From positions 1 through 64,000 of the IMG/VR virus record IMGVR_UViG_3300022939_000016: a stretch of 64,000 bases of DNA; one strand, written 5' to 3'. Origin of the DNA: a virus. Positions 1 through 64,000 of this stretch are shown one piece after another. Numbering within the stretch: position 1 is the stretch's first letter; each line of letters begins with the position of its first letter. A model generated the notes under the pieces. That model saw nothing but the letters and a program-made list of their open reading frames with translations, made no database searches and was not told the origin of the DNA. A program made the translations under genes and the position numbers.

Positions 1-3000
1 AGTGGCAGCTTTCTCAAGACAGCGGAGCAACGTGGAGTGATATTGCTAGCGAAACGTCACCTAGCCTTACTTTCACTGGCTTGACGACTTCAGATGATGG
101 CAATAGCTATCGAGTGGTGGTTACGGCTGTGACTCCGGTCGAGACTGTAACCTTGAACAGCGATGCTGCAACCTTGAGCATACTACAGCCAAACTTGGAG
201 ATCTCAACCCATCCACAACACGTATCTGCATCTCAAGGAGATGCTAGTTTTAGCGTTGTTGCTAGCGAAAGTGCTTATAGCACTACGCTCGATTACCAGT
301 GGCAGCTTTCTCAAGACAGCGGAGCAACGTGGAGTGATATTGCTAGCGAAACGTCACCTAGCCTTACTTTCACTGGCTTGACGACTTCAGATGATGGCAA
401 TAGCTATCGAGTGGTGGTTACGGCAGTGACTCCGGTAGGGACTGTAACTGAGTATAGCGATGTGGCGACGTTGAGCGTTCCGGTTGAACTGGAAATCACC
501 TTGCAGCCCCAGAACACCACTGCATCTGGCGATGAGGCATCGTTTGCCGTGGCTGCGGCGATCAACGATGGGTCGGCGCTGACGTATCAGTGGGAAGAAG
601 AAAGGCTGCCTGTGGCTGGGGAGGTGTGGAAGCAGCGGACGCTGCCACAGTCAACAGGGTGGACAAGCGTCACCTACGGCAACGGCACGTTCGTCGCGGT
701 GGCATACGGCAACTACATCGCCGCGACCAGTACCGACGGAATAACATGGACGCAGCATCCGACGCTCCCGGCTTTTGGATCTTGGAGCAGCGTCACCTAC
801 GGCGATGGGACGTTCGTCGCGGTGTTAATGAACACAAACATCGCCGCCACCAGCACAGACGGAGGACAAACGTGGACGCAGCGGACGCTGCCAGTGACAG
901 TATTTTGGGAGAGCGTCACCTACGGCAATGGCACGTTCGTCGCTGTGGCCGGCAACACTGCCGCGACCAGCACAGACGGAGGACAAACGTGGACGCAGCG
1001 GACGCTTCCGGCGGCGGGGTACAGCAGCGTCACCTACGGCGATGGGACGTTCGTCGCGGTGGCATTGAACACAAACATCGCCGCCACCAGCACCGACGGC
1101 ATTACGTGGACTCAGCGGACGATGCCAGCGACAGCATATTGGCGCAGCGTCACCTACGGTAATGGTACGTTCGTTGCTGTGGGAGTCAGCCCCAGCAACT
1201 TCAACGTACAAATCGCCGCGACCAGTGCCGACGGCATTACTTGGACTCAGCGGACGATGCCAGCGACAACAGCATATTGGCGCAGCGTCACCTACGGCAA
1301 TGGTACGTTCGTCGCTGTGGCTGGCGGCACCAATATCGCCGCTACTAGCCCCGACGGGATTACTTGGACGCAGCGGACGCTGCCAGCGACAGAATCGTGG
1401 TACAGCGTCACCTACGGCAATGGTACGTTCGTTGCTGTGGTAGAGGCCAGCAACATCGCCGCGACCAGTGACTCGACCCTTCAGTTCGTCCCCATCTCCG
1501 GCGAGACTTCCTCGACGCTCAATCTCACCGACCTTACCACCGCCGATGATGGTGGGCGATATAGGGTTGTCGTGGACTCGCCGTCGGTGGAGCCGGTGAT
1601 AAGCGATGCTGCAACTTTGAGTGTACCACAACCAAACTTGGCTATCTCAACCCAGCCGCAAAACCAAACTTCCGATGTGAACGCCCAAGCCAGCTTTAGC
1701 GTTGTGGCTAGCGAAAGTGTTTACAGCACTACACCTACGTACCAGTGGCAGCTTTCTCAAGACAGCGGAGCAACGTGGAGTGATATCGCCAACGAAACGT
1801 CATCTACCCTTACTCTCGCTGGCTTGACGACTTCAGATGAGGGCAATAACTATCGAGTGGTTATTACGGCTGCGACTCCGGTAGAGACTGTAACCTTGAA
1901 CAGCGATGCTGCAACCCTGAGTATACTACCAAGCAATTTATACTTTCAGATTAATCCCACAGACTCTACATCTGATTCATCTGGTAATGTTACTTTCAGC
2001 GCTTTAGCAATAGAAGATGTTTATAACTCACCACCCACATACCAGTGGCAAAAATCTACAGACAGTGGACAGAATTGGTCTGATATTCAAAATGAAAATA
2101 GCGAAACGTTAACTTTATCAGTTTCAAGTTCAGATAATCTTAATCAATACAGAGTGATAGCCACCACGGTAACGCCTGTAGAAACCGTTTCATTAACTAG
2201 TAGTCATGCTATTTTAGAAGTTCCAGCTGGTGGAATAATTTTTGACACACAGCCAGCAAATACAATTTCTGATATAAACAGGACGGCTTCATTTACTGTT
2301 TTAGCTCATGAAGAAGATTATGGACAAACAGTTAATTATGAATGGCAAGAATCTAGCGATGGTGTTTCGTGGATCACTTTATCTGAAACTTCGACAACCC
2401 TTAATTTAACAAATTTAACTTTAGCAAAGAATAATTATCAATATCGCGTTGTAGCAACATCTGATACTGGAGTAATCGGTGAAGTGACTAGAAATAGCAA
2501 TGTTGCAACCTTGAGCATACTACAACCAAACTTGGTTATTTCAACTCAGCCCGTTGATACCACCTCTGATGTTAATGCTGAAGCCAGCTTTAGTGTTGTG
2601 GCTAGCGAAAGTGTTTATAGCACTACGCCAGATTATCAGTGGCAGCTTTCTCAAGACAGCGGAGCAACGTGGAGTGATATTGCTAGCGAAACGTCACCCA
2701 CCCTTGCTCTCACGGGTTTAACGACTTCAGATGATGGTAATAGCTATCGAGTGGTGGTTACGGCAGTGACTCCGGTAGGGACTGTCACTGTGAATAGCAA
2801 TGCTGCAACCTTGAGCATACTACAACCAAACTTGGTTATTTCAACTCATCCACAACACGTATCTGCATCTCAAGGAGATGCTAGTTTTAGCGTTGTTGCT
2901 AGCGAAAGTGTTTATGGTACTACGCCAGATTATCAGTGGCAGCTTTCTCAAGACAGCGGAGCAACGTGGAGTGATATCGCCAACGAAACGTCAGCTACCC

Positions 3001-3415
3001 TTGCTCTCACGGGTTTAACGATTTTAGATGATGGTAATAGCTATCGAGTGGTGGTTACGGCAGTGACTCCGGTAGGGACTGTCACTGTGAATAGCAATGT
3101 TGCAACCTTGAGCATACTACAACCAAACTTGGTTATTTCAACTCACCCACAACACGTATCTGCATCTCAAGGAGATGCTAGTTTTAGTGTTGTTGCTAGC
3201 GAAAGTGCTTATAGCACTACGCTCGATTACCAGTGGCAGCTTTCTCAAGACAGCGGAGCAACGTGGAGTGATATCGCCAACGAAACGTCATCTACCCTTG
3301 CTCTCACGGGCTTAAGGACTTCAGATGATGGTAATAGCTATCGAGTGGTTATTACGGCGGTGACTCCGGTAGGGACTGTAACTGAGTATAGCGATGTGGC
3401 GACGTTGGCGGTTCC
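1..3415 (+). repeat. Intragenic ~291-300 bp tandem repeats encoding Ig-like domains
   Basis: The block cagtggcagctttctcaagacagcggagcaacgtggagtgatat recurs at about 1, 297, 1743, 2637, 2934 and 3231. The units at about 1930-2520 are divergent and AT-rich. Confidence 0.9.
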
Positions 3416-4595
3416 GGCGACGTGGATTCAGGTCGGCGCAGACATCGACGGCGAAGCGGCTGGTGATTTCAGCGGTGCGTCAGTGGCAATGAGCAGCGAT
3501 GGCAGTCGGGTTGCGATTGGGGCGTATTACAATAGCGGCGCAGCCACCGAAGCTGGTCATGTTCGCGTTTACGATCTAGTCGGTTCAACGTGGACACAGG
3601 TTGGCGCAGACATTGACGGTGAAGCGGCTGGGGATTGGAGCGGATTTTCAGTGGCGATGAGCAGTGATGGCAGTCGGGTTGCGATTGGTGCGCGCTGGAA
3701 TGACGGCTTAGGCGCAGGCACCAACACTGGTCACGTCCGCGTGTATGATCTGGTTGGTTCAACATGGGCGCAGGTCGGTGCGGACATTGATGGCGAAGCC
3801 GTTGGAGATCAAAGTGGCTGGTCTATCGCGATGAGCAGCGACGGCAGCAGGGTTGCGATTGGTTCTTATCGTAACGACGATGCAGGAACCGACGCTGGTC
3901 ACGTTCGCGTCTACGACCTAATTGGCTCAACATGGACGCAGGTTGGAGCGGACATCGACGGCGAAGCGGCTTACGACGAGAGCGGCTACTCGGTCGCGAT
4001 GAGCAGCGATGGCAGCAGGGTTGCGATTGGGGCGATAGGCTTCAGCGACACAGGCGGAAACGCTGGTCACGTCCGCGTTTACGATCTGGTCGGCTCCACT
4101 TGGATGCAGGTCGGCTCCGACATCGCCGGCGAAGCGGATAGAGATTACAGCGGTGTGTCAGTGGCAATGAGCAGCGATGGCAGCAGGATTGCGATTGGGG
4201 CGGATGGAAACGGCGGCGCAGGCACCGACGCTGGTCACGTCCGCGTTTACGATCTGGTCGGCTCCACTTGGACGCAGGTTGGCGCGGATATTGACGGTGA
4301 AGCTATGAATGATCACAGCGGATTTTCAGTGGCGATGAGCAGTGATGGCAGTCGGGTTGCGATTGGGGCGTATGGAAACGACGATGCAGGCTTGACCGCT
4401 GGTCACGTTCGCGTCTACGACCTAATTGGCTCAACATGGACGCAGGTTGGAGCGGACATCGACGGTGAGGCGGCTGGTGACGCAAGCGGGCGATCAGTCG
4501 CAATGAGCAGCGATGGCAGCAGGATTGCGATTGGAGCGTATGTAAACGACGACGCAGGCACAAGTGCTGGTCACGTCCGCGTTTTTGATGTTTGA
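1..4595 (+). CDS. Giant virion adhesin/fibre protein (5' truncated): tandem Ig-like domains, 7-repeat Asp-box beta-propeller and C-terminal 7-repeat FG-GAP-like propeller
   Basis: Frame is open from base 3 (WQLSQDSGATW...) to TGA 4595. It has about nine Ig-like units (QP...ASFSV.A...YQWQ...DG..YRVVV), seven SVTYGNGTFVAV...STDG.TW repeats and seven QVGADIDGE...SG.SVAMSSDGSRVAIGA...AGHVRVYD repeats. Confidence 0.85.
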   Translation, partial: WQLSQDSGATWSDIASETSPSLTFTGLTTSDDGNSYRVVVTAVTPVETVTLNSDAATLSILQPNLEISTHPQHVSASQGDASFSVVASESAYSTTLDYQWQLSQDSGATWSDIASETSPSLTFTGLTTSDDGNSYRVVVTAVTPVGTVTEYSDVATLSVPVELEITLQPQNTTASGDEASFAVAAAINDGSALTYQWEEERLPVAGEVWKQRTLPQSTGWTSVTYGNGTFVAVAYGNYIAATSTDGITWTQHPTLPAFGSWSSVTYGDGTFVAVLMNTNIAATSTDGGQTWTQRTLPVTVFWESVTYGNGTFVAVAGNTAATSTDGGQTWTQRTLPAAGYSSVTYGDGTFVAVALNTNIAATSTDGITWTQRTMPATAYWRSVTYGNGTFVAVGVSPSNFNVQIAATSADGITWTQRTMPATTAYWRSVTYGNGTFVAVAGGTNIAATSPDGITWTQRTLPATESWYSVTYGNGTFVAVVEASNIAATSDSTLQFVPISGETSSTLNLTDLTTADDGGRYRVVVDSPSVEPVISDAATLSVPQPNLAISTQPQNQTSDVNAQASFSVVASESVYSTTPTYQWQLSQDSGATWSDIANETSSTLTLAGLTTSDEGNNYRVVITAATPVETVTLNSDAATLSILPSNLYFQINPTDSTSDSSGNVTFSALAIEDVYNSPPTYQWQKSTDSGQNWSDIQNENSETLTLSVSSSDNLNQYRVIATTVTPVETVSLTSSHAILEVPAGGIIFDTQPANTISDINRTASFTVLAHEEDYGQTVNYEWQESSDGVSWITLSETSTTLNLTNLTLAKNNYQYRVVATSDTGVIGEVTRNSNVATLSILQPNLVISTQPVDTTSDVNAEASFSVVASESVYSTTPDYQWQLSQDSGATWSDIASETSPTLALTGLTTSDDGNSYRVVVTAVTPVGTVTVNSNAATLSILQPNLVISTHPQHVSASQGDASFSVVASESVYGTTPDYQWQLSQDSGATWSDIANETSATLALTGLTILDDGNSYRVVVTAVTPVGTVTVNSNVATLSILQPNLVISTHPQHVSASQGDASFSVVASESAYSTTLDYQWQLSQDSGATWSDIANETSSTLALTGLRTSDDGNSYRVVITAVTPVGTVTEYSDVATLAVPATWIQVGADIDGEAAGDFSGASVAMSSDGSRVAIGAYYNSGAATEAGHVRVYDLVGSTWTQVGADIDGEAAGDWSGFSVAMSSDGSRVAIGARWNDGLGAGTNTGHVRVYDLVGSTWAQVGADIDGEAVGDQSGWSIAMSSDGSRVAIGSYRNDDAGTDAGHVRVYDLIGSTWTQVGADIDGEAAYDESGYSVAMSSDGSRVAIGAIGFSDTGGNAGHVRVYDLVGSTWMQVGSDIAGEADRDYSGVSVAMSSDGSRIAIGADGNGGAGTDAGHVRVYDLVGSTWTQVGADIDGEAMNDHSGFSVAMSSDGSRVAIGAYGNDDAGLTAGHVRVYDLIGSTWTQVGADIDGEAAGDASGRSVAMSSDGSRIAIGAYVNDDAGTSAGHVRVFDV
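625..1470 (+). repeat. Seven ~120-bp GC-rich repeats encoding an Asp-box/BNR-type propeller
   Basis: agcgtcacctacgg...acgttcgt...gc occurs seven times, in frame. Confidence 0.85.
3420..4592 (+). repeat. Seven ~168-bp GC-rich repeats encoding an FG-GAP-like propeller
   Basis: atgagcagcgatggcag...ttgcgattgg and ggtcacgt.cgcgt occur seven times, in frame. Confidence 0.85.
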
Positions 4596-4620
4596 TGTTA
4601 ACTCATACTTTTATAATAAT

Positions 4621-5103
4621 ATGCCTATAAACGTACCACAATCTGTTTTCGATAAATACTTCGACGTTATCGACTCCACTTTTGATATATTTGGAGTTAC
4701 ATGTCAACTTGTGTCTATAGAGAAGCGCGAGGTCATCGTCAATAATCCAAACAACAACATCCCCAACCGCAACACTATTAATAATCGTAATCGTGGTGGT
4801 GGTGAATATGATGTTGGCACAAAGACAATTCGTGAAATAGAAACACTGACAGATATTAAACTTAAAGTCTATTGGGATACCAAGAATTTTATTGGCGTTA
4901 CCGATCAACTTAAAATTCCTGATGGTTCCATACAAACAATAGGTTTTATGTCCGATCTCCCCCAGATACTACAAGCGAAACAATTGTTAGTTCATAAGGG
5001 GATTAAAGATATTAAAGAACTTAGGTTTGAACGTATGGGCGAACATATACCTATGGGCCTCAAACAAGATAGATACTTTGGTTGTTTTTGGAAAAGAGTA
5101 TGA
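4621..5103 (+). CDS. Putative head-closure/neck protein
   Basis: About 160 aa; first of three genes before the tail tube; beta-rich. Start placed at ATG 4621. Assignment is mostly from synteny. Confidence 0.5.
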   Translation: MPINVPQSVFDKYFDVIDSTFDIFGVTCQLVSIEKREVIVNNPNNNIPNRNTINNRNRGGGEYDVGTKTIREIETLTDIKLKVYWDTKNFIGVTDQLKIPDGSIQTIGFMSDLPQILQAKQLLVHKGIKDIKELRFERMGEHIPMGLKQDRYFGCFWKRV

Positions 5104-5726
5104 TAAGCCTTAAATTAATAACACCCATCAGTGAAATAAAGGACAAAATTCATGAATCTTTGTCTATTCAGATGAATAAAATTCTACAATCAAACCAATC
5201 CTTTATAACCAAAGAGCTTCAAGGTTCTATTAATGGCTGGATACTAGAACAGCCAGAAATAATTTCTTTATTAAGCTCAAACCCAAATTCTTTAGCTGGC
5301 CAGTTTGGAATACCTTCAGGAATGGTTAATGCGGCGGTTGAGTCCATTATATATTCTATCAAAAATAGCATACGAGTTCATTTTCAGCCTTTTGACAAAA
5401 AGCTTAAGGGTAGTTTTAATATTAATGTTCAGCCCGATGACTTTAAAGACATTCTTTCTTTAGGAACCGGTCATGTTAACTACAAAGACGGTGATTTACA
5501 TTGGCTAGATTGGCTCATCACTTTGGGATCCTCCATCATTGTCGCAAACTATCACTACCAGCCGTCTGGCGGCAGAGGTCGGTCGGGCCTTGGTTTTATG
5601 TCTGTTGGTAAATCTTTTAGAGTGTCTCCATCTTTTTCTGGAACCATAGACGACAACTTTATAACTAGAGCGTTACGAGGCAGAGAGAGCTATATATCTT
5701 CTATATTACAAAAGGTTTTTTCTTAA
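5100..5726 (+). CDS. Putative neck/tail-completion protein
   Basis: ATGA overlap with the previous gene; C-terminal GT..DNFITRAL is like phage neck protein ends; synteny. Confidence 0.5.
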   Translation: MISLKLITPISEIKDKIHESLSIQMNKILQSNQSFITKELQGSINGWILEQPEIISLLSSNPNSLAGQFGIPSGMVNAAVESIIYSIKNSIRVHFQPFDKKLKGSFNINVQPDDFKDILSLGTGHVNYKDGDLHWLDWLITLGSSIIVANYHYQPSGGRGRSGLGFMSVGKSFRVSPSFSGTIDDNFITRALRGRESYISSILQKVFS

Positions 5727-6665
5727 ATGTCTCCTCTAAAACACATAAATACCGTTTTCGATTCTACAGACTACAATGAGTTCCAAGATAATGTTGTAGA
5801 GTGGTTGGACTGGTCTCTTTTGGAAAAAGGTAATTATTTTAATGTAACGCTCAATGAGCTATCCCCTAATAATACAGATTACAGCTTGTTACAGCTTTCT
5901 AATAATAGCAATTTTTCCATAGGTCGAGCTTGGGATGGATTTCGCCCCAACTGGATTTGGCAAAGCGGAGTAGTTCCTCCAACGGGTTTCGCAGACCCAA
6001 TCGTTGGTGACAATGATTTGATCCCCGGAATTAGCGGTGTTTATGTTGATGATATTTTTTATCCTTCAGACACAACTGGGGATTATGCGCACCACGTAGA
6101 TTACTACAACGGCAGAGTTGTATTTGACACTCCTATCCCCACAGGCTCTAAAGTTCAGGCTGAATATAGCTATAAATATATCAATGTAATTTATGCTAAT
6201 TCCCTACCTTGGATCAGAGAGGTTAGCTATAATAGTCTTGTAAATGGTCCAGATGGTATTTTACCGCCAGAAATGGTCATAAACTTGCCTTGCATAGCCG
6301 TAGAGGTTGCAAGCAAAAAATCAATACCATTCTCTTTAGCCGGGGGCCAACAGGTTTTAACTGATTTAATTTTTCACTGCGTTTCAGAAGATGAGTACAC
6401 TAGGAATACCATGCTTGATATTTTAGTAAACCAAAGTGATACAATGTTGCCTATTTTTGACTCTAATTCAATTATTGCTAATAATGATGCTCCATTAGAC
6501 TACAAAGGCTCTCCAGTACCCAGCGCCCCAAGATATCCAGATCTAATATCCCAATACTCATCTTGCTCTGTTTTTCTGCGAGATATTCGCGTCGATATGG
6601 CTAAAACGTTAAATTCAAACATACACCTTGGGCTTGCTAAATGCTCAGTAGAAGTCTACAAATAG
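5727..6665 (+). CDS. Putative tail terminator protein
   Basis: LPCIAVE...LAGGQ...DLIFHC.SEDEYTRN.MLDIL pattern; an inserted beta domain (VDYYNGRVVF...V.AEYSY); lies immediately before the tube gene. Confidence 0.55.
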   Translation: MSPLKHINTVFDSTDYNEFQDNVVEWLDWSLLEKGNYFNVTLNELSPNNTDYSLLQLSNNSNFSIGRAWDGFRPNWIWQSGVVPPTGFADPIVGDNDLIPGISGVYVDDIFYPSDTTGDYAHHVDYYNGRVVFDTPIPTGSKVQAEYSYKYINVIYANSLPWIREVSYNSLVNGPDGILPPEMVINLPCIAVEVASKKSIPFSLAGGQQVLTDLIFHCVSEDEYTRNTMLDILVNQSDTMLPIFDSNSIIANNDAPLDYKGSPVPSAPRYPDLISQYSSCSVFLRDIRVDMAKTLNSNIHLGLAKCSVEVYK

Positions 6666-6700
6666 GTGTTTTTTTGTTTTTTTTCTTATTTAATCAAAAT

Positions 6701-6716
6701 GTGTATCTAATAATAG
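6701..6716 (+). promoter_or_regulatory. Putative phage late promoter GTGTAT-N7-TAG
   Basis: GTGTATCTAATAATAG in the intergenic gap before the tube gene; same pattern at 29393 and 39025. Confidence 0.6.
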
Positions 6717-6765
6717 ATAATTATCAACGAGGCGTACTTTAACGCCCAACAAAAGGGAGAATAAA

Positions 6766-7611
6766 ATGGCAAATATTTCTAGAATTAATTACGCCTTACA
6801 AAGCTTTAAAGTCGGAGGTTCCTTAATAGGCGGCGTACAAAGCGTTGGGGCAAGCTCTACAACAAACATCGAAACATTTAGTGCTTTTGGTAGCAATTCG
6901 GCTGTTCCAATTGTACAAGATATAGATCTTGAGATCACCGTAGAAGCCGCAATGGGCAGCTGGGCTTCTCCAGCAACAATTTGGGATTCGCCCGTGGATG
7001 TTGAAATCATTTACTCATCGGCTGGGGGTTTTAGCACTATAAAATTAAATGCCGTTGCCTCGTCTTATTCTTTACAGATGGGTGTAGATGGTCCAGCTAC
7101 TGAATCTGTAACATTCCAAAATACTGGCACTTCAACATTTACCAGCGGTAGCGCTTCTGCGTTACACAGTGGCGCTAACTGTTCTGTTATTACTCGTCCA
7201 GATTTTACAAGCTTTACAGCGACCAATAAAGGTGATTGCGATGGCGCTGGCGCTTCTGGCCCTGTCACTTATGGCAACGTTTTATCTGTTGGCATGAGCT
7301 GGGACGCTGGAGTAGAAAAGGTTAGCATATTAGGCCAAAGTTTACCAGCTGGAAAGTTTGCTACTTTCCCAATCGAGGTCACTACCGAAGTTGAAACTCA
7401 CGCTGCTGGCGCTCCCAGCCTTCCAAATAGTCAAGTAATTTCTAACAACAAGGCGGCTGGTTATCTTTATGACTTAGCAATAGGACTAGGTTCCAGAACT
7501 CGCGGCACTACTGGTGCTGTAATGGCGAGTAGTAGCATACAGGGAGGCGATGTGGGTGGCGGTAACGTCTCGCAAAGCACTAGCTGGACGAGTTACAGTT
7601 CGTGGTATTAA
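6766..7611 (+). CDS. Major tail tube protein
   Basis: Own promoter-like motif and strong RBS (AAGGGAGA); S/G/T/A-rich all-beta character (GVQSVG...SYSLQMGVDGPATESVTF...FATFPIEVTTEVE); lies upstream of chaperones and TMP. Confidence 0.7.
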   Translation: MANISRINYALQSFKVGGSLIGGVQSVGASSTTNIETFSAFGSNSAVPIVQDIDLEITVEAAMGSWASPATIWDSPVDVEIIYSSAGGFSTIKLNAVASSYSLQMGVDGPATESVTFQNTGTSTFTSGSASALHSGANCSVITRPDFTSFTATNKGDCDGAGASGPVTYGNVLSVGMSWDAGVEKVSILGQSLPAGKFATFPIEVTTEVETHAAGAPSLPNSQVISNNKAAGYLYDLAIGLGSRTRGTTGAVMASSSIQGGDVGGGNVSQSTSWTSYSSWY

Positions 7612-7626
7612 TGGTAGGATTTTTGC

Positions 7627-8541
7627 TTGAGGACAGACGAACAGGAAAAACTGATTAATTCAATTCGTTCTGGCACTGTTGTTTCTAAAAATATAACAAT
7701 AGTGCCAGCAACGTTTGATCAACTATCCTTAGCTAGCAATGTTTATTCTGAAAGTTTTTCAAATTGCTTAGATGAAGGTTTAATGACAGAGGAATCTTTG
7801 GAGAGATGGATGTTAGAAAATAATATTTTACCAATCGGTTTTTACGGCATTAAAAAATCGTTAATTGAAAAAATAGACTCTCTTAAAAAGGACTTGTTTT
7901 TTAATAGAAAGTCAAAATCTTCTATTAAACTTTTGAAGCAAGATTTACAAAATGCTAGATCTAGTTTGGCTGATTTGGTTAAACCTAAATCTGAATTCAT
8001 AACAAACACTTGCGAGTTTATTGCTCAGACTAAAAAAATAATATTTCTGCTCAAGAATACAACATACAAATCTGGCAAGCTCTATAGGCCGTCAAATTTT
8101 CAACATATTATAGATTTGTGGCAAAATTCTTTACTGTCTGAATCTTGCATTAGGTTTCTGTGCCGCACCGCTATCTGGAGTTCTGTCTGGAGTAACAGGG
8201 GTTTTGGCTTTGATTTATTTTGCGTTAGAAAAAATACGGACTTGACTATTAATCAAAGAAATATGTTAACTTGGTCTAGGGTATATGACAACATAAACGA
8301 GTCTTTAGATTGTCCACTTGATTTCGTAATTGAAGACGACGATATGTTAGACGGCTGGCTGTTAATCCAAAAAAGCAAAAGAGAAAAAGAGGCTAAAGAA
8401 CGAGATAAAGAAAATACAGGAGCGAGTCCTAAATTTAGTAAAAACCATCAACACTTATTTACTTACCAAAACGATGAAGATTTAAATGATGAATTTACAT
8501 CAAACACGTTTGAACATAATGTAGGAATCACAAATGAGTAA
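7627..8541 (+). CDS. Putative tail assembly chaperone
   Basis: Helical/coiled-coil protein between tube and TMP genes; TTG start. Confidence 0.45.
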   Translation: MRTDEQEKLINSIRSGTVVSKNITIVPATFDQLSLASNVYSESFSNCLDEGLMTEESLERWMLENNILPIGFYGIKKSLIEKIDSLKKDLFFNRKSKSSIKLLKQDLQNARSSLADLVKPKSEFITNTCEFIAQTKKIIFLLKNTTYKSGKLYRPSNFQHIIDLWQNSLLSESCIRFLCRTAIWSSVWSNRGFGFDLFCVRKNTDLTINQRNMLTWSRVYDNINESLDCPLDFVIEDDDMLDGWLLIQKSKREKEAKERDKENTGASPKFSKNHQHLFTYQNDEDLNDEFTSNTFEHNVGITNE

Positions 8542-8869
8542 CTATGAAAGAAAGCGAAATTCTTTGCAGGATATTAGATCCAAGAAAATACTTTCAGATA
8601 ACATAAAGAAAAAAATAAAGACCACAATGATTGGTTCCATAAGTAGCATAGAAAAACATTTTACTTTTTTATGGGAAGAAAACATACTAAACGAGGATCA
8701 GAAGCATACTGTTTTAGAAAAATTTGAAAGTTTAAGATCAGAAATATTAGACAAGGGAAATCATCAAATTAGAAATGTTGATATAGAATTACAAAATTAT
8801 TACGTTCAATACGTGGAACCAGAAGGAAACCACATTAACTTTTTTATAAATAGAGGAGATTCCAGATGA
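8534..8869 (+). CDS. Hypothetical protein (tail assembly region)
   Basis: 111 aa, overlaps both neighbours, RBS AGGA. Confidence 0.6.
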   Translation: MSNYERKRNSLQDIRSKKILSDNIKKKIKTTMIGSISSIEKHFTFLWEENILNEDQKHTVLEKFESLRSEILDKGNHQIRNVDIELQNYYVQYVEPEGNHINFFINRGDSR

Positions 8870-9738
8870 GTAAGGAAAAAAGAAAGAATTTTGAAGTCAA
8901 GCAAGAAAATGGCGAAACGATAAAAATGTTTGTAGTTTCTCCACCAAGTAGCGTTCTTTCTGGCGCTCAAAGAGTTGCCGCAAAGGTTTGGACGGATTGC
9001 GTTAGGGATAAAATCATGACAAAGCAAGAGTTGAAAAACTTTATGTACGAAAACAATTTATGGGACTCCTCAAAAGATGTTCAGCAAGTTGCTTTAAGTA
9101 ATGAAATTCAGCAGCTAGAAAAAGAATTATATATTGGAAAAAATGGCCAAAAAACAATGAAAACTTCCGAGGCTAAAGAAATTGCAATAAAGATGAGGAT
9201 AGCAAGATCAAAGTTACGAGATCTTATTGCTGAAAAAATGTCACTAGAACAGAACACGGCAGAGGCTATTTCGGAAAACGCCCGTTTTGATTTCATTGTT
9301 TCTAAATGCACTTTTTACGAAGACGGTAAAGCAGTGTACGAAAATCTTGATGATTATAACCAAAATTCAGATTCAGATATTGCCTTTGAAGCCGCTTCTA
9401 ATATGGCCCAATTGATTTATGCTCTTGATAAAGATTTTGAAAAAAATCTTCCTGAGAATAGATTCTTAACAAACAAAGGTCTGGTAAATAACGATTTAGC
9501 ATTGGTTAATAATGAAGGAGAAACTGTTGATACCAATGGGCGAAGGATTAATGAGTACGGTTATTATATTAATAATGATGGTCAAAGAACTGATATCGAT
9601 GGAAACTTATTAGATGAAGATGGGAATTATGTTCCATCTGTAGAATACGTTGACGACGAACAGGTTCCTCAAGAAGAAGTAAAAACCAATACTAAAACAA
9701 AGCGACGAATATCTAAAAAACCACAAAAAACAGTTTAG
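8866..9738 (+). CDS. Putative tail assembly chaperone with C-terminal beta-hairpin repeats
   Basis: RBS AGGAG; directly precedes the TMP; coiled-coil followed by 7-residue (D/N)xxG repeats. Confidence 0.5.
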   Translation: MSKEKRKNFEVKQENGETIKMFVVSPPSSVLSGAQRVAAKVWTDCVRDKIMTKQELKNFMYENNLWDSSKDVQQVALSNEIQQLEKELYIGKNGQKTMKTSEAKEIAIKMRIARSKLRDLIAEKMSLEQNTAEAISENARFDFIVSKCTFYEDGKAVYENLDDYNQNSDSDIAFEAASNMAQLIYALDKDFEKNLPENRFLTNKGLVNNDLALVNNEGETVDTNGRRINEYGYYINNDGQRTDIDGNLLDEDGNYVPSVEYVDDEQVPQEEVKTNTKTKRRISKKPQKTV

Positions 9739-9764
9739 CTTTATAACGTTCCCGGAGCCTAACA

Positions 9765-12700
9765 TTGTCTAAATTCGTACTAACAGCGCAGTTGCAGCTA
9801 CAAGCTCCAACGAACGTAAAGCAAGTTGTCAGCCAGATCCAAAAGCAATTGTCTGGCGTTTCTGTTAATCTGCAAATGACAGGAAGCCAGAAGGCACAGT
9901 CTCAGCTAAATCAGATAAAAAATTCTTTAGACGATGCTACCAAAAGCTCCTCAAAGCTCGGAAAAACTTTTGGTCAACAGGTAAGAAGATTCTCTGCTTT
10001 AGCAATTGCCACTAGGGCTGTTAGCCTGTTTACAAACACTTTAAGCTCTGCAATTCAAGAATCAATATCTTTTGAAAGAGAGCTTATTAAAATTGCTCAG
10101 GTTACGAACCAGACAATTCAACAACTGTCTTTTTTATCAAAAACAGTTTCTGATCTTTCAACTAATCTTGGAATATCTTCTAGTTCTTTACTTAGTGTTA
10201 GTAGAATTCTTTCTCAGGCTGGTCTTTCAGCTTCAGAAACAAGCATTGCTTTATCTACTCTTGCCAAGACCGAATTGGCCCCAACTTTTGATAATATTAG
10301 CCAAACCGCCGAAGGTGCAATTGCTATATTTAATCAGTTCAAGCAAGGGGCTGCCGCTCTTGAGGAGCAATTAGGTTCTATAAACGCTGTTGCTGGACAG
10401 TTTGCAGTTGAATCTGGAGATTTAATTTCAGTTGTTCGACGAACCGGTGGCGTTTTTCAAGCAGCTGGCGGTGAACTTAATGAGCTAATTGCATTATTCA
10501 CCAGTGTTAGATCCACAACGCGAGAGTCTGCCGAGAGTATTGCGACTGGCTTGCGAACTATTTTCACTAGAATTCAAAGACCAAGAACAATTGAATTCAT
10601 GAAAAAGTTTGGAGTAGAATTAACAGACTTGGAAGGCAAGTTTGTTGGCCCCTACGAGGCCGTTCGACGCTTAAGCTCTGCGCTTTCTGGCCTAGAACAA
10701 GGCGATATAACATTTGTTCAAATTGCAGAAGAGCTTGGCGGCTTTAGACAAATTGGCAAAGTTATCCCCCTCCTGCAACAGTTTAGTGTCGCTCAAGAAG
10801 CCTTAAATGTGGCCCAAAGAGGAAGTGGTTCCTTAGCAAGAGATGCTGCCACGGCGCAGCAATCTTTAGCGGTTCAAATTATTAAAGTCAAAGAACAATT
10901 CTTAGAGCTTATTAGAGGCGTTACTGAAACTCCAACGTTTCAAATTATGGCCCAAAGCGCTTTAACTTTAGCCTCTGCTTTAATTAAGGTTGCTGAATCC
11001 CTTAAGCCAATTCTTCCCATTATTAGTGCTATAGCAGCTGTTAAATTCGCCAAAGGAATGAGTGGTTTTTTGGGTGGATTAGCTGGAAGCTTGAGCGGAG
11101 CAAAGGGTTTTAATGCTGGTGGTAAAGTTCAAGCATTTGCAACTGGCGGCATGGTTCCCGGATCGGGGAATAGAGATACCGTCCCAGCAATGCTTACCCC
11201 CGGCGAGTTTGTTATGCGTAAGAGTAGCGTTCAGAAGATTGGCGCTAAGAATCTAAAGATGATGAATGAGGGTGGAAAAGCAGATCCCTTAATCCAAAAG
11301 GGAACACAGGTTGGCGGTGTTGGTATTTTTGATAGCGACATGATTGGCGCTGGAAGCAAGGGGATTCTTGGGAAACTCAAGTCTTCCGGTAAACAATACG
11401 AAGTGATTCATGGGCCAGCCGGTTCTGGTAAAACAACATTTGCGACAAAACGATTTGGCAGTAACTTTATAAAGTCCGAAGAAGATCTTGATAAATATAG
11501 TAAGTTTGTTGTACTAAGCGGCGCTGGCAAAGTAAAGGCCGGTGGCCTAAGTCCAGATGCTTCTTCTTTGTTTTCTGGTGCTACAAAAATAACAGGATTA
11601 TCACCAAGCCCAGAAACGGTTTTACAAAGAAGAGAACAAAGATTAGCCACAGGCTCCATAGACAAAAGGTCAGAAAAGGCACTTCGTGGCACTCTTAAAG
11701 CGCCAACTACATTTGATCAAGATTTATACAAAGGATTTAATAACGTTGAAATATTAGAAAAATTTGCAGATGGCGGCAAAGCAAAGGATAAGAAAAATAT
11801 TCTTGATGATGGCTTTACGATCAAGCCAAGCACACAAACTCACTTTACGCATTTGGACAGTGGCCAGACAAGCAATTTGCCAAAGGACTTCAGAAAAGTA
11901 TATACCAATATGGGTCTTGATCTTCCCGCTAATTGGAATCTTGACTGGGCTACCAACGTAACAAATCAAAAGGGCGCAATGGGTTCTGCTTTAGAGTCTT
12001 ATATTGCTGATCCTAGTCATAATATTTTTGACACGTTAACACGTCAAGGACGAGGCTCTAAAGCTTATGGCTTTAAAGGCCGATCCAAATCTCAAGCTTT
12101 TTCACTTCTGAGCGACCCTAGTAACCAATCAAAAATTAGAAGTAATTTAGTTGCTGCTATTAGTTCTAGTGAACAATTTGATACTGATCTTGATGTTAAT
12201 AAAACGTTGCCCAACGCCCTAACTACAGCTGTCGCAAAGTCTTTACCCAAAGAAGATGCCGCAGTCTTAAACAGCGGTCTAGAAGAGCAAAGCGCTTACG
12301 CAAAAGAAGGTAAATCTGGCAGAAGGAGATTGAGTAACAGAAGGCGACAGCAGCTTGCGCAAGCTCGATCTTTAGGTGGTGTGATACAAAAGTTTGCTGG
12401 TGGTGGTAAAGCTCAGGAAAAACCAGAGAAAAACTTTGGTAAGATTGGATTTAGATCTACTACTGGTGGCGAATTAACCGCGACATATCTTGGCAAGAAA
12501 GGCAGAACCGGAATGGTCTCAGCTAGATATAATAACGGTCTTTACACCGTTGCTTTATCTAAGGCTACTTCCGGCTATGGCCCCATGTTATACGATGTTG
12601 TCATGGAGCTTGCTACTGCAAATGGTAGCATGTTGACCTCAGACAGAAATCAAGTCAGCAAAGATGCTCAGGGTGTATGGGATTATTATTTTAACAAGAG

Positions 12701-15700
12701 GAATGATGTTACTAAGCATCCGCTAGATCCATCTCAGTGGACCAAGAATCAGTCACTGATTGATCCCAAGCTGTATGGCAAGAAAGAAACGTGGCCTCCT
12801 AAAACAGATCCGGCGTGGGTACTCCAGAGCGGTTACAAAAAATCTCAACGCATAACCACGGATCCAAACAGAGCTATCAATCTTAATGACCCTAAGTATG
12901 CTAATTTTATTAGACAATCTCAGATGTCTTATATGAAGCCTGCTCAGAAAAAACAGTTTGGCGGTATTATACAGAAGTTTAAAGATGGCTCAACAGGTAC
13001 TGGAGTAGCCCCTGCTAGAAACAGGATGGGAATGACTTCAGCACAAGTGGCCGCTGCTGAAGAAAGAAAGCGTTTAAGAGAGAAAGCCAAAGCCGGGGCT
13101 GGAGGAACTTTACAATTAAAGCCGGGTGTTGTCGGTGGGCTGTTTTTACAAAAAGGCTCTGGAGGTCAGAGCGGAATAGATAAGTCTCTTCAGGGCATAG
13201 AATTACCGGGATTTGCAGAAGGTTCTAACAGATTAAAAGCTAGTATATACACCGGCCAACTAAAACCAGAAGCTGGACAGGCCATAAGAAACGAATTAAA
13301 ACCAAACATCACACAAGCCGTGCAAAACGCTGCCTCTTCATCTATGGCAGCTTTGGAAATTAGCCCACTTGATATTGACGAAAAGTCGGCAGCAAAAAAG
13401 GCTGTTAATAAAATTGATTTAACTTCAATAGAAGGTTATATATTTGAGGCGTTCACCTCCGCACTAACTGGATTACAATTATCTGACGCTGGTGCTACGT
13501 TTGACTATGTTAATCCTTCTGGCAGAGCGAGAGAAAGAGTTGGACAATTATTTAGCTCTGGCTTAAGTGGCGAAAGACTTTTAGACGCGAAACGCACACT
13601 TAGTACTGAGAGTGTGCAGTCTGGTAAAAGCTCTATTGCTAACAAGATTGTAGCCGGTATTAAGGGTGGCTTGTTGGGTCCACAAGACTTTCAAAAATTT
13701 GCCACTGGCGGTATAGTTCCCGGAACTGGTAATAGTGATACTGTTCCCGCATCTCTTGGGGTTGGTGATTTTGTAATACGTAAAAGTAGTGTTAATAGCA
13801 TTGGCGCTGGAAATTTGCAAAAAATGGCTGGATATGCTACGGGTGGAAATGTCAGCGAATCTGTTCCCGCGCTTTTGACTCCGGGAGAATTTGTATTCCC
13901 CAAAAAGAAAGCCCAACAAATTGGCTACGGTAAACTTAACCGCATGAACAAGGTGGGTAAGTACGCCAAAGGTGGTGCGGTCCAAAGATTTGCCGGGGGT
14001 GGTAAATCAGGTGGGGGTGGTGGTGGATTCTTGGGGTTTGGAGGTTTGACAGAAGGATTAGTAGGAGTGCAAGTTGCGCTAAACATGTTAACCCCAACTG
14101 TCGATGAGAACAGTGGAACTTTTGAGAAAATGACGGCCAGTGTTTTAAGTTCTTTCGGCTCTTTAGTTAGCACAATAACCTTAACTCAAACGGCGCTTTC
14201 AACTTTTGGTGTCCAATTAAATTCTAAAGCTATAGGCAATTTCCTTAAATCTTTTGGTCACGCTCCTAAGACTATGGGAGAATTTTTGGGTTCTCTTAAA
14301 AAAGGCGTTGGTCGTGGTTCTGCCGGTTTAGGAGATATGATTGGTGGATTTCAAAAAGGCGGTCAGCGAACTAAAGGCGAAAGTTTTGCTGAAAATTTTG
14401 ATTTAAATAAAAGAGGTAGTAGTGTTAGAAGCGAAAGAGCTAAACAATTAGTAGAGATGAGAAAAAGAAATCCTATTGCAAAAGGGGGTTTCTCAAAACA
14501 GTCTGCATTACAAAGAAAAGCATTGCGACCCGTTGGCGGCAAAAGCATTTTAGCACAACTTGGCAAAAAGCTTGGAGCATCAAGAAGTATTGTGGGCAGA
14601 GGCGCTGGTATGGCTTTGCGAGCTGGCAGCTCGGCTGCTGGAGCATTAGGCGGTCTAGGCGGTGGTGCGGTTGGTGCGTTTGGAGCATCCTTAGCTGCTG
14701 CTGCTGGCCCTATTACCGCATTTGTTACCGCTGTAAAAATTGCTGGAGCTGCTATTTCTGGCTTTAGAGATTTAGAAAACAGATTAAAAGACGCAATTAA
14801 AGCCGAAGATACAGCCACTGCACAAAAACTTGCTACAGCCTCTTTAGTTGAACAAAATTGGGGCGGCGCTATCGGCGGTATCGCCTCTGTTCTTGACAAC
14901 TTATCATCTTCAGGATCTCTCGCTACAGATACGCTAGCAGCCATAGGCACTGCTTTTGGCGGTACTTCCTCTGCCGCGATCAAGGCAGACGTTGCGGCTA
15001 GAATATCTAGCGCAAAAACCGCCAAAGCCCTGACAGAGGCTCAGAAAGCTTCAGCTGAAGCAATGAAAGATCTAGAGAACGGTACTATTTCTGCAAGTCA
15101 AGCTCTGGCAAAAGTTCGATCATTTACTCAGCAAGCTGAACAAAATTCTAAGGCGCAAAGAGCTGCTATATCAACCGCCGCCGAAGGCAAGTCTACTGGA
15201 GCTTTGAGCTATGGTCGAGAAGCTATGGCTTATCTTAGCTTTGGTTATGTTGATTCTGCTAGACAAAGAAATGAAAAAATTGATGCTGAAAACGAAAAAA
15301 GAAGTCAAGACAGCATTAACCAAAGAAGGCAAGCAATAGGTATTCAAAGTCAAGCAAGTATGGCTACTGCTAGAAGCATACTTTCTACTGGTGGAAATAT
15401 AGATGAGGTTAAACAAAGACTTGGAGATGCTGGCCCTCAAAAACTTAGAGATGAAGCTATAGAGGTTAGACAAAAGGCAATCAAGGCAACCAAGGAAGGC
15501 GACACAGAAACAGCAAAGCTGCTTGAAGAAGAAGCGAAAATGCTTTCTGATGAAGCTAGAGCTTTAGAAAAATCTCTCATCAATCTAGCCAAAGAGGTCG
15601 AAAAGCAACAAAAATATTTTGCAGCTATGAACCTTGGGCTAAATTCTGCAACTGGCGCTGCTGGAGCTTTTAGTAACGCTATGTCTAATTACGCTGCCGC

Positions 15701-18053
15701 TCAAGAGGCTGGCAATGTTTCTGTCATGAGAAGCTTTGCTACTCTTCAAGCCGGTGTGACATCAGCTGCTGCCGGTATGGACCCAGCGGTTTTTCAAAAG
15801 GCAGCCTCAGAAGGCGCGAAAGCGTTACGAGAATTTGGAGCAACGAAAGAGGCTGATAAATTTGAAGCCAACTTAAATGCAATAAATAAAGCGCAAGCAA
15901 ATGCAGAAGCTGGTTTAAATTCCTTTAGGAATCAACTAAAAGACAGATCTGATAGCGGCCTTGGTTTAAAAAATGATGAACAAAAATTTGAAGGTTTATT
16001 TGATACAATAGTCAAGGGTTCTGGGATTGGCAAAGAGATGGAAGATCAACTCCGAGACATGCTTGGAGGAATGGACATTGATTATAGCAAGATTGCAAAG
16101 GGTGATTTTAGTCAAATCGAAGAAGTATTCAAACAGCTTGGAGATGAAACGTTACAGCAAGCTAAAGCTGTCATGGAAGCAGAGCAACTGTACCAAGAAA
16201 CTATTCGCGATGCAGCGCAAAAAAGAGCAGCCGCTGAAAACGATTTCATTTCAGCTTCAAGACAGAGACAAGATTACCAAAAAGAATCTAGAGAAATTAT
16301 AGCTTCAGCTGGGGGTCCAGCTTTTACTGCGCAGCAACAAAGGGAGATGGTTGTTGACCGTTATAATACTGGTAATAAATTTTCTAATCGTGACAATCTT
16401 GGTGGTGCTACCGCTAAAGACATTGTTGCCCAACAAAACGCCCTTAAGCAGCGTCAGGCTGAAATACAAAATGTTAGACTTCAAGCAGCACAAGGCGATG
16501 CCAACGCTGAAGCAAAACTTTCTGGAGAAAGAGGTGTTTCATTATCCAATGAAGAATCTCAAATCAATCAACAAAATCAAGAGCTATATAACTCAACCAA
16601 GCAGCTTATTGACATAAAAAGACAAGAAGTTAAAATTATTCAAGAAAAAAATAGACTTGAAAAACAATCAATGGAGTCTTTGCTTGCTGGTGATATAGAT
16701 AGCTTTTTTGATGCCCAAGCGTCCCAAGGAGCCATTGACGCTCTCGCTGGCGGTGGCAACGTCGCTGACTTTGATGCAGACACTTTATATAGTGCGTTTG
16801 AGGAGTTAAAAAGACAAGCAGCTGCTGGAGTTACGGAAGTTAATGGTCAGCAACTGCAAGGGCCGGGAGGTTTACTTGAACGAGCAGCTGCCGCAACCGC
16901 CGAAGCTCGCGGTCTTGATCCAGCACAAGCGGCTCTCGTTGCTCAAAAAGCAGCTGGACAAACACCCGCAGAGCAAGCGGCAAATAATGAAATACAACAA
17001 TTAGCTGCAACTTTGCCTGCGTTTGGCGATATGGCTATGAATTCTTCTCGGGTGCAAATGGCCGCAGCCGAAGCTCAAAGACAAGCGGCTGAGATTCAAA
17101 AAGAAGCCGCTGTTAAAAGATCTCAAGAAAACGCAGAAAGAACATTGCCAAAGCCAGACCAGCAACAGCCTCCACAGCAACAGCCCCCAGCAAGACCTTC
17201 TACGCCTCCACCGGGAGCTTCACCTCCCCCCGCCCCCATTCCTCCCTCTGCGTCTGTTTCTGCGCCGCCGCCACCTTCTGGTTCTAGCTCTTCTGTGGGT
17301 TCTACTCCTCCTGCACCCCCGTCTTCTACTGCTGACATCGCCGCAGCCGCCGCAGCTGCCGCTAGTCAGATACCTTCTTCAGTTAATGCAAATCAAACGC
17401 CACCAACTCAAGACCCGCAAACTATTGGTCAAGCCATCGCGCAAGCTTTTAGTAACAATGCTCGTGATTTTGCTTCATTTGCAACTGCCGGATATGTTAG
17501 ACCTAGCCAAGAAAATGAATCGCAGGGCGTGGGCATTCGCCAACTTGCCAACCTTAATCCAGCTATGGCTCTTGGTAATATGGCGGCTTCTAATCTTGGT
17601 TTAGACACTCAAGCCTTAACTTCGTTTACTAGCAATCAATTAGAATCTGTCTCTAATTTTGGCGCAGCCGTTAAGCAGTTTGAGTATATTGTTAAAGCTA
17701 TAAATACAACAAACGGCTCAAATAATACTTCTGTTAACAATGGCTCCACTCAAGCTCCAGCTAGCAACAATAATTCTGCTATTGGGTTCGATACTTCTTC
17801 TATGAATCAGTTTACTTCAGCCTTAAGTAAGTTTAACGACACAATACTACAAAGTATAAGCACTCTACAACAAACTAAATTTACTGTTAAGCTAGAACCA
17901 ACTAATATTAACATTAATTTAACTGGAACTTCATTCCTGCAAGCTCTTACTGGCGACCTAAAGTCTAGCTTGTTAAAGATAGTTAGTGAAAAAATAAGAA
18001 ACCTCAAGGTAGACAGCGCCGGAAGAGTAATAGAAAGTAATAGTAATTTGTAA
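9765..18053 (+). CDS. Tape measure protein with internal enzymatic cargo domains
   Basis: 2762 aa. TP901-like TMP core (FERELIKIAQVT...TTRESAESIATGLRTIFTRI), hydrophobic Gly/Ala segments, long Ala/Gln helices and three lambda gpH-like FAxGG...GEFV modules. TTG start with GGAG RBS. Confidence 0.92.
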   Translation: MSKFVLTAQLQLQAPTNVKQVVSQIQKQLSGVSVNLQMTGSQKAQSQLNQIKNSLDDATKSSSKLGKTFGQQVRRFSALAIATRAVSLFTNTLSSAIQESISFERELIKIAQVTNQTIQQLSFLSKTVSDLSTNLGISSSSLLSVSRILSQAGLSASETSIALSTLAKTELAPTFDNISQTAEGAIAIFNQFKQGAAALEEQLGSINAVAGQFAVESGDLISVVRRTGGVFQAAGGELNELIALFTSVRSTTRESAESIATGLRTIFTRIQRPRTIEFMKKFGVELTDLEGKFVGPYEAVRRLSSALSGLEQGDITFVQIAEELGGFRQIGKVIPLLQQFSVAQEALNVAQRGSGSLARDAATAQQSLAVQIIKVKEQFLELIRGVTETPTFQIMAQSALTLASALIKVAESLKPILPIISAIAAVKFAKGMSGFLGGLAGSLSGAKGFNAGGKVQAFATGGMVPGSGNRDTVPAMLTPGEFVMRKSSVQKIGAKNLKMMNEGGKADPLIQKGTQVGGVGIFDSDMIGAGSKGILGKLKSSGKQYEVIHGPAGSGKTTFATKRFGSNFIKSEEDLDKYSKFVVLSGAGKVKAGGLSPDASSLFSGATKITGLSPSPETVLQRREQRLATGSIDKRSEKALRGTLKAPTTFDQDLYKGFNNVEILEKFADGGKAKDKKNILDDGFTIKPSTQTHFTHLDSGQTSNLPKDFRKVYTNMGLDLPANWNLDWATNVTNQKGAMGSALESYIADPSHNIFDTLTRQGRGSKAYGFKGRSKSQAFSLLSDPSNQSKIRSNLVAAISSSEQFDTDLDVNKTLPNALTTAVAKSLPKEDAAVLNSGLEEQSAYAKEGKSGRRRLSNRRRQQLAQARSLGGVIQKFAGGGKAQEKPEKNFGKIGFRSTTGGELTATYLGKKGRTGMVSARYNNGLYTVALSKATSGYGPMLYDVVMELATANGSMLTSDRNQVSKDAQGVWDYYFNKRNDVTKHPLDPSQWTKNQSLIDPKLYGKKETWPPKTDPAWVLQSGYKKSQRITTDPNRAINLNDPKYANFIRQSQMSYMKPAQKKQFGGIIQKFKDGSTGTGVAPARNRMGMTSAQVAAAEERKRLREKAKAGAGGTLQLKPGVVGGLFLQKGSGGQSGIDKSLQGIELPGFAEGSNRLKASIYTGQLKPEAGQAIRNELKPNITQAVQNAASSSMAALEISPLDIDEKSAAKKAVNKIDLTSIEGYIFEAFTSALTGLQLSDAGATFDYVNPSGRARERVGQLFSSGLSGERLLDAKRTLSTESVQSGKSSIANKIVAGIKGGLLGPQDFQKFATGGIVPGTGNSDTVPASLGVGDFVIRKSSVNSIGAGNLQKMAGYATGGNVSESVPALLTPGEFVFPKKKAQQIGYGKLNRMNKVGKYAKGGAVQRFAGGGKSGGGGGGFLGFGGLTEGLVGVQVALNMLTPTVDENSGTFEKMTASVLSSFGSLVSTITLTQTALSTFGVQLNSKAIGNFLKSFGHAPKTMGEFLGSLKKGVGRGSAGLGDMIGGFQKGGQRTKGESFAENFDLNKRGSSVRSERAKQLVEMRKRNPIAKGGFSKQSALQRKALRPVGGKSILAQLGKKLGASRSIVGRGAGMALRAGSSAAGALGGLGGGAVGAFGASLAAAAGPITAFVTAVKIAGAAISGFRDLENRLKDAIKAEDTATAQKLATASLVEQNWGGAIGGIASVLDNLSSSGSLATDTLAAIGTAFGGTSSAAIKADVAARISSAKTAKALTEAQKASAEAMKDLENGTISASQALAKVRSFTQQAEQNSKAQRAAISTAAEGKSTGALSYGREAMAYLSFGYVDSARQRNEKIDAENEKRSQDSINQRRQAIGIQSQASMATARSILSTGGNIDEVKQRLGDAGPQKLRDEAIEVRQKAIKATKEGDTETAKLLEEEAKMLSDEARALEKSLINLAKEVEKQQKYFAAMNLGLNSATGAAGAFSNAMSNYAAAQEAGNVSVMRSFATLQAGVTSAAAGMDPAVFQKAASEGAKALREFGATKEADKFEANLNAINKAQANAEAGLNSFRNQLKDRSDSGLGLKNDEQKFEGLFDTIVKGSGIGKEMEDQLRDMLGGMDIDYSKIAKGDFSQIEEVFKQLGDETLQQAKAVMEAEQLYQETIRDAAQKRAAAENDFISASRQRQDYQKESREIIASAGGPAFTAQQQREMVVDRYNTGNKFSNRDNLGGATAKDIVAQQNALKQRQAEIQNVRLQAAQGDANAEAKLSGERGVSLSNEESQINQQNQELYNSTKQLIDIKRQEVKIIQEKNRLEKQSMESLLAGDIDSFFDAQASQGAIDALAGGGNVADFDADTLYSAFEELKRQAAAGVTEVNGQQLQGPGGLLERAAAATAEARGLDPAQAALVAQKAAGQTPAEQAANNEIQQLAATLPAFGDMAMNSSRVQMAAAEAQRQAAEIQKEAAVKRSQENAERTLPKPDQQQPPQQQPPARPSTPPPGASPPPAPIPPSASVSAPPPPSGSSSSVGSTPPAPPSSTADIAAAAAAAASQIPSSVNANQTPPTQDPQTIGQAIAQAFSNNARDFASFATAGYVRPSQENESQGVGIRQLANLNPAMALGNMAASNLGLDTQALTSFTSNQLESVSNFGAAVKQFEYIVKAINTTNGSNNTSVNNGSTQAPASNNNSAIGFDTSSMNQFTSALSKFNDTILQSISTLQQTKFTVKLEPTNININLTGTSFLQALTGDLKSSLLKIVSEKIRNLKVDSAGRVIESNSNL

Positions 18054-21000
18054 TGGACGTATGCTTTATATTATCTAATAATAATTCTTCGAAAGCTAGG
18101 GGAAGTTTTAAGCTTCTGGCTAAAGATAATTTACGTCAAAGAGCTAAAGCTAATTGTAAAATTAACTGTTCGCTAAAAGCTAATATTACTAAAAATGTTT
18201 ATCTTAAGTCTAGACTAGACAGCCTTGTAAGATTTAAGACAGCGAGAAAAGATACGCTTTCTGCTTCTGCTAAATTGCCAATATCTTCTAGTATTAGAAG
18301 TAAACTTTCAGGAGTTTTTTTAAACTCTTCGCACATTAAGTGTGAATCAAAGGTTTTAGTATCTTATGTAGATAAATTTAATACAAGTATAACAGTTAAA
18401 GATAAACTTCACAAATTTCAACATGTTGAAAAACTTTATCCCATAGGGGATGTCTCAAATGATTATAATGGTAACTTTATAGTAAACGAAAAAAGAGAAA
18501 CCGTACTCTATGAAAGCGTCAACGAGGGAATATATCTAGGAAATCCCACACAAAATTTTGGCCATAGCGTTTTGGTTTCTGATGAGAAAGAAACATTTAT
18601 ACATCCATCCTCTATTTACTCTACTGGAACATTTAAGTATGTATGTGTGGTAGATACTCCTTCTTCCGTTCCCACTCATAGCTTTTTACATATACGAGCC
18701 GCTGCTCCAATCAAAAACTATGCTTCTAATTTTCCACCTTCTTACAAGCTTTACGAAATATATCTTAGAGATACTGGAGGAAAAGAAGTTGTTAAATATA
18801 AGGACGTTACAGTAAAAGGAGACGCTGATTATCAAGACTTAAGTAATAAAAATTTTTCTACATACATAGTTGACGAAGAAATCAATAACGCCAGAAGGCT
18901 TTTCAGCGACCCCTTATTTCCCACCTTTGATAACACCTCTACAAGTATTAAGACTCAGAGTGGCGATATTTTAATCACTCAAGATGGTTCTCAGATAGTT
19001 TCCCAAAGGGGAGATTTTACATTAGAGTTTTTACTTGATATCTACTGTGAAGACAAATCATTTAACGACGGCTTTAGTCACGGTTACGAAGACAGGGTTT
19101 GCGAAACAAATTTTTCAAACACCTCTGAGAACAATCATCTTTCTGTTGCCGGTGGTCCACTTAGTTCTCAGTCTCTGTCTCATCAAATAAATCCTTCTGA
19201 TCACATTAGAATTACCGCCATAGAAATAGCAAACTCTGGAAGCTCTTTTGGTTTTTCTGCCTCTGACGCTATACCTCTGTCAGTAGAAGTTGATTCTTCT
19301 GGACAGAGGCTTAGTCGTGAGATATTAGTCAGCAATATTGAACTAAACAATTACACCAATAACATTTATCCCGAAACAATTCATAATTCTTGGGAGTCTA
19401 TTAATAGCGTTAATAATAGTAGCGAGGAAGGTTGTTCTGGCATTAGAAATGTTTTAAGGTCTTATGACACAAAAGATTACATTACATTAAACCACACCAC
19501 CATTTCTGAGTCAGGAAAGTTAATACTAGAGTTTTCCCACGAACCCCCGCGCCCCATAGAGAGATATATCAACGGCGCTTTTAAAATTGGCTTTAATTCA
19601 GAAAATAAAGAGTTTGATTACGCCGGATACAAGACGGTACAGGAAACTGATTCTTACTTTGAAATAGATGATATATACCTTAAGGTCATTGCTAAAAAAG
19701 ATGCAAACAGCACAGAAGATTTTTATCTAGACGTTGTGGGATATAGTGATGATAATTTCCTTGCTGTTACTTCTAGAGTTGGAGGATTCTTACAAAACAT
19801 AAGCGGGACAGGAAGCGAACCTCTGGCTTCTGGTTTTATTAGATCTGACGAGTTATCTATTTCTTCAGAATCATTTTCTGAAAAAGATGAATTTTATGTT
19901 CGGTCTGACTTACACAATGCTGGTGGAGATCATTACTTGGTAGACCAGTCTAGCTCCGCACATGTAACATCCACAGATTTCCAAGAATATCTCGTACCTT
20001 TAAAGATTTACAAAAATTCTATCTTAAATAAGAATCAAAACTTTAATATCAGTTCTTTCTTTGAACACTTGCATTTAGATTTATGTCCAATTCCAAGTGG
20101 CGCTTCTATAGCATATATATCATTACTTGCTTTTTACAAGCCCTCAAATGCTATTCCCTTGTACACTCTTGGCTATAAAGGTGCAGAGGTTGGTAGTGCT
20201 GACGCTAAACTCTTTCCTTCATCTAGAAAAGAATACGATAATCCAATTAATACCGGATTAGATTATACGCCCCTTTCTTCTTTAAGCAACATTCCTCATG
20301 GCTACGGTTTTGATAGCTCTTTAAAAACAAATTACTCTCGCAGGTGGAGAAACACAGATGGATTAGTTGCTGTTGGTCCATTTGACTTCAATGGGTTCGA
20401 TTTTTCCTTTTATAACCCGCAGCTTGCTAAACCATTTTTTGGTGGATATTTCTCATTCAATGACGATGTTGGAAATAATATTATTTCTGAAGAAATGTAT
20501 GACTTGGTAACAGTTCAGGGTTCTTATGTTGGAAATTATGACAAGATTCATAACGTCGGACTAAGGTTTAATTCTAGCTCTCTTTTTAATAATCCAACTA
20601 GTCACACCACCATAGACTGGACAAGCATTAATGGATACCAAAGTGATCCACTGTACGGACAAATAGCTGACTCTTTTGATAATGCGATTAGGGTGTCTGG
20701 AGATCTTGGTTATATTTCTTTTCCCACGATTGATTTGTCAGATGGCTGTGCTATTTTTGTTAGATTTAGTCCAGACGTTTCAATGAGCGGAATTGACTAC
20801 AATTTATACAATTCTGGAATTATATTCTCAAAGCATGATGCAGGAAATAATTTAGAGTTAGCGCTCGGTTATGACAATGGATATTTAACAGCTTACGCGA
20901 CAGACTCTAGTAATAATATTATCTCTATTCAGGATTCTATTTCATACTCTAATTATACCTATCCCCTATCGGTCTTAGTTACCTATAATAATAACAATGA

Positions 21001-22072
21001 CAGTAAGTTAGTTCTTTATACAGACAACGAAAAAGATTCTTATGGATTTAGCAGACTTAGAGCAGAGTCAGGCGCGTTTGTTATTACTCAGAGCTTGAGT
21101 GATTTAACTTTTGGCTTCAGTCACGGCGAGGGTGTTGGCTTTAATGGATTTATTACAGATATTGCAATTTCTGCGCCAAGCACTCAGGTCATTGATGTTC
21201 CACTATCTTTCAATCCAGACACATTTTTAGATTCTATTCACACGAAATATTGGTCTCAGTCTGAAAGCCACCTACAAGACACCAATACTTCTTGGTCTTA
21301 TGTAGATAAAGACTTAGACGAATGGCATTTGGGAGCTTTTAATATCTGTGAATTCTCCCCGTCTTTTGATAGATTTACCAGCAGATTTGGCAAAGATTAT
21401 GTTATACACAGAATAAAGAGCGACGGAGTTGCTTATAGTCAACATGCGAATCTTTCTTTACCGCAAAGCGTGGACTCTTCAGCCTCTTATCATACTCAGA
21501 TTGAAAACGACATGTTGCGATTCCCCCTTTCTGCTAAACCAGAATCTTTTGCTTCTCCCGGCGTTATGGAGGGCGTTCGTCCTAGAATATCAAACTCATT
21601 TGTAAGAGGATATTCTATATTCGAAGAAGCTTTTGTTGTCGATACTGTTATAGACCACGTAACATATAATGATATCATTTGGGATAATGGTAAAATAGGT
21701 CCAAAATTAATTGTTAGTTTATATACTAAGAATAAGGATGATCCAGAAAAGCCATATAAAAATCTTGGCCTAATTAATCGTTCAACTCACTACTTGGCTC
21801 CATCTGGATGTATAAACAAAATTAGCAGCAAGTTTAGTTTTGAAGATTTATTCAACGAAGATAGTGAGGAGTGGTCTAGCTTCGATCAATCTCAAAATAG
21901 CAGTGAGCTTGATAATAAATTTATGTCCAAAGACATTGAAGACATGTTTCTTCAGTATGACATTGTTTATCCGTCAGGCTTGCCTTATGATTCAAGTTTA
22001 AGTATTTATGGAATTACAGTAACATTAACAGAAGCTTTACACAAAGCAAGAACTCTTAACAATTTGACATAG
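18053..22072 (+). CDS. Large tail-tip/virion protein with LamG/concanavalin-A-like domain
   Basis: TAATG coupling to the TMP; GYFSFND...AIFVRFSP...IIFSK...LVTYN...LYTD...FNGFITDIAIS fits a LamG jelly-roll. Confidence 0.6.
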   Translation: MDVCFILSNNNSSKARGSFKLLAKDNLRQRAKANCKINCSLKANITKNVYLKSRLDSLVRFKTARKDTLSASAKLPISSSIRSKLSGVFLNSSHIKCESKVLVSYVDKFNTSITVKDKLHKFQHVEKLYPIGDVSNDYNGNFIVNEKRETVLYESVNEGIYLGNPTQNFGHSVLVSDEKETFIHPSSIYSTGTFKYVCVVDTPSSVPTHSFLHIRAAAPIKNYASNFPPSYKLYEIYLRDTGGKEVVKYKDVTVKGDADYQDLSNKNFSTYIVDEEINNARRLFSDPLFPTFDNTSTSIKTQSGDILITQDGSQIVSQRGDFTLEFLLDIYCEDKSFNDGFSHGYEDRVCETNFSNTSENNHLSVAGGPLSSQSLSHQINPSDHIRITAIEIANSGSSFGFSASDAIPLSVEVDSSGQRLSREILVSNIELNNYTNNIYPETIHNSWESINSVNNSSEEGCSGIRNVLRSYDTKDYITLNHTTISESGKLILEFSHEPPRPIERYINGAFKIGFNSENKEFDYAGYKTVQETDSYFEIDDIYLKVIAKKDANSTEDFYLDVVGYSDDNFLAVTSRVGGFLQNISGTGSEPLASGFIRSDELSISSESFSEKDEFYVRSDLHNAGGDHYLVDQSSSAHVTSTDFQEYLVPLKIYKNSILNKNQNFNISSFFEHLHLDLCPIPSGASIAYISLLAFYKPSNAIPLYTLGYKGAEVGSADAKLFPSSRKEYDNPINTGLDYTPLSSLSNIPHGYGFDSSLKTNYSRRWRNTDGLVAVGPFDFNGFDFSFYNPQLAKPFFGGYFSFNDDVGNNIISEEMYDLVTVQGSYVGNYDKIHNVGLRFNSSSLFNNPTSHTTIDWTSINGYQSDPLYGQIADSFDNAIRVSGDLGYISFPTIDLSDGCAIFVRFSPDVSMSGIDYNLYNSGIIFSKHDAGNNLELALGYDNGYLTAYATDSSNNIISIQDSISYSNYTYPLSVLVTYNNNNDSKLVLYTDNEKDSYGFSRLRAESGAFVITQSLSDLTFGFSHGEGVGFNGFITDIAISAPSTQVIDVPLSFNPDTFLDSIHTKYWSQSESHLQDTNTSWSYVDKDLDEWHLGAFNICEFSPSFDRFTSRFGKDYVIHRIKSDGVAYSQHANLSLPQSVDSSASYHTQIENDMLRFPLSAKPESFASPGVMEGVRPRISNSFVRGYSIFEEAFVVDTVIDHVTYNDIIWDNGKIGPKLIVSLYTKNKDDPEKPYKNLGLINRSTHYLAPSGCINKISSKFSFEDLFNEDSEEWSSFDQSQNSSELDNKFMSKDIEDMFLQYDIVYPSGLPYDSSLSIYGITVTLTEALHKARTLNNLT

Positions 22073-22081
22073 GATAATAAA

Positions 22082-25000
22082 ATGGCAGGTTTTAATTTAT
22101 TCGTTGGCGGCGATTACTACCAAAAAGATGATATCAATCTTTTTGCCAACGGCAAGGAATATTCTTATGATCAATTAAATTTATATCATTCTGGACAAAC
22201 ACCTCCAGAATATGAAATGAATCTTTATGCTTCTGGCGATAATGTTTATTACTCCTCAATGTCTCTTCATACCCTAACAACATTTTCTTTTAACAATCCT
22301 TTCATAAACCAAGACGATGAAGATGGAGGAGGGGAAGGAGGAGGCGGTGGAGATGGTGGAGGCGATAATAATCTAGACCCATTTGACTATATGCCCATAT
22401 TTGTTAATGGTGCTGAAAATATACTTTCAGATGAAGACAATCCTTATCTCAATCTGTTTGTAGCTAAAGATAATCCACCCGGACTGCCGTTAGACAATTT
22501 ATTGCATTTAAGCATTGACGTTGCTGACTATAGTGTTTCAGAGTCATCATTGATGCTTTCTTTATGGCAGCTTGAGTTTTCAAGAACCCCCGTTGAGACT
22601 TCTTCATGTAGCTTATATATTTCTGGCTTTTTCCAAGAAGCACCCGCAGCCGAAGGGATGTCTCTATATCTTGAAAATTATGTATCATCTCAAGCTATTT
22701 CTGATAGCCTTGGTTTATTTTTGGCTAATAACTATTTAATTAAATGGGACTCTTATGACTTCGGACTGAATTCTGAGCCTAACGACGATATTTATGCAAC
22801 CGTTCCCGCCACAGATGCTATTCGTGGCGTTCAACTTATTTGTTACGGCGCTTGCGGTCAAGGCACTTGTGAAGACGTAAGCGTTGAAACTCATGACACC
22901 GTTTGGTTTGATCCAGTTTGTGTTGACGGTGGTATTTTTAGGGCTTCAGATGTTTATACTAATTTAGATATAGATGCTTTTGGATCTGAAGTTCCTTATA
23001 GCGGGCATTTTTATGGTTTTAGAAAACTTGACAAGTTATTACCTTTGCAAAAATACTTCATAAATATCATAGGCCAATCTGGATCCTCGGCAAAGATTAC
23101 CGCCCCGAAAGAATTAGCTAGTTGGGAATATACTATTGATGGCAGCGACGTTGCCTACTCTGGATTGAAGCTTATTGGTGATAGTCCATTTGTTCAAAAC
23201 GGAAGAAATGCTGGAGATCAGTATGGTAGCAGCCTTTCTATGAATGGAGATTTACTCGCCGTTGGATCCCCCCACTTTTCTTTTCCAGACGAACTGGGAT
23301 ATACTCTTCAAGACGCAGGAACAGTTTTTCTTTACAGAAGAGGACCAGAGCCTGATTTTGACCAAATTGTTAGCAATAAAGCTGGATGGGATTTAGAAGG
23401 ACAGCTGAGACTTCCATCTGGAATACTGAGAGATTATTATACTGATACTCCAACAACGCAGGAAGATGGTATTGATATCGTTTTGAGAAATTGGAATCTT
23501 GGTCAAGAGGGCAGAAATTTTGGAAGTAGTGTTCACGTATGCTCTATTACAAATGATGACCCTTGGATTACTAGTGACAATAGAGAAATAATTGCCGTTT
23601 CTGCTCCAAACGCCCAGTGGTCTAGAACATTTCCCGACCTACAAATACAAAGCAACGACATCATTTTCTTTGTTTTTACCGACGAATTCCTGCCCAGCTT
23701 TACTGTCACAATAAGGGGTGAAGAATACACGTTGACCTATAGAGACATTGTTAAATCCATTACTTCTAAAAATCTATTGTATACTTATTACTCGCTACCA
23801 ACCATCTCTTTGAATATAAATATCGTAATCTTCCATCCGATTGATGCAGACATACAGCCAAGTCCAAGTTTTCCAGAACCACAACCTTCTTTTATTGTCA
23901 AAAAACCAATCACTAGACACAGAGAAGAGGCTTATGGCAGTCAAGAATTCTTAGATATAGATGACGAAATATTAGAGCAAATAAAAAATGTTTTCTATGA
24001 ACTTTATCCATATGATACAAACAAGCAGCACAATAATATACCAGCCATTCTTGGGGTTTATGTTGATAATTCTAGATCTTTGGGTTCTCAAGCAATAGAG
24101 CCAGCCCTTAGTAGGTTTAAAGAGCATTACCAAGAATACGCCTTTCAAAGTGGCGTTGCGGATGTTTTTGGAAACCCTTCCTCTGGAGCCGTGCTTTCTA
24201 CCACCTCTTTGGATGAAAATTGGATTTTACAAACAACTACTGTTATTGACTTCACACTAGATAGCGGAAGACTTGCTACTAATAATCATTTAAGCCTTTT
24301 GACAGACCCTTCTACTTTTGGAGTTTTCAATGAAAATCTCCCCGAGTTTAACATTCCACCCAGCAGCGGTGGTTGTGTTTACTTATTCGAAAAAGAATCT
24401 GATTCTTGGAATTTGATTCAACAAATTAATTCTCCCACCGAAGATAATACTATCACTCCTGACCTGTTTGGTAAATCTATTAAGATGAGTGAGGATGGGT
24501 CTATTTTGGCGGTAGGATCGCCATATATCAATGAAGCCATAATGGTTTACGAAAGAGATCCAAGAGAACAGAATAGAATGTATAGCAATATTGAAAGTTG
24601 GGTAGATTATCATTTAGAAAAAGACGAGCTAAACGAAAGATACGCTTATTTAAAATTCACTATAGAAAATTTGAGAGCTTCTGGTAATTTTACAGATGGA
24701 GATTCTGGTGTATATAGATCTTTATTCTTTGAGCTTTCACATCAGGAAAAATACGATTACAGAAATGATTATGATTTCTGGGGTGATAAACCAATACAAG
24801 AATACAAGCACAATTTCACCTATCGTTATACAGACATTGACTACAAGGGTACTTACCTAAGCTTATTAGAAGAGTTTGCGCCAACTTCTAGAATGGGATA
24901 CAGCGTAGCCGTAGAAGACGCTGGAGAATCTGTTGCGTTCGGTTGTCCAACCGATAGCTTGGACGAGCTAGATGACACAAACTCATACTATCACCCAGAT

Positions 25001-28000
25001 AATTCCGGGCAGATACTATGGCCTTCCTACGTTAACGCTGGAGCCGTTAGAGTCCTAGATTCTATTAAGTACTTTAGGCATAATCGCGTTGTAGAGTATT
25101 CCAAATTTGGAAACAAGCATAAAGCTTTATATGAACAAAATTTCCCCGAATCATTCGATCATTTTTCAAATTTGTTTAGCCCTTCTGGAATATCTTTTGA
25201 GAGAACAGACTTTAGTGACTTTGAGATACCTCAAGACGCTGGAATGCTTATGATTATTTGCCCAGAAGTAGATTTTAGCAACATTGAGGTTATGAATAGA
25301 ATTAAAAACTGGCTAGATCTGGGTGATAGAAACTTAGTTCTTGTTGGCGATGATGGAAATTTTGAGCAAGCTGGAAGATTTAATCAATCTAATCCTATCT
25401 TGAACAACATACTCTCCAAATTAGATTCTTCTATGAGGCTAGTGAGCGCCCCCAACACTGAAAGTGCCATTCTCAGCGCTCAAGGTTCTTGTCCTCTTAG
25501 GCCCAACATATTACCTTCCTTTAGGCCAGAAAATTCTATAGATACATACGTTGATACAAGTGCTAATATCTTTGGAAACGGAGTTGCAGATATTAGAATT
25601 CATGCTCCAGATGTTTATGAAGACTATTCATGCTCAGAGTATTACAGGCAGCATAACGATTATTGTTCTCCACCCTTGGCTCATTCTGGAGACTTAAGAA
25701 CTAGCTGGGATAGTGAAGACGGTATAATGAATTGGCCTAATTTATTTTCGGAGCGATTTCAAGGCAAACAACCTCCAGTTCCATTAATGGTAGCTGGATA
25801 TTACAAAGAACCACAAGTAGTAAACATTCCTGCCATACCGCCAACGTCTGGGCTTTTCCAATATTACGATTATGTACAAACCGATGTTTCTCCAGCCTAT
25901 GGAAATCTTACAACCGGAGAAATTGAATTTGGGTGGACAGAAGAATTAGAGCTATACAATAGCTTAAACACAAATGTCAATTTAAATTCTAACGCTAACA
26001 AGTTTTTCAACCCGCCTTACAAGATGGGTTTAAATGCTTTGTTACAATCAAAAGCCTCTAATGGAATTGATACAACCCTTGGAGAGGTTTTGGCTTCTGA
26101 TGCGTGTCATTTAGCTGCCTCTGAGAACATTCCAGATGCTAAAAATAGTCAATTGTTTTTGATAGGAACTTTATTTACTGAAAATCTAGAAATCCTTTAT
26201 ACTGGCCTCGGTGATAAAAATATTAATTTCTACTTCAATATGGTTGCTAAAAACCGATTCGGCTCTTCTTACGTGGCTCAAATAAATTCTTGGACTGGTC
26301 GCTCTAGCTTCAAGGACGCTAATCCAGATTCTATCATTGAGCTTGTTCTAAGAAATACTGGCAATACAGTTTCAGCCAATGTTAGTTTGTCTCAACTAAT
26401 TTCTGGACATCCTAACGGAAATAGATACGACGTTTGCTGGGTTGCCAATCCTCTTAACGCCCCATCGGATCAAGACATCAAGACACTTAAAAAATGGCTT
26501 AATCAAGAAGATAAAAAAATAATCGTAACTTATGATAACGAGATTTCGGCAAAGAATGCAGAAATATTGTTAGAAAAACTTGGCCTAACCATGAAGCCGC
26601 TTTATCTAACAAACAAGTCTAGATACGCGCATAATACGCAAGACGTTGATTACAATAACAGAAACTTTTATTTCTTACAAAGATTCGAAACAAGTTTAAG
26701 TAGATTTTATCCCGATATCAATCCCTACAACTATCGTGCTAGATATGGATTTATTCCAAGTAGAGATGATATTTATGAGATTACATTAGACACAAGAACT
26801 TCTAACTTTATACCTATTGATCTTCAGGGTGGCACAGCTATAGCGTCTCTGAATCATGGAATTGTTGATGATAAATTTTACGATCTTGGCTTTTACTACA
26901 TGAAGAGTGGCACTGCTCGGATTTCTTTTCCTGTTCGCCCCAATACTGCTTATAGAGTCTTTTTAGATACTGCTGCTTATTCATTCTACGAAAAAGAACC
27001 AATAACCGTTTATGTAACTAATTGCAACGCCTTACCTAGTTTTACTTCTCCATTTGTTCCTCCCGATCAAGACATTTACAACTTAAACTCCGATGACACT
27101 TTCAGCTCTGTTTTTTATGGTCCAGTTGGCGTTATTGCTCAAATTGGGGGAAGAAGTCAAGACACACTACTTCAATCTAATGTAATAGAATTTCACACCC
27201 TCCCCGGTGTAGATGAAGTTTCTTTCTTCATTTCTGGTAATAGCTCTCGCGTTAGCTTTAAATATGATGAAGCGCCAAGCACAGTTGCCTTAGTTAGCAT
27301 TTCTGGCGCGCTGGTTGACATAGTTGAGTCTCCATTAATGTCTCGCGTTCCTAGATATGAGTGGGAGATTATAGATCCGGGTTCTGAGGCTTTTACTACT
27401 ACCGTAGAGTTTCCTGACCCTTTCCCAATTCACTCTAATAGTAATAAATATTGTCCCGGCAATGTTGATTTTTTCAGTCTAGACGACTGTAGCAACATTT
27501 TTGCAGATTCGAAAATAGATGATGGTCCAGTAGTGGTTGCACAGGAGTTGTATTATGGAAGTCCCAAAAGGCAAGGTATAAATCAATCTAGGATTACGCT
27601 TATTAGTGATGCTAGTATTATTGAGGGTCCATGCGTTTTTCGTAGTGGAGAAGTGATAGAGGAAAATGCAAGCTTCATTAGAAGTCTTTATCCAGATACT
27701 ATTTTTCCAGAAAATGAAAATTCTAAACTTTTTTCTCCTACTTCTATTACAAAAATTATTTCCCCAGAAAGAAGCAGTCCCGCAAGATTGTTTGCTAATA
27801 TTGGCAATAGTGGTTTGATAGAAAGGTTTATTCCATACAATAACCCCATAGTAAACTCTGGCAACAATCTGTATATGTTTAATGAAACATTAAACTACGA
27901 AACAGTTCAAAGACCAGAGTTAACAAGCGAAAATTCTTCAAGTGTTTTTTCTAAGTTTATAGATAGTCAAAATTTTTATGGTTCTAATTCTAAGTTCAAT

Positions 28001-29569
28001 CAAGAAGTGGATGGTGTTTATTATCAAGACTCCAGCGTGCTTGGCGGCAAACCGTCTATTATTGATGCTTATGGAGCAGATTTTATAGATCCAGATGTTT
28101 TTGTTTCTGGGTATCCCGGAGACCTTTTTGGATATTCGATAGATTACCACAGAGGAAAGCTTGTTGTAGGCTCTCCATTTGCTGCTTATTATGAAGAGCA
28201 GCCCATTAGCTGGAGCGGTGTCGTTGCAGAAACGGAAAGTTACACACAGCCATTTGGTACTATTACCAGTAGAAATGGCGGGGCGGGATCAGTTTACATA
28301 TATGAAAAAACAGGAGAAGGAGTAACTCTTTCCGGTCGCGGTATACCTTGGCAATTTACTAACAAATTAAGACCAAAAAGCATAGGCGTTGGCCAAGACT
28401 TAGACAGCTCAATAGAATCTAAACTTATAGAACACTTGGGCGAAAATGACTACTCCCTAGATGACCTTTTAAAGTATTCAACTTTCACTGATCAGTTTGG
28501 AAGCTTTGTAAAAATCTATAGCGACTTGCTGGCCGTGGGAGCGCCGGGGCATGACTATTCTATTAATGTAGACTTGTCTAGTACAACCATCATCGAAGGA
28601 GCTTTTGAGTTTAGGTCTTTTAATTTTGAATACGACGCTAAAGCTAGAGAGCTTATAGACTTGGGTGATCCAGAGGTCAGGGACTTAATTGGTATTATTA
28701 GTGGTGTCATGAACAATGGCGCTGTCTATACTTTTGAAAATAAGATTACTAACGCCAAAACAAAAGAGCAATCTTGGGCCTTGGTTGAAAAACTTATACC
28801 TGATGGTTATAAGTCGAGATTACAACAAAGTTATGATGAGCTATCTCAAGTTGTTGCTTCTGGTACAGAAAACGAGCATTTTGGAAGAAATATAGCTCTT
28901 TTCAGACCTAAGCGAACCGACGCTGATTATACAATAGCAATTGGAACTCCTAATCACAAGTTTGCAACGAGTGGCACACACATTTCTGGAGATTTGGAAA
29001 AAGCAGGGGCCGCTTTTCTCTTTGACGCTATGCTTAGAGATACTCCCCCGTTTGTTCCAGACGAGCAATGTTTTATGAACGCTAGTGTATTTGGTTATCC
29101 CAACCAAAAAGTAAGCCTTAGTATTGACAATAGCACTCTAGACGCAACGTATCACACAACCGGATTTATTTATAGCAATACAGAAGGAGAAATCTTTATA
29201 GAAGCTTCTGGTCAAGATAATAACCTTAAGGGTTTTTCAGTACACAGACCCGTAATAAAGGCTGTTTACGGCAGGGTTGCAGATGACGAAGGAGACCTAG
29301 AATCTCAATCATTATCATTATATACAAAATCCGTTTTAGGCCTTTCTAGCATTGATATTCCTCTTTATTGCAGTGTTCCAGACAATTCTAATGTGTATAA
29401 TACTTTAGGATTAAGCACAATAGCACTTGGAAACATACAGGAAGGAAATGATATAAATCTATATTCTCATTGCCCTTCTGGTACAAACAGTGTTGCTTAC
29501 GTTGGTTTAGTTACCAGCGGTGTAAGTTTTACTGATATTAATTTTTCATTATTTTCTTCTGGGTATTAA
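22082..29569 (+). CDS. Giant virion protein: dispersed 7-blade FG-GAP propeller with inserted vWA-like and GldG/IFT52-like domains
   Basis: 2495 aa; seven (F/Y/M)G.S....AVG(S/A)P...GAV(Y/F) units; DxSxS motif at 24065; two P....S..(D/E)...(I/L)K.WL segments. Confidence 0.7.
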   Translation: MAGFNLFVGGDYYQKDDINLFANGKEYSYDQLNLYHSGQTPPEYEMNLYASGDNVYYSSMSLHTLTTFSFNNPFINQDDEDGGGEGGGGGDGGGDNNLDPFDYMPIFVNGAENILSDEDNPYLNLFVAKDNPPGLPLDNLLHLSIDVADYSVSESSLMLSLWQLEFSRTPVETSSCSLYISGFFQEAPAAEGMSLYLENYVSSQAISDSLGLFLANNYLIKWDSYDFGLNSEPNDDIYATVPATDAIRGVQLICYGACGQGTCEDVSVETHDTVWFDPVCVDGGIFRASDVYTNLDIDAFGSEVPYSGHFYGFRKLDKLLPLQKYFINIIGQSGSSAKITAPKELASWEYTIDGSDVAYSGLKLIGDSPFVQNGRNAGDQYGSSLSMNGDLLAVGSPHFSFPDELGYTLQDAGTVFLYRRGPEPDFDQIVSNKAGWDLEGQLRLPSGILRDYYTDTPTTQEDGIDIVLRNWNLGQEGRNFGSSVHVCSITNDDPWITSDNREIIAVSAPNAQWSRTFPDLQIQSNDIIFFVFTDEFLPSFTVTIRGEEYTLTYRDIVKSITSKNLLYTYYSLPTISLNINIVIFHPIDADIQPSPSFPEPQPSFIVKKPITRHREEAYGSQEFLDIDDEILEQIKNVFYELYPYDTNKQHNNIPAILGVYVDNSRSLGSQAIEPALSRFKEHYQEYAFQSGVADVFGNPSSGAVLSTTSLDENWILQTTTVIDFTLDSGRLATNNHLSLLTDPSTFGVFNENLPEFNIPPSSGGCVYLFEKESDSWNLIQQINSPTEDNTITPDLFGKSIKMSEDGSILAVGSPYINEAIMVYERDPREQNRMYSNIESWVDYHLEKDELNERYAYLKFTIENLRASGNFTDGDSGVYRSLFFELSHQEKYDYRNDYDFWGDKPIQEYKHNFTYRYTDIDYKGTYLSLLEEFAPTSRMGYSVAVEDAGESVAFGCPTDSLDELDDTNSYYHPDNSGQILWPSYVNAGAVRVLDSIKYFRHNRVVEYSKFGNKHKALYEQNFPESFDHFSNLFSPSGISFERTDFSDFEIPQDAGMLMIICPEVDFSNIEVMNRIKNWLDLGDRNLVLVGDDGNFEQAGRFNQSNPILNNILSKLDSSMRLVSAPNTESAILSAQGSCPLRPNILPSFRPENSIDTYVDTSANIFGNGVADIRIHAPDVYEDYSCSEYYRQHNDYCSPPLAHSGDLRTSWDSEDGIMNWPNLFSERFQGKQPPVPLMVAGYYKEPQVVNIPAIPPTSGLFQYYDYVQTDVSPAYGNLTTGEIEFGWTEELELYNSLNTNVNLNSNANKFFNPPYKMGLNALLQSKASNGIDTTLGEVLASDACHLAASENIPDAKNSQLFLIGTLFTENLEILYTGLGDKNINFYFNMVAKNRFGSSYVAQINSWTGRSSFKDANPDSIIELVLRNTGNTVSANVSLSQLISGHPNGNRYDVCWVANPLNAPSDQDIKTLKKWLNQEDKKIIVTYDNEISAKNAEILLEKLGLTMKPLYLTNKSRYAHNTQDVDYNNRNFYFLQRFETSLSRFYPDINPYNYRARYGFIPSRDDIYEITLDTRTSNFIPIDLQGGTAIASLNHGIVDDKFYDLGFYYMKSGTARISFPVRPNTAYRVFLDTAAYSFYEKEPITVYVTNCNALPSFTSPFVPPDQDIYNLNSDDTFSSVFYGPVGVIAQIGGRSQDTLLQSNVIEFHTLPGVDEVSFFISGNSSRVSFKYDEAPSTVALVSISGALVDIVESPLMSRVPRYEWEIIDPGSEAFTTTVEFPDPFPIHSNSNKYCPGNVDFFSLDDCSNIFADSKIDDGPVVVAQELYYGSPKRQGINQSRITLISDASIIEGPCVFRSGEVIEENASFIRSLYPDTIFPENENSKLFSPTSITKIISPERSSPARLFANIGNSGLIERFIPYNNPIVNSGNNLYMFNETLNYETVQRPELTSENSSSVFSKFIDSQNFYGSNSKFNQEVDGVYYQDSSVLGGKPSIIDAYGADFIDPDVFVSGYPGDLFGYSIDYHRGKLVVGSPFAAYYEEQPISWSGVVAETESYTQPFGTITSRNGGAGSVYIYEKTGEGVTLSGRGIPWQFTNKLRPKSIGVGQDLDSSIESKLIEHLGENDYSLDDLLKYSTFTDQFGSFVKIYSDLLAVGAPGHDYSINVDLSSTTIIEGAFEFRSFNFEYDAKARELIDLGDPEVRDLIGIISGVMNNGAVYTFENKITNAKTKEQSWALVEKLIPDGYKSRLQQSYDELSQVVASGTENEHFGRNIALFRPKRTDADYTIAIGTPNHKFATSGTHISGDLEKAGAAFLFDAMLRDTPPFVPDEQCFMNASVFGYPNQKVSLSIDNSTLDATYHTTGFIYSNTEGEIFIEASGQDNNLKGFSVHRPVIKAVYGRVADDEGDLESQSLSLYTKSVLGLSSIDIPLYCSVPDNSNVYNTLGLSTIALGNIQEGNDINLYSHCPSGTNSVAYVGLVTSGVSFTDINFSLFSSGY
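29393..29408 (+). promoter_or_regulatory. Putative late promoter embedded in the 3' end of the preceding gene
   Basis: GTGTATAATACTTTAG matches GTGTAT-N7-TAG; about 160 bp upstream of the gene at 29571. Confidence 0.45.
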
Positions 29570-29570
29570 T

Positions 29571-31106
29571 ATGTCTTGTGAACAAGAGATTACATTTTCT
29601 CAATCAAGTGTAGCTGGATCTTCAGGTGCTAACTCCGCATCCATTATAGTTAAAAAAAGAACCGGCGGCAGCTTCTACATAACACCACCCCCACAGATAG
29701 GTTGGTCTGAAAACCCTGTCATTCAAGGAAATCATCTGCTTGGATATGAAACTACTGTTACCTTGTCCTGTTTCGCAGTGGGGTGTGGCTCAACGTCTAA
29801 TCTTGGGCAATTAGTTAGTGTTGAAAGCTTCTTCAGTGATGCGACTACTTTAGAAGTCAAATCTTCAGCTTCTCAGTCTGGCGGCACGGTGTTTAATATA
29901 ACTAATCCAAGAGTTTCCGTTCAGCCTTCTAACTTCGCGGGCGTTACTAGGTATGATATTGTTTTTGATTCTTTTAGTCCATCTGAATCTACTAAGGGAG
30001 CTATTACTAGCGAGACGCACGGAAATACAAGCAACAAGCAGGCAGTACCCTTAGCTTCTTTTTCAGATGTGTTTTCTTATGAACCAGATGATTCGCTTGG
30101 AAAACTGTACGACGATCCGGGCGCTCAGGTATATAGATTTACCAGAACCTGTAGTGCTAAAGGCAGACCAGCTGTTGGCGCTGATGTTAATAACACATCA
30201 ACTTTTTACGCAAATGCATGTAGTGGAGTTAAAGCTTTTGTGGATAGCAGGATGGCCATAAATGAATATTCACCATATGTTGTTACAGACCATTATAAAT
30301 ACATTCAGGGCGCTTCCATAATGCGAATGTCTACCGCTGTTAATATAGACTTAGCCGAATTGAGTTATTCAGTCACTATTAATGGGTACTGGGCCAATAG
30401 CTCAGGCGGCACTCTGAGACAAATTGGAGCTTTTGAAACTTTTAACACCACCGTTCAAAATGACGCAAGCTCAAGATTAGTTTCCGTAACCGTAGACGGA
30501 AAACTTAACGGATATTCAATAGGAGCGCCAACTGATCCTAGACAATCGGTTCTTGCCGGGGCTGGGGGCGGCGCTCAAGATGTATTAAACCGCATTTCTG
30601 GCAATGGTAGTTATGGAATGGGTTCGGTTGTGTACTCTAGGGCGCAAAGTGCTTGCGGCTCTGTCCTAAACGCTATTCCTAAAAGTGTTTCTGTTGCAGA
30701 TTCAGCTAGCGCTGATGGTGCTATTAGTTACAACGTCACCTATGACAATAGGCCTACCAATGTGGTTACTGGATCTATTTCTGAAAGTATCAGTGTTTCA
30801 GATTCTTATCCTACCGATGTTTATGCTTCTATCCAGATAATGGGCAAGAGAGATGGCCCCGTGTTTCAATATATGAACACGACCACAGAATATGAAAGAA
30901 CTTTAAACGTAGAATTAATTATGAGCGACAACATTACCGCCAGCCCTTCTGTTCACAGCGACACCAGAGATCAGATAAATAGTCTAATAAGTAACGCAGT
31001 GCCGTCAGCTTCATCTGCTGGATACGTTATGCTTAAGCAGGCTACAGAAAATTGGAACTCTACTGAAGGTCAGTATTCACTAAACATGTCTTGGGCTTAT
31101 AAATGA
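29571..31106 (+). CDS. Virion tail-tip structural protein
   Basis: 511 aa, S/T/G-rich; repeated sub-domains ending (I/Y)SY.VT(Y/I) or YSLNMSW; within the tail operon. Confidence 0.55.
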   Translation: MSCEQEITFSQSSVAGSSGANSASIIVKKRTGGSFYITPPPQIGWSENPVIQGNHLLGYETTVTLSCFAVGCGSTSNLGQLVSVESFFSDATTLEVKSSASQSGGTVFNITNPRVSVQPSNFAGVTRYDIVFDSFSPSESTKGAITSETHGNTSNKQAVPLASFSDVFSYEPDDSLGKLYDDPGAQVYRFTRTCSAKGRPAVGADVNNTSTFYANACSGVKAFVDSRMAINEYSPYVVTDHYKYIQGASIMRMSTAVNIDLAELSYSVTINGYWANSSGGTLRQIGAFETFNTTVQNDASSRLVSVTVDGKLNGYSIGAPTDPRQSVLAGAGGGAQDVLNRISGNGSYGMGSVVYSRAQSACGSVLNAIPKSVSVADSASADGAISYNVTYDNRPTNVVTGSISESISVSDSYPTDVYASIQIMGKRDGPVFQYMNTTTEYERTLNVELIMSDNITASPSVHSDTRDQINSLISNAVPSASSAGYVMLKQATENWNSTEGQYSLNMSWAYK

Positions 31107-31900
31107 CTCTCCCCACTGCGCCATTTCCACCGCTTGATACTTCTTATCTAGAGGAAGTTATATTACATTACGAAGATGGTATATACCCATCTGATCATGT
31201 TTCTGAAATTGGGAATTTTGATAATACTGATCAGAAAAATGCTCTAAAGCTTAGTATTTCTTTTAACAACTACAAAACATACCTAGAAGATTATATAGAC
31301 TTTGATGAATTTAACGTTCTTTACAGTGGAGGAATACCATCATTCGCTTCTACAACCTTTGGCTTATTAAGAGGAAATACTGGTTCAGATAAATTTAATC
31401 TGGAAAGCCTTCAAGACTATAACGATCCCTCTGACGAAACTGTTAAAGGAAAATTTAATACTAAGTCAGAGTTTGAGTCGGCTCAACAACTGTCTAATCT
31501 AGATTATTATTATAGTAGTTTCTCGTATATGGAAATGTCGGATGGTGTTCAGGCTCCAGTTCGTCGTGATGTAAATATGACACATTTTGGCTTAGACGAC
31601 GTTGTTGTTGTGGAGACACACTCCAGTGTTGAAAATTTTAATAGACCAAATTATTCACCTACCAATATTCCAGAAAACACTTCAGATTCTGGGGGGTCTG
31701 TTTTTGATCCAGATTATTTCAATCCAGACAGACATCCCGCTGGACCTTCTGACGACTATAAGTCACCAAGCTCACCCTCTGGTCAATCGAGTAACAACAA
31801 TCAAGATGATCAGGATCAAGATGATGACACAGGGAATTTCGAAATGATGCCCCCTCCCCAAATGGCCACACTGTTTATATCTTCAGCGCCCTCTAACTAG
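31103..31900 (+). CDS. Hypothetical acidic protein (tail operon)
   Basis: 265 aa, overlaps the previous stop; low-complexity D/S/N/P C-terminus. Confidence 0.6.
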   Translation: MTLPTAPFPPLDTSYLEEVILHYEDGIYPSDHVSEIGNFDNTDQKNALKLSISFNNYKTYLEDYIDFDEFNVLYSGGIPSFASTTFGLLRGNTGSDKFNLESLQDYNDPSDETVKGKFNTKSEFESAQQLSNLDYYYSSFSYMEMSDGVQAPVRRDVNMTHFGLDDVVVVETHSSVENFNRPNYSPTNIPENTSDSGGSVFDPDYFNPDRHPAGPSDDYKSPSSPSGQSSNNNQDDQDQDDDTGNFEMMPPPQMATLFISSAPSN

Positions 31901-31908
31901 GATCTTAT

Positions 31909-34900
31909 ATGTCTACTAATTCCACAGATTCCGTTGTTAAAGATTGGACTGGACCTCTTGATAATTCTCTTGCTACAAGGGAGGAGGTTAGAAGTACAGG
32001 TGGCTTTTTCCCGGAACAGCAAACTTTTCTTGGCGCAACTATAAAATCGTTTAGCGCTCAAGCCGGTGGGGGGTCTTCACCGACTACTCTGAATGTAGAA
32101 CTTATAGTTGATCCAAATGGAACCAACCCAACAATAGACGATCCGTCAAAGTCTAAAGGCGTTTATGATCCATATCACACCGGTACTGACGCTTTCTCTC
32201 CCCCGGGGGTTGGAATGCCTGTATTTTTTGTTTATTCTAACCCTAGAGCTACCATTAGAGACGCATTCGAAGGAAATAGTACTGGTTCTGTATTAAAATT
32301 TGGCGGGTTATTACAATCATTTCATAGCACCAGTAGCATATCTGGGCATTCATACTCTGTCACCGTCGTTGACCCAAGAGAAATCTTGTCTAACATTTAC
32401 TTAATACTAAACCATTCTGACGATAAAGTTGGAGAAGTAGAAAATAATGTTTACAATGTTTTTGGTTTTCTTGAATATAATCCAACCTTAAGCACACGAT
32501 CAATTTTTAAATCATACACTAAAAATATTGCCTCTAGAGGCACAAACGGTTTAGCTGGTGATGACATGTACTATTCTGGTGCTGCCGTTGGAGATTCATA
32601 TTTCAGCAACCCCGGATACCAAAACAAATTTCCAGTAACCGGAACGGCAATGTCTAGAAGAAGTTCTTCAGGCATTCCTTATTACAGAATAATGCAAGCA
32701 CTTGCGGCTATGAATAGCACTTTACCCAACAGTGAATATTCTGGATTTTCTGGCGGCATTTATTACAGAGGTCTTAGCTATTACATCAGCTTCCATAACT
32801 TACCCGCGCTAGATCCTCTGTATTTTTTCGATCAAGACAATATAGACTTACTTGCTTTTGTCATGGAAATTGCTGAAAGCTGTGGGTATGAAATTGATGT
32901 TTCTCTAAGCCCTTATTTTGGAAACGATACTGGGGTTGGTGGAACAATTAGTATCAATTTTATTGATCGGTCTAACGAAAGTGCTGTTGGTCAAATAAAT
33001 AGCTTTATAAATAATACTGGTAACTTTCCTGTCCACACTAGCGATGACGGAAATACATATTCATTGTTAGAAAAAACCGACATTGGATATGAATTAACAA
33101 ATCCAACTACTAGCAAAGTTTTGTTTGGTGCTAATCGAGTTGATTTATATGCTTTTACTTCTAGTCACGACGGTGGAGCTTATCACGGAGGAGGTGGCGC
33201 TGGTAACTTGGACCAGATCATTCCATTTTACGGAACTTTAAGTGGAAACGTTGTTGTTCCGGTTAAAGGTAGCGGTCCTTGGAAACAAATATTACTAGAT
33301 AGCAGCGGCGTTGGCGCTTTTGGTGTAGGAAATTATTACGTCGCTACAGAAACAGAATTAAGATACGCCTTGAAAGGATTTAAAGCTTGGAAAAACTTTT
33401 TAGAATTCTACAACGCGAGATTTTTAGAAGTTGTTAACAAAAATCCTAAATATTCAGAGACTTTAATTGGTAACGGGATTAGCGTTCAAGACGATGAAAA
33501 CGGAGATCATATAAAGGGGCTTAAAGCGCCTAGATGTCTATTTACGAACGATGCTGGCTATGGTGCTGGTGGCATGTTGCTTAACCCATGCTGTCCACCA
33601 TTCGGCTATCCTCTGTACTACAACAGGGCTGTTGCATTAGGATTAACCGTCAAGAAGGTTTTTGACGAAAGGGCTAGTGTGGTGGCAGATCTTAGGGTAC
33701 TAAGCAGTCTGGAAGGCTCTTCAAATCCCGCAGGTGTTGCTCAAGTTGTCAACGCCTTGCTTGAAAAGTATAAACAGTTAAGAAAAGTTAGAAAATTGAG
33801 CCAAGCTGAAAATGATGCCGTTAAAATTATCAGCAGTCAAGGCGCAGGCGTAGACTCATCTTATCTAGATAGTATTATTTCTTCTATGAGCGGCCAGATG
33901 GTTATCGTTAAGAAAAATGTAGAGACAAGAAAAGAAAATGCTCAAAAAGTATTCAATTTTGTAAAGAGCGTTGCAGAAGAATGTTACGGAAAAAAATGGT
34001 TAGTGAGATTGCCTCCAAAGCCAAATTACAAATTTGGCGTTCCTAAGCTTTCGGCAGACAAAAAAACTTATGAATCAGGTCCGTTTGGGTTCTATCCTAT
34101 TGGCAATGGAGATTTATCCGCTGCTGCTAATAACGGCTCTTTTGTTGAAGCTTCTAACAATCCGGTTTTTACGGCGGCTCAATCTCAGTTTAAATCAGGC
34201 TTTATATCAACTTACAATCCAATAGATGATAGCCTTAACTACAACTACATCCCGGATAGTGCTGGGGGTTTTGTTAGTTTAGATGTCTACAATCTTGGTG
34301 TTACTTCGGCGCTCATGCCAGCAAATTTACAGGGCTTTGGTGCTAACCACAGAATTAAAGCATATGTTCGATATGACTATGCAGAAAATCTTAATGTTTC
34401 TAGTGCTAACAGTAGGGTTTATACCGAACCGGTAGGTGATAGAATTATCCCCCAAACAGACCCTAATAATTCTGCCCAGATGATTGCTTTTATTCCAGCA
34501 GAATTAGACACTCAGGTTTACTATCTGCCCGTAACACACACCAGAAGTGTCATGCAATGCAATGGCAAGAGGCCGGTTACATATCACATGCCATTACCTG
34601 TCAATCTAGACGCTTCTGGGAATGTTCCTGACGGCGCTGGACAATTAAAAACTAACATTCAATACGAACCTCTGTTTTCTGGTAGCAATGTCAATATTTC
34701 AGATTTTCCTAGATCTAACAATGGACAAATTATTCCTTATCCAAACCTAGATTACGCCTATGCTTTAATAACAATAGGTAGTGTTGTTTCTCCAAAAAGA
34801 GATAGTCTAGCAGATATACCTAAAAAACAGAAATTTAATACTGCCGCATATCCATCTTATTTTACTGACAACGACACTCTGGGAACAGTCACTGCTGTAT

Positions 34901-35889
34901 CTATTTCTAGGAAAATAGATTTAGATAATTATGGCTCCAGTTTGACTTTTTATAATCCAGATAGGCTATTTTCAGTACCTCCCTGTGTAAAGCCAGACCT
35001 AGCAGTTTTACCTCTAGAAAATCAACAGTCTTGTTACGGACCTTGGTATAGCGGGCCTGTTAAATTTAAAAATCTTCAAGGCCAAGATGAATATAAGTTA
35101 TTAAAGAACATTGGTGGAAAAGTAGACATTCAAACAGACGGAAGCTTGGCCCCTTGGAATTTTGGCTCTTATGGTTTAATGAACATAGCCGCTAATAGTA
35201 GAGTTTCTTTAGCTGGAACTTTATACCTTGCTTCAGAAAAAGGCTCTGTAAGCTATCCCGGTATGCCTAATGGCAATATTGATATTGGCAACCTGATATC
35301 CACAGGTGGCCCAATTTTAGATAGTATTTCTCTAGACGTTGGGATAGACGGAGTGAGGTGTTCTTACAGATTTCAAACCTACAGTAGAAGCATGGCTCAC
35401 GTTCAAAGGCAGCAGCAAAAACAAATAGATATAGTAAAAAATCAATATCTTAAAAATAGTGCGGCCCAGTTTGATTTGTTCAGCAAGAGTTTAATTAAAA
35501 ACAAGTTCAAAGGAGCGCCCCCTCCCGCTCAAGTATTAAAACCTTATGTATCTGCCATAGACCCCAATTACACAAGCCCGGGAACAAATAATTTATCTAT
35601 ATCTAGTGTGTCGTCAGTTGGCCAAGAAACCGCCTTTCAGTCTTCTGTTGCTTCCTCAGAATCTATGCAAGAAGTCTTGGAGCAGGACAACGACACATTA
35701 TCTCAGTATAGAGACAGATATAATTCTGCTTTAGAAAATTTATCTGACCAAAAAATTGCCGTCTCTCGACAGCACCACCACTTGTTGCCTTCAATGAGGG
35801 CGGCTGATCTTGAGCAGCTAGAAACCCTCTATGACAGCCCCCTTGATCCATTCAATAGAGATGAACACCACATAACATACTGGAGTTAA
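31909..35889 (+). CDS. Large tail-tip/hub-like protein
   Basis: 1326 aa; N-terminus TFLGATIKSF...TLNVELIVD...FGGLLQS...YSVTVVDPREIL and C-terminus E.GSVSYPG.P...LDSISLDVG.DG...SY.F resemble tail hub barrels. Confidence 0.6.
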   Translation: MSTNSTDSVVKDWTGPLDNSLATREEVRSTGGFFPEQQTFLGATIKSFSAQAGGGSSPTTLNVELIVDPNGTNPTIDDPSKSKGVYDPYHTGTDAFSPPGVGMPVFFVYSNPRATIRDAFEGNSTGSVLKFGGLLQSFHSTSSISGHSYSVTVVDPREILSNIYLILNHSDDKVGEVENNVYNVFGFLEYNPTLSTRSIFKSYTKNIASRGTNGLAGDDMYYSGAAVGDSYFSNPGYQNKFPVTGTAMSRRSSSGIPYYRIMQALAAMNSTLPNSEYSGFSGGIYYRGLSYYISFHNLPALDPLYFFDQDNIDLLAFVMEIAESCGYEIDVSLSPYFGNDTGVGGTISINFIDRSNESAVGQINSFINNTGNFPVHTSDDGNTYSLLEKTDIGYELTNPTTSKVLFGANRVDLYAFTSSHDGGAYHGGGGAGNLDQIIPFYGTLSGNVVVPVKGSGPWKQILLDSSGVGAFGVGNYYVATETELRYALKGFKAWKNFLEFYNARFLEVVNKNPKYSETLIGNGISVQDDENGDHIKGLKAPRCLFTNDAGYGAGGMLLNPCCPPFGYPLYYNRAVALGLTVKKVFDERASVVADLRVLSSLEGSSNPAGVAQVVNALLEKYKQLRKVRKLSQAENDAVKIISSQGAGVDSSYLDSIISSMSGQMVIVKKNVETRKENAQKVFNFVKSVAEECYGKKWLVRLPPKPNYKFGVPKLSADKKTYESGPFGFYPIGNGDLSAAANNGSFVEASNNPVFTAAQSQFKSGFISTYNPIDDSLNYNYIPDSAGGFVSLDVYNLGVTSALMPANLQGFGANHRIKAYVRYDYAENLNVSSANSRVYTEPVGDRIIPQTDPNNSAQMIAFIPAELDTQVYYLPVTHTRSVMQCNGKRPVTYHMPLPVNLDASGNVPDGAGQLKTNIQYEPLFSGSNVNISDFPRSNNGQIIPYPNLDYAYALITIGSVVSPKRDSLADIPKKQKFNTAAYPSYFTDNDTLGTVTAVSISRKIDLDNYGSSLTFYNPDRLFSVPPCVKPDLAVLPLENQQSCYGPWYSGPVKFKNLQGQDEYKLLKNIGGKVDIQTDGSLAPWNFGSYGLMNIAANSRVSLAGTLYLASEKGSVSYPGMPNGNIDIGNLISTGGPILDSISLDVGIDGVRCSYRFQTYSRSMAHVQRQQQKQIDIVKNQYLKNSAAQFDLFSKSLIKNKFKGAPPPAQVLKPYVSAIDPNYTSPGTNNLSISSVSSVGQETAFQSSVASSESMQEVLEQDNDTLSQYRDRYNSALENLSDQKIAVSRQHHHLLPSMRAADLEQLETLYDSPLDPFNRDEHHITYWS

Positions 35890-35891
35890 AC

Positions 35892-38800
35892 ATGGGACTT
35901 AGTTCTGGGAACGCCTACTCTTCTTCAACCGAATTTCATTCTTTTGTTACTAATGACCCCAAGATGGTAGCCGTAGGTCTCGGGTCATTTACAAGAGATA
36001 GCTTAAATAAGGCTCTAGTAGAACTCAAAAGTTTTGAAGACGAAATAGGAGACGAAGATTTTTTTAATGATATTAAATCGGCCAACGGCAGCAACGGTCT
36101 TCAAATTCTATTCAACACGATTAATTCGGGATCTTGGGAAGGGGGAGGGGGTTCAAAATCATCTAATGATATTATTGGATTAATTTCTACCTTTGAATCA
36201 ACTATTGAAGGTTTAATTGTAGAAAATAGTAACGATAAATCAGCTTCTGTTAGTAAAGTTAAGGGCGCAAAAAAGTGGCTAGAAGCGAATATAAGCCCAG
36301 TTAAAGAAACGTCTAGTAGGTGTTATACTTTAATGGGTGGACTTTTTAGCAAAAATGATCCATCTGTTTATACCAACTTGTATTTTCACATACCCGGAGA
36401 AGGGGTTGATAGGCAAGAAAGAGTAACTGCACAAAAAGGTTCTCAAATTATTTCAGACGTTGCGGTTTCTGCCACCGGACTCAAGTATTCTAAATCAAAA
36501 ACAGAAGCAGCAAGATCTTCGCTACATGCTGGAGTTTACGTCAGGCCAGACGACATGTCTGGAAATTCTATTAATGATTTAGCCACTGGTAAAATCAGGC
36601 TTTCTTACAACGACTCTCTAGGATCTTGGGAATCGACCCAAACCATTTTAGCCAGACTTATAACCCCCGTTGCTGCTGCTGGCAACACCGCTTTCCAAAT
36701 GCCAGACGAAGACAGCGACGGCTTTTTGCAAAATGACGCAGACGGAGACTTATTTTACTCTAGAGGGTCTGAATACTATACAGGCAATTTTTCTTCAGGA
36801 TTGGCTGTTCCAGTTTCGGCGCAGGATGGAAATCCAAATTTATTCGGTCCTAATATTATTATTGAATATAATGCGAAGAGAATAGAAAAAATTAGAGTTA
36901 TTAATAGGTCGGAAAAATCATTTACTGCTGGAACTCTTGTTATGTGTACCCTAATAGGTTCAGAATGGATCATTCAAGAGTTCAGTATTGCTGGTGAAGG
37001 CCTTCCCACAAAAATGGGCGCTTGGACATTTTCAAAATTAATTGCTAATTCAGATGCTTTTTTTAGAGACGCTGGCATGTCTAATGAAATGTGGAGTGCT
37101 GGGAAATATGAGTATAAGGCTAGACAGAATTGGTATTTCTCATGGAAGAACAGTATTGCCGGGGGTAGCTCTTCCATGCTTCCGTTTCATGATGCTACGG
37201 AAATAATGTCCTTAAACGATGGATCTAATGTCGCCTTCAATCCTAGTCTTGGGTATTTTGCAGCATCTTCTTTTGATAGCGCTAAATATATTCAGTATAC
37301 AAATGTTACTACCGCTATGGCCGCATTTACCACTGACGCTCTTATGGGATCGCATTTAAAAAATTGGTGGGGGCCAAGTTTTCCAGATGGCTATCAGGCT
37401 TCATTGGCCACTGGAGTTAATGATTCTGGACCGGCTGGTATCAATAGTAGCCTTTATTTTCCCGGATATAGTTTCAATGGACCCAGAGAAGATACTCCAG
37501 CAGATATGGCTGTCAATGGCTATTATAGTGATGATAATAGTAGTTCTCCAATATTACCCTTGGATTATTGGCAATCTCTTTTAAATGGCAATACTCTGTA
37601 TTCAGCTGCTTCACAATATAGGAGTGAAATATATAATTCTCAAACCGTTATGCAAAGCAGAGGCCTCACACCCGCAAATCCAAATCATATACAATTTTCT
37701 CCCCTTCAAGCAGAAATGGTTATACAATCTGACCCTTTAGTTTCAAGCTTGCCTGATGGGGCAGAAAGAAAAGATATACAAGAACGAATGAATGGAGCAG
37801 AAGGCGCAAATGGTGATTCTCATATGTTTGGCAATATGTTTAGTCGTTTTAGCAGCTTGAACGTGGGGTCTTACCTACCTTACGACCACCACATTAAATC
37901 GACTCCTCTTAGCAAACCCCTTGGGACATTATTATTATACAATGACGACGACATAGAAAAAGAAGGATTAAATTTAGTGGGGATTACAGCTGCTATTAAT
38001 AGATTTACTAGGCCCGGAGGCGGCACTGTCAACATGGAGGTTTACGAAGACTTTGGACCGCCCATGTTTCAGAGCGCTCTTCCGGGGCAAGCTCCTCAAT
38101 TTAGCACTGTGGCTGCCTTTTTTGGCGTTGTAGCATTTACCCCCGGGACTGCTCCTCGCAGCATTGGGTGGAACCAATATGGAAGCCCTATTGGTGGTCA
38201 TAACTATTTTGGAACAACCGCCTTACACTGTAGGGTTTTTGACGCTTGGCCCAGAGAAGACACCATATGGGATACAAGATACTTTGCAGCTCTACATTTT
38301 AATTCTAGTGGCCCAGAAGTAGACTTTCCTGTTCCCACCCTTAGTGATGGGTCTTTCCCATCCGTAGGCTCCTCGGTGACGCACGAAAGTGGATTTAAAG
38401 CAACATCTGACTGGACCAAAGATCCCATAAGAAGAGGAATGTTATTAACATCTGGTGGTTTTGCGTACAAAAAATTAACCATTGGATTGTCGCCCTCTAG
38501 CATGAAAGTCATAAAGGGTCCAATTTCTGCGGGTAATTTTTTAGATAAACGGGGAAATATCGAAATGACCTTTGATTCTTCTGGAGGCGTTAGCTTTGGG
38601 TCTGACGAATTCGGTAATACTCTATCGGGAGAAGACCTAAATCCCGGATCTTTTGGGGATAGGTACTACGACGACTCTGACCCAAACAATATCATAGACG
38701 AGACTGGCTATATCGTAAAGCTAGATGGGGGAGGCGTTGTTTCCTTCCAAGGACAAGTAAGGTATATTACTAAGCTAGATACAGGGCCAAAAGAGCATGG

Positions 38801-39011
38801 TGGAATTAAGCGCCTTACAAGCGGAACTGGAGACGAGGCCGGAAGAATTACAGGAAATAAAAGTACTGAATTTGGTTTAGATCCCAATGATTCTGGACAA
38901 TATGATGCCTATTTCTTCTTTCATAATGATATTAGCCACACTTTTCAGTTTCAATATGGAAGAACTCAATACCCCGGATATGCTCAGTATGTTACGTTAA
39001 ATATTAGTTAA
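35892..39011 (+). CDS. Large virion structural protein (tail tip/spike candidate)
   Basis: 1039 aa, G/S-rich, tightly coupled within the tail operon; no family recognised. Confidence 0.55.
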   Translation: MGLSSGNAYSSSTEFHSFVTNDPKMVAVGLGSFTRDSLNKALVELKSFEDEIGDEDFFNDIKSANGSNGLQILFNTINSGSWEGGGGSKSSNDIIGLISTFESTIEGLIVENSNDKSASVSKVKGAKKWLEANISPVKETSSRCYTLMGGLFSKNDPSVYTNLYFHIPGEGVDRQERVTAQKGSQIISDVAVSATGLKYSKSKTEAARSSLHAGVYVRPDDMSGNSINDLATGKIRLSYNDSLGSWESTQTILARLITPVAAAGNTAFQMPDEDSDGFLQNDADGDLFYSRGSEYYTGNFSSGLAVPVSAQDGNPNLFGPNIIIEYNAKRIEKIRVINRSEKSFTAGTLVMCTLIGSEWIIQEFSIAGEGLPTKMGAWTFSKLIANSDAFFRDAGMSNEMWSAGKYEYKARQNWYFSWKNSIAGGSSSMLPFHDATEIMSLNDGSNVAFNPSLGYFAASSFDSAKYIQYTNVTTAMAAFTTDALMGSHLKNWWGPSFPDGYQASLATGVNDSGPAGINSSLYFPGYSFNGPREDTPADMAVNGYYSDDNSSSPILPLDYWQSLLNGNTLYSAASQYRSEIYNSQTVMQSRGLTPANPNHIQFSPLQAEMVIQSDPLVSSLPDGAERKDIQERMNGAEGANGDSHMFGNMFSRFSSLNVGSYLPYDHHIKSTPLSKPLGTLLLYNDDDIEKEGLNLVGITAAINRFTRPGGGTVNMEVYEDFGPPMFQSALPGQAPQFSTVAAFFGVVAFTPGTAPRSIGWNQYGSPIGGHNYFGTTALHCRVFDAWPREDTIWDTRYFAALHFNSSGPEVDFPVPTLSDGSFPSVGSSVTHESGFKATSDWTKDPIRRGMLLTSGGFAYKKLTIGLSPSSMKVIKGPISAGNFLDKRGNIEMTFDSSGGVSFGSDEFGNTLSGEDLNPGSFGDRYYDDSDPNNIIDETGYIVKLDGGGVVSFQGQVRYITKLDTGPKEHGGIKRLTSGTGDEAGRITGNKSTEFGLDPNDSGQYDAYFFFHNDISHTFQFQYGRTQYPGYAQYVTLNIS

Positions 39012-39024
39012 AAACACAAAAAAA

Positions 39025-39040
39025 GTGTATCTATAATTAG
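39025..39040 (+). promoter_or_regulatory. Putative phage late promoter GTGTAT-N7-TAG
   Basis: GTGTATCTATAATTAG in the intergenic gap, followed by an AAGGAG RBS and ATG 39063. Confidence 0.6.
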
Positions 39041-39062
39041 TTATAAATCTAAGGAGTTTTAT

Positions 39063-39806
39063 ATGCCTGCTTCACTTCAATTTTATGCCAATATTGGCGA
39101 CCCAGACTCAACCGAGACGGTGATTGATCACCAAAACGGAGAAGGTTTAGGCTTTTATGGCTTAGGCTTTGGCTTGTCTGTTCCTGTTGGATCTGTTCAA
39201 AATACCACTTTTGTTACTAATGCCGCTGGCACTATTGCGGGAGTTCAATGCAATAACACATCTATGATTTCGGTGGGAGATGCAAACACCGCCGGGGTTG
39301 TTGAAGCTAATGGCGTTAGTATGCCCTTACCAAATCTACCCAATTATTTATGCCCCCTTAATATTAGATTTACAAATGACGATCCGGTTAGGGTTCAAAA
39401 TTGTAAACTACGTATTTTTGATAGAGATAACCCCGAAAATGCCGCGAGTGGAGTAACCACATATGTTTATGAATCTCGACACCCAGCGGCTGAAACTAGC
39501 TATTCTAACCTTCATTTTCGCGCACGTAACAGAGATACTTGGGTTGAGTTTGGTCAAGGCATCAGCAGCATTGACGACCAAACTTTCAATGGTGCTTTAG
39601 AAATGACTTTTACACCTTCTCCCGGAATGCATGGGGAAAACTCTGATTCCTTGGAGACTGATAGTGGCCTTGGATATCAAACTACAGAAGGCGTGGAACA
39701 CCTTTCTACCCAGCATGACTGGTATGTTGCCATAAGTGCTGAACCAACCAGTATTGGCAGTAAAACCCAGTATGGATTATTTTTTACTCTAGAGTATTTA
39801 GCTTAA
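39063..39806 (+). CDS. Putative virion structural protein
   Basis: 247 aa, beta-rich, ends in YGLFFTLEYLA; has its own promoter motif. Confidence 0.55.
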   Translation: MPASLQFYANIGDPDSTETVIDHQNGEGLGFYGLGFGLSVPVGSVQNTTFVTNAAGTIAGVQCNNTSMISVGDANTAGVVEANGVSMPLPNLPNYLCPLNIRFTNDDPVRVQNCKLRIFDRDNPENAASGVTTYVYESRHPAAETSYSNLHFRARNRDTWVEFGQGISSIDDQTFNGALEMTFTPSPGMHGENSDSLETDSGLGYQTTEGVEHLSTQHDWYVAISAEPTSIGSKTQYGLFFTLEYLA

Positions 39807-39831
39807 CAATCTACAAACAAGGAGATCCTTT

Positions 39832-40152
39832 ATGTCAGCCTCAAATTTAAGTGATATTACAGATGTTTTTGTTGGCGCATCTGACGACGGAGCCAACGTC
39901 ACCATTCCAATTTCAAGTTTAGAAAGTTACTCGACCGGCAATGATGGCAAAGAGCTTTGCATGAGCCTTCTTTTGGCCGTTAACAAAGCTATAGCTGGCT
40001 CAGATCTGACAAAAATGACTACATCTACAGGTCAAGTTGCGACAGACGCTGACACTTTAACTAAAACTTTTAACTTTTCGGCCCAGCTTGCTTATAGTTT
40101 TGGCAATTTGGATATCGAAGCAGAACCAACCACTACCACGCCCGCTCCGTAA
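39832..40152 (+). CDS. Small putative virion protein with Thr/Pro tail
   Basis: AAGGAG RBS; 106 aa ending EAEPTTTTPAP. Confidence 0.6.
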   Translation: MSASNLSDITDVFVGASDDGANVTIPISSLESYSTGNDGKELCMSLLLAVNKAIAGSDLTKMTTSTGQVATDADTLTKTFNFSAQLAYSFGNLDIEAEPTTTTPAP

Positions 40153-40177
40153 CGGTAGATTCTGTGATTTAATCAAT

Positions 40178-40223
40178 AAAAAAAGGCTACCCCAACCAAT
40201 TGGAAGGGGCAGCCTTCTTTTTT
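40178..40223. terminator. Bidirectional rho-independent terminator
   Basis: A-tract, stem AAGGCTACCCC..CCAATTGG..GGGGCAGCCTT, then a T-tract, located between the convergent arms. Confidence 0.85.
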
Positions 40224-40236
40224 AGCCTGTGATCTT

Positions 40237-40569
40237 TTATTCCATTTGCTTTGACTTTGCGTTCCACTTCATCCATCCACCATCTGGAAGCCAAGTGTCA
40301 CCATCTTTACGTCGTGGAAACAATCCACCGCCCTTTTTATGCGCCCCAAAGCCAAGCTTTGCTCCACAAGAACTGCACTTCAATTCATAATACTGATTGT
40401 CGTCAACCGTTCTTACAACGTACTGAATATCTTCTCCTTTGCACTTTCCGCAGACATCATTTTCAAAGACTTCTTGGAACTTATTTAGTTCCGCGAACAG
40501 TTCTCGCTGTGATTCTGCTTCAATTTCTACTTGTAGCCTATTGTTTTTAGTTGTATAAGATAGTCTCAT
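40237..40569 (-). CDS. Zinc-ribbon protein
   Basis: CGKC...CSSC; 110 aa; abuts the upstream gene. Confidence 0.65.
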   Translation of the reverse strand: MRLSYTTKNNRLQVEIEAESQRELFAELNKFQEVFENDVCGKCKGEDIQYVVRTVDDNQYYELKCSSCGAKLGFGAHKKGGGLFPRRKDGDTWLPDGGWMKWNAKSKQME

Positions 40570-41331
40570 TTATGATCTCCACTCTTCGTTATAGCCAACA
40601 ATACTTTCCGGTATTGAACCCTTGTCACGTTGATATTCATTAAGACGATCAATGATATCGCTAGCGACCTTTTTAGAAACCTTGCGGTTTTGATCTACAT
40701 TAAATACTTCCTTTAACAAACGTCCTCCGTCCACGTTTAGTTGCTTGCACTTAATATCTATGAAGTTAGACTGTGCATCGCTCATTCTGCCCTGATCGTC
40801 GTAGTCTCCACTAGTGCTATTTGTCTGCTTGGAAATATCACGAACAATTTTGGCAGTATCTTTCTTGGTTAATTCTTCTGCTGCTACACCCTTTATTTTG
40901 AGGGCTTTACGTAAAGCTCTAGCCTCCGCTCTGGTGCTAGCAATGGCAACGGCGTAGGCACAGAACATATCATCAGTGTTGCCCTCCCAAGCGTCAGCAA
41001 CCTCAGAATATTCAGAACCATTGGCAAATCTCACAGTAAATACCACAGTTGCCCTACCGTGATGGTCATCTCTAGTCACTGGAAATACTTGGGTTGGGCC
41101 ACTATACATAATTTGCCCCAAAACAAGCTCAGAGACCCTTCTAAGGCCTGTTACTAAGGGATGACCATTCATAAGCTCATCTTCCTCAAATAGGCTCATA
41201 GCGTAATCGTGCCACTCTGAGGATAGCATATCTGGAGCATCATTTAAAACAACATTTTTTACTGACGTATCGGTGTTTGACGGTGTACTCAATTCTTCAA
41301 CTCCTTCAAATAAGTCTTGTTCAACAAACAT
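40570..41331 (-). CDS. Putative single-strand annealing protein (Rad52/Sak-like fold)
   Basis: ATVVFTV...SEVADA...AIASTRAEARALRKAL core, plus a C-terminal SDAQ.NFI...VSKKVASDIIDRL module seen on phage annealing proteins; RBS AGGAGG. Confidence 0.55.
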   Translation of the reverse strand: MFVEQDLFEGVEELSTPSNTDTSVKNVVLNDAPDMLSSEWHDYAMSLFEEDELMNGHPLVTGLRRVSELVLGQIMYSGPTQVFPVTRDDHHGRATVVFTVRFANGSEYSEVADAWEGNTDDMFCAYAVAIASTRAEARALRKALKIKGVAAEELTKKDTAKIVRDISKQTNSTSGDYDDQGRMSDAQSNFIDIKCKQLNVDGGRLLKEVFNVDQNRKVSKKVASDIIDRLNEYQRDKGSIPESIVGYNEEWRS

Positions 41332-41343
41332 TTAAACCTCCTT

Positions 41344-42111
41344 TTATGCTTCAATTTCAATATATCTCTTACTTTTGGGTGGAAATTTAATCTCAATATT
41401 CTCTAAAATTCCAGCAACTTTGTTCTTCAGATCTTCTTTTTCGGTCAGCGATAAAGAGTCTGACATATGCTTGACTCTAATGATAACAAAGCCTTTGCTC
41501 AAAATCAAGCCCGTTTTATTGCTGTCTGCCTTAATTTGCTTTTGCAGCTTTTCTTCTCCCCATATTGGAACAAAGTGAGAAGGCCCATCTATCTCTATGA
41601 TAGCCTTAATCTTTGGGAAAAACATGTCGATCTCAAGATTTTGATTAGGTATAAGATTCTTTTTGTGAATTTCTACAGTATGCCCCAGCTTTGTAAATTC
41701 GTTTTTCAAAAATTTTTCCAGCTTAGAGCCTTCCTTTCCGGCGTTCTGTATAGCTTTAATGGCCAGTCTTCTCATGTTTTCTTTTTCTTCCTGTGGCATA
41801 TTCTTCCATCTATTTTTAGCTTTCTGCACATGGGAATCATATTTATCCTTTGCCATTTTTTTCCATTGATTTTTTTGCGACTTGCTTATTTTTAATCTTT
41901 CTTCTTTGCTTCTCTTTCTTCCTTCCGTGGGTATTTTTGCTTTACCTGTTTCCAGTGCATTTCTTTGCGCCTCGCTTTTACTTTTAAGATTCACTTTATT
42001 CTTGATCAGTATCCTTCTTATTTTATTTGGATAGGTATTCATAATGTCCGCTATTTCATATGTGCTTTTGTTTTCTTTTTCATATAATTTTACTACTTGG
42101 ATTTCGTTCAT
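41344..42111 (-). CDS. HTH + NUMOD3-like + DUF559/Vsr-like endonuclease (homing-endonuclease-like)
   Basis: STYEIA...IRRIL HTH; GRKRSKEERLKIS; GSKLE...EIDMFFP...IEIDGPSH...D..K...GF.IIR. Confidence 0.75.
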   Translation of the reverse strand: MNEIQVVKLYEKENKSTYEIADIMNTYPNKIRRILIKNKVNLKSKSEAQRNALETGKAKIPTEGRKRSKEERLKISKSQKNQWKKMAKDKYDSHVQKAKNRWKNMPQEEKENMRRLAIKAIQNAGKEGSKLEKFLKNEFTKLGHTVEIHKKNLIPNQNLEIDMFFPKIKAIIEIDGPSHFVPIWGEEKLQKQIKADSNKTGLILSKGFVIIRVKHMSDSLSLTEKEDLKNKVAGILENIEIKFPPKSKRYIEIEA

Positions 42112-42545
42112 GTCAAACCTCTTACTAAATTTTCCACACCATCAAAAACTTTGATTTTCACATTATTCCCAATGATTCTTTTTATCCTTTCTTCTATTTC
42201 CCCACTTTGTGCTAATATTGTAAAGTCGTCATTGATGCTCATGAGAAAAACTGGATCTATGTGATTTTCTGTTGTTGGCACATAATACGATTTTATTTCA
42301 GATGTTTTATTTGCAATTCTTTTAATCATCTTGAGTGATGTATTTAAAACAATTCCACAAAACCCCCACAACTGCTCTATGTTTAAAACGGATGTCTTAA
42401 AATCAAAAGACACGGGGCCGGATGTGTCATAGAATACAACGGGGTTCTTATCTGTTTTTTCTTGAAGATAATCGCACACTTGTTTCGCTAGCAATCTTTG
42501 TGATTCAGATTGCATGTCTACACATATTCCAATATTTTTATTCAT
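42108..42545 (-). CDS. Hypothetical protein, possibly a degenerate GT-B Rossmann half
   Basis: GGAG RBS before ATG 42545; alternating beta/alpha pattern; last gene of the glycosyltransferase run. Confidence 0.45.
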   Translation of the reverse strand: MNKNIGICVDMQSESQRLLAKQVCDYLQEKTDKNPVVFYDTSGPVSFDFKTSVLNIEQLWGFCGIVLNTSLKMIKRIANKTSEIKSYYVPTTENHIDPVFLMSINDDFTILAQSGEIEERIKRIIGNNVKIKVFDGVENLVRGLT

Positions 42546-42546
42546 A

Positions 42547-43419
42547 TTATTTCTCCATGCCTTCCAGAAAAACATGCGTTTCTTTTATTTGTGAAAAAAT
42601 TTGTTTCAGTCTATTTCTTGGCTTATGCCTGTCTCCTATTTTCAAGCGTACTTTGTCTTCATTATATATCTTTGCTTGATTAAAATCAAACATTGTTTCA
42701 TCGTCTAGCATCTTTGATAGCGATGACTGCAAAGCAATAGCCTCTTCTTTATTGTCATTATCAAAATACACCTTGGAGTTTGATAGCATTATTGCGTTAA
42801 AAAAACTTTCTGGAATCAAATTGGGTTTAATGTTCCTAAAAATAATTTCATGATAATTGTGTAAAATACCAGCCATAGAGAATGGGTTCAAGTTTGAATC
42901 TGCCCCAACGTCTTCTGGAGCATTGGAAAGGAAGTGATAAGAGCCTGAATATTCTTTCTTGTCTTCTTTTTTGTTAATTATTATAGCTTTGTCTATTTTA
43001 AAATCTATATCAGACTTTTCAATCTTATCATTAGCGCACTGCAAAACATGCTCATAGGGTATTCCGAAATCTTCCTTCTTATGATTTATGTTTGAACTGA
43101 ATGCCAGCGGGCAATTTATTTCTTTTTGATTTAGTATTTCTTTAATTAGTGGAATATGTTTGTCTTCAACTAAGTCTATGTTTATAATGTGCTTAACTTT
43201 TTTGGCAGAATTTTGATTGTAGTGTATCACGTTTCTCATGTCAGTTCCGATATTCATAATTACAATATCAGGCAATGTTCTGTCATAAACATAATACAAG
43301 TTTTCAGTTCCACCATTTACCATTATACATTGACAATCCGGTATCTTATTAATTTCTTCGTGTAGATACATTGGCTGAGAAGAGTCTTTTGTGCTATAAT
43401 TAAATATTACAAAGTTCAC
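42547..43419 (-). CDS. Hypothetical protein, possibly degenerate glycosyltransferase-like
   Basis: GTG start; YDRTLPDIVI...FFNAIM...V...H.PRNRLKQIF echoes a GT-B C-terminal pattern without clear catalytic residues. Confidence 0.45.
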   Translation of the reverse strand: MNFVIFNYSTKDSSQPMYLHEEINKIPDCQCIMVNGGTENLYYVYDRTLPDIVIMNIGTDMRNVIHYNQNSAKKVKHIINIDLVEDKHIPLIKEILNQKEINCPLAFSSNINHKKEDFGIPYEHVLQCANDKIEKSDIDFKIDKAIIINKKEDKKEYSGSYHFLSNAPEDVGADSNLNPFSMAGILHNYHEIIFRNIKPNLIPESFFNAIMLSNSKVYFDNDNKEEAIALQSSLSKMLDDETMFDFNQAKIYNEDKVRLKIGDRHKPRNRLKQIFSQIKETHVFLEGMEK

Positions 43420-43432
43420 TTTTATATACCCC

Positions 43433-44149
43433 CTAGTGCTTGGCATTGCTTAATTTAGTTATTGATTCGCCGCCTTGGTAAGGTAATATTTTTATCCCCT
43501 TTTTAATCATGTGGTTTATTACCTCGTAGAATATCTTGTTGTTGAAATTACCAGAATTGATGATCTTGTTGAATTCATCATTAATGCTTGATTCTTCCAT
43601 GTTCAAAACTTCACACCATCCGTCCCCCAAGCTTCCAAACGACATGTGTTCTATAGTTTTCGTTTCTTTATTTAAATTTACTTTAATGTCTAAGGTTCCG
43701 TCGCTAGATGTAACTATATGTTTTTTTTCTCTCAGCAGACCCTCAAGATCTTTCGGTCTTACTATATAATTACCATTTATTATCAGCGTTCGTTTATTTT
43801 TCGTATTATTTATAGCTAATCTAATTGATTCACATATTCCAGAATTTTCGTAATTAATGTTTTCTACACACCTGATGTCAACATTCTTGTATTTACTGTA
43901 TACATACTTCCTAATTCTTTTAGAGTCATATCCTGATGCAATAATTATTTCAAAGTCTTCTATTGCTTGCTGTATAGAATGTATTTGATAATCTATAACT
44001 TTCTGGCTGCTGTTTCCGATTGGGATAAAAGCTGCGTTTCCATAAGATTTCATCTTTGGTATAAAAGAATGATAAACCAGTATTACGGTTATCTTTCTTT
44101 TTTTTCTGTTTTTCTTTTTACTTTTTGATGTAATGTACTGTATGCTCAT
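43433..44149 (-). CDS. Nucleotidyltransferase-fold protein (LicC/NTP_transferase-like), degenerate motif
   Basis: KMKSYG...IDYQI..I...EIIIASGY...VEN.NYE.SGICESIRLAINN...LIING; lacks the LAAG.G.R...PK signature. Confidence 0.7.
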   Translation of the reverse strand: MSIQYITSKSKKKNRKKRKITVILVYHSFIPKMKSYGNAAFIPIGNSSQKVIDYQIHSIQQAIEDFEIIIASGYDSKRIRKYVYSKYKNVDIRCVENINYENSGICESIRLAINNTKNKRTLIINGNYIVRPKDLEGLLREKKHIVTSSDGTLDIKVNLNKETKTIEHMSFGSLGDGWCEVLNMEESSINDEFNKIINSGNFNNKIFYEVINHMIKKGIKILPYQGGESITKLSNAKH

Positions 44150-44565
44150 TTTTTTGTAAACTTAATATTGTATTTACTTTCAGAAGGTGAAAACTCTAAC
44201 GTACTACAAACCAAAGACATTTCTGCCATAATTTGTTTAACTAAAATAGCCGGATGAATATTGCTCTTGTCTTTTATGGCCTTGTTAAAATAGTCTTTAT
44301 CTCTATTTCTTATTGTGTTTTTACAAAGTAGGTCAATGTCGGTATCTTGTATGAAGCACTCTCCACCCATCCTGAGCTTTTTAGCACAAAAGCTCAAGCA
44401 CTTAATGAAATCATCATTGTCTACATAAGAAAGAGCGTCTTCAACGATTATCTGCATAATCGAATCATTAGGAAGTAGGTCTTCAGATATTTCCGCTATC
44501 TCTACGGTTTTTATGTTTTCTATTATACTACTACTATTTTTTTTGCTGTATATCTGCAATTTCAT
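44146..44565 (-). CDS. Methyltransferase-fold protein (truncated class I SAM-type)
   Basis: LPNDSIMQII...ALSYV...CAKKLRMGGECFI matches the C-terminal half of class I MTases; no Gly-rich motif I. Confidence 0.5.
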   Translation of the reverse strand: MKLQIYSKKNSSSIIENIKTVEIAEISEDLLPNDSIMQIIVEDALSYVDNDDFIKCLSFCAKKLRMGGECFIQDTDIDLLCKNTIRNRDKDYFNKAIKDKSNIHPAILVKQIMAEMSLVCSTLEFSPSESKYNIKFTKK

Positions 44566-44566
44566 T

Positions 44567-45553
44567 TTATAAACTCCGTGTTGCCTCAAAGGTTTGGTTC
44601 CAATGTTCTAAAAAGACATCTTCTCTAAAATCAGCTAATATTTTTTTTCTGGCGTTGTCGCCCATTTTTCTCGCCAGTTCTGGATCGTCTAAAAGTTGCT
44701 GAGTATATTTTTTTAACTCTTTTTCATCATTTGATATAAAACCCTCTACCCCATGAGTAATAACTTCCGGTATCATACATGTTGCTTTTGACACAACGGC
44801 GCACCCACAAGACATTGCTTCTAACACTGATTTTGGTATGGGACTAAACGTTGATGAGTTTAAAAATACGGAATGAGAATTATAAATATCAACTAGCTTC
44901 TCGACAGATTCAGTTGGCTCTGACAGACCGGGATTATCTCCAACCAAGGTAAAATCTAAGCCTTCTACTATATCCTTCCACCCCGTAAAATTCAAGCAAT
45001 AGTCTCTATTGATAAAATCGTTAGCGACCGTTAATACTTTATTTTCTCTACTTTGTTTTTGATTGTGAAAAACTTTGGTATCGATAGAATGTTTAATTAC
45101 TGTTGAGTTATATACAATTCCCCATTCAGATCTGGAATATTCGGAAATAAAAACATTAACATCCCCAACCATTTCTCTCATGGCGTTTATTTGTCCACTT
45201 GCCACAAGGTTGGGTGTTGGCGTTGTATGTTCTAGGGAAATAAGGGGTATTTTTAAAATATTTCTTAGCCTATGAGCAATATTAAATTGATCAAATCTAC
45301 TTTGGGCCAATATTAAATCAAAGCTCAAGTACGATAACAGCTTGTCCTCTGGCATTATTAGGTAGTTTTCTGGTATGCTTGCATATTCTTTTTTCCACTT
45401 CTTTCCCCCTCTTGCGTTTACTGCATAAAAATTATGTCCCGTTTTGCAAAGTTGGGTTTCATACCTTTCGTGCGTGGGGAAGGTGAGTATATTTAGCTTT
45501 CTACTTTTATTTTTATTGTTGGCTTTTTCTATGATTTCCTTGACTTTATTCAT
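44567..45553 (-). CDS. Glycosyltransferase, GT4/GT-B family
   Basis: YNSHSVFLNSS...SVLEAMSCGCAVVS...IPEVI.HGVEG...MGDNARK. Confidence 0.9.
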   Translation of the reverse strand: MNKVKEIIEKANNKNKSRKLNILTFPTHERYETQLCKTGHNFYAVNARGGKKWKKEYASIPENYLIMPEDKLLSYLSFDLILAQSRFDQFNIAHRLRNILKIPLISLEHTTPTPNLVASGQINAMREMVGDVNVFISEYSRSEWGIVYNSTVIKHSIDTKVFHNQKQSRENKVLTVANDFINRDYCLNFTGWKDIVEGLDFTLVGDNPGLSEPTESVEKLVDIYNSHSVFLNSSTFSPIPKSVLEAMSCGCAVVSKATCMIPEVITHGVEGFISNDEKELKKYTQQLLDDPELARKMGDNARKKILADFREDVFLEHWNQTFEATRSL

Positions 45554-46664
45554 TAATAATTTCCTTTATCTTTTCGCCAACCGTTTGTAAATTAAAATTT
45601 AAAGCCTGCTTATATCCCTCTTCGTTTTTCGGTTTATTTTGTTCAAAGTAAAATCGCATAGCTTCTACTGCCATTCTTTCGTCTGGTCTCGCCCAATATT
45701 CGTTTCCTGTGAATATGTGTTCAAAGGCAGCGCCTTCGTTAGAGCAAATCTCTTGGGATCTTTCTATTAAGTATCCCGTATCTCGATTGTCTTCTAAAAT
45801 ATAATCACATGGCCCTCCCCATCTCGTGCATATGGGGTGGTTTCCATGACTCATTGCGTCGAATGATGGTATCGACCAAGCCTCTCCGTGAGAAAGATTT
45901 ACAAAACAATCGCAAAGTTGATGTAAATTTTTTATCTCATTCTCAGAAAACCTTTCCGCAATAATAATTATATCTCCATAACTATCGTGATCTTTATATA
46001 TAGCTAAATCTGTTCTTATTTTCTTGCACATTTCTTCCATGTGCATAAAAATTTGTCTTGGGTTGACTCCGAATTTTCCCACCTTTAAAATTAAACTTAC
46101 ATTTTCTTCTGGGCTAAATGCGCTATAATAACATTTGATTATGGATTCTATATTTTTTCTTTTAGTTAAATCTGATATCGCATAAAACTTGTACGAAGAC
46201 GTTGCGTTATATCTTTCAAAATTTACTTCCATTTTGTTTTCTTGTTTTATGATTTCCGTGTCGCAAGGTATTGGTACAACTTTAACATTTTTAATTCCGG
46301 CTTTTACTAAATCTGTTTTGTTTTCATTGCACGGAACCCAAACCTCATCCATTATTTCAAGATAATTAACCCAAATATTATGCTGTATATTATTAGATTC
46401 AAACATTGCATAAGCTATGTTTTTCTTAAATTTGTTAGTTCCAACAAGCATGTGTGGCAAAACGTGCTGAATGCAAATATCGATGTCTTTTTCTTCTTTT
46501 TGTTCTAGTTCTGACAGCCAATCTGGAATAGCACTATCTTTTGTGAGCGTAATATTTCTGCAAACAACTTCTATGCCAGCCTTAGTCATTGAAAGAATGA
46601 TTCTTTCTGCCGACTTGGCCCAGCCGGTTCCTTCTTTGTAATGACCTATGTATAGTACTTTCAT
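45546..46664 (-). CDS. Glycosyltransferase, GT4/GT-B family
   Basis: DEVWVP...RKNIE...CDCFVNLSHGEAWSIPSFDAMSHG..PI.T.WGG. Confidence 0.9.
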   Translation of the reverse strand: MKVLYIGHYKEGTGWAKSAERIILSMTKAGIEVVCRNITLTKDSAIPDWLSELEQKEEKDIDICIQHVLPHMLVGTNKFKKNIAYAMFESNNIQHNIWVNYLEIMDEVWVPCNENKTDLVKAGIKNVKVVPIPCDTEIIKQENKMEVNFERYNATSSYKFYAISDLTKRKNIESIIKCYYSAFSPEENVSLILKVGKFGVNPRQIFMHMEEMCKKIRTDLAIYKDHDSYGDIIIIAERFSENEIKNLHQLCDCFVNLSHGEAWSIPSFDAMSHGNHPICTRWGGPCDYILEDNRDTGYLIERSQEICSNEGAAFEHIFTGNEYWARPDERMAVEAMRFYFEQNKPKNEEGYKQALNFNLQTVGEKIKEIINE

Positions 46665-48319
46665 AAATTAAAAACCTCTGCTCTTTTTGTTTCCCATAGA
46701 TTTATGTTGTTTCTTTTGTTCACTAGTTGTTCGTGTGCGTATTTGATTGTAAATGGTTGATTTTCAATTTTTTTAGAGAGAGATACCACTGAATCATCTT
46801 CATTAAAAAATGAACCTATAATTGGAGATGTACTAAATCCATATATCAAATTATTCAAGATGTTGTCATATTCATAATTGTATTTGTCTTGTGGTTTGCA
46901 TAAAGCTTTATCAAACAGCCAATTTACCACATCTGGGTATGGGACATTGTTAAGTTCTTCTGGTATGTTACGTTCTGGTTTTTGTATATCTACTGGAGAT
47001 TTCCAAGATTTTTCCAAACTTAAAGTTTCAACTGAGTCAAAATATGATTCCCAAACCTTTCCGCTAATTTCCCACTGGAATTTTTTCAAAAAGTTTTGCC
47101 GCATTTCAAATCCTTCTTTTTTTCTCATAGCTAATGGTTTTGAGAAAAATTCAGAAAACATTTGTGCGGCAGCGTCATTGTCTGGTACTGCTCTTTCGCA
47201 TCCGGTTTCCATTTCTTTATAAAGAGACTTATAAGGTATAGCGTACCCATTTAGCTTTTTAATAACGCTAGACATGGCAGAGTAGTCAATGCTCATAACG
47301 GGAATTCCGCACGAAGCCGCCTCTACTTGTGGTAGCCCAAAGCCTTCCGAGTTTGCGTATTGAACGTATAAATCAAAACAATTCATAATTTTCGCCAAAT
47401 CTGGATAAGATAGTCCGTTCTTAACATTAGCCAGTTTAGCGGAAAATTTACCAGTAAAGGGAGATCTTGTTACCGCCCCGTGAAAATGTGAGGCAAAAAA
47501 TCTACCAGTTTCTAGGCATACATATGTAAATAAAACATATGAGTGCAGAGAATGCTCTGATAATATCTCTGGCAAATCCCATCCAGCATCTGGATAGCTT
47601 GTGTGGCAATATAGCTTATACTCATTGGGATTATTTGATGAGGATAAAAATTTTCTAAAAGCACTGAAGAGATCTGGGTAAAGCTTTCTTCTTTGATTTC
47701 TCATTACAGTCCCAATAATTTTTGTATTAGGATCAATTCCTAAACTTTCTCTTAAAGATTCTTTGTTTTCTATTGGTTTATATGAAAGGTCTGCCGAAGG
47801 AGACGCAGTTCCTATATAATTAATTTTATTTCTGGATTGCTTTTTAAGCACTTCTCCAGACCAGTCTGAATAACTGAGGCAGGCATCTGCCGCGCTGTAC
47901 ATGTTAATCCACTCTTTTGCTTGTGGGTATGCATCTACCGTTGGCATCAAAGCCCACTTAAAGAATTTCCTAAAGGGGGAATTGTGAACAAAGTCTGTCA
48001 TCCAGAAATCTCTAATATCACAAACAATGTCTGGTAAAAATTCTAGGCACACCCTTTCAAAAGCAAAGCCTCCAAACTGACTTTTTGGATTACTTTTATA
48101 TAGATTGGTTAATTCTTGGTTCGAAGGATCTGGCATGACACCAAAAAATTTCCAAGGGGCTTTTGATCTGGGGTCTTTGTCCATACCATAAGCAGCTAAT
48201 TCTGCTATTTCATATTTACCAGTACTATACAAATATTTAAGTATTTCCCTTGTGTAAGTAGCGTACCCAGTATTAAGAAAGGTAGCTTCAGAACAGAACA
48301 GTATCCTAGTTTTTCTCAT
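46661..48319 (-). CDS. Glycosyltransferase, GT4/GT-B family
   Basis: RNQRRKLYPDL...FDLYVQYANSEGFGLPQVEAASCGIPV. Confidence 0.9.
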   Translation of the reverse strand: MRKTRILFCSEATFLNTGYATYTREILKYLYSTGKYEIAELAAYGMDKDPRSKAPWKFFGVMPDPSNQELTNLYKSNPKSQFGGFAFERVCLEFLPDIVCDIRDFWMTDFVHNSPFRKFFKWALMPTVDAYPQAKEWINMYSAADACLSYSDWSGEVLKKQSRNKINYIGTASPSADLSYKPIENKESLRESLGIDPNTKIIGTVMRNQRRKLYPDLFSAFRKFLSSSNNPNEYKLYCHTSYPDAGWDLPEILSEHSLHSYVLFTYVCLETGRFFASHFHGAVTRSPFTGKFSAKLANVKNGLSYPDLAKIMNCFDLYVQYANSEGFGLPQVEAASCGIPVMSIDYSAMSSVIKKLNGYAIPYKSLYKEMETGCERAVPDNDAAAQMFSEFFSKPLAMRKKEGFEMRQNFLKKFQWEISGKVWESYFDSVETLSLEKSWKSPVDIQKPERNIPEELNNVPYPDVVNWLFDKALCKPQDKYNYEYDNILNNLIYGFSTSPIIGSFFNEDDSVVSLSKKIENQPFTIKYAHEQLVNKRNNINLWETKRAEVFNL

Positions 48320-48960
48320 TTTGTTAAAAATCCCATTCCCCTTGTATAGTTTTCATACCTCGACATAGCTATTAATTTTCCTTGACAAACACAAGCATAT
48401 TTATTACCAAGGCTTACCTCTTGTGCTAACTGTATATTCATGTTTTCTATTTGATATTGACCCATTCTTAATTCTTTTTTATTTACGACATTGCTTACGT
48501 TCTTATACATGTCTTCTGTTGTGTAATAAAAATCATGCCGTGCGGTTTCTGGCTTCATTATATCTTTAATGCACTCATAAATAATCTCGTTGTCTTTTTC
48601 CGCATAAAGCAATGCCTGAAAAATCATAGGCCCAATAGCAGATATCACACTAAAAAAATTCAAGTTTTTTATGACATATGATGAAATTGGCATTTTGTGT
48701 TCAATGTCTATATCGCAGTAGTACCCACCTCTTTTAAGAAGATAACAATATCTGAAAAAATCCCCCTTGGTACAACCTTTTTCTAGCGTATGAAAAAAAT
48801 CTACATAAGATTGATCATACTCTTTCTTAAGAAAGTTTACAACATCTTCGTCTGAAAAAAATAAAACATCCTTTTCAGGATTTAATTTTTTAATATTGCT
48901 AATTATATAGCTGGGGATTTTATTGTCTCTGTAGGTTAATATAATATTATCTGGAATCAT
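48316..48960 (-). CDS. Glycosyltransferase, GT32/OCH1-like (DxD)
   Basis: MIPDNII.TY...NPE....FSDED...KGDFFRYCYL...GGYYCDID. Confidence 0.88.
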   Translation of the reverse strand: MIPDNIILTYRDNKIPSYIISNIKKLNPEKDVLFFSDEDVVNFLKKEYDQSYVDFFHTLEKGCTKGDFFRYCYLLKRGGYYCDIDIEHKMPISSYVIKNLNFFSVISAIGPMIFQALLYAEKDNEIIYECIKDIMKPETARHDFYYTTEDMYKNVSNVVNKKELRMGQYQIENMNIQLAQEVSLGNKYACVCQGKLIAMSRYENYTRGMGFLTK

Positions 48961-49274
48961 TAATCTTCTTCTTCTTCATTACATATATCAAATTCGTTGA
49001 CCCTAAATATTAATTCGTCATCATCCTTAGATCTATGCTTTACAGAGGCGTGAATGGTTATCTTGCTTCCTTTTCTTGTATTTCTTTCTATTATTTCTGC
49101 CCCGGTGTGCCACGCTTCGCATTGTATGTATGTTGGCGTTCTGTTTTTTTCTCCCGTCTTTTTTGTTTTTCTGTAGCTATAAACAACCATTACAAATTCA
49201 GACAGTAAAACATCGCCAACAAAATTAGTCCTTGGATTTTCTACCAAATATCCAGTAAAACAACAGTGATTCAT
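48960..49274 (-). CDS. ssb: Single-stranded DNA-binding protein
   Basis: MN.C.FTG.LV..P...TYI.CEAW...AE.I....KGS.I OB fold; acidic tail EEEED. Confidence 0.85.
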   Translation of the reverse strand: MNHCCFTGYLVENPRTNFVGDVLLSEFVMVVYSYRKTKKTGEKNRTPTYIQCEAWHTGAEIIERNTRKGSKITIHASVKHRSKDDDELIFRVNEFDICNEEEED

Positions 49275-49292
49275 AATACCTCCTATCGTAGT

Positions 49293-49321
49293 ATATTAGC
49301 TGCTACACCACAAAAAAACAA
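49293..49321 (-). promoter_or_regulatory. Possible sigma70-type promoter for ssb and the glycosyltransferase run
   Basis: TTGTTT-17 bp-TAATAT on the - strand, followed by an AGGAGG RBS. Confidence 0.4.
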
Positions 49322-50887
49322 CTAAACTTCGTGAATTTTCTCAATAATAAAAGACGAGTCGTTTTTAGCAACAGACCCGCATAGAATTAAATTATTACCT
49401 TCGTATAAAATGTATTTATATTTTTGCTTTGTTTTCGGAAAAGCTATAACGCTGTCTAGTACGCAGGTGTCGTCTTCTATGGTTAAAAACGACATTATTT
49501 GCCCCTTTGAGTCTCCCTTGCTTATTTTATAATCTGACACTCGCTGTATATTAGCTACCACGCATAAGTTCTGCCCATGTTTGCCATTAATTATTTCCTT
49601 GCAAGTTGTGTTGGCGGCAGATGTATCTGAAACGTCTATTTTTGATAATGTTATTGGGCAGCCCAAAAACTTTACTTCTTGGTCAATTATCCAAGTTGGT
49701 TCATCTTCCAAGCTGTATGGTGGATTTTCTAATAAATTTACTTCATTGTTGATGATCTGTTTCCTTTCTTGTTTGCTAGTTCCTCCCCCCTCTTTCTTTG
49801 TTGGAGCTAAATCTATAAGTGCAGATGTAAAATCTTTCCACTTTTTACTTTCATAGTTGTTAGCAAGCCATTTCTTTTCTGCTTGAGTCAAAACCCTGTA
49901 TATTTCGTAATCGTATAGAGCCTTATTCCTCGTGACCTTGCCGTTAAAGTCTCTAAAGAAACCTATAGATGCCAGAGCCTTAAAGGCAGTAGAATTAATA
50001 CGAGGAGAGAAAAACAATAGCAATTCCACCCATGAAAACTTTGTTATTTTTTTATCCAATTCTAATTCTGATTCTAATATTGACCTTAGTACAGAATCTC
50101 CAGTTTTTCCTGTTAGAGATTTGATATCCTTAATACCAAAATATATTTTATGTTTTTTTGCATTAAACTTTTCTTGATAATTAGCAATGCTAGGCGTTTT
50201 GGTATGAATTTCAAAAAGCTTTGCTTCTGAAACTAATTCATATATCTCCTGATGCGGATCTTGCTTCTCGTTAGCGTAATATAAGTAAGATAGAAAGAAT
50301 TCTTCTGGATTGTGGGCCTTTTGATACGCACTCCAATATGAACATACGGCGTATGATATACTGTGAGACTTGTTAAAGGCGTAACGTGACGATGCCTGAA
50401 TCCATCCAAAGATTTGTTCTGCCTCTTCCTTAGTTACAATCTTGGCCTTCTTAGCTCCAGCTATGAACTTTTTCTTAACCTTAGCCATTAGGTCAGCCTT
50501 TTTCTTTCCGATGGCTTTACGAAGCTCGTCAGCTTCTTGTAGATCGAATCCAGCGATCTTTTGGGCGATACGCATGGACTGCTCCTGATAAACCAGAACG
50601 CCATATGTTGGTGCTAGGATTTCCTCTAACGCTTCATGCAAGTATGTTACTTCTTCACGGCCATGCTTACGGTCAATGAAGTGCTGTGTCATAGACTTAC
50701 CATCAACATAAGCCTTGAGGCATCCCGGCCTAATAATTGCAATAAGTGCGGACAGTTCTTCGATATTACTTGGAGCAAGTTTCTTTGACCACGATTTACC
50801 AAGGTTGCTTTCTAGCTGAAAGACACCTTTAGTTTTACCGTCTGCAAATAGTTGCCAAGTTTTCTTGTCATTATATTCCATTGTCAT
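49322..50887 (-). CDS. dnaE: DNA polymerase III alpha subunit, C-terminal part (fingers, HhH, OB)
   Basis: GVFQLES...IRPG...TYGVLVYQEQ.M...ADELRKAIGKKK...YAFNKSH; OB fold with MSFLTIED. Confidence 0.93.
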   Translation of the reverse strand: MTMEYNDKKTWQLFADGKTKGVFQLESNLGKSWSKKLAPSNIEELSALIAIIRPGCLKAYVDGKSMTQHFIDRKHGREEVTYLHEALEEILAPTYGVLVYQEQSMRIAQKIAGFDLQEADELRKAIGKKKADLMAKVKKKFIAGAKKAKIVTKEEAEQIFGWIQASSRYAFNKSHSISYAVCSYWSAYQKAHNPEEFFLSYLYYANEKQDPHQEIYELVSEAKLFEIHTKTPSIANYQEKFNAKKHKIYFGIKDIKSLTGKTGDSVLRSILESELELDKKITKFSWVELLLFFSPRINSTAFKALASIGFFRDFNGKVTRNKALYDYEIYRVLTQAEKKWLANNYESKKWKDFTSALIDLAPTKKEGGGTSKQERKQIINNEVNLLENPPYSLEDEPTWIIDQEVKFLGCPITLSKIDVSDTSAANTTCKEIINGKHGQNLCVVANIQRVSDYKISKGDSKGQIMSFLTIEDDTCVLDSVIAFPKTKQKYKYILYEGNNLILCGSVAKNDSSFIIEKIHEV

Positions 50888-51407
50888 ATTCTTGATTCTT
50901 AGTTAAACATAACTCTTCAAACGTTTTACATCTAAATTCTTCAAATTTAGGTATAGTATCTTCTTCTGTCTTGTAACCGTAGTTTATCGAACCCTGTTTG
51001 TTTGTAGGGTGTATGCTTACCATTTTAATCCAATTTTTTTTAGGCAATGCGTAATACATTACATTTTGTTTTATGGAGTTGTATACAACTACTCTTAGAG
51101 TTCCATGTTTTTCTTTTCCCCCATGTGAAACAACTCTATCGACCAATCCTCTTTTCCTGTTATTTATAGTAGAAGATTTACAATCGCTTCCGTCGCTAAA
51201 GTCCATGTGGTGACAATCTATTCTCTCGTACCCACCAACGTATGACATCGCCTCTTCTAATAGTAGAGAAACATCAAACCATTCTGGATTAATTTTTTCG
51301 ATGTTAACAGCTTCTGCAAAAGTTGGATGATAAGGTATAATTACTTCCTTTATCAATATTTGCTTTTTTGTTTGTGTCAACGCGCTATTTAATGTAGAGA
51401 TTTCCAT
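50871..51407 (-). CDS. Hypothetical protein, possible PD-(D/E)xK nuclease
   Basis: LLEEA...DFSDGSDCK pattern; start uncertain (ATG 51407 or TTG 51380). Confidence 0.5.
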   Translation of the reverse strand: MEISTLNSALTQTKKQILIKEVIIPYHPTFAEAVNIEKINPEWFDVSLLLEEAMSYVGGYERIDCHHMDFSDGSDCKSSTINNRKRGLVDRVVSHGGKEKHGTLRVVVYNSIKQNVMYYALPKKNWIKMVSIHPTNKQGSINYGYKTEEDTIPKFEEFRCKTFEELCLTKNQEYDNGI

Positions 51408-52065
51408 CTGCAAACGCCCTTTCAAATTCGATGTTTTGGTAAACTGCTCTATGTGTTTTCAGCAGCTTTATGAATATGTTAGCGGTGTCTTTAACGTCCT
51501 GTAAGGCATCGTGAGCATTTTCCGAAGATAAGCCCATGCGCTCACGTAAAGAATCCATACTAATTGATTTAACGCTAGGATCACTCTCAGTCCACAAGAA
51601 AACATTATCCATAAGATCCACTTTATATACTTTGCTAAACAGTTTTTGCTGCAATCTTCCATCGTCCCAAGGTCCATATTGCCTGCATAATCGATTGATA
51701 ATTACCATATCAAAACCAATGATATTATAGCCCACGGGAATTGGGGCGAAGAAAGGTTCACCCTTCCAGTTGTATTGATCAACAAATTTTGTAAACTTAT
51801 TCCAAACAGACTTTAAAGCAGGTGCTTTAGATAACCCCTCTCTGGTTTTACCAGTGACCTTTAAGGCTCCTTCTTCAATTGGATCTATTCCGGCAGCAAT
51901 TGCTTCGTCATCATCAAGAATTGGTTTAATTTCACTATTAAAAGTTCCCTTAAGCGTTAGGCTTCTTCCATCAAGAGCCACTGCGGCTATCTGTGTAGGC
52001 TGTGTTTTGTTAGGATTGCGAGATCCTGTTTCAAAGTCAAATACAATATAATCCCTATTAGCCAT
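51385..52065 (-). CDS. dnaQ: DEDDh 3'-5' exonuclease (DnaQ/epsilon-like)
   Basis: VFDFETG (ExoI), GYNIIGFD (ExoII), AHDALQD (ExoIII). Confidence 0.9.
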   Translation of the reverse strand: MANRDYIVFDFETGSRNPNKTQPTQIAAVALDGRSLTLKGTFNSEIKPILDDDEAIAAGIDPIEEGALKVTGKTREGLSKAPALKSVWNKFTKFVDQYNWKGEPFFAPIPVGYNIIGFDMVIINRLCRQYGPWDDGRLQQKLFSKVYKVDLMDNVFLWTESDPSVKSISMDSLRERMGLSSENAHDALQDVKDTANIFIKLLKTHRAVYQNIEFERAFADGNLYIK

Positions 52066-53617
52066 TTTTTATCTCCTGTATTTTCATTAGTTTATCTAGG
52101 AGATTAATTCCTAGAACATCAAACTTTACATGACCTAGAGCTTCTAAGTCAGACATTTCCAATCCTGCGATCTTTTCTGACGATCCTTTCTGTTTAACCA
52201 TTGGACACACTTGGTGTAGAGGATCTTTTGATATGACAACGCCAGCGGCATGTTTGCCTTGAGTCTTAAAAGTCCCCTCAATGTCTATGGCCTGCTGGAA
52301 ATATTGGGCATAATCACCTTCTAGTTTTCCATTTTCCAGAATGTGACAAAAATCCCTCAACTCATCAGCACGATTCAATAATGACCAACGAATAATAGAT
52401 CTATCTTCATCATCCATATCTGCAAGTTGGTCAGAAATATCTGCTTCGTTTGGTATACTCTTTGTTATAGCGTTCATCTCGCCAAAAGAACAAGCGTCAT
52501 TTATGCGCAGCACTTCTTTTATTGCGCTTCGCCCTTGCAGTCTACCAAACGTAATCATTTGACTTACATGATCCTTGCCGTATTTACCCTTGAGATAATC
52601 TATAACATCATCACGCCTCTTTCCCGGAACGTCCATGTCAATATCTGGTAGAGATACGTGACCATCAGTGTTTCGTCCAGCATTGTAAAATCTTTCAAAC
52701 AGTAAGTCGTATTCCACTGGGTCAATTTTTGTAATTCCAATTAAATATGATATCAAGCATCCAGCTGCCGATCCTCGTCCCGGACCAGCCAAGCATCCCA
52801 TATCATGCTCTACGTGCCTGATAATATCCTGCACGATGAGGAAGTAGCCAAATAGATTTGCATCTTTAATGACTTGTAGTTCTGAATTAAATCTATCTAG
52901 ATATTTCTGCTTATCTTCTGGCTTCTTTACTTTACCAGTGTCAATAAGATGACGTTTCCAGCCTTCTCTGGCAAGCACCTTGAGGTAATCTTCTTCAGAT
53001 AATCCTTCTGGACAATCGAACTTGGGAAGCATGGGAGGACTGAGAATATCATAGTCTTCACATACTTCATAGATATGCTGCAACTCCTTTGTTACTGCAA
53101 CGGGTTGTATACACTTGTCATCGTGCGTAAAGTATTGCGATACCGCTTTGTCCAGTTCGTTCTTGCGAAGCTGTTTTTGTATTTTAGGCAACGTGGTCTT
53201 TAGTGCTGAACATAATAATACTCTATGTAAACCAGCCTGTTTAGAATCAACATAATAGCTTGGTTGAATATTTTTACTTATAGATATGAGATTGTCCCTT
53301 GACATAATCTCTTGACAGAATTTTATATTAACATTTCCATCTTCGTCTAAAGATGATACCATTTCTATTAAGTCAAACCATCCATCTTTATTTCTCGCAA
53401 AGACTGCATTATTGTCAAAGGAGCAGCCAAGGATTGGCTTAACACCAACCTTCTTGCAAGCCTGAAAAAACGAAACACAACCAGAAATAGATTTGTAATC
53501 TGCAATACCACATGCTGGATAATCATTATCAGCACAAATCTTGGCAAGTTCAGTTGGTTTTGAGAATCCTTTTAGCAAACTGTAATGTGTAAAATTACGC
53601 AATGGAAACCAATTCAT
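52058..53617 (-). CDS. dnaE: DNA polymerase III alpha subunit, N-terminal part (reduced PHP, palm, thumb)
   Basis: THYSLL...GPGRGSAAG...LLFERF...LPDIDMD...HAAGVVI...VKFDVLG. Confidence 0.93.
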   Translation of the reverse strand: MNWFPLRNFTHYSLLKGFSKPTELAKICADNDYPACGIADYKSISGCVSFFQACKKVGVKPILGCSFDNNAVFARNKDGWFDLIEMVSSLDEDGNVNIKFCQEIMSRDNLISISKNIQPSYYVDSKQAGLHRVLLCSALKTTLPKIQKQLRKNELDKAVSQYFTHDDKCIQPVAVTKELQHIYEVCEDYDILSPPMLPKFDCPEGLSEEDYLKVLAREGWKRHLIDTGKVKKPEDKQKYLDRFNSELQVIKDANLFGYFLIVQDIIRHVEHDMGCLAGPGRGSAAGCLISYLIGITKIDPVEYDLLFERFYNAGRNTDGHVSLPDIDMDVPGKRRDDVIDYLKGKYGKDHVSQMITFGRLQGRSAIKEVLRINDACSFGEMNAITKSIPNEADISDQLADMDDEDRSIIRWSLLNRADELRDFCHILENGKLEGDYAQYFQQAIDIEGTFKTQGKHAAGVVISKDPLHQVCPMVKQKGSSEKIAGLEMSDLEALGHVKFDVLGINLLDKLMKIQEIKNG

Positions 53618-53656
53618 TCAATATCCTTATTTCAAAGTAAGTCCTGTCAACAATTT

Positions 53657-53685
53657 ATTATAGCAATCGAACCATTTTTTTGCAA
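53657..53685 (-). promoter_or_regulatory. Near-consensus sigma70 promoter upstream of dnaE-N
   Basis: On the - strand: TTGCAA (53685-53680), 17-bp spacer ending TGC, then TATAAT (53662-53657), i.e. an extended -10. Confidence 0.75.
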
Positions 53686-53688
53686 ATT

Positions 53689-54351
53689 TTAAACCCACCA
53701 ATCCAAAATCATTTCTGGCAAAGTGTGTGTGTTTGGAAAATCAAGCCCATCAACTGGGAAAGCAGATGTTTCTTTTTCTGGCTCTTCTGAAAATAGGTTT
53801 TTGTTTACATATGTACACTCTAAAACTTGAGGAATGCCTTCTTCGGTTAGCTTCTTGTGGTTATTTCCGTGCATGTGTATCAAGTAAAAGTATTTATTTA
53901 TTTTGTCAAAGATTTCTTTTATGTTTTTATTTTTCGTAACATGTGGATAAAAATGAAATTCTATAATCATTTGCCAAACGTTAGAGAAAAATCCTTCATA
54001 AGAAGATAAGCAATCGAATTCTGACCCTTCTATGTCCATCTGAATTACTGTTGGTAGTTTATGTTCTATAACGTTCTCTAGATTGTCTACCCTTTCCTTA
54101 ATGAAGAAAACGTTTTCTTCTTTAGATGCCAGATCGCAAGATCCTTGAAGGTCATAAATTTTACATTCAAAGTTTTTTCGTTTATTGTGTTTTAAAAAAT
54201 CTTCTTCAAAGCCGGTTTGATTGCTACATCCCAGCGACAACAATCTTTCAACCTGAATTAAATTTCCGGCTACTACATAACCACCATCTCTGTTTGGCCC
54301 CAGTCTTATTTTGTTTCTATATGCGTATGGAATTAGCAATTTTTTTAACAC
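53689..54351 (-). CDS. FkbM/METTL24-like methyltransferase
   Basis: RLGPNRDGGYVV...SLG......FE...QMDIEGSEF...QMIIEFH...HMHGNN...VLECTYVNK. Confidence 0.8.
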   Translation of the reverse strand: MLKKLLIPYAYRNKIRLGPNRDGGYVVAGNLIQVERLLSLGCSNQTGFEEDFLKHNKRKNFECKIYDLQGSCDLASKEENVFFIKERVDNLENVIEHKLPTVIQMDIEGSEFDCLSSYEGFFSNVWQMIIEFHFYPHVTKNKNIKEIFDKINKYFYLIHMHGNNHKKLTEEGIPQVLECTYVNKNLFSEEPEKETSAFPVDGLDFPNTHTLPEMILDWWV

Positions 54352-54360
54352 AAACTATCC

Positions 54361-54603
54361 TTATTGTTGAAGTGAATTTTTAGAATTTTTAATTTCTTCT
54401 TCATGATCAACAAAATCAATTTCCAACTTATGCACCAGCTTGCTGCCAGCATGTCTGTAAAAACATGGCAAGATTCCATGTATGCATAAATAAATTCCGG
54501 CCCTAATACATCCAAGGCCGTGGCCAACCGCAAACACAAAGTGTTCACAGTAGGTCATGTTATTTTTAGAAAGATGTTCTTTCCATTTTTTTGTTAGAGT
54601 CAT
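54361..54603 (-). CDS. Small conserved membrane-associated protein (DUF6356-like)
   Basis: HL....MTY.EH..FA...G......G....IHG.LP.F motif. Confidence 0.65.
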   Translation of the reverse strand: MTLTKKWKEHLSKNNMTYCEHFVFAVGHGLGCIRAGIYLCIHGILPCFYRHAGSKLVHKLEIDFVDHEEEIKNSKNSLQQ

Positions 54604-54606
54604 ATA

Positions 54607-55464
54607 TCACCAAGCACGACACGACCAATAACGAGCTTTCCATTTTGGACCCGGATTATCACAGTTATGTCTAGCCCTGAAGCTTTTTCTTCTCTTTGGA
54701 TTGTCCTTCTTAATTTCCATATTAGGATCGCCAAAGTTGACTTTAACTACGTTACCCTTGTCGTTCTTGACATATACGCTCATTTTCTTGGGACCATCTG
54801 GAGTTCTAAAAGGCTTATTTAGCTTTACCTTGCGACCTTGATATTCTACAGCATAAGATTCTTCTTTTTCAGTTTCTCTAACGTCTGTATATTTCATGTA
54901 ATCGTATGCTGACGCGACATGGGCTTCGGCTTTAGAGATATTATCTTGAACCCAAGCTTCAATTTCCATGTCTTCTGTCATCATGTTGTAAAGCTCCATA
55001 GCTTGCGATGCAATCTTTTTCAATTGAGCCTTAGACATTCCTCCCTCTCCACCTTCTCCAGACTGGGCTTTTTTCCAAGCTTCTGGATCTGGCCTGTCTT
55101 TGTCACCTCTTTTGGCTGGCTTATAGTTTTTTCCTTCACGTTCTTTCTTTTTGCGAATATTTTCCCAAAGACCGGGACGATCAGCTGCCACATCCCATTC
55201 TACCACATCTTCACCAAAGTCAACATATTCTGCGTCAGGGGGAGCATAAAAATTATTTTCTGTAATTTCTTCTTCGTATCCATATTCATTGAAGTAAAGC
55301 TCAAAGTCTGCCTGAGCAACCGTGCTTAAATCTTCCGACGCTTTGCTCAAGCATATAGAAGTTCTTTGTTTTGGTGCATATTCTTTTTTCATCGTTTCGT
55401 CGCTCATGCACCTAGACAAAAACTCTGTCCTTTCTTCGCCATTTTTTTTATTTGGAATTGGCAT
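54607..55464 (-). CDS. Modular phage protein with C-terminal RRKSFRARH-C...RYWSC domain
   Basis: Concatenated short modules: PIP...FLSRCM; acidic stretch; PGLWENIRKK; QL..I...EAWVQ; KVNFGD...RRKSFRARHNC...ARYWSCRAW. Confidence 0.65.
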   Translation of the reverse strand: MPIPNKKNGEERTEFLSRCMSDETMKKEYAPKQRTSICLSKASEDLSTVAQADFELYFNEYGYEEEITENNFYAPPDAEYVDFGEDVVEWDVAADRPGLWENIRKKKEREGKNYKPAKRGDKDRPDPEAWKKAQSGEGGEGGMSKAQLKKIASQAMELYNMMTEDMEIEAWVQDNISKAEAHVASAYDYMKYTDVRETEKEESYAVEYQGRKVKLNKPFRTPDGPKKMSVYVKNDKGNVVKVNFGDPNMEIKKDNPKRRKSFRARHNCDNPGPKWKARYWSCRAW

Positions 55465-56323
55465 TCTGCTCTCCATTGGTTTTTATAGCCTGTTTTAGTA
55501 TCATGTTCAATCTTCTTTCGGGAATTCTAGTCTTAAAATTTTCATATATTTCCTTAATCATGGGGTGTTCTGGATCTTGTTTAAGCTCCATCCAGCCCAA
55601 GAAATAATTCCATATTCTATCTTCTAAGGACAGCTTATAAGGCACTCCATCAGGCCTTCCAAATCTATGCAACCATTTAAACTCAGGCAAGCATATTGCC
55701 TTGCCTCCATTTTGCCTAAATTTTTCATGTATGTAGCCCTCTTCTCCCCCGAAGCCTCTGAATTCCTCATTAAATCCTAGCCAGTTTTTTGTTTCGCATG
55801 AAAAAGTTCCAAGACCCATCATGGGAATTTCAAATGGTTTTCCCGACTTAACGCCTTCTTCGTTTTTGGCCCACTGTCCATACATGTCTCCACCCCAAGT
55901 TGGCTTAAAGTGGGTGGCAAAGCCCACATGGTTATCGTACATCATGGGTCCAGATACAATGTTTTTGCAATCTGTATTTTTCTCATAATAATTCATTAAG
56001 GCATCTATACTGCCGACAGGAAATAATACATGACAATCCATCGAGATGCAATATTTCCCTTTTGCGTTTTTAAAGATTTGATTTCTAGATGCTGTTGTTG
56101 TTTTTTCAGTATATGGTATATACCTTACCTTGTTCTTTAGCCAGCCCCCTACAACAGATTGCAGTTGTTTTCCATGCCTTCCTGATGGATTGTTATCAAT
56201 AATGATTATTTCTGTGGTTGGCTCTCTAGCAATTTTGTGATATAATAATAATGATTGTATACTAAAGTACACGCCGTGGTAATCATCGTATGTGGCCATC
56301 CCAATCGTTAGTTTTTTTTCCAT
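55448..56323 (-). CDS. Glycosyltransferase, GT2/GT-A family
   Basis: LTIGM.TY...EIIIIDN...SRNQIF..AKGKY.ISMDCH...GFNEEFRGFGGEE. Confidence 0.88.
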   Translation of the reverse strand: MEKKLTIGMATYDDYHGVYFSIQSLLLYHKIAREPTTEIIIIDNNPSGRHGKQLQSVVGGWLKNKVRYIPYTEKTTTASRNQIFKNAKGKYCISMDCHVLFPVGSIDALMNYYEKNTDCKNIVSGPMMYDNHVGFATHFKPTWGGDMYGQWAKNEEGVKSGKPFEIPMMGLGTFSCETKNWLGFNEEFRGFGGEEGYIHEKFRQNGGKAICLPEFKWLHRFGRPDGVPYKLSLEDRIWNYFLGWMELKQDPEHPMIKEIYENFKTRIPERRLNMILKQAIKTNGEQNANSK

Positions 56324-56337
56324 GTTTTCCTCTTTTC

Positions 56338-57363
56338 TTAGCCGGGAGCTTCGTAAAAACCTATGTCAAAACCCTCTCTAGTGCAATTAGCAATGGTTTT
56401 TTCCATTCCGTGTTTTTGCAGATGGTTCTCTATATACATACACATATTTTGATCTGAGTCTTTCCAATTGTTTTTGCAAAAATGGCACAATTTAGTGCAT
56501 TTCCAGTGACTTCTATCGCTAGAAATGGGTCTGGGTGTATCATTTTTCTGTATTTCTTCAAATCTATCTTTCAGCATATTCAAGAATTTTTTCTGATCAG
56601 ATTGGTCAAAACACATAGAAAATGGACCGCCATCTTTAATGAAGAAAATGCTCATAATAGCTTGTTTATATTCTGGGAATAGTTTAGAGATGGCATAATT
56701 ATAAAGCAGCAGTTGCGGATCCGAGCATAGTTTTTCATATGTTTTTTCTTCTCCCGTCGCCCAGTCTAGTCGCCTTCCCGTTTTCCAGTCTATTACCTCT
56801 ATTGTTTCGTCGTCTACTTTGGTAACTAAATCTATAGTACCCTTAATTGCCAGTTGGCCTTTTACCGTTTTTCCGTCTGGCATTTTATATTCAAACTTGG
56901 CCCAGTCTTCTTCGATTGGTATATCAAAATGAGGTTCTGGTTCAAGAACGTCTCGTTGTCTGGGATCAAATTGTCCAGCGTTGTACTTTAATGTCTTCCA
57001 TATTAAGTTATGGCACATGTGTTTATCGGACATGTCCCAAGAGTGTACCGATGAGCCAGTGTAAAACTTAAAACTTGCATCTAAAAGCTCGTCGATTAGC
57101 TCTTCTGACATTAACTCAGAGCGCCTACACTTAATCTCTTTCAGTGCATCGTCTTTTATCTTTAAATATTTTACTCTTGCGCTTGCGTCTTGGTCGGCCT
57201 TTTTAAGGCCAGCTAGACACTCCATGACTTTGTGGACAATCGTGCCAAGTTCGGCCTTTTTACCACTTACAGACTGATGCCCAAGAACATATGTTATAAA
57301 GTACTGCATTTGACAGTAGGCATAGTTATTGTAACTCGATGATCTTACGTATGTAATTAGCAT
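56338..57363 (-). CDS. Cas4/RecB-like PD-(D/E)xK exonuclease with Cys cluster
   Basis: SSSY...C...GTIVH.V.E...KGTIDLV...VIDWKTG...QLLLY...C.KLC.FC. Confidence 0.88.
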   Translation of the reverse strand: MLITYVRSSSYNNYAYCQMQYFITYVLGHQSVSGKKAELGTIVHKVMECLAGLKKADQDASARVKYLKIKDDALKEIKCRRSELMSEELIDELLDASFKFYTGSSVHSWDMSDKHMCHNLIWKTLKYNAGQFDPRQRDVLEPEPHFDIPIEEDWAKFEYKMPDGKTVKGQLAIKGTIDLVTKVDDETIEVIDWKTGRRLDWATGEEKTYEKLCSDPQLLLYNYAISKLFPEYKQAIMSIFFIKDGGPFSMCFDQSDQKKFLNMLKDRFEEIQKNDTPRPISSDRSHWKCTKLCHFCKNNWKDSDQNMCMYIENHLQKHGMEKTIANCTREGFDIGFYEAPG

Positions 57364-58067
57364 TAATTTCTCCAAATATGATTCATGAGCAATGTCTGTT
57401 CTTGTAGTTCTGATATATTGTATCCCTGATTATCAATAACGTAGTCAAATATATCCCAGTCAAAAACGTCTTTATTCAACGCTGACTCACATGCATGAGT
57501 ACTCTGCTTTGTGTCTCTGGTAAGCCTGATGACAAAACCTCCAGCGTCCTTGATTGCGTGAACTTCGTTTGGAAATCTTACATCTGGTATTACAGCGATT
57601 ACAGACTGCTCTTCTTCAATAGTTTTCATAGTTCTGTCTAGCCATACAGTGTCTTTAATTTCTCTCATAATGTTTGTGCCAAAGTGCTGCAAAAACTCTC
57701 TTGCTGTCATTCCATATTTTGTATAGGTATTTTTATCTTCGTCGGTTCCGTAAGCCTGCTTAGGCTCAAAATCAAAAAGGTCTACACAAATCATTTTCAG
57801 GTAATCTGCAAAGTGATGTATCTTGATGTATGGCCAAATGTTATATTCAGCATAAGAAACAAAATCATCATCTCGCCTGAGCAAATCTAATATCCCCCAG
57901 CCACTAACATTGTTTTTATTAGTAGTTAAGATATTTAATTGGCCATTGTCGTCTATTCTGTAGTCTTGAACCATGCCCAAGCTCTTTAAGACATCTCCGT
58001 TAATAATGTTTGCAACAGTATTTTTCCCGGATTGCTTTCGTCCAGATATTCCTATAATTTTGGTCAT
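57363..58067 (-). CDS. Deoxynucleoside monophosphate kinase (T4 gp1-like)
   Basis: IIGISGRKQSGKNT...FADYLK...TAREFLQHFGT...IPDVRFPNE...H.CE. Confidence 0.88.
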   Translation of the reverse strand: MTKIIGISGRKQSGKNTVANIINGDVLKSLGMVQDYRIDDNGQLNILTTNKNNVSGWGILDLLRRDDDFVSYAEYNIWPYIKIHHFADYLKMICVDLFDFEPKQAYGTDEDKNTYTKYGMTAREFLQHFGTNIMREIKDTVWLDRTMKTIEEEQSVIAVIPDVRFPNEVHAIKDAGGFVIRLTRDTKQSTHACESALNKDVFDWDIFDYVIDNQGYNISELQEQTLLMNHIWRN

Positions 58068-59098
58068 CTTTTAATTCCTTTATTGATTTCTAATATTTGC
58101 TCTTTAATTTCTTTAGGGTTCATTTCTCCAACGTCTTTTCTTGTTAATTGAGGAAATGTTAATGTGTACATTCTTCCCAGCTGCCTTTGTATTTGTATTC
58201 TTGCTTCTTTCCCAGCTTGATCGTTGTCCATTAAAACGACAATATTTGTAACAGCTAATTTTCTGAGCTTTTTTTCCTGTTGATCAGACAGGGTTTTGCC
58301 AAATATACTCACCGCGTTTTTAGCACCCGCTTCATACATTTTCCAAACGTCTCCTTGCCCCTCTAATAAGTAGATGCTGGACAGTGCATTTGCTTCTTTT
58401 TTTGCTCTATGATAATTATATAGATACTGCCTTTTCTCAAAACCTTTTGGATATAATAAAAATTTAGGAACCTTATATTCTTTGGTAGATCTTCCTATGT
58501 ATCCGACTATTTTACTGCCATCGTCATTGTGAATTGGTATTACGGCTCTGTCTTTCATTATACTTTCTTTATCACAATCTCCCACTCCAAAATATCTTAG
58601 AGTTGATTTTTTAAAAGCTCTGTTATAAAAATAATTTGATGGCAGCTGTACTTCGAATTCGTAATCTAGCGCTTTATCTTCTAGCTTATCGTCTTGCTTT
58701 TGGAGTATCTCTAGCAGTTCATAAATAGACGGTTCTACTTCTTCATCTTGCTCTTGGCTCGTCGTGTTAAAACTGTATAGGCGACCGATGTTAAAATTAG
58801 AAGAAACCCAAGACATTACTTCTTTAAATGAAACCTCTTTGCCAGCTTGTAAAGATAACGCCCCTTGTATTAAACCAAACACATCGTTTTTATATTCGTG
58901 TTGACAATCTCTAGTCCAGCACTTCCATATACCCTTATCAACAGAAAAAGAGAATGCCCTTGGGTTATCACTGTTTTCATGAACCGGGCAGGTTGAGTAT
59001 ATATTATCAGAGAAAAGCTCATACTTTATTTCTAATTTAGTAAGAACTTGTTCTATCTCTTTGTTTAGCTTATTCTTTATTTTCTTCAGGTTCATCAT
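58064..59098 (-). CDS. dnaG: DNA primase (CHC2 zinc finger + TOPRIM)
   Basis: CPVH...WKCWT..C; LLEGQGD...MDNDQAG. Confidence 0.9.
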   Translation of the reverse strand: MMNLKKIKNKLNKEIEQVLTKLEIKYELFSDNIYSTCPVHENSDNPRAFSFSVDKGIWKCWTRDCQHEYKNDVFGLIQGALSLQAGKEVSFKEVMSWVSSNFNIGRLYSFNTTSQEQDEEVEPSIYELLEILQKQDDKLEDKALDYEFEVQLPSNYFYNRAFKKSTLRYFGVGDCDKESIMKDRAVIPIHNDDGSKIVGYIGRSTKEYKVPKFLLYPKGFEKRQYLYNYHRAKKEANALSSIYLLEGQGDVWKMYEAGAKNAVSIFGKTLSDQQEKKLRKLAVTNIVVLMDNDQAGKEARIQIQRQLGRMYTLTFPQLTRKDVGEMNPKEIKEQILEINKGIKR

Positions 59099-60542
59099 TT
59101 AAGTCAATATTTCCTATCTTGTCTGCATCTATTAGGCCAGTATCTCCTATTGGCTGATTTTTAAACTCGTTGCGAGTTTTTAATTCTATCAGTTTTGCGT
59201 GAGATCCAACCATTTGCATATTTATATAGTCCCCATCGTCTAGGCCAGCGCCGTGTCTAGAGACAATGGGTACTAGCTTTCTATTGCCAGCATTTGGACC
59301 ATCTTCCGCAAGTTCTTCTGGCGATTTTGCTTTAAAAATACTAAAAGAAGTACATAGCCAAATTAAACGATCTGATCCACTAACGGCATCGGTACTCTCT
59401 TTGGTAATGCCGTCACGATTCAATTGCACGAAGGATAGACAAGGTATGTCTAGCTTAACGCATAAATTATGTAGAGAGGTAATCTGGAATCCTAATGCTT
59501 GATATTCCTGAATATTGTTTGTAATAGACGAGGATGACATCAATTTTAGATAATCATATATGATGAGGCATTCGTTTGTTTTTCCGCTCTCGTCCGTTTT
59601 AACTTCCTGCACTATCCAGCGCTTAATTAAATTCAAAATGCCTTCAAACGGCTTGCCAGCAACACTAATATAACTATAAGGAACGCTGTTAAGCTTTGCT
59701 ACGCTTTCGTTTACTTTAGACAGTTTCTCTTCGTCGTCAACAAATTTACCAGTTGCTATCTCATTAATTGTTACGCCGCTAATATTTGCTAAAAGTCGAT
59801 TCAAGTGATCCTCTTTGGACATTTCTGTATCTAGTACCAGAACGGGAATACCTAATGAAGACACATTAAGGGCAACATTATCAGCGAACACTGATTTACC
59901 AACTTTGGGTCTTGCAGATACAAGGTCAACGCATTTTCGTCTAAGACCACCCCCAATGGCTTCGTCATATCTAGAGAATCCCGTGGGTATACCAATGATA
60001 TCGCATTTATTTTCTGATAAAAATTGTACATAATCTTCTACGCCTTCACCTATTTTTTCTGGATTTTCGCTACCGCTATCTTCTCTCAAGAAATCGGTTA
60101 CTGGATTTTCAAGTACTCCAATAATTTCATCTATTGTTTCAGAGCCATCAATTTTATCTATGTCTTTATGTACTTTTAATGATAGCTTTTTTATTTTCCT
60201 TGCAAACTCAAATTTCTTTAATTGTGCAGCAAACTTAATTATGTTATCCTGATTAACAGGGAAGTCAAAAAGCGATTTGATGTATTTAATTTCTTGTTTT
60301 GTGCTAATTGTTTCAATTAAATTAAGCTTTTCTGCGGAAGCTAATAACGAAGCTATATCTACAGATTTTTCTTCTAGTATAATATCTTCCAAGCACTTGT
60401 ATATAGCTTGATTGTTTGTATTAACAAAGCTATCTGAGGTAACGAGATCGGATATGCGAACATATACGTCTACTCCGTATTGCATTAATCCTGCCAATAC
60501 AGCCCTTTCCGAACCAACATCTAATAATTTATTTGAGTTCAC
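59070..60542 (-). CDS. dnaB: Replicative DNA helicase
   Basis: SERAVL N-terminus; GIPTGF..YD..IGGGLR; ARPKVGKS; DTEMS; YDYLKL; QLNR. Confidence 0.93.
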   Translation of the reverse strand: MNSNKLLDVGSERAVLAGLMQYGVDVYVRISDLVTSDSFVNTNNQAIYKCLEDIILEEKSVDIASLLASAEKLNLIETISTKQEIKYIKSLFDFPVNQDNIIKFAAQLKKFEFARKIKKLSLKVHKDIDKIDGSETIDEIIGVLENPVTDFLREDSGSENPEKIGEGVEDYVQFLSENKCDIIGIPTGFSRYDEAIGGGLRRKCVDLVSARPKVGKSVFADNVALNVSSLGIPVLVLDTEMSKEDHLNRLLANISGVTINEIATGKFVDDEEKLSKVNESVAKLNSVPYSYISVAGKPFEGILNLIKRWIVQEVKTDESGKTNECLIIYDYLKLMSSSSITNNIQEYQALGFQITSLHNLCVKLDIPCLSFVQLNRDGITKESTDAVSGSDRLIWLCTSFSIFKAKSPEELAEDGPNAGNRKLVPIVSRHGAGLDDGDYINMQMVGSHAKLIELKTRNEFKNQPIGDTGLIDADKIGNIDLNDEPEENKE

Positions 60543-60549
60543 TTAGCTG

Positions 60550-60951
60550 TTATCCTATGCACTTGTCGCATCTGTAAAACTCGCCATAAACAAGCCCTGC
60601 ATTTATCTTGCTTTTTTGCCCACACTTGTGGCATGTAACAGTTGTTTTTTTAGGCTTAGATCTATTGCGAGGAGTAATACTAGCATCTGGAGTTTCGATG
60701 TGCCTGTCTTCTCCAGTGTCCTTCCAAGTATTTTTATTGGCTCTCACTGCTTCTTTGCGTTTCTTAGAAATATTATTTTGCTTTATTACCTTAAAATCGC
60801 TGTTGACTTTTATTTCTTCTTGATCGTCTTGCATCATTTCCTTTAAGTGTGGAGGCATAGTTGTCCAAGATGTTGAATTTTCTGTTAGTATATCAAGCAG
60901 CTCTGCTCTTTCTTCTATCGTTAAGCCATCTACGAAATTCCGTAAGTTCAT
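60550..60951 (-). CDS. Hypothetical protein with C-terminal zinc ribbon
   Basis: CHKC...CDKC. Confidence 0.65.
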   Translation of the reverse strand: MNLRNFVDGLTIEERAELLDILTENSTSWTTMPPHLKEMMQDDQEEIKVNSDFKVIKQNNISKKRKEAVRANKNTWKDTGEDRHIETPDASITPRNRSKPKKTTVTCHKCGQKSKINAGLVYGEFYRCDKCIG

Positions 60952-61409
60952 AACCTTTTCCCCTTTTCCATTAGTATATCACCTTTTCGTTTTAATTCGT
61001 ACACTTTGCCATCTAGCTCTTGTATCCTCGCTTCTGCGACTTGTTTGTAATTATCAATAGATGCGGCATATTCATTGTCAACAACTATCATTTGCATTCT
61101 TATTTCGTGCTTAGTATATGGGTTAAACTTGTCGTTGTATTTAGCTACCATTTTTTGTAATTGGTCATTGCATAAATTAAATACAACTTTTTGTCTATTG
61201 ATTTGATCCTGAATATATGAGGCATAACCATATAGAGCATAGGCATAATCAAAAAGCTCTTCTTGATTAAGCTTTTTAACTTGCTCCATCTCCATGTCGG
61301 CAGCTAATAGAAATTCTTCACGAAATGTGGCAAACTTTGTGTTTGTTTCATTTGTAAATTGATCTAGCTTTTCAAGGAAATTTTCAACGGTTTCTTTAGC
61401 TGTTTTCAA
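60948..61409 (-). CDS. Helical protein, possible UvsY-like recombination mediator
   Basis: 153 aa, predicted all-helical with a coiled-coil end; located close to recA. No direct sequence recognition. Confidence 0.4.
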   Translation of the reverse strand: MKTAKETVENFLEKLDQFTNETNTKFATFREEFLLAADMEMEQVKKLNQEELFDYAYALYGYASYIQDQINRQKVVFNLCNDQLQKMVAKYNDKFNPYTKHEIRMQMIVVDNEYAASIDNYKQVAEARIQELDGKVYELKRKGDILMEKGKRL

Positions 61410-61818
61410 TTTGTTCTCTCCATTGCTCGTCTGTGTCCGAATGCTTCAACTCAATCAAGTCAATTTTGTTCAACTTGCACCACTCTATTTTATCTTCATC
61501 CTTGGCTTTTGCCAACACAAAATCTGCTTTCGTCTTATGGAAAAATGGCGTGAATTCATAATGTTGTTGACCGTGAACTTCTATAGCAAGCATTATTTGT
61601 GGCACATAAAAATCTAAATATAAAACTCCCTTTCTGTGTCTTGGTGTACTTCCCGGTAGCTTAACTTCTTCAAGTATTCTATAACTATGGAAGATAGTCT
61701 TCAAGAGTTTTCTTGCGCGAACGTGGTACTTTGACCGCCTTCTTGTGTCGTTCGCGTCCACGGAATAATTTCTTAAATCCCAAGCGTACTCTCTGCCATT
61801 TAAACCCTTAACTTTCAT
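61396..61818 (-). CDS. DUF559/Vsr-like endonuclease
   Basis: LEEV...LDFYVP...AIEVHGQQHY...D.DK..WC. Confidence 0.8.
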   Translation of the reverse strand: MKVKGLNGREYAWDLRNYSVDANDTRRRSKYHVRARKLLKTIFHSYRILEEVKLPGSTPRHRKGVLYLDFYVPQIMLAIEVHGQQHYEFTPFFHKTKADFVLAKAKDEDKIEWCKLNKIDLIELKHSDTDEQWREQIENS

Positions 61819-61900
61819 TTTCTGGCCTGTACAAATAAATAAATAGAATTACCCAAACAGTCAATAGCCCAATAATCTTAGGCCACATGTCATTACTCAT
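61808..61900 (-). CDS. 30-aa single-pass membrane peptide (absent from the ORF track)
   Basis: MSNDMWPKIIGLLTVWVILFIYLYRPENES*; overlaps both neighbours and fills the gap. Confidence 0.55.
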   Translation of the reverse strand: MSNDMWPKIIGLLTVWVILFIYLYRPENES

Positions 61901-62039
61901 TGACCACCTTCTTTAATTTCTTTTCTGCGTTACGAATAGTCCTCTTTGCATACTCAGTTAATTCGTAGTCTTTCTTATATACCCGAATAGCGTCTAGTAT
62001 TCTCCAAGCTTCCGTTTTTGTTAGTTCTACTTGAGCCAT
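61893..62039 (-). CDS. 48-aa hypothetical protein (absent from the ORF track)
   Basis: MAQVELTKTEAWRILDAIRVYKKDYELTEYAKRTIRNAEKKLKKVVNE*; TAATG coupling to the recA stop. Confidence 0.65.
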   Translation of the reverse strand: MAQVELTKTEAWRILDAIRVYKKDYELTEYAKRTIRNAEKKLKKVVNE

Positions 62040-63148
62040 TAAAATAATTCCTTAATCTTGTCGTAAATGAATGATGATATATCAGGATTTTCATTTAAAA
62101 ACTCAAGAGTATTATTAGCACCCTGAAATTTAAAAAATCTCTCGATATCTTCTTCTTTATCTCCAACGTTGTTATCCTTAAGAAGTTTTTGAATAGTTGG
62201 GTGTTGAACGTCATCCAATGCGCACTGAATTGTATACCAAGCTCCAGCAGTCTTAATTAGTCTAAACTCGCAGGCAATCTGTACAACTTCCTGTGTTTCG
62301 TCAATACCAATTCCATAACGTATCCAACTTTCGGCTGTGCTGTTTGGAAGACCGCCAGCGCAAGATGTTTTTATTGCCCAGTTGGCAATTTGCCCAACGT
62401 GCGGGCCGCTATCTTTTGGCACTTGCCATCTTCCACGGTGCGTAATAACCATGTTAGTTCCAGCTTGATATTGTAGCATGTTTCCGCAATCAGCCATTTT
62501 GGATGGAGAATATGGTGATCCACCGGTATTGGCAATGTTGTGCGTAATACATGTCAGTATGGTTTTATTCTTCATAAGCGTACCGCTGATTCGCTTGAAG
62601 AACATAGACAGCAAACGTGGCAACGCATTGCGAACTCCTGTTCTTATTTCTCCATCAAGTTCATCTTGGGGAACCATGTTGGATAATGAGTCAGCAATTA
62701 TTAAGCATCCGGGATCGTTATTGATATAGTATTCAATAATGTTTAGAAAATCTTGTGCTGATAATATTTTATCATCTGTTGATTCTATAATTAATATCTT
62801 GTCTGCTTTTAAGCCTTTGATGCCGTCGAAATTCTGTCGTGATAATCTACCCTCCGTGTTAACATAAATCACACGCTTGCCAAGAGCTTGGCATTTTGAA
62901 GCAAAATGAAGGGCGGTTGTGGTTTTACCGGATTTAGGATCTCCAGTCATTACCACAACACTACCCTCCCGTAAACCGCCACCCAAGGCAATGTCTAGGG
63001 CAGGTGACACTCCAATAACTTGAAGACTATTTATAGATTCAAGGACTTCTGTGCCACTCCTAACAACATCTCCATACTTACTAACGATTGAATTGCTAAC
63101 AACGTCGCTATCAAACTTGCTTGATGATTTTTTCTTTAGCTTACTCAT
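62039..63148 (-). CDS. recA: RecA/UvsX-like recombinase
   Basis: SPALDIALGGG; GDPKSGKTT; YVNTEG; IADSL; IKTAGAWY. Confidence 0.92.
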   Translation of the reverse strand: MSKLKKKSSSKFDSDVVSNSIVSKYGDVVRSGTEVLESINSLQVIGVSPALDIALGGGLREGSVVVMTGDPKSGKTTTALHFASKCQALGKRVIYVNTEGRLSRQNFDGIKGLKADKILIIESTDDKILSAQDFLNIIEYYINNDPGCLIIADSLSNMVPQDELDGEIRTGVRNALPRLLSMFFKRISGTLMKNKTILTCITHNIANTGGSPYSPSKMADCGNMLQYQAGTNMVITHRGRWQVPKDSGPHVGQIANWAIKTSCAGGLPNSTAESWIRYGIGIDETQEVVQIACEFRLIKTAGAWYTIQCALDDVQHPTIQKLLKDNNVGDKEEDIERFFKFQGANNTLEFLNENPDISSFIYDKIKELF

Positions 63149-63669
63149 ATGTTCCTCAATTTATTTATGATGCTTTGGTTTTTACTTGCTGTAACTTTTC
63201 TTCTTTGTTTAAATTCCTTTTTTTCTTCTACAATTTCTACCTCTTTGGTTTTCTCTCTAAGCTTAATAGACTCTTCTTCCTCCTTATTGTACTTTCTAAT
63301 GGCTTCTAATGCAACCTGATTATACTTCCACCCCCTTGGTCCATATGCCTTTAATCCTATGTGGTATATGTTTGCAAAATAATCAGATTTTATCGCTTGC
63401 AAAATGATTCTTTCTGCAAACTTTTTCTTTAGGGAGTGCGCGGCTTTCATGTTTCGCATAAAAACCTCGTGATATTTATCACCCACGGTCCAAAACTTAT
63501 AAGACGGCTTGTCCATCTTAAAAGCATCCGTCCACCTTATAACCAACAATTCTGCAACATAAGCTTCAAACGTGCAGTGTTCGCCAGTATGTATATGTGT
63601 GTATTTATGCTTTTCAGACCAGCGCTTTTGATATTCTTTATTAAATAGCTTTGGTTTGTTTTTTTTCAT
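63145..63669 (-). CDS. Hypothetical basic protein
   Basis: 174 aa, overlaps the recA start. Confidence 0.65.
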   Translation of the reverse strand: MKKNKPKLFNKEYQKRWSEKHKYTHIHTGEHCTFEAYVAELLVIRWTDAFKMDKPSYKFWTVGDKYHEVFMRNMKAAHSLKKKFAERIILQAIKSDYFANIYHIGLKAYGPRGWKYNQVALEAIRKYNKEEEESIKLREKTKEVEIVEEKKEFKQRRKVTASKNQSIINKLRNI

Positions 63670-64000
63670 TATTAATTATAGCTTTTTCAAACGACTCAGC
63701 TATTGTGTCAACTGAGTTAAACGCAAGTGTTAGTTCAGGCACAATCCATGTAGATTTTTCAATTTTATCATCAATTACTTTACCAACGGTATAACAATGC
63801 TTTGGTTTTAATCCAAAGTCTGCTTTGATTGATCTAACTAAATATATACCACTCCAATCAGAAGTATTTTCAGTAACCCTATTGGTTCTGTATTGCAAGC
63901 CAACCTCTTTTATTGTTAAAGTGTTTTTCTTGCAATACTCATCAACGGTTAGCCAGTCTTCGTATTCGTCTAAGAATACCGTTGAGTCATTAGAAAATTT
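63641..64000 (-). CDS. Hypothetical protein (5' truncated)
   Basis: Frame stays open to the window edge (...FSNDSTVFLDEYEDWLTVDEYCKKN...LQYRTN...). Confidence 0.65.
   Translation of the reverse strand, partial: KFSNDSTVFLDEYEDWLTVDEYCKKNTLTIKEVGLQYRTNRVTENTSDWSGIYLVRSIKADFGLKPKHCYTVGKVIDDKIEKSTWIVPELTLAFNSVDTIAESFEKAIINNEKKQTKAI

Follow-up and report, generated by a model that had tools for sequence, protein, structure and literature searches.

Why would a phage place four globular domains, separated by one recurring glycine-rich motif, in the middle of its tape measure protein (TMP)? The question is raised by gene P0001 of an uncultured salt-marsh phage, located in the window, the whole 64,000-nt stretch of DNA that was analysed. 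The gene is a single open frame encoding 2762 amino acids. Residues 126–312 match the PhageMin_Tail family (PF10145) in Pfam with 79.3 bits (gathering cut-off 33.2, E 4.6e-22), and PHROG tape-measure families match as well. A major-tail-protein-like gene (6766–7611; phrog_1407, E 1.9e-5) lies upstream, two small overlapping ORFs (8534–9738) directly precede the TMP, and ORFs of 1339 and 2495 aa follow it. The TMP gene has the place expected in a tail module, where genes in tube and chaperone position come first and the large tail-tip genes follow. The features discussed below are collected in Table 1.

Table 1. Features of the TMP gene, in window positions (aa, residues of the TMP).
Feature	Position	Strand	Basis or observation
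TMP gene P0001	9765..18053	+	single frame, PF10145, PHROG TMP families
Hydrophobic stretch aa 402-425, then Gly-rich lead-in aa 430-448, just ahead of module 1	10968..11108	+	hydropathy scan
Left joint module, FNAGG, FATGG..DTVPAMLTPGEFV..IG..NL..MNEGG, aa 449-504	11109..11276	+	module HMM 89 bits
Cargo 1, predicted minimal P-loop NTPase, kinase-like, aa 505-665; GIFDSD, Walker A GPAGSGKTT, VLSG, RRxxR	11277..11759	+	sequence
Joint KFADGG	11760..11777	+	motif; right breakpoint of cargo-1 indel in P0002
Cargo 2, conserved domain, aa 672-866; THFTHLD and Y.N.G.DLP..WN..W	11778..12362	+	17 relatives
Joint GGVIQKFAGGG	12375..12407	+	left breakpoint of cargo-3 deletion (P0002; contigs of runs X13, X14, X15)
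Cargo 3, predicted divergent GNAT-like domain, aa 882-1062; GYGP.LYD..ME, SDR..VS..A..VW.YY..R.D	12408..12950	+	AlphaFold model, structure searches
Joint GGIIQKFKDGS	12960..12992	+	right breakpoint of cargo-3 deletion, left breakpoint of cargo-4 skip
Cargo 4, modelled alpha/beta domain, aa 1078-1305; invariant E (IEG.IFE), D (FDY), D-A-K-R, K	12996..13679	+	AlphaFold2 model
Right joint module 1, QKFATGG..DTVPASLGVGDFV..IG..NL, aa 1307-1354	13683..13826	+	module HMM 76 bits
Right joint module 2, GYATGG..SVPALLTPGEFV..IG..L, then joints KYAKGG + QRFAGGG, aa 1356-1413	13830..14003	+	module HMM 65 bits
C-terminal ruler part, A/G/Q-rich; hydrophobic aa 1635-1668; Pro/Ser-rich ~aa 2471-2560	14004..18053	+	composition, hydropathy

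Between residues 449 and 1413, four mutually dissimilar segments of 161, 195, 181 and 228 aa (cargo 1 to 4) are separated by [FY]AxGG joints. The segments contain Trp, Tyr and His, and the flanking ruler is rich in Ala, Gln and Ser and almost devoid of Trp, His and Cys. Judged by its sequence, the insert is a globular block within a fibrous protein. Such an arrangement, four unrelated globular segments, ten short motifs, and three modules of which one lies left and two right of the block, had been described in a sequence-only reading of the same DNA, and it was recovered throughout. All ten motifs are where that reading placed them; its positions 12375 and 12960 mark the preceding GG, and the first letter of QKF is at 12387 and 12972, respectively. 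FNAGG, MNEGG and KFKDGS are degenerate forms among the ten. Seven matches to the strict pattern [FY]A.GG were counted in the TMP, always within aa 458–1413; in 20,000 shuffles of the protein the average was 0.19 and no shuffle had more than 4.

The modules are about 48 aa long, and a profile HMM built from the three of them matches aa 453–500, 1307–1354 and 1352–1394. The short joint, GG-x-[IV]-Q-K-F-A-x-G-G, equals the head of a module and ends each of the four domains. The left module was matched in all 120 related TMPs, with 59% mean column identity in a 22-sequence alignment, and only 34–39 of the 120 have the C-terminal ruler part in common (BLAST). A tblastn search with the module found the TMPs of 135 GenBank phages. 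Over about 11 residues of the joint and over the module, conservation exceeds that of ruler and cargo by far. It also far exceeds the needs of a flexible linker, and a conserved partner probably recognises the joints.

The design recurs in hundreds of giant TMPs in which other cargo occupies the same slot, and 971 giant TMPs have parts of the insert in common. Among the 120 related TMPs, cargo 1, 2, 3 and 4 are found in 21, 13, 60 and 36, in differing combinations and positions; the slot ranges from 200 to 2300 aa, and almost every relative has modules at both ends of the block. In the comparison of relatives that had been proposed as a check of the sequence-only reading, cargo identity and number vary and joints and flanks stay constant, in support of exchangeable domains. 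The closest relative, P0002, is 83–95% identical in the common parts and lacks cargo 1 and cargo 3 through clean in-frame indels ending right after GG. Cargo 1 is absent as a clean indel also in an estuary contig, and in contigs of four studies, from salt-marsh, estuarine, marine and freshwater runs, cargo 1, 3 or 4 is missing between the same joints; in one case, found in two studies, this is a 585-nt linker-to-linker deletion. Every indel observed in P0002 and the environmental contigs is in frame. In another relative, P0056, the space between two modules holds a weak SNase-like match, an ADP-ribosyltransferase (PF03496, E 7.6e-11) and the GNAT-like domain. Among related phages, cassettes are thus gained, lost and exchanged without loss of frame, and the breakpoints fall exactly at the GG joints. 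More broadly, roughly one-half to two-thirds of the cargo-1 and cargo-3 copies have an [FY]A.GG no farther than 30 aa from a projected domain end, cargo 2 and 4 more rarely, over a background of 1.5 per 1000 aa. By its profile matches and this variation, the gene is a TMP of the TP901 / PhageMin_Tail type with a fixed chassis and an exchangeable cassette slot.

At the DNA level, the joints are encoded by short direct repeats. Right module 1 is a 119-nt direct repeat of module 1 (74% identical), and the region of right module 2 belongs to repeat families D2–D5. Cassettes are likely exchanged by recombination between these joint repeats, and the in-frame exchange could reflect short-repeat recombination alone, without implying processing.

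What the cassettes might do is suggested by their motifs and models. Cargo 1 is predicted to be a minimal P-loop NTPase: its Walker A motif is invariant in 10 of 10 cargo-1 sequences, Pfam gives weak P-loop matches, and PDB profile matches arise solely through the P-loop. Free-standing relatives of about 150 aa match the AAA, NACHT and AAA_33 families. The strand that follows Walker A closes with an invariant S-G, not with the acidic D/E of a Walker B motif. This SG, an invariant D-x-D upstream of Walker A and the invariant RRxxR, which could be a kinase lid, are common to the free homologues. Cargo 3 is confidently predicted to have a divergent GNAT-like fold, the AlphaFold model being confident and two structure searches agreeing, with the top 50 VIA neighbours all GNATs. 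The segment and ten free homologues have no Pfam match, and no PDB sequence match was obtained. A conserved G-Y-G-P lies at the expected spot before a helix, where the canonical CoA motif is Q/R-x-x-G-x-G/A, and invariant polar residues are common to the TMP-embedded and free forms. This family also occurs in viral contigs as free-standing genes of 170–260 aa and in other fusions, which suggests that cassette domains can work as free proteins.

Cargo 4 is modelled as a novel alpha/beta domain, with AlphaFold2 pLDDT above 90 over about aa 1090–1310 and no credible structural match in Foldseek searches of PDB, BFVD or VIA. A tentative 'PD-(D/E)xK' nuclease reading of it comes from a motif, and the fold searches gave no support. 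Besides the related TMPs, it was found at 21 metagenome loci, and in both sets a module always follows it. Cargo 2 has 17 relatives, every one within a TMP, and invariant His, Asn and Trp motifs; it has no match in Pfam, PADLOC or ESM Atlas. Of the three segments examined for fold, two thus resemble known enzyme classes (P-loop by sequence, GNAT-like by model and structure searches).

The slot might simply be a recombination hot spot where neutral domains build up as tolerated extra TMP length, and the wide variation in cargo number and slot length and the exchange at short repeats would agree with such functionless passengers. This is very improbable in our view, as catalytic-type residues are invariant over embedded and free copies at 25–60% identity, all observed indels keep the frame and the domains fold confidently in models.

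A TMP fills the tail tube and would exit first at infection, and the cassettes would therefore travel along with it. The cofactors expected for them are cytoplasmic (ATP and acyl-CoA, and NAD+ in relatives), and we therefore take the cassettes to be meant for the host cytoplasm. There they would act before phage gene expression, taking over the host or countering its defences in the manner of T4 Alt or of polyvalent proteins. Alt, the T4 ADP-ribosyltransferase, is packaged and injected. That the TMP cassettes are delivered effectors is the reading we slightly favour. Fitting three to six copies of four folded domains of 18–25 kDa into a tail-tube lumen of ~4 nm is hard; the cargo would have to be unfolded or staggered.

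This poor fit would speak for a role in the producer cell or in assembly, with the block excised at the flanking modules before tail completion and the virion retaining ruler parts only. The modules on both sides of the block agree with such an excision, as does the timing of the cut in lambda gpH, which falls between the assembly of the tail and its joining to the head (PMC12617516). A middle excision would, however, detach the N-terminal 450 residues from the ruler, the pieces cut off in lambda and T5 remain in the particle, and free-standing genes would be a simpler way to the same end. The ADP-ribosyltransferase in the relatives' slot also resembles the injected Alt, which is named in the reference list of PMC5512222. 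Altogether, we consider a producer-cell role quite improbable.

The chain might also be cut at its joints, by analogy with lambda gpH and T5 pb2, a possibility that we hold only tentatively. The sequence-only reading had pointed to a similar segment in lambda gpH, and residues 732–773 indeed match the module HMM (E 5.5e-9), with a second YATGG at 778. The element, residues 732–786, stands in the same local order as in the present TMP: a hydrophobic stretch (691–712), a Gly-rich run and FATGG. In the conversion to gpH* and gpHC, gpH is shortened by ~14 kDa in its Gly-rich region close to the C-terminus, by a protease and at a site not yet established (PMC12617516). Calculated from the masses, the cut would fall at about residues 710–738, in or beside the module region, a link that is positional only. 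Unlike the present TMP, gpH has a single, C-terminally located module, lacks embedded enzyme domains and is not known to have enzymatic activity, and its N-terminal part comes from a different TMP family. In T5, the cut of pb2 into pb2* and pb2C frees an enzymatic C-terminal piece that is retained in the tail (bioRxiv 10.1101/2022.09.20.507954). This likewise is a TMP with an enzyme domain, a muralytic metallopeptidase, which is cut off at maturation but stays in the tail until its release at infection. The domain is, however, single, C-terminal and active in the periplasm, and pb2 has neither a cassette array nor cytoplasm-type enzymes; in pb2, the only TMP with a mapped cut, no joint module was found.

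Should the chain stay uncut, the domains would act while still tethered. The whole TMP would then be delivered with its cassettes working at the entry site, and the joints would be hinges, recombination points or binding sites for chaperone or tube. Neither the TMP nor the downstream tail genes nor the rest of the contig (~52% of a genome) has a recognised peptidase, and Pfam scans returned no peptidase family for the whole TMP at E ≤1 or for single segments at E ≤10. Both modules and joints are rich in Gly and come out as disordered in the AlphaFold2 model (pLDDT 40–55 for right module 1), and self-cleavage by a folded module is therefore unlikely. These observations favour an uncut chain, as do the joint repeats as sites of in-frame exchange and the N4 virion RNA polymerase and several plasmid polyvalent proteins, which are delivered unprocessed (PMC5512222). 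Yet the joints and modules are conserved beyond what a hinge needs, and the same module adjoins the gpH cut, and we consider tethered action rather unlikely. The sequence-only reading is thus supported in part, for the independent, exchangeable, enzyme-like domains bounded by conserved joints; for the processing sites that it proposed, no protease was recognised on the contig and the modules model as disordered.

In its most far-reaching form, which we judge unlikely, the [FY]AxGG / GEFV joint would be a general TMP maturation signal that includes the gpH cut. The giant TMPs would be true polyproteins, and a conserved protease, either associated with the tail or supplied by the host, would cut them after each joint GG. 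Several free enzymes that can replace one another (kinase-like, acyltransferase, ADP-ribosyltransferase, nuclease-like) would then leave the tail and reach the host cytoplasm before the DNA does. If true, siphophage tails would contain a programmable system for delivering effectors.

Other known systems share some of these traits. The TMPs of mycobacteriophage TM4 and its like reportedly contain embedded peptidoglycan-hydrolase motifs used at infection. Several TMPs with such motifs are cited in PMC12617516. They, too, carry small enzymatic motifs inside a TMP, but these are cell-wall enzymes acting outside the cytoplasm, one or two per protein, with no bounded exchangeable array. Sle1, a TMP-related effector of a contractile injection system (PMC13277306), has a TMP-derived carrier in a tail-like tube and a functional domain that is species-variable and swappable. 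It differs in belonging to a bacterial injection system rather than a phage and in having a single, membrane-acting C-terminal domain, with no [FY]AxGG joint array described.

The polyvalent proteins (Iyer et al. 2017, PMC5512222), in a text that never mentions tape measure proteins, are giant multidomain proteins with variable effectors (ART, GNAT, nucleases, kinases), heavily shuffled and thought to enter the host with the DNA. The present TMP shares their trait of several unrelated effector- or enzyme-like domains in one giant, extensively shuffled protein. An embedded metallopeptidase (MPTase) for self-processing is described as pervasive among them (PMC5512222). They are head- or conjugation-delivered and typically include this metallopeptidase, whereas none was found in the present TMP, in which the tail ruler serves as carrier and a single joint motif recurs between the domains.

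The contig carrying the window is 78.7 kb long, is viral according to IMG/VR, and has an estimated completeness of ~52%; the window covers its first 64 kb. The 2762-aa product of the ORF in question carries a PhageMin_Tail domain (PF10145) at aa 126–312, scoring 79 bits against the Pfam cut-off of 33, and is also matched by PHROG tape-measure families. A major-tail-protein-like gene is located upstream; the very large tail genes downstream lack recognisable families. These sequence features identify the product as a tape measure protein (TMP) and the virus as a divergent, siphophage-like one. The slot directly upstream of a TMP is the usual place of the tail assembly chaperones; the 111- and 290-aa ORFs found there have no Pfam or PHROG matches. 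The 2495-aa tail-region protein has no recognisable family beyond its FG-GAP repeats, and its large neighbours (1339, 1326, and 1039 aa) gave zero Pfam/PHROG matches. Within the C-terminal ruler part of the TMP, a low-complexity tract rich in Pro, Ser, Ala, and Gln (aa ~2471–2560; window 17175–17444, + strand) contains 27% Pro and 18% Ser, with Lys, Glu, and Leu absent, which is unusual for tape measure proteins. At the left end of the contig, the first 2 kb of a 1530-aa ORF (window 3–4595, + strand) has 55% GC, compared with 35–44% for the remaining contig.

Coordinates of the TMP gene and its neighbours, of the skips observed at the joints, and of modules located outside annotated TMPs (positions refer to the window, or to the phage genome for modules)
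Feature	Position	Strand	Description
TMP gene	9765-18053	+	single ORF, 2762 aa
Two ORFs immediately 5' of the TMP gene	8534-9738	+	111 and 290 aa; 4-nt overlap (ATGA)
2495-aa tail-region protein	22082-29569	+	FG-GAP repeats, PF14312, E 1.6e-10
Joint skip, cargo 1	11279>11797		run X15; in frame, counting inserted letters
Joint skip, cargo 3	12373>12945		run X14; cargo 1, 2, and 4 kept on the contig; in frame, counting inserted letters
Joint skip, cargo 3	12389>12975		runs X13 and X15; 195 codons (585 nt) from one linker to the next; in frame, counting inserted letters
Joint skip, cargo 4	12980>13694		run X17
Module in S-SM2	7695-7766		Synechococcus phage
Module in SynMITS9220M01			Synechococcus phage
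Module in S-SCSM1	164292-164381		Synechococcus phage
Module in HTVC104P			Pelagibacter phage
Module in HTVC115P			Pelagibacter phage

The ten joint motifs listed in the sequence-only reading are all present at the positions it gave. The strict pattern [FY]A.GG occurs seven times in the TMP, always within aa 458–1413, against a mean of 0.19 in shuffled sequences. A profile made from the ~48-aa modules places three of them at aa 453–500, 1307–1354, and 1352–1394, and the segments between modules and joints, cargo 1 to 4, comprise 161, 195, 181, and 228 aa. Trp, Tyr, and His are present in the cargo segments, whereas Trp, His, and Cys are almost absent from the flanking ruler parts, which are rich in Ala, Gln, and Ser. 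The joint GG-x-[IV]-QKFAxGG corresponds to the head of the module. At the DNA level, the joint-coding sequences are short direct repeats (four 37-nt copies, 62–81% alike), and the similarity between modules 1 and 2 is 74% across 119 nt.

These joints are where cargo is gained and lost. The nearest relative, the TMP P0002, is 83–95% identical in the shared parts and lacks cargo 1 (aa 506–667) and cargo 3 (aa 874–1067) by clean in-frame indels ending directly after GG; in another related TMP, P0006, the beginning of cargo 3 follows immediately on the left-module MNEGG. Almost all of the window DNA is present in twelve salt-marsh metagenome runs of 2018, probably its source, and marine, estuary, and freshwater runs contain parts of it. 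Contigs from four metagenome runs placed on the window skip cargo 1, 3, or 4 at the joints (Table). The exchange of cargo is thus located exactly at the GG joints. Four salt-marsh metatranscriptome runs contain 9–23% of the sampled words of window 11000–14100, which points to possible in situ transcription of the TMP gene or of a close relative.

The same design extends well beyond this TMP. With the insert as query, we found 971 proteins of 1.5–4.8 kaa, nearly all carrying PF10145, and an exhaustive search returned TMPs of up to 7122 aa. Cargo 1, 2, 3, and 4 were found in 21, 13, 60, and 36 of 120 TMPs, respectively, in differing combinations and positions. Together with the P0002 indels, this comparison supports the expectation that cargo varies among related TMPs while linkers and flanks stay. 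The general plan starts with an N-terminal part of 450–630 aa and one module; then come a cargo slot of 200–2300 aa, one or two modules, and ruler stretches of ~1000 aa divided by more modules, with one to eight modules per TMP. The slot of the related TMP P0056 holds a weak SNase-like match, an ADP-ribosyltransferase (PF03496, E 7.6e-11), and the GNAT-like domain (cargo 3). Among relatives, about half to two-thirds of the cargo-1 and cargo-3 copies have [FY]A.GG within 30 aa of their projected ends, a placement less frequent for cargo 2 and 4; the motif has a background rate of 1.5 per 1000 aa.

The four segments had been proposed to be globular enzyme-like domains. Cargo 1 (aa 505–665) has a Walker A motif together with invariant D-x-D, S-G, and RRxxR in ten aligned sequences. 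Some of these sequences are free-standing, ~150 aa long, and match AAA, NACHT, and AAA_33 models; the PDB profile matches of cargo 1 run through the P-loop only. We read cargo 1 as a putative minimal, kinase-like P-loop NTPase. Cargo 4 (aa 1078–1305) was modelled from 28 sequences with pLDDT >90 across ~220 residues. Mixed alignments of long TMPs and short homologues, in which the short rows were misplaced, were excluded from folding. The confident fold of cargo 4 has, however, no credible structural neighbour in Foldseek PDB, Foldseek BFVD, or VIA: the Foldseek rows were spurious (probability <0.2), and the wide VIA search returned isolated helices only. The invariant E, D, and D-A-K-R are compatible with a PD-(D/E)xK motif, and that motif is the sole ground for considering cargo 4 a candidate PD-(D/E)xK nuclease. 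In cargo 2 (aa 672–866), THFTHLD and Y.N.G.DLP..WN..W are strongly conserved across 17 TMPs, but we found no family match. ESM Atlas gave no usable match for cargo 2 or cargo 4; single-protein IMG/VR scans with either were empty, and word-based searches found no free-standing relatives of 107–400 aa. A PADLOC search was empty, PDB sequence and profile searches with the whole insert, cargo 3, and cargo 4 yielded nothing meaningful, and neither cargo 1 nor cargo 3 had a tblastn match in GenBank phages.

The divergent GNAT-like cargo 3 belongs to a family on 139 IMG/VR contigs, with ~19 copies within TMPs and at least 30 free genes of 170–260 aa. Some copies are fused to canonical GNATs and HNH, others to the head domain of a CCA/poly(A)-polymerase. 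In L095:2240-5008, this head is accompanied by DUF192 and PAP2; L087:2714-6823 combines two or three canonical GNAT domains with HNH. These fusion partners hint that the substrate of the family might be nucleotide- or tRNA-related.

The module is the best-conserved portion of these TMPs: in 22 divergent sequences, its mean column identity is 59%. Its tblastn matches are TMPs of 135 GenBank phages (of Gordonia, Rhodococcus, Achromobacter, and Ralstonia), together with marine single-cell viruses, phages of Pelagibacter, and a cyanophage 'lysozyme'; the Gordonia and Rhodococcus phage TMPs contain it twice. Outside annotated TMPs, it was seen in a cyanomyophage 'transmembrane protein', a 'lysozyme', and hypothetical proteins of Pelagibacter phages (Table); the S-SM2 match has 80% DNA identity across 72 nt. 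The resemblance to lambda gpH noticed earlier holds: the module matches gpH residues 732–773, with a second YATGG at 778, and in both proteins the module (module 1 in our TMP) is preceded first by a hydrophobic stretch and then by a Gly-rich run. A variant on the IMG/VR contig L020 (2461-2607), FAKGGPVTGPSHAQGGVLAELEGGEYVIPK, resembles the form seen in lambda (..EPAGIVHRGEFVF..) more closely than it resembles DTVPAMLTPGEFV, and so intermediates connect the two forms.

In lambda gpH, ~14 kDa is removed from the Gly-rich region close to the C-terminus, and the excised piece, gpHC, remains in the particle; a structural paper from 2025 states that the cut site and the protease are still unknown (PMC12617516). 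Judged by its mass, a piece of 14 kDa would begin near residues 710–730, and a cut after FATGG (737) would release 12.2 kDa. The module offers a concrete candidate for the gpH cut site. The cut in T5 pb2 releases an enzymatic C-terminal piece, yet pb2, unlike our TMP, has no module, and the mapped T5 cut is therefore unusable to calibrate the motif. Modelling covered only the two modules on the right, which were disordered. A predicted complex of three module copies, with a score of 0.10 against a mark of 0.42, speaks neither for nor against a trimer. Pfam detected no peptidase in the TMP or in eight downstream tail ORFs, and none was found elsewhere on this ~52% complete contig. A GG-specific peptidase, for example of JAB or clan-CE type, was also considered; PF14464 and PF02902 are absent from the contig, which represents about half a genome. 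The chain may be cut at the joints, the domains may act while tethered, or the block may be removed before tail completion.

The cassettes would need ATP, acyl-CoA, or, in relatives, NAD+, and would thus be designed for a cytoplasm. Of the components of the phage tail, the TMP leaves first. The most economical interpretation is therefore that the tail bears a set of exchangeable enzymes, predicted to enter before the DNA. The first minutes of infection are decided by enzymes that the virion already contains; known carriers are the head-packaged T4 Alt, P1 Dar, N4 RNA polymerase, and polyvalent proteins, as well as single muralytic domains in tail proteins. Such single domains in TMPs are already in the literature. 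TMP-derived effectors of injection systems carry a swappable domain (PMC13277306), and the paper on polyvalent proteins makes no mention of tape measures (PMC5512222). None of the literature searched describes cytoplasm-type enzymes in a bounded, exchangeable array within a phage TMP. If our reading is true, the tail ruler would act as a carrier that offers a standard socket, at which natural phage populations swap cytoplasm-type enzymes. Aquatic phages would then hold a large, unexplored reservoir of enzymes for host take-over or counter-defence, and the socket would show how nature loads phage tails with cargo. The proposed system would resemble polyvalent proteins and T4 Alt, but with its enzymes carried on the tail ruler.
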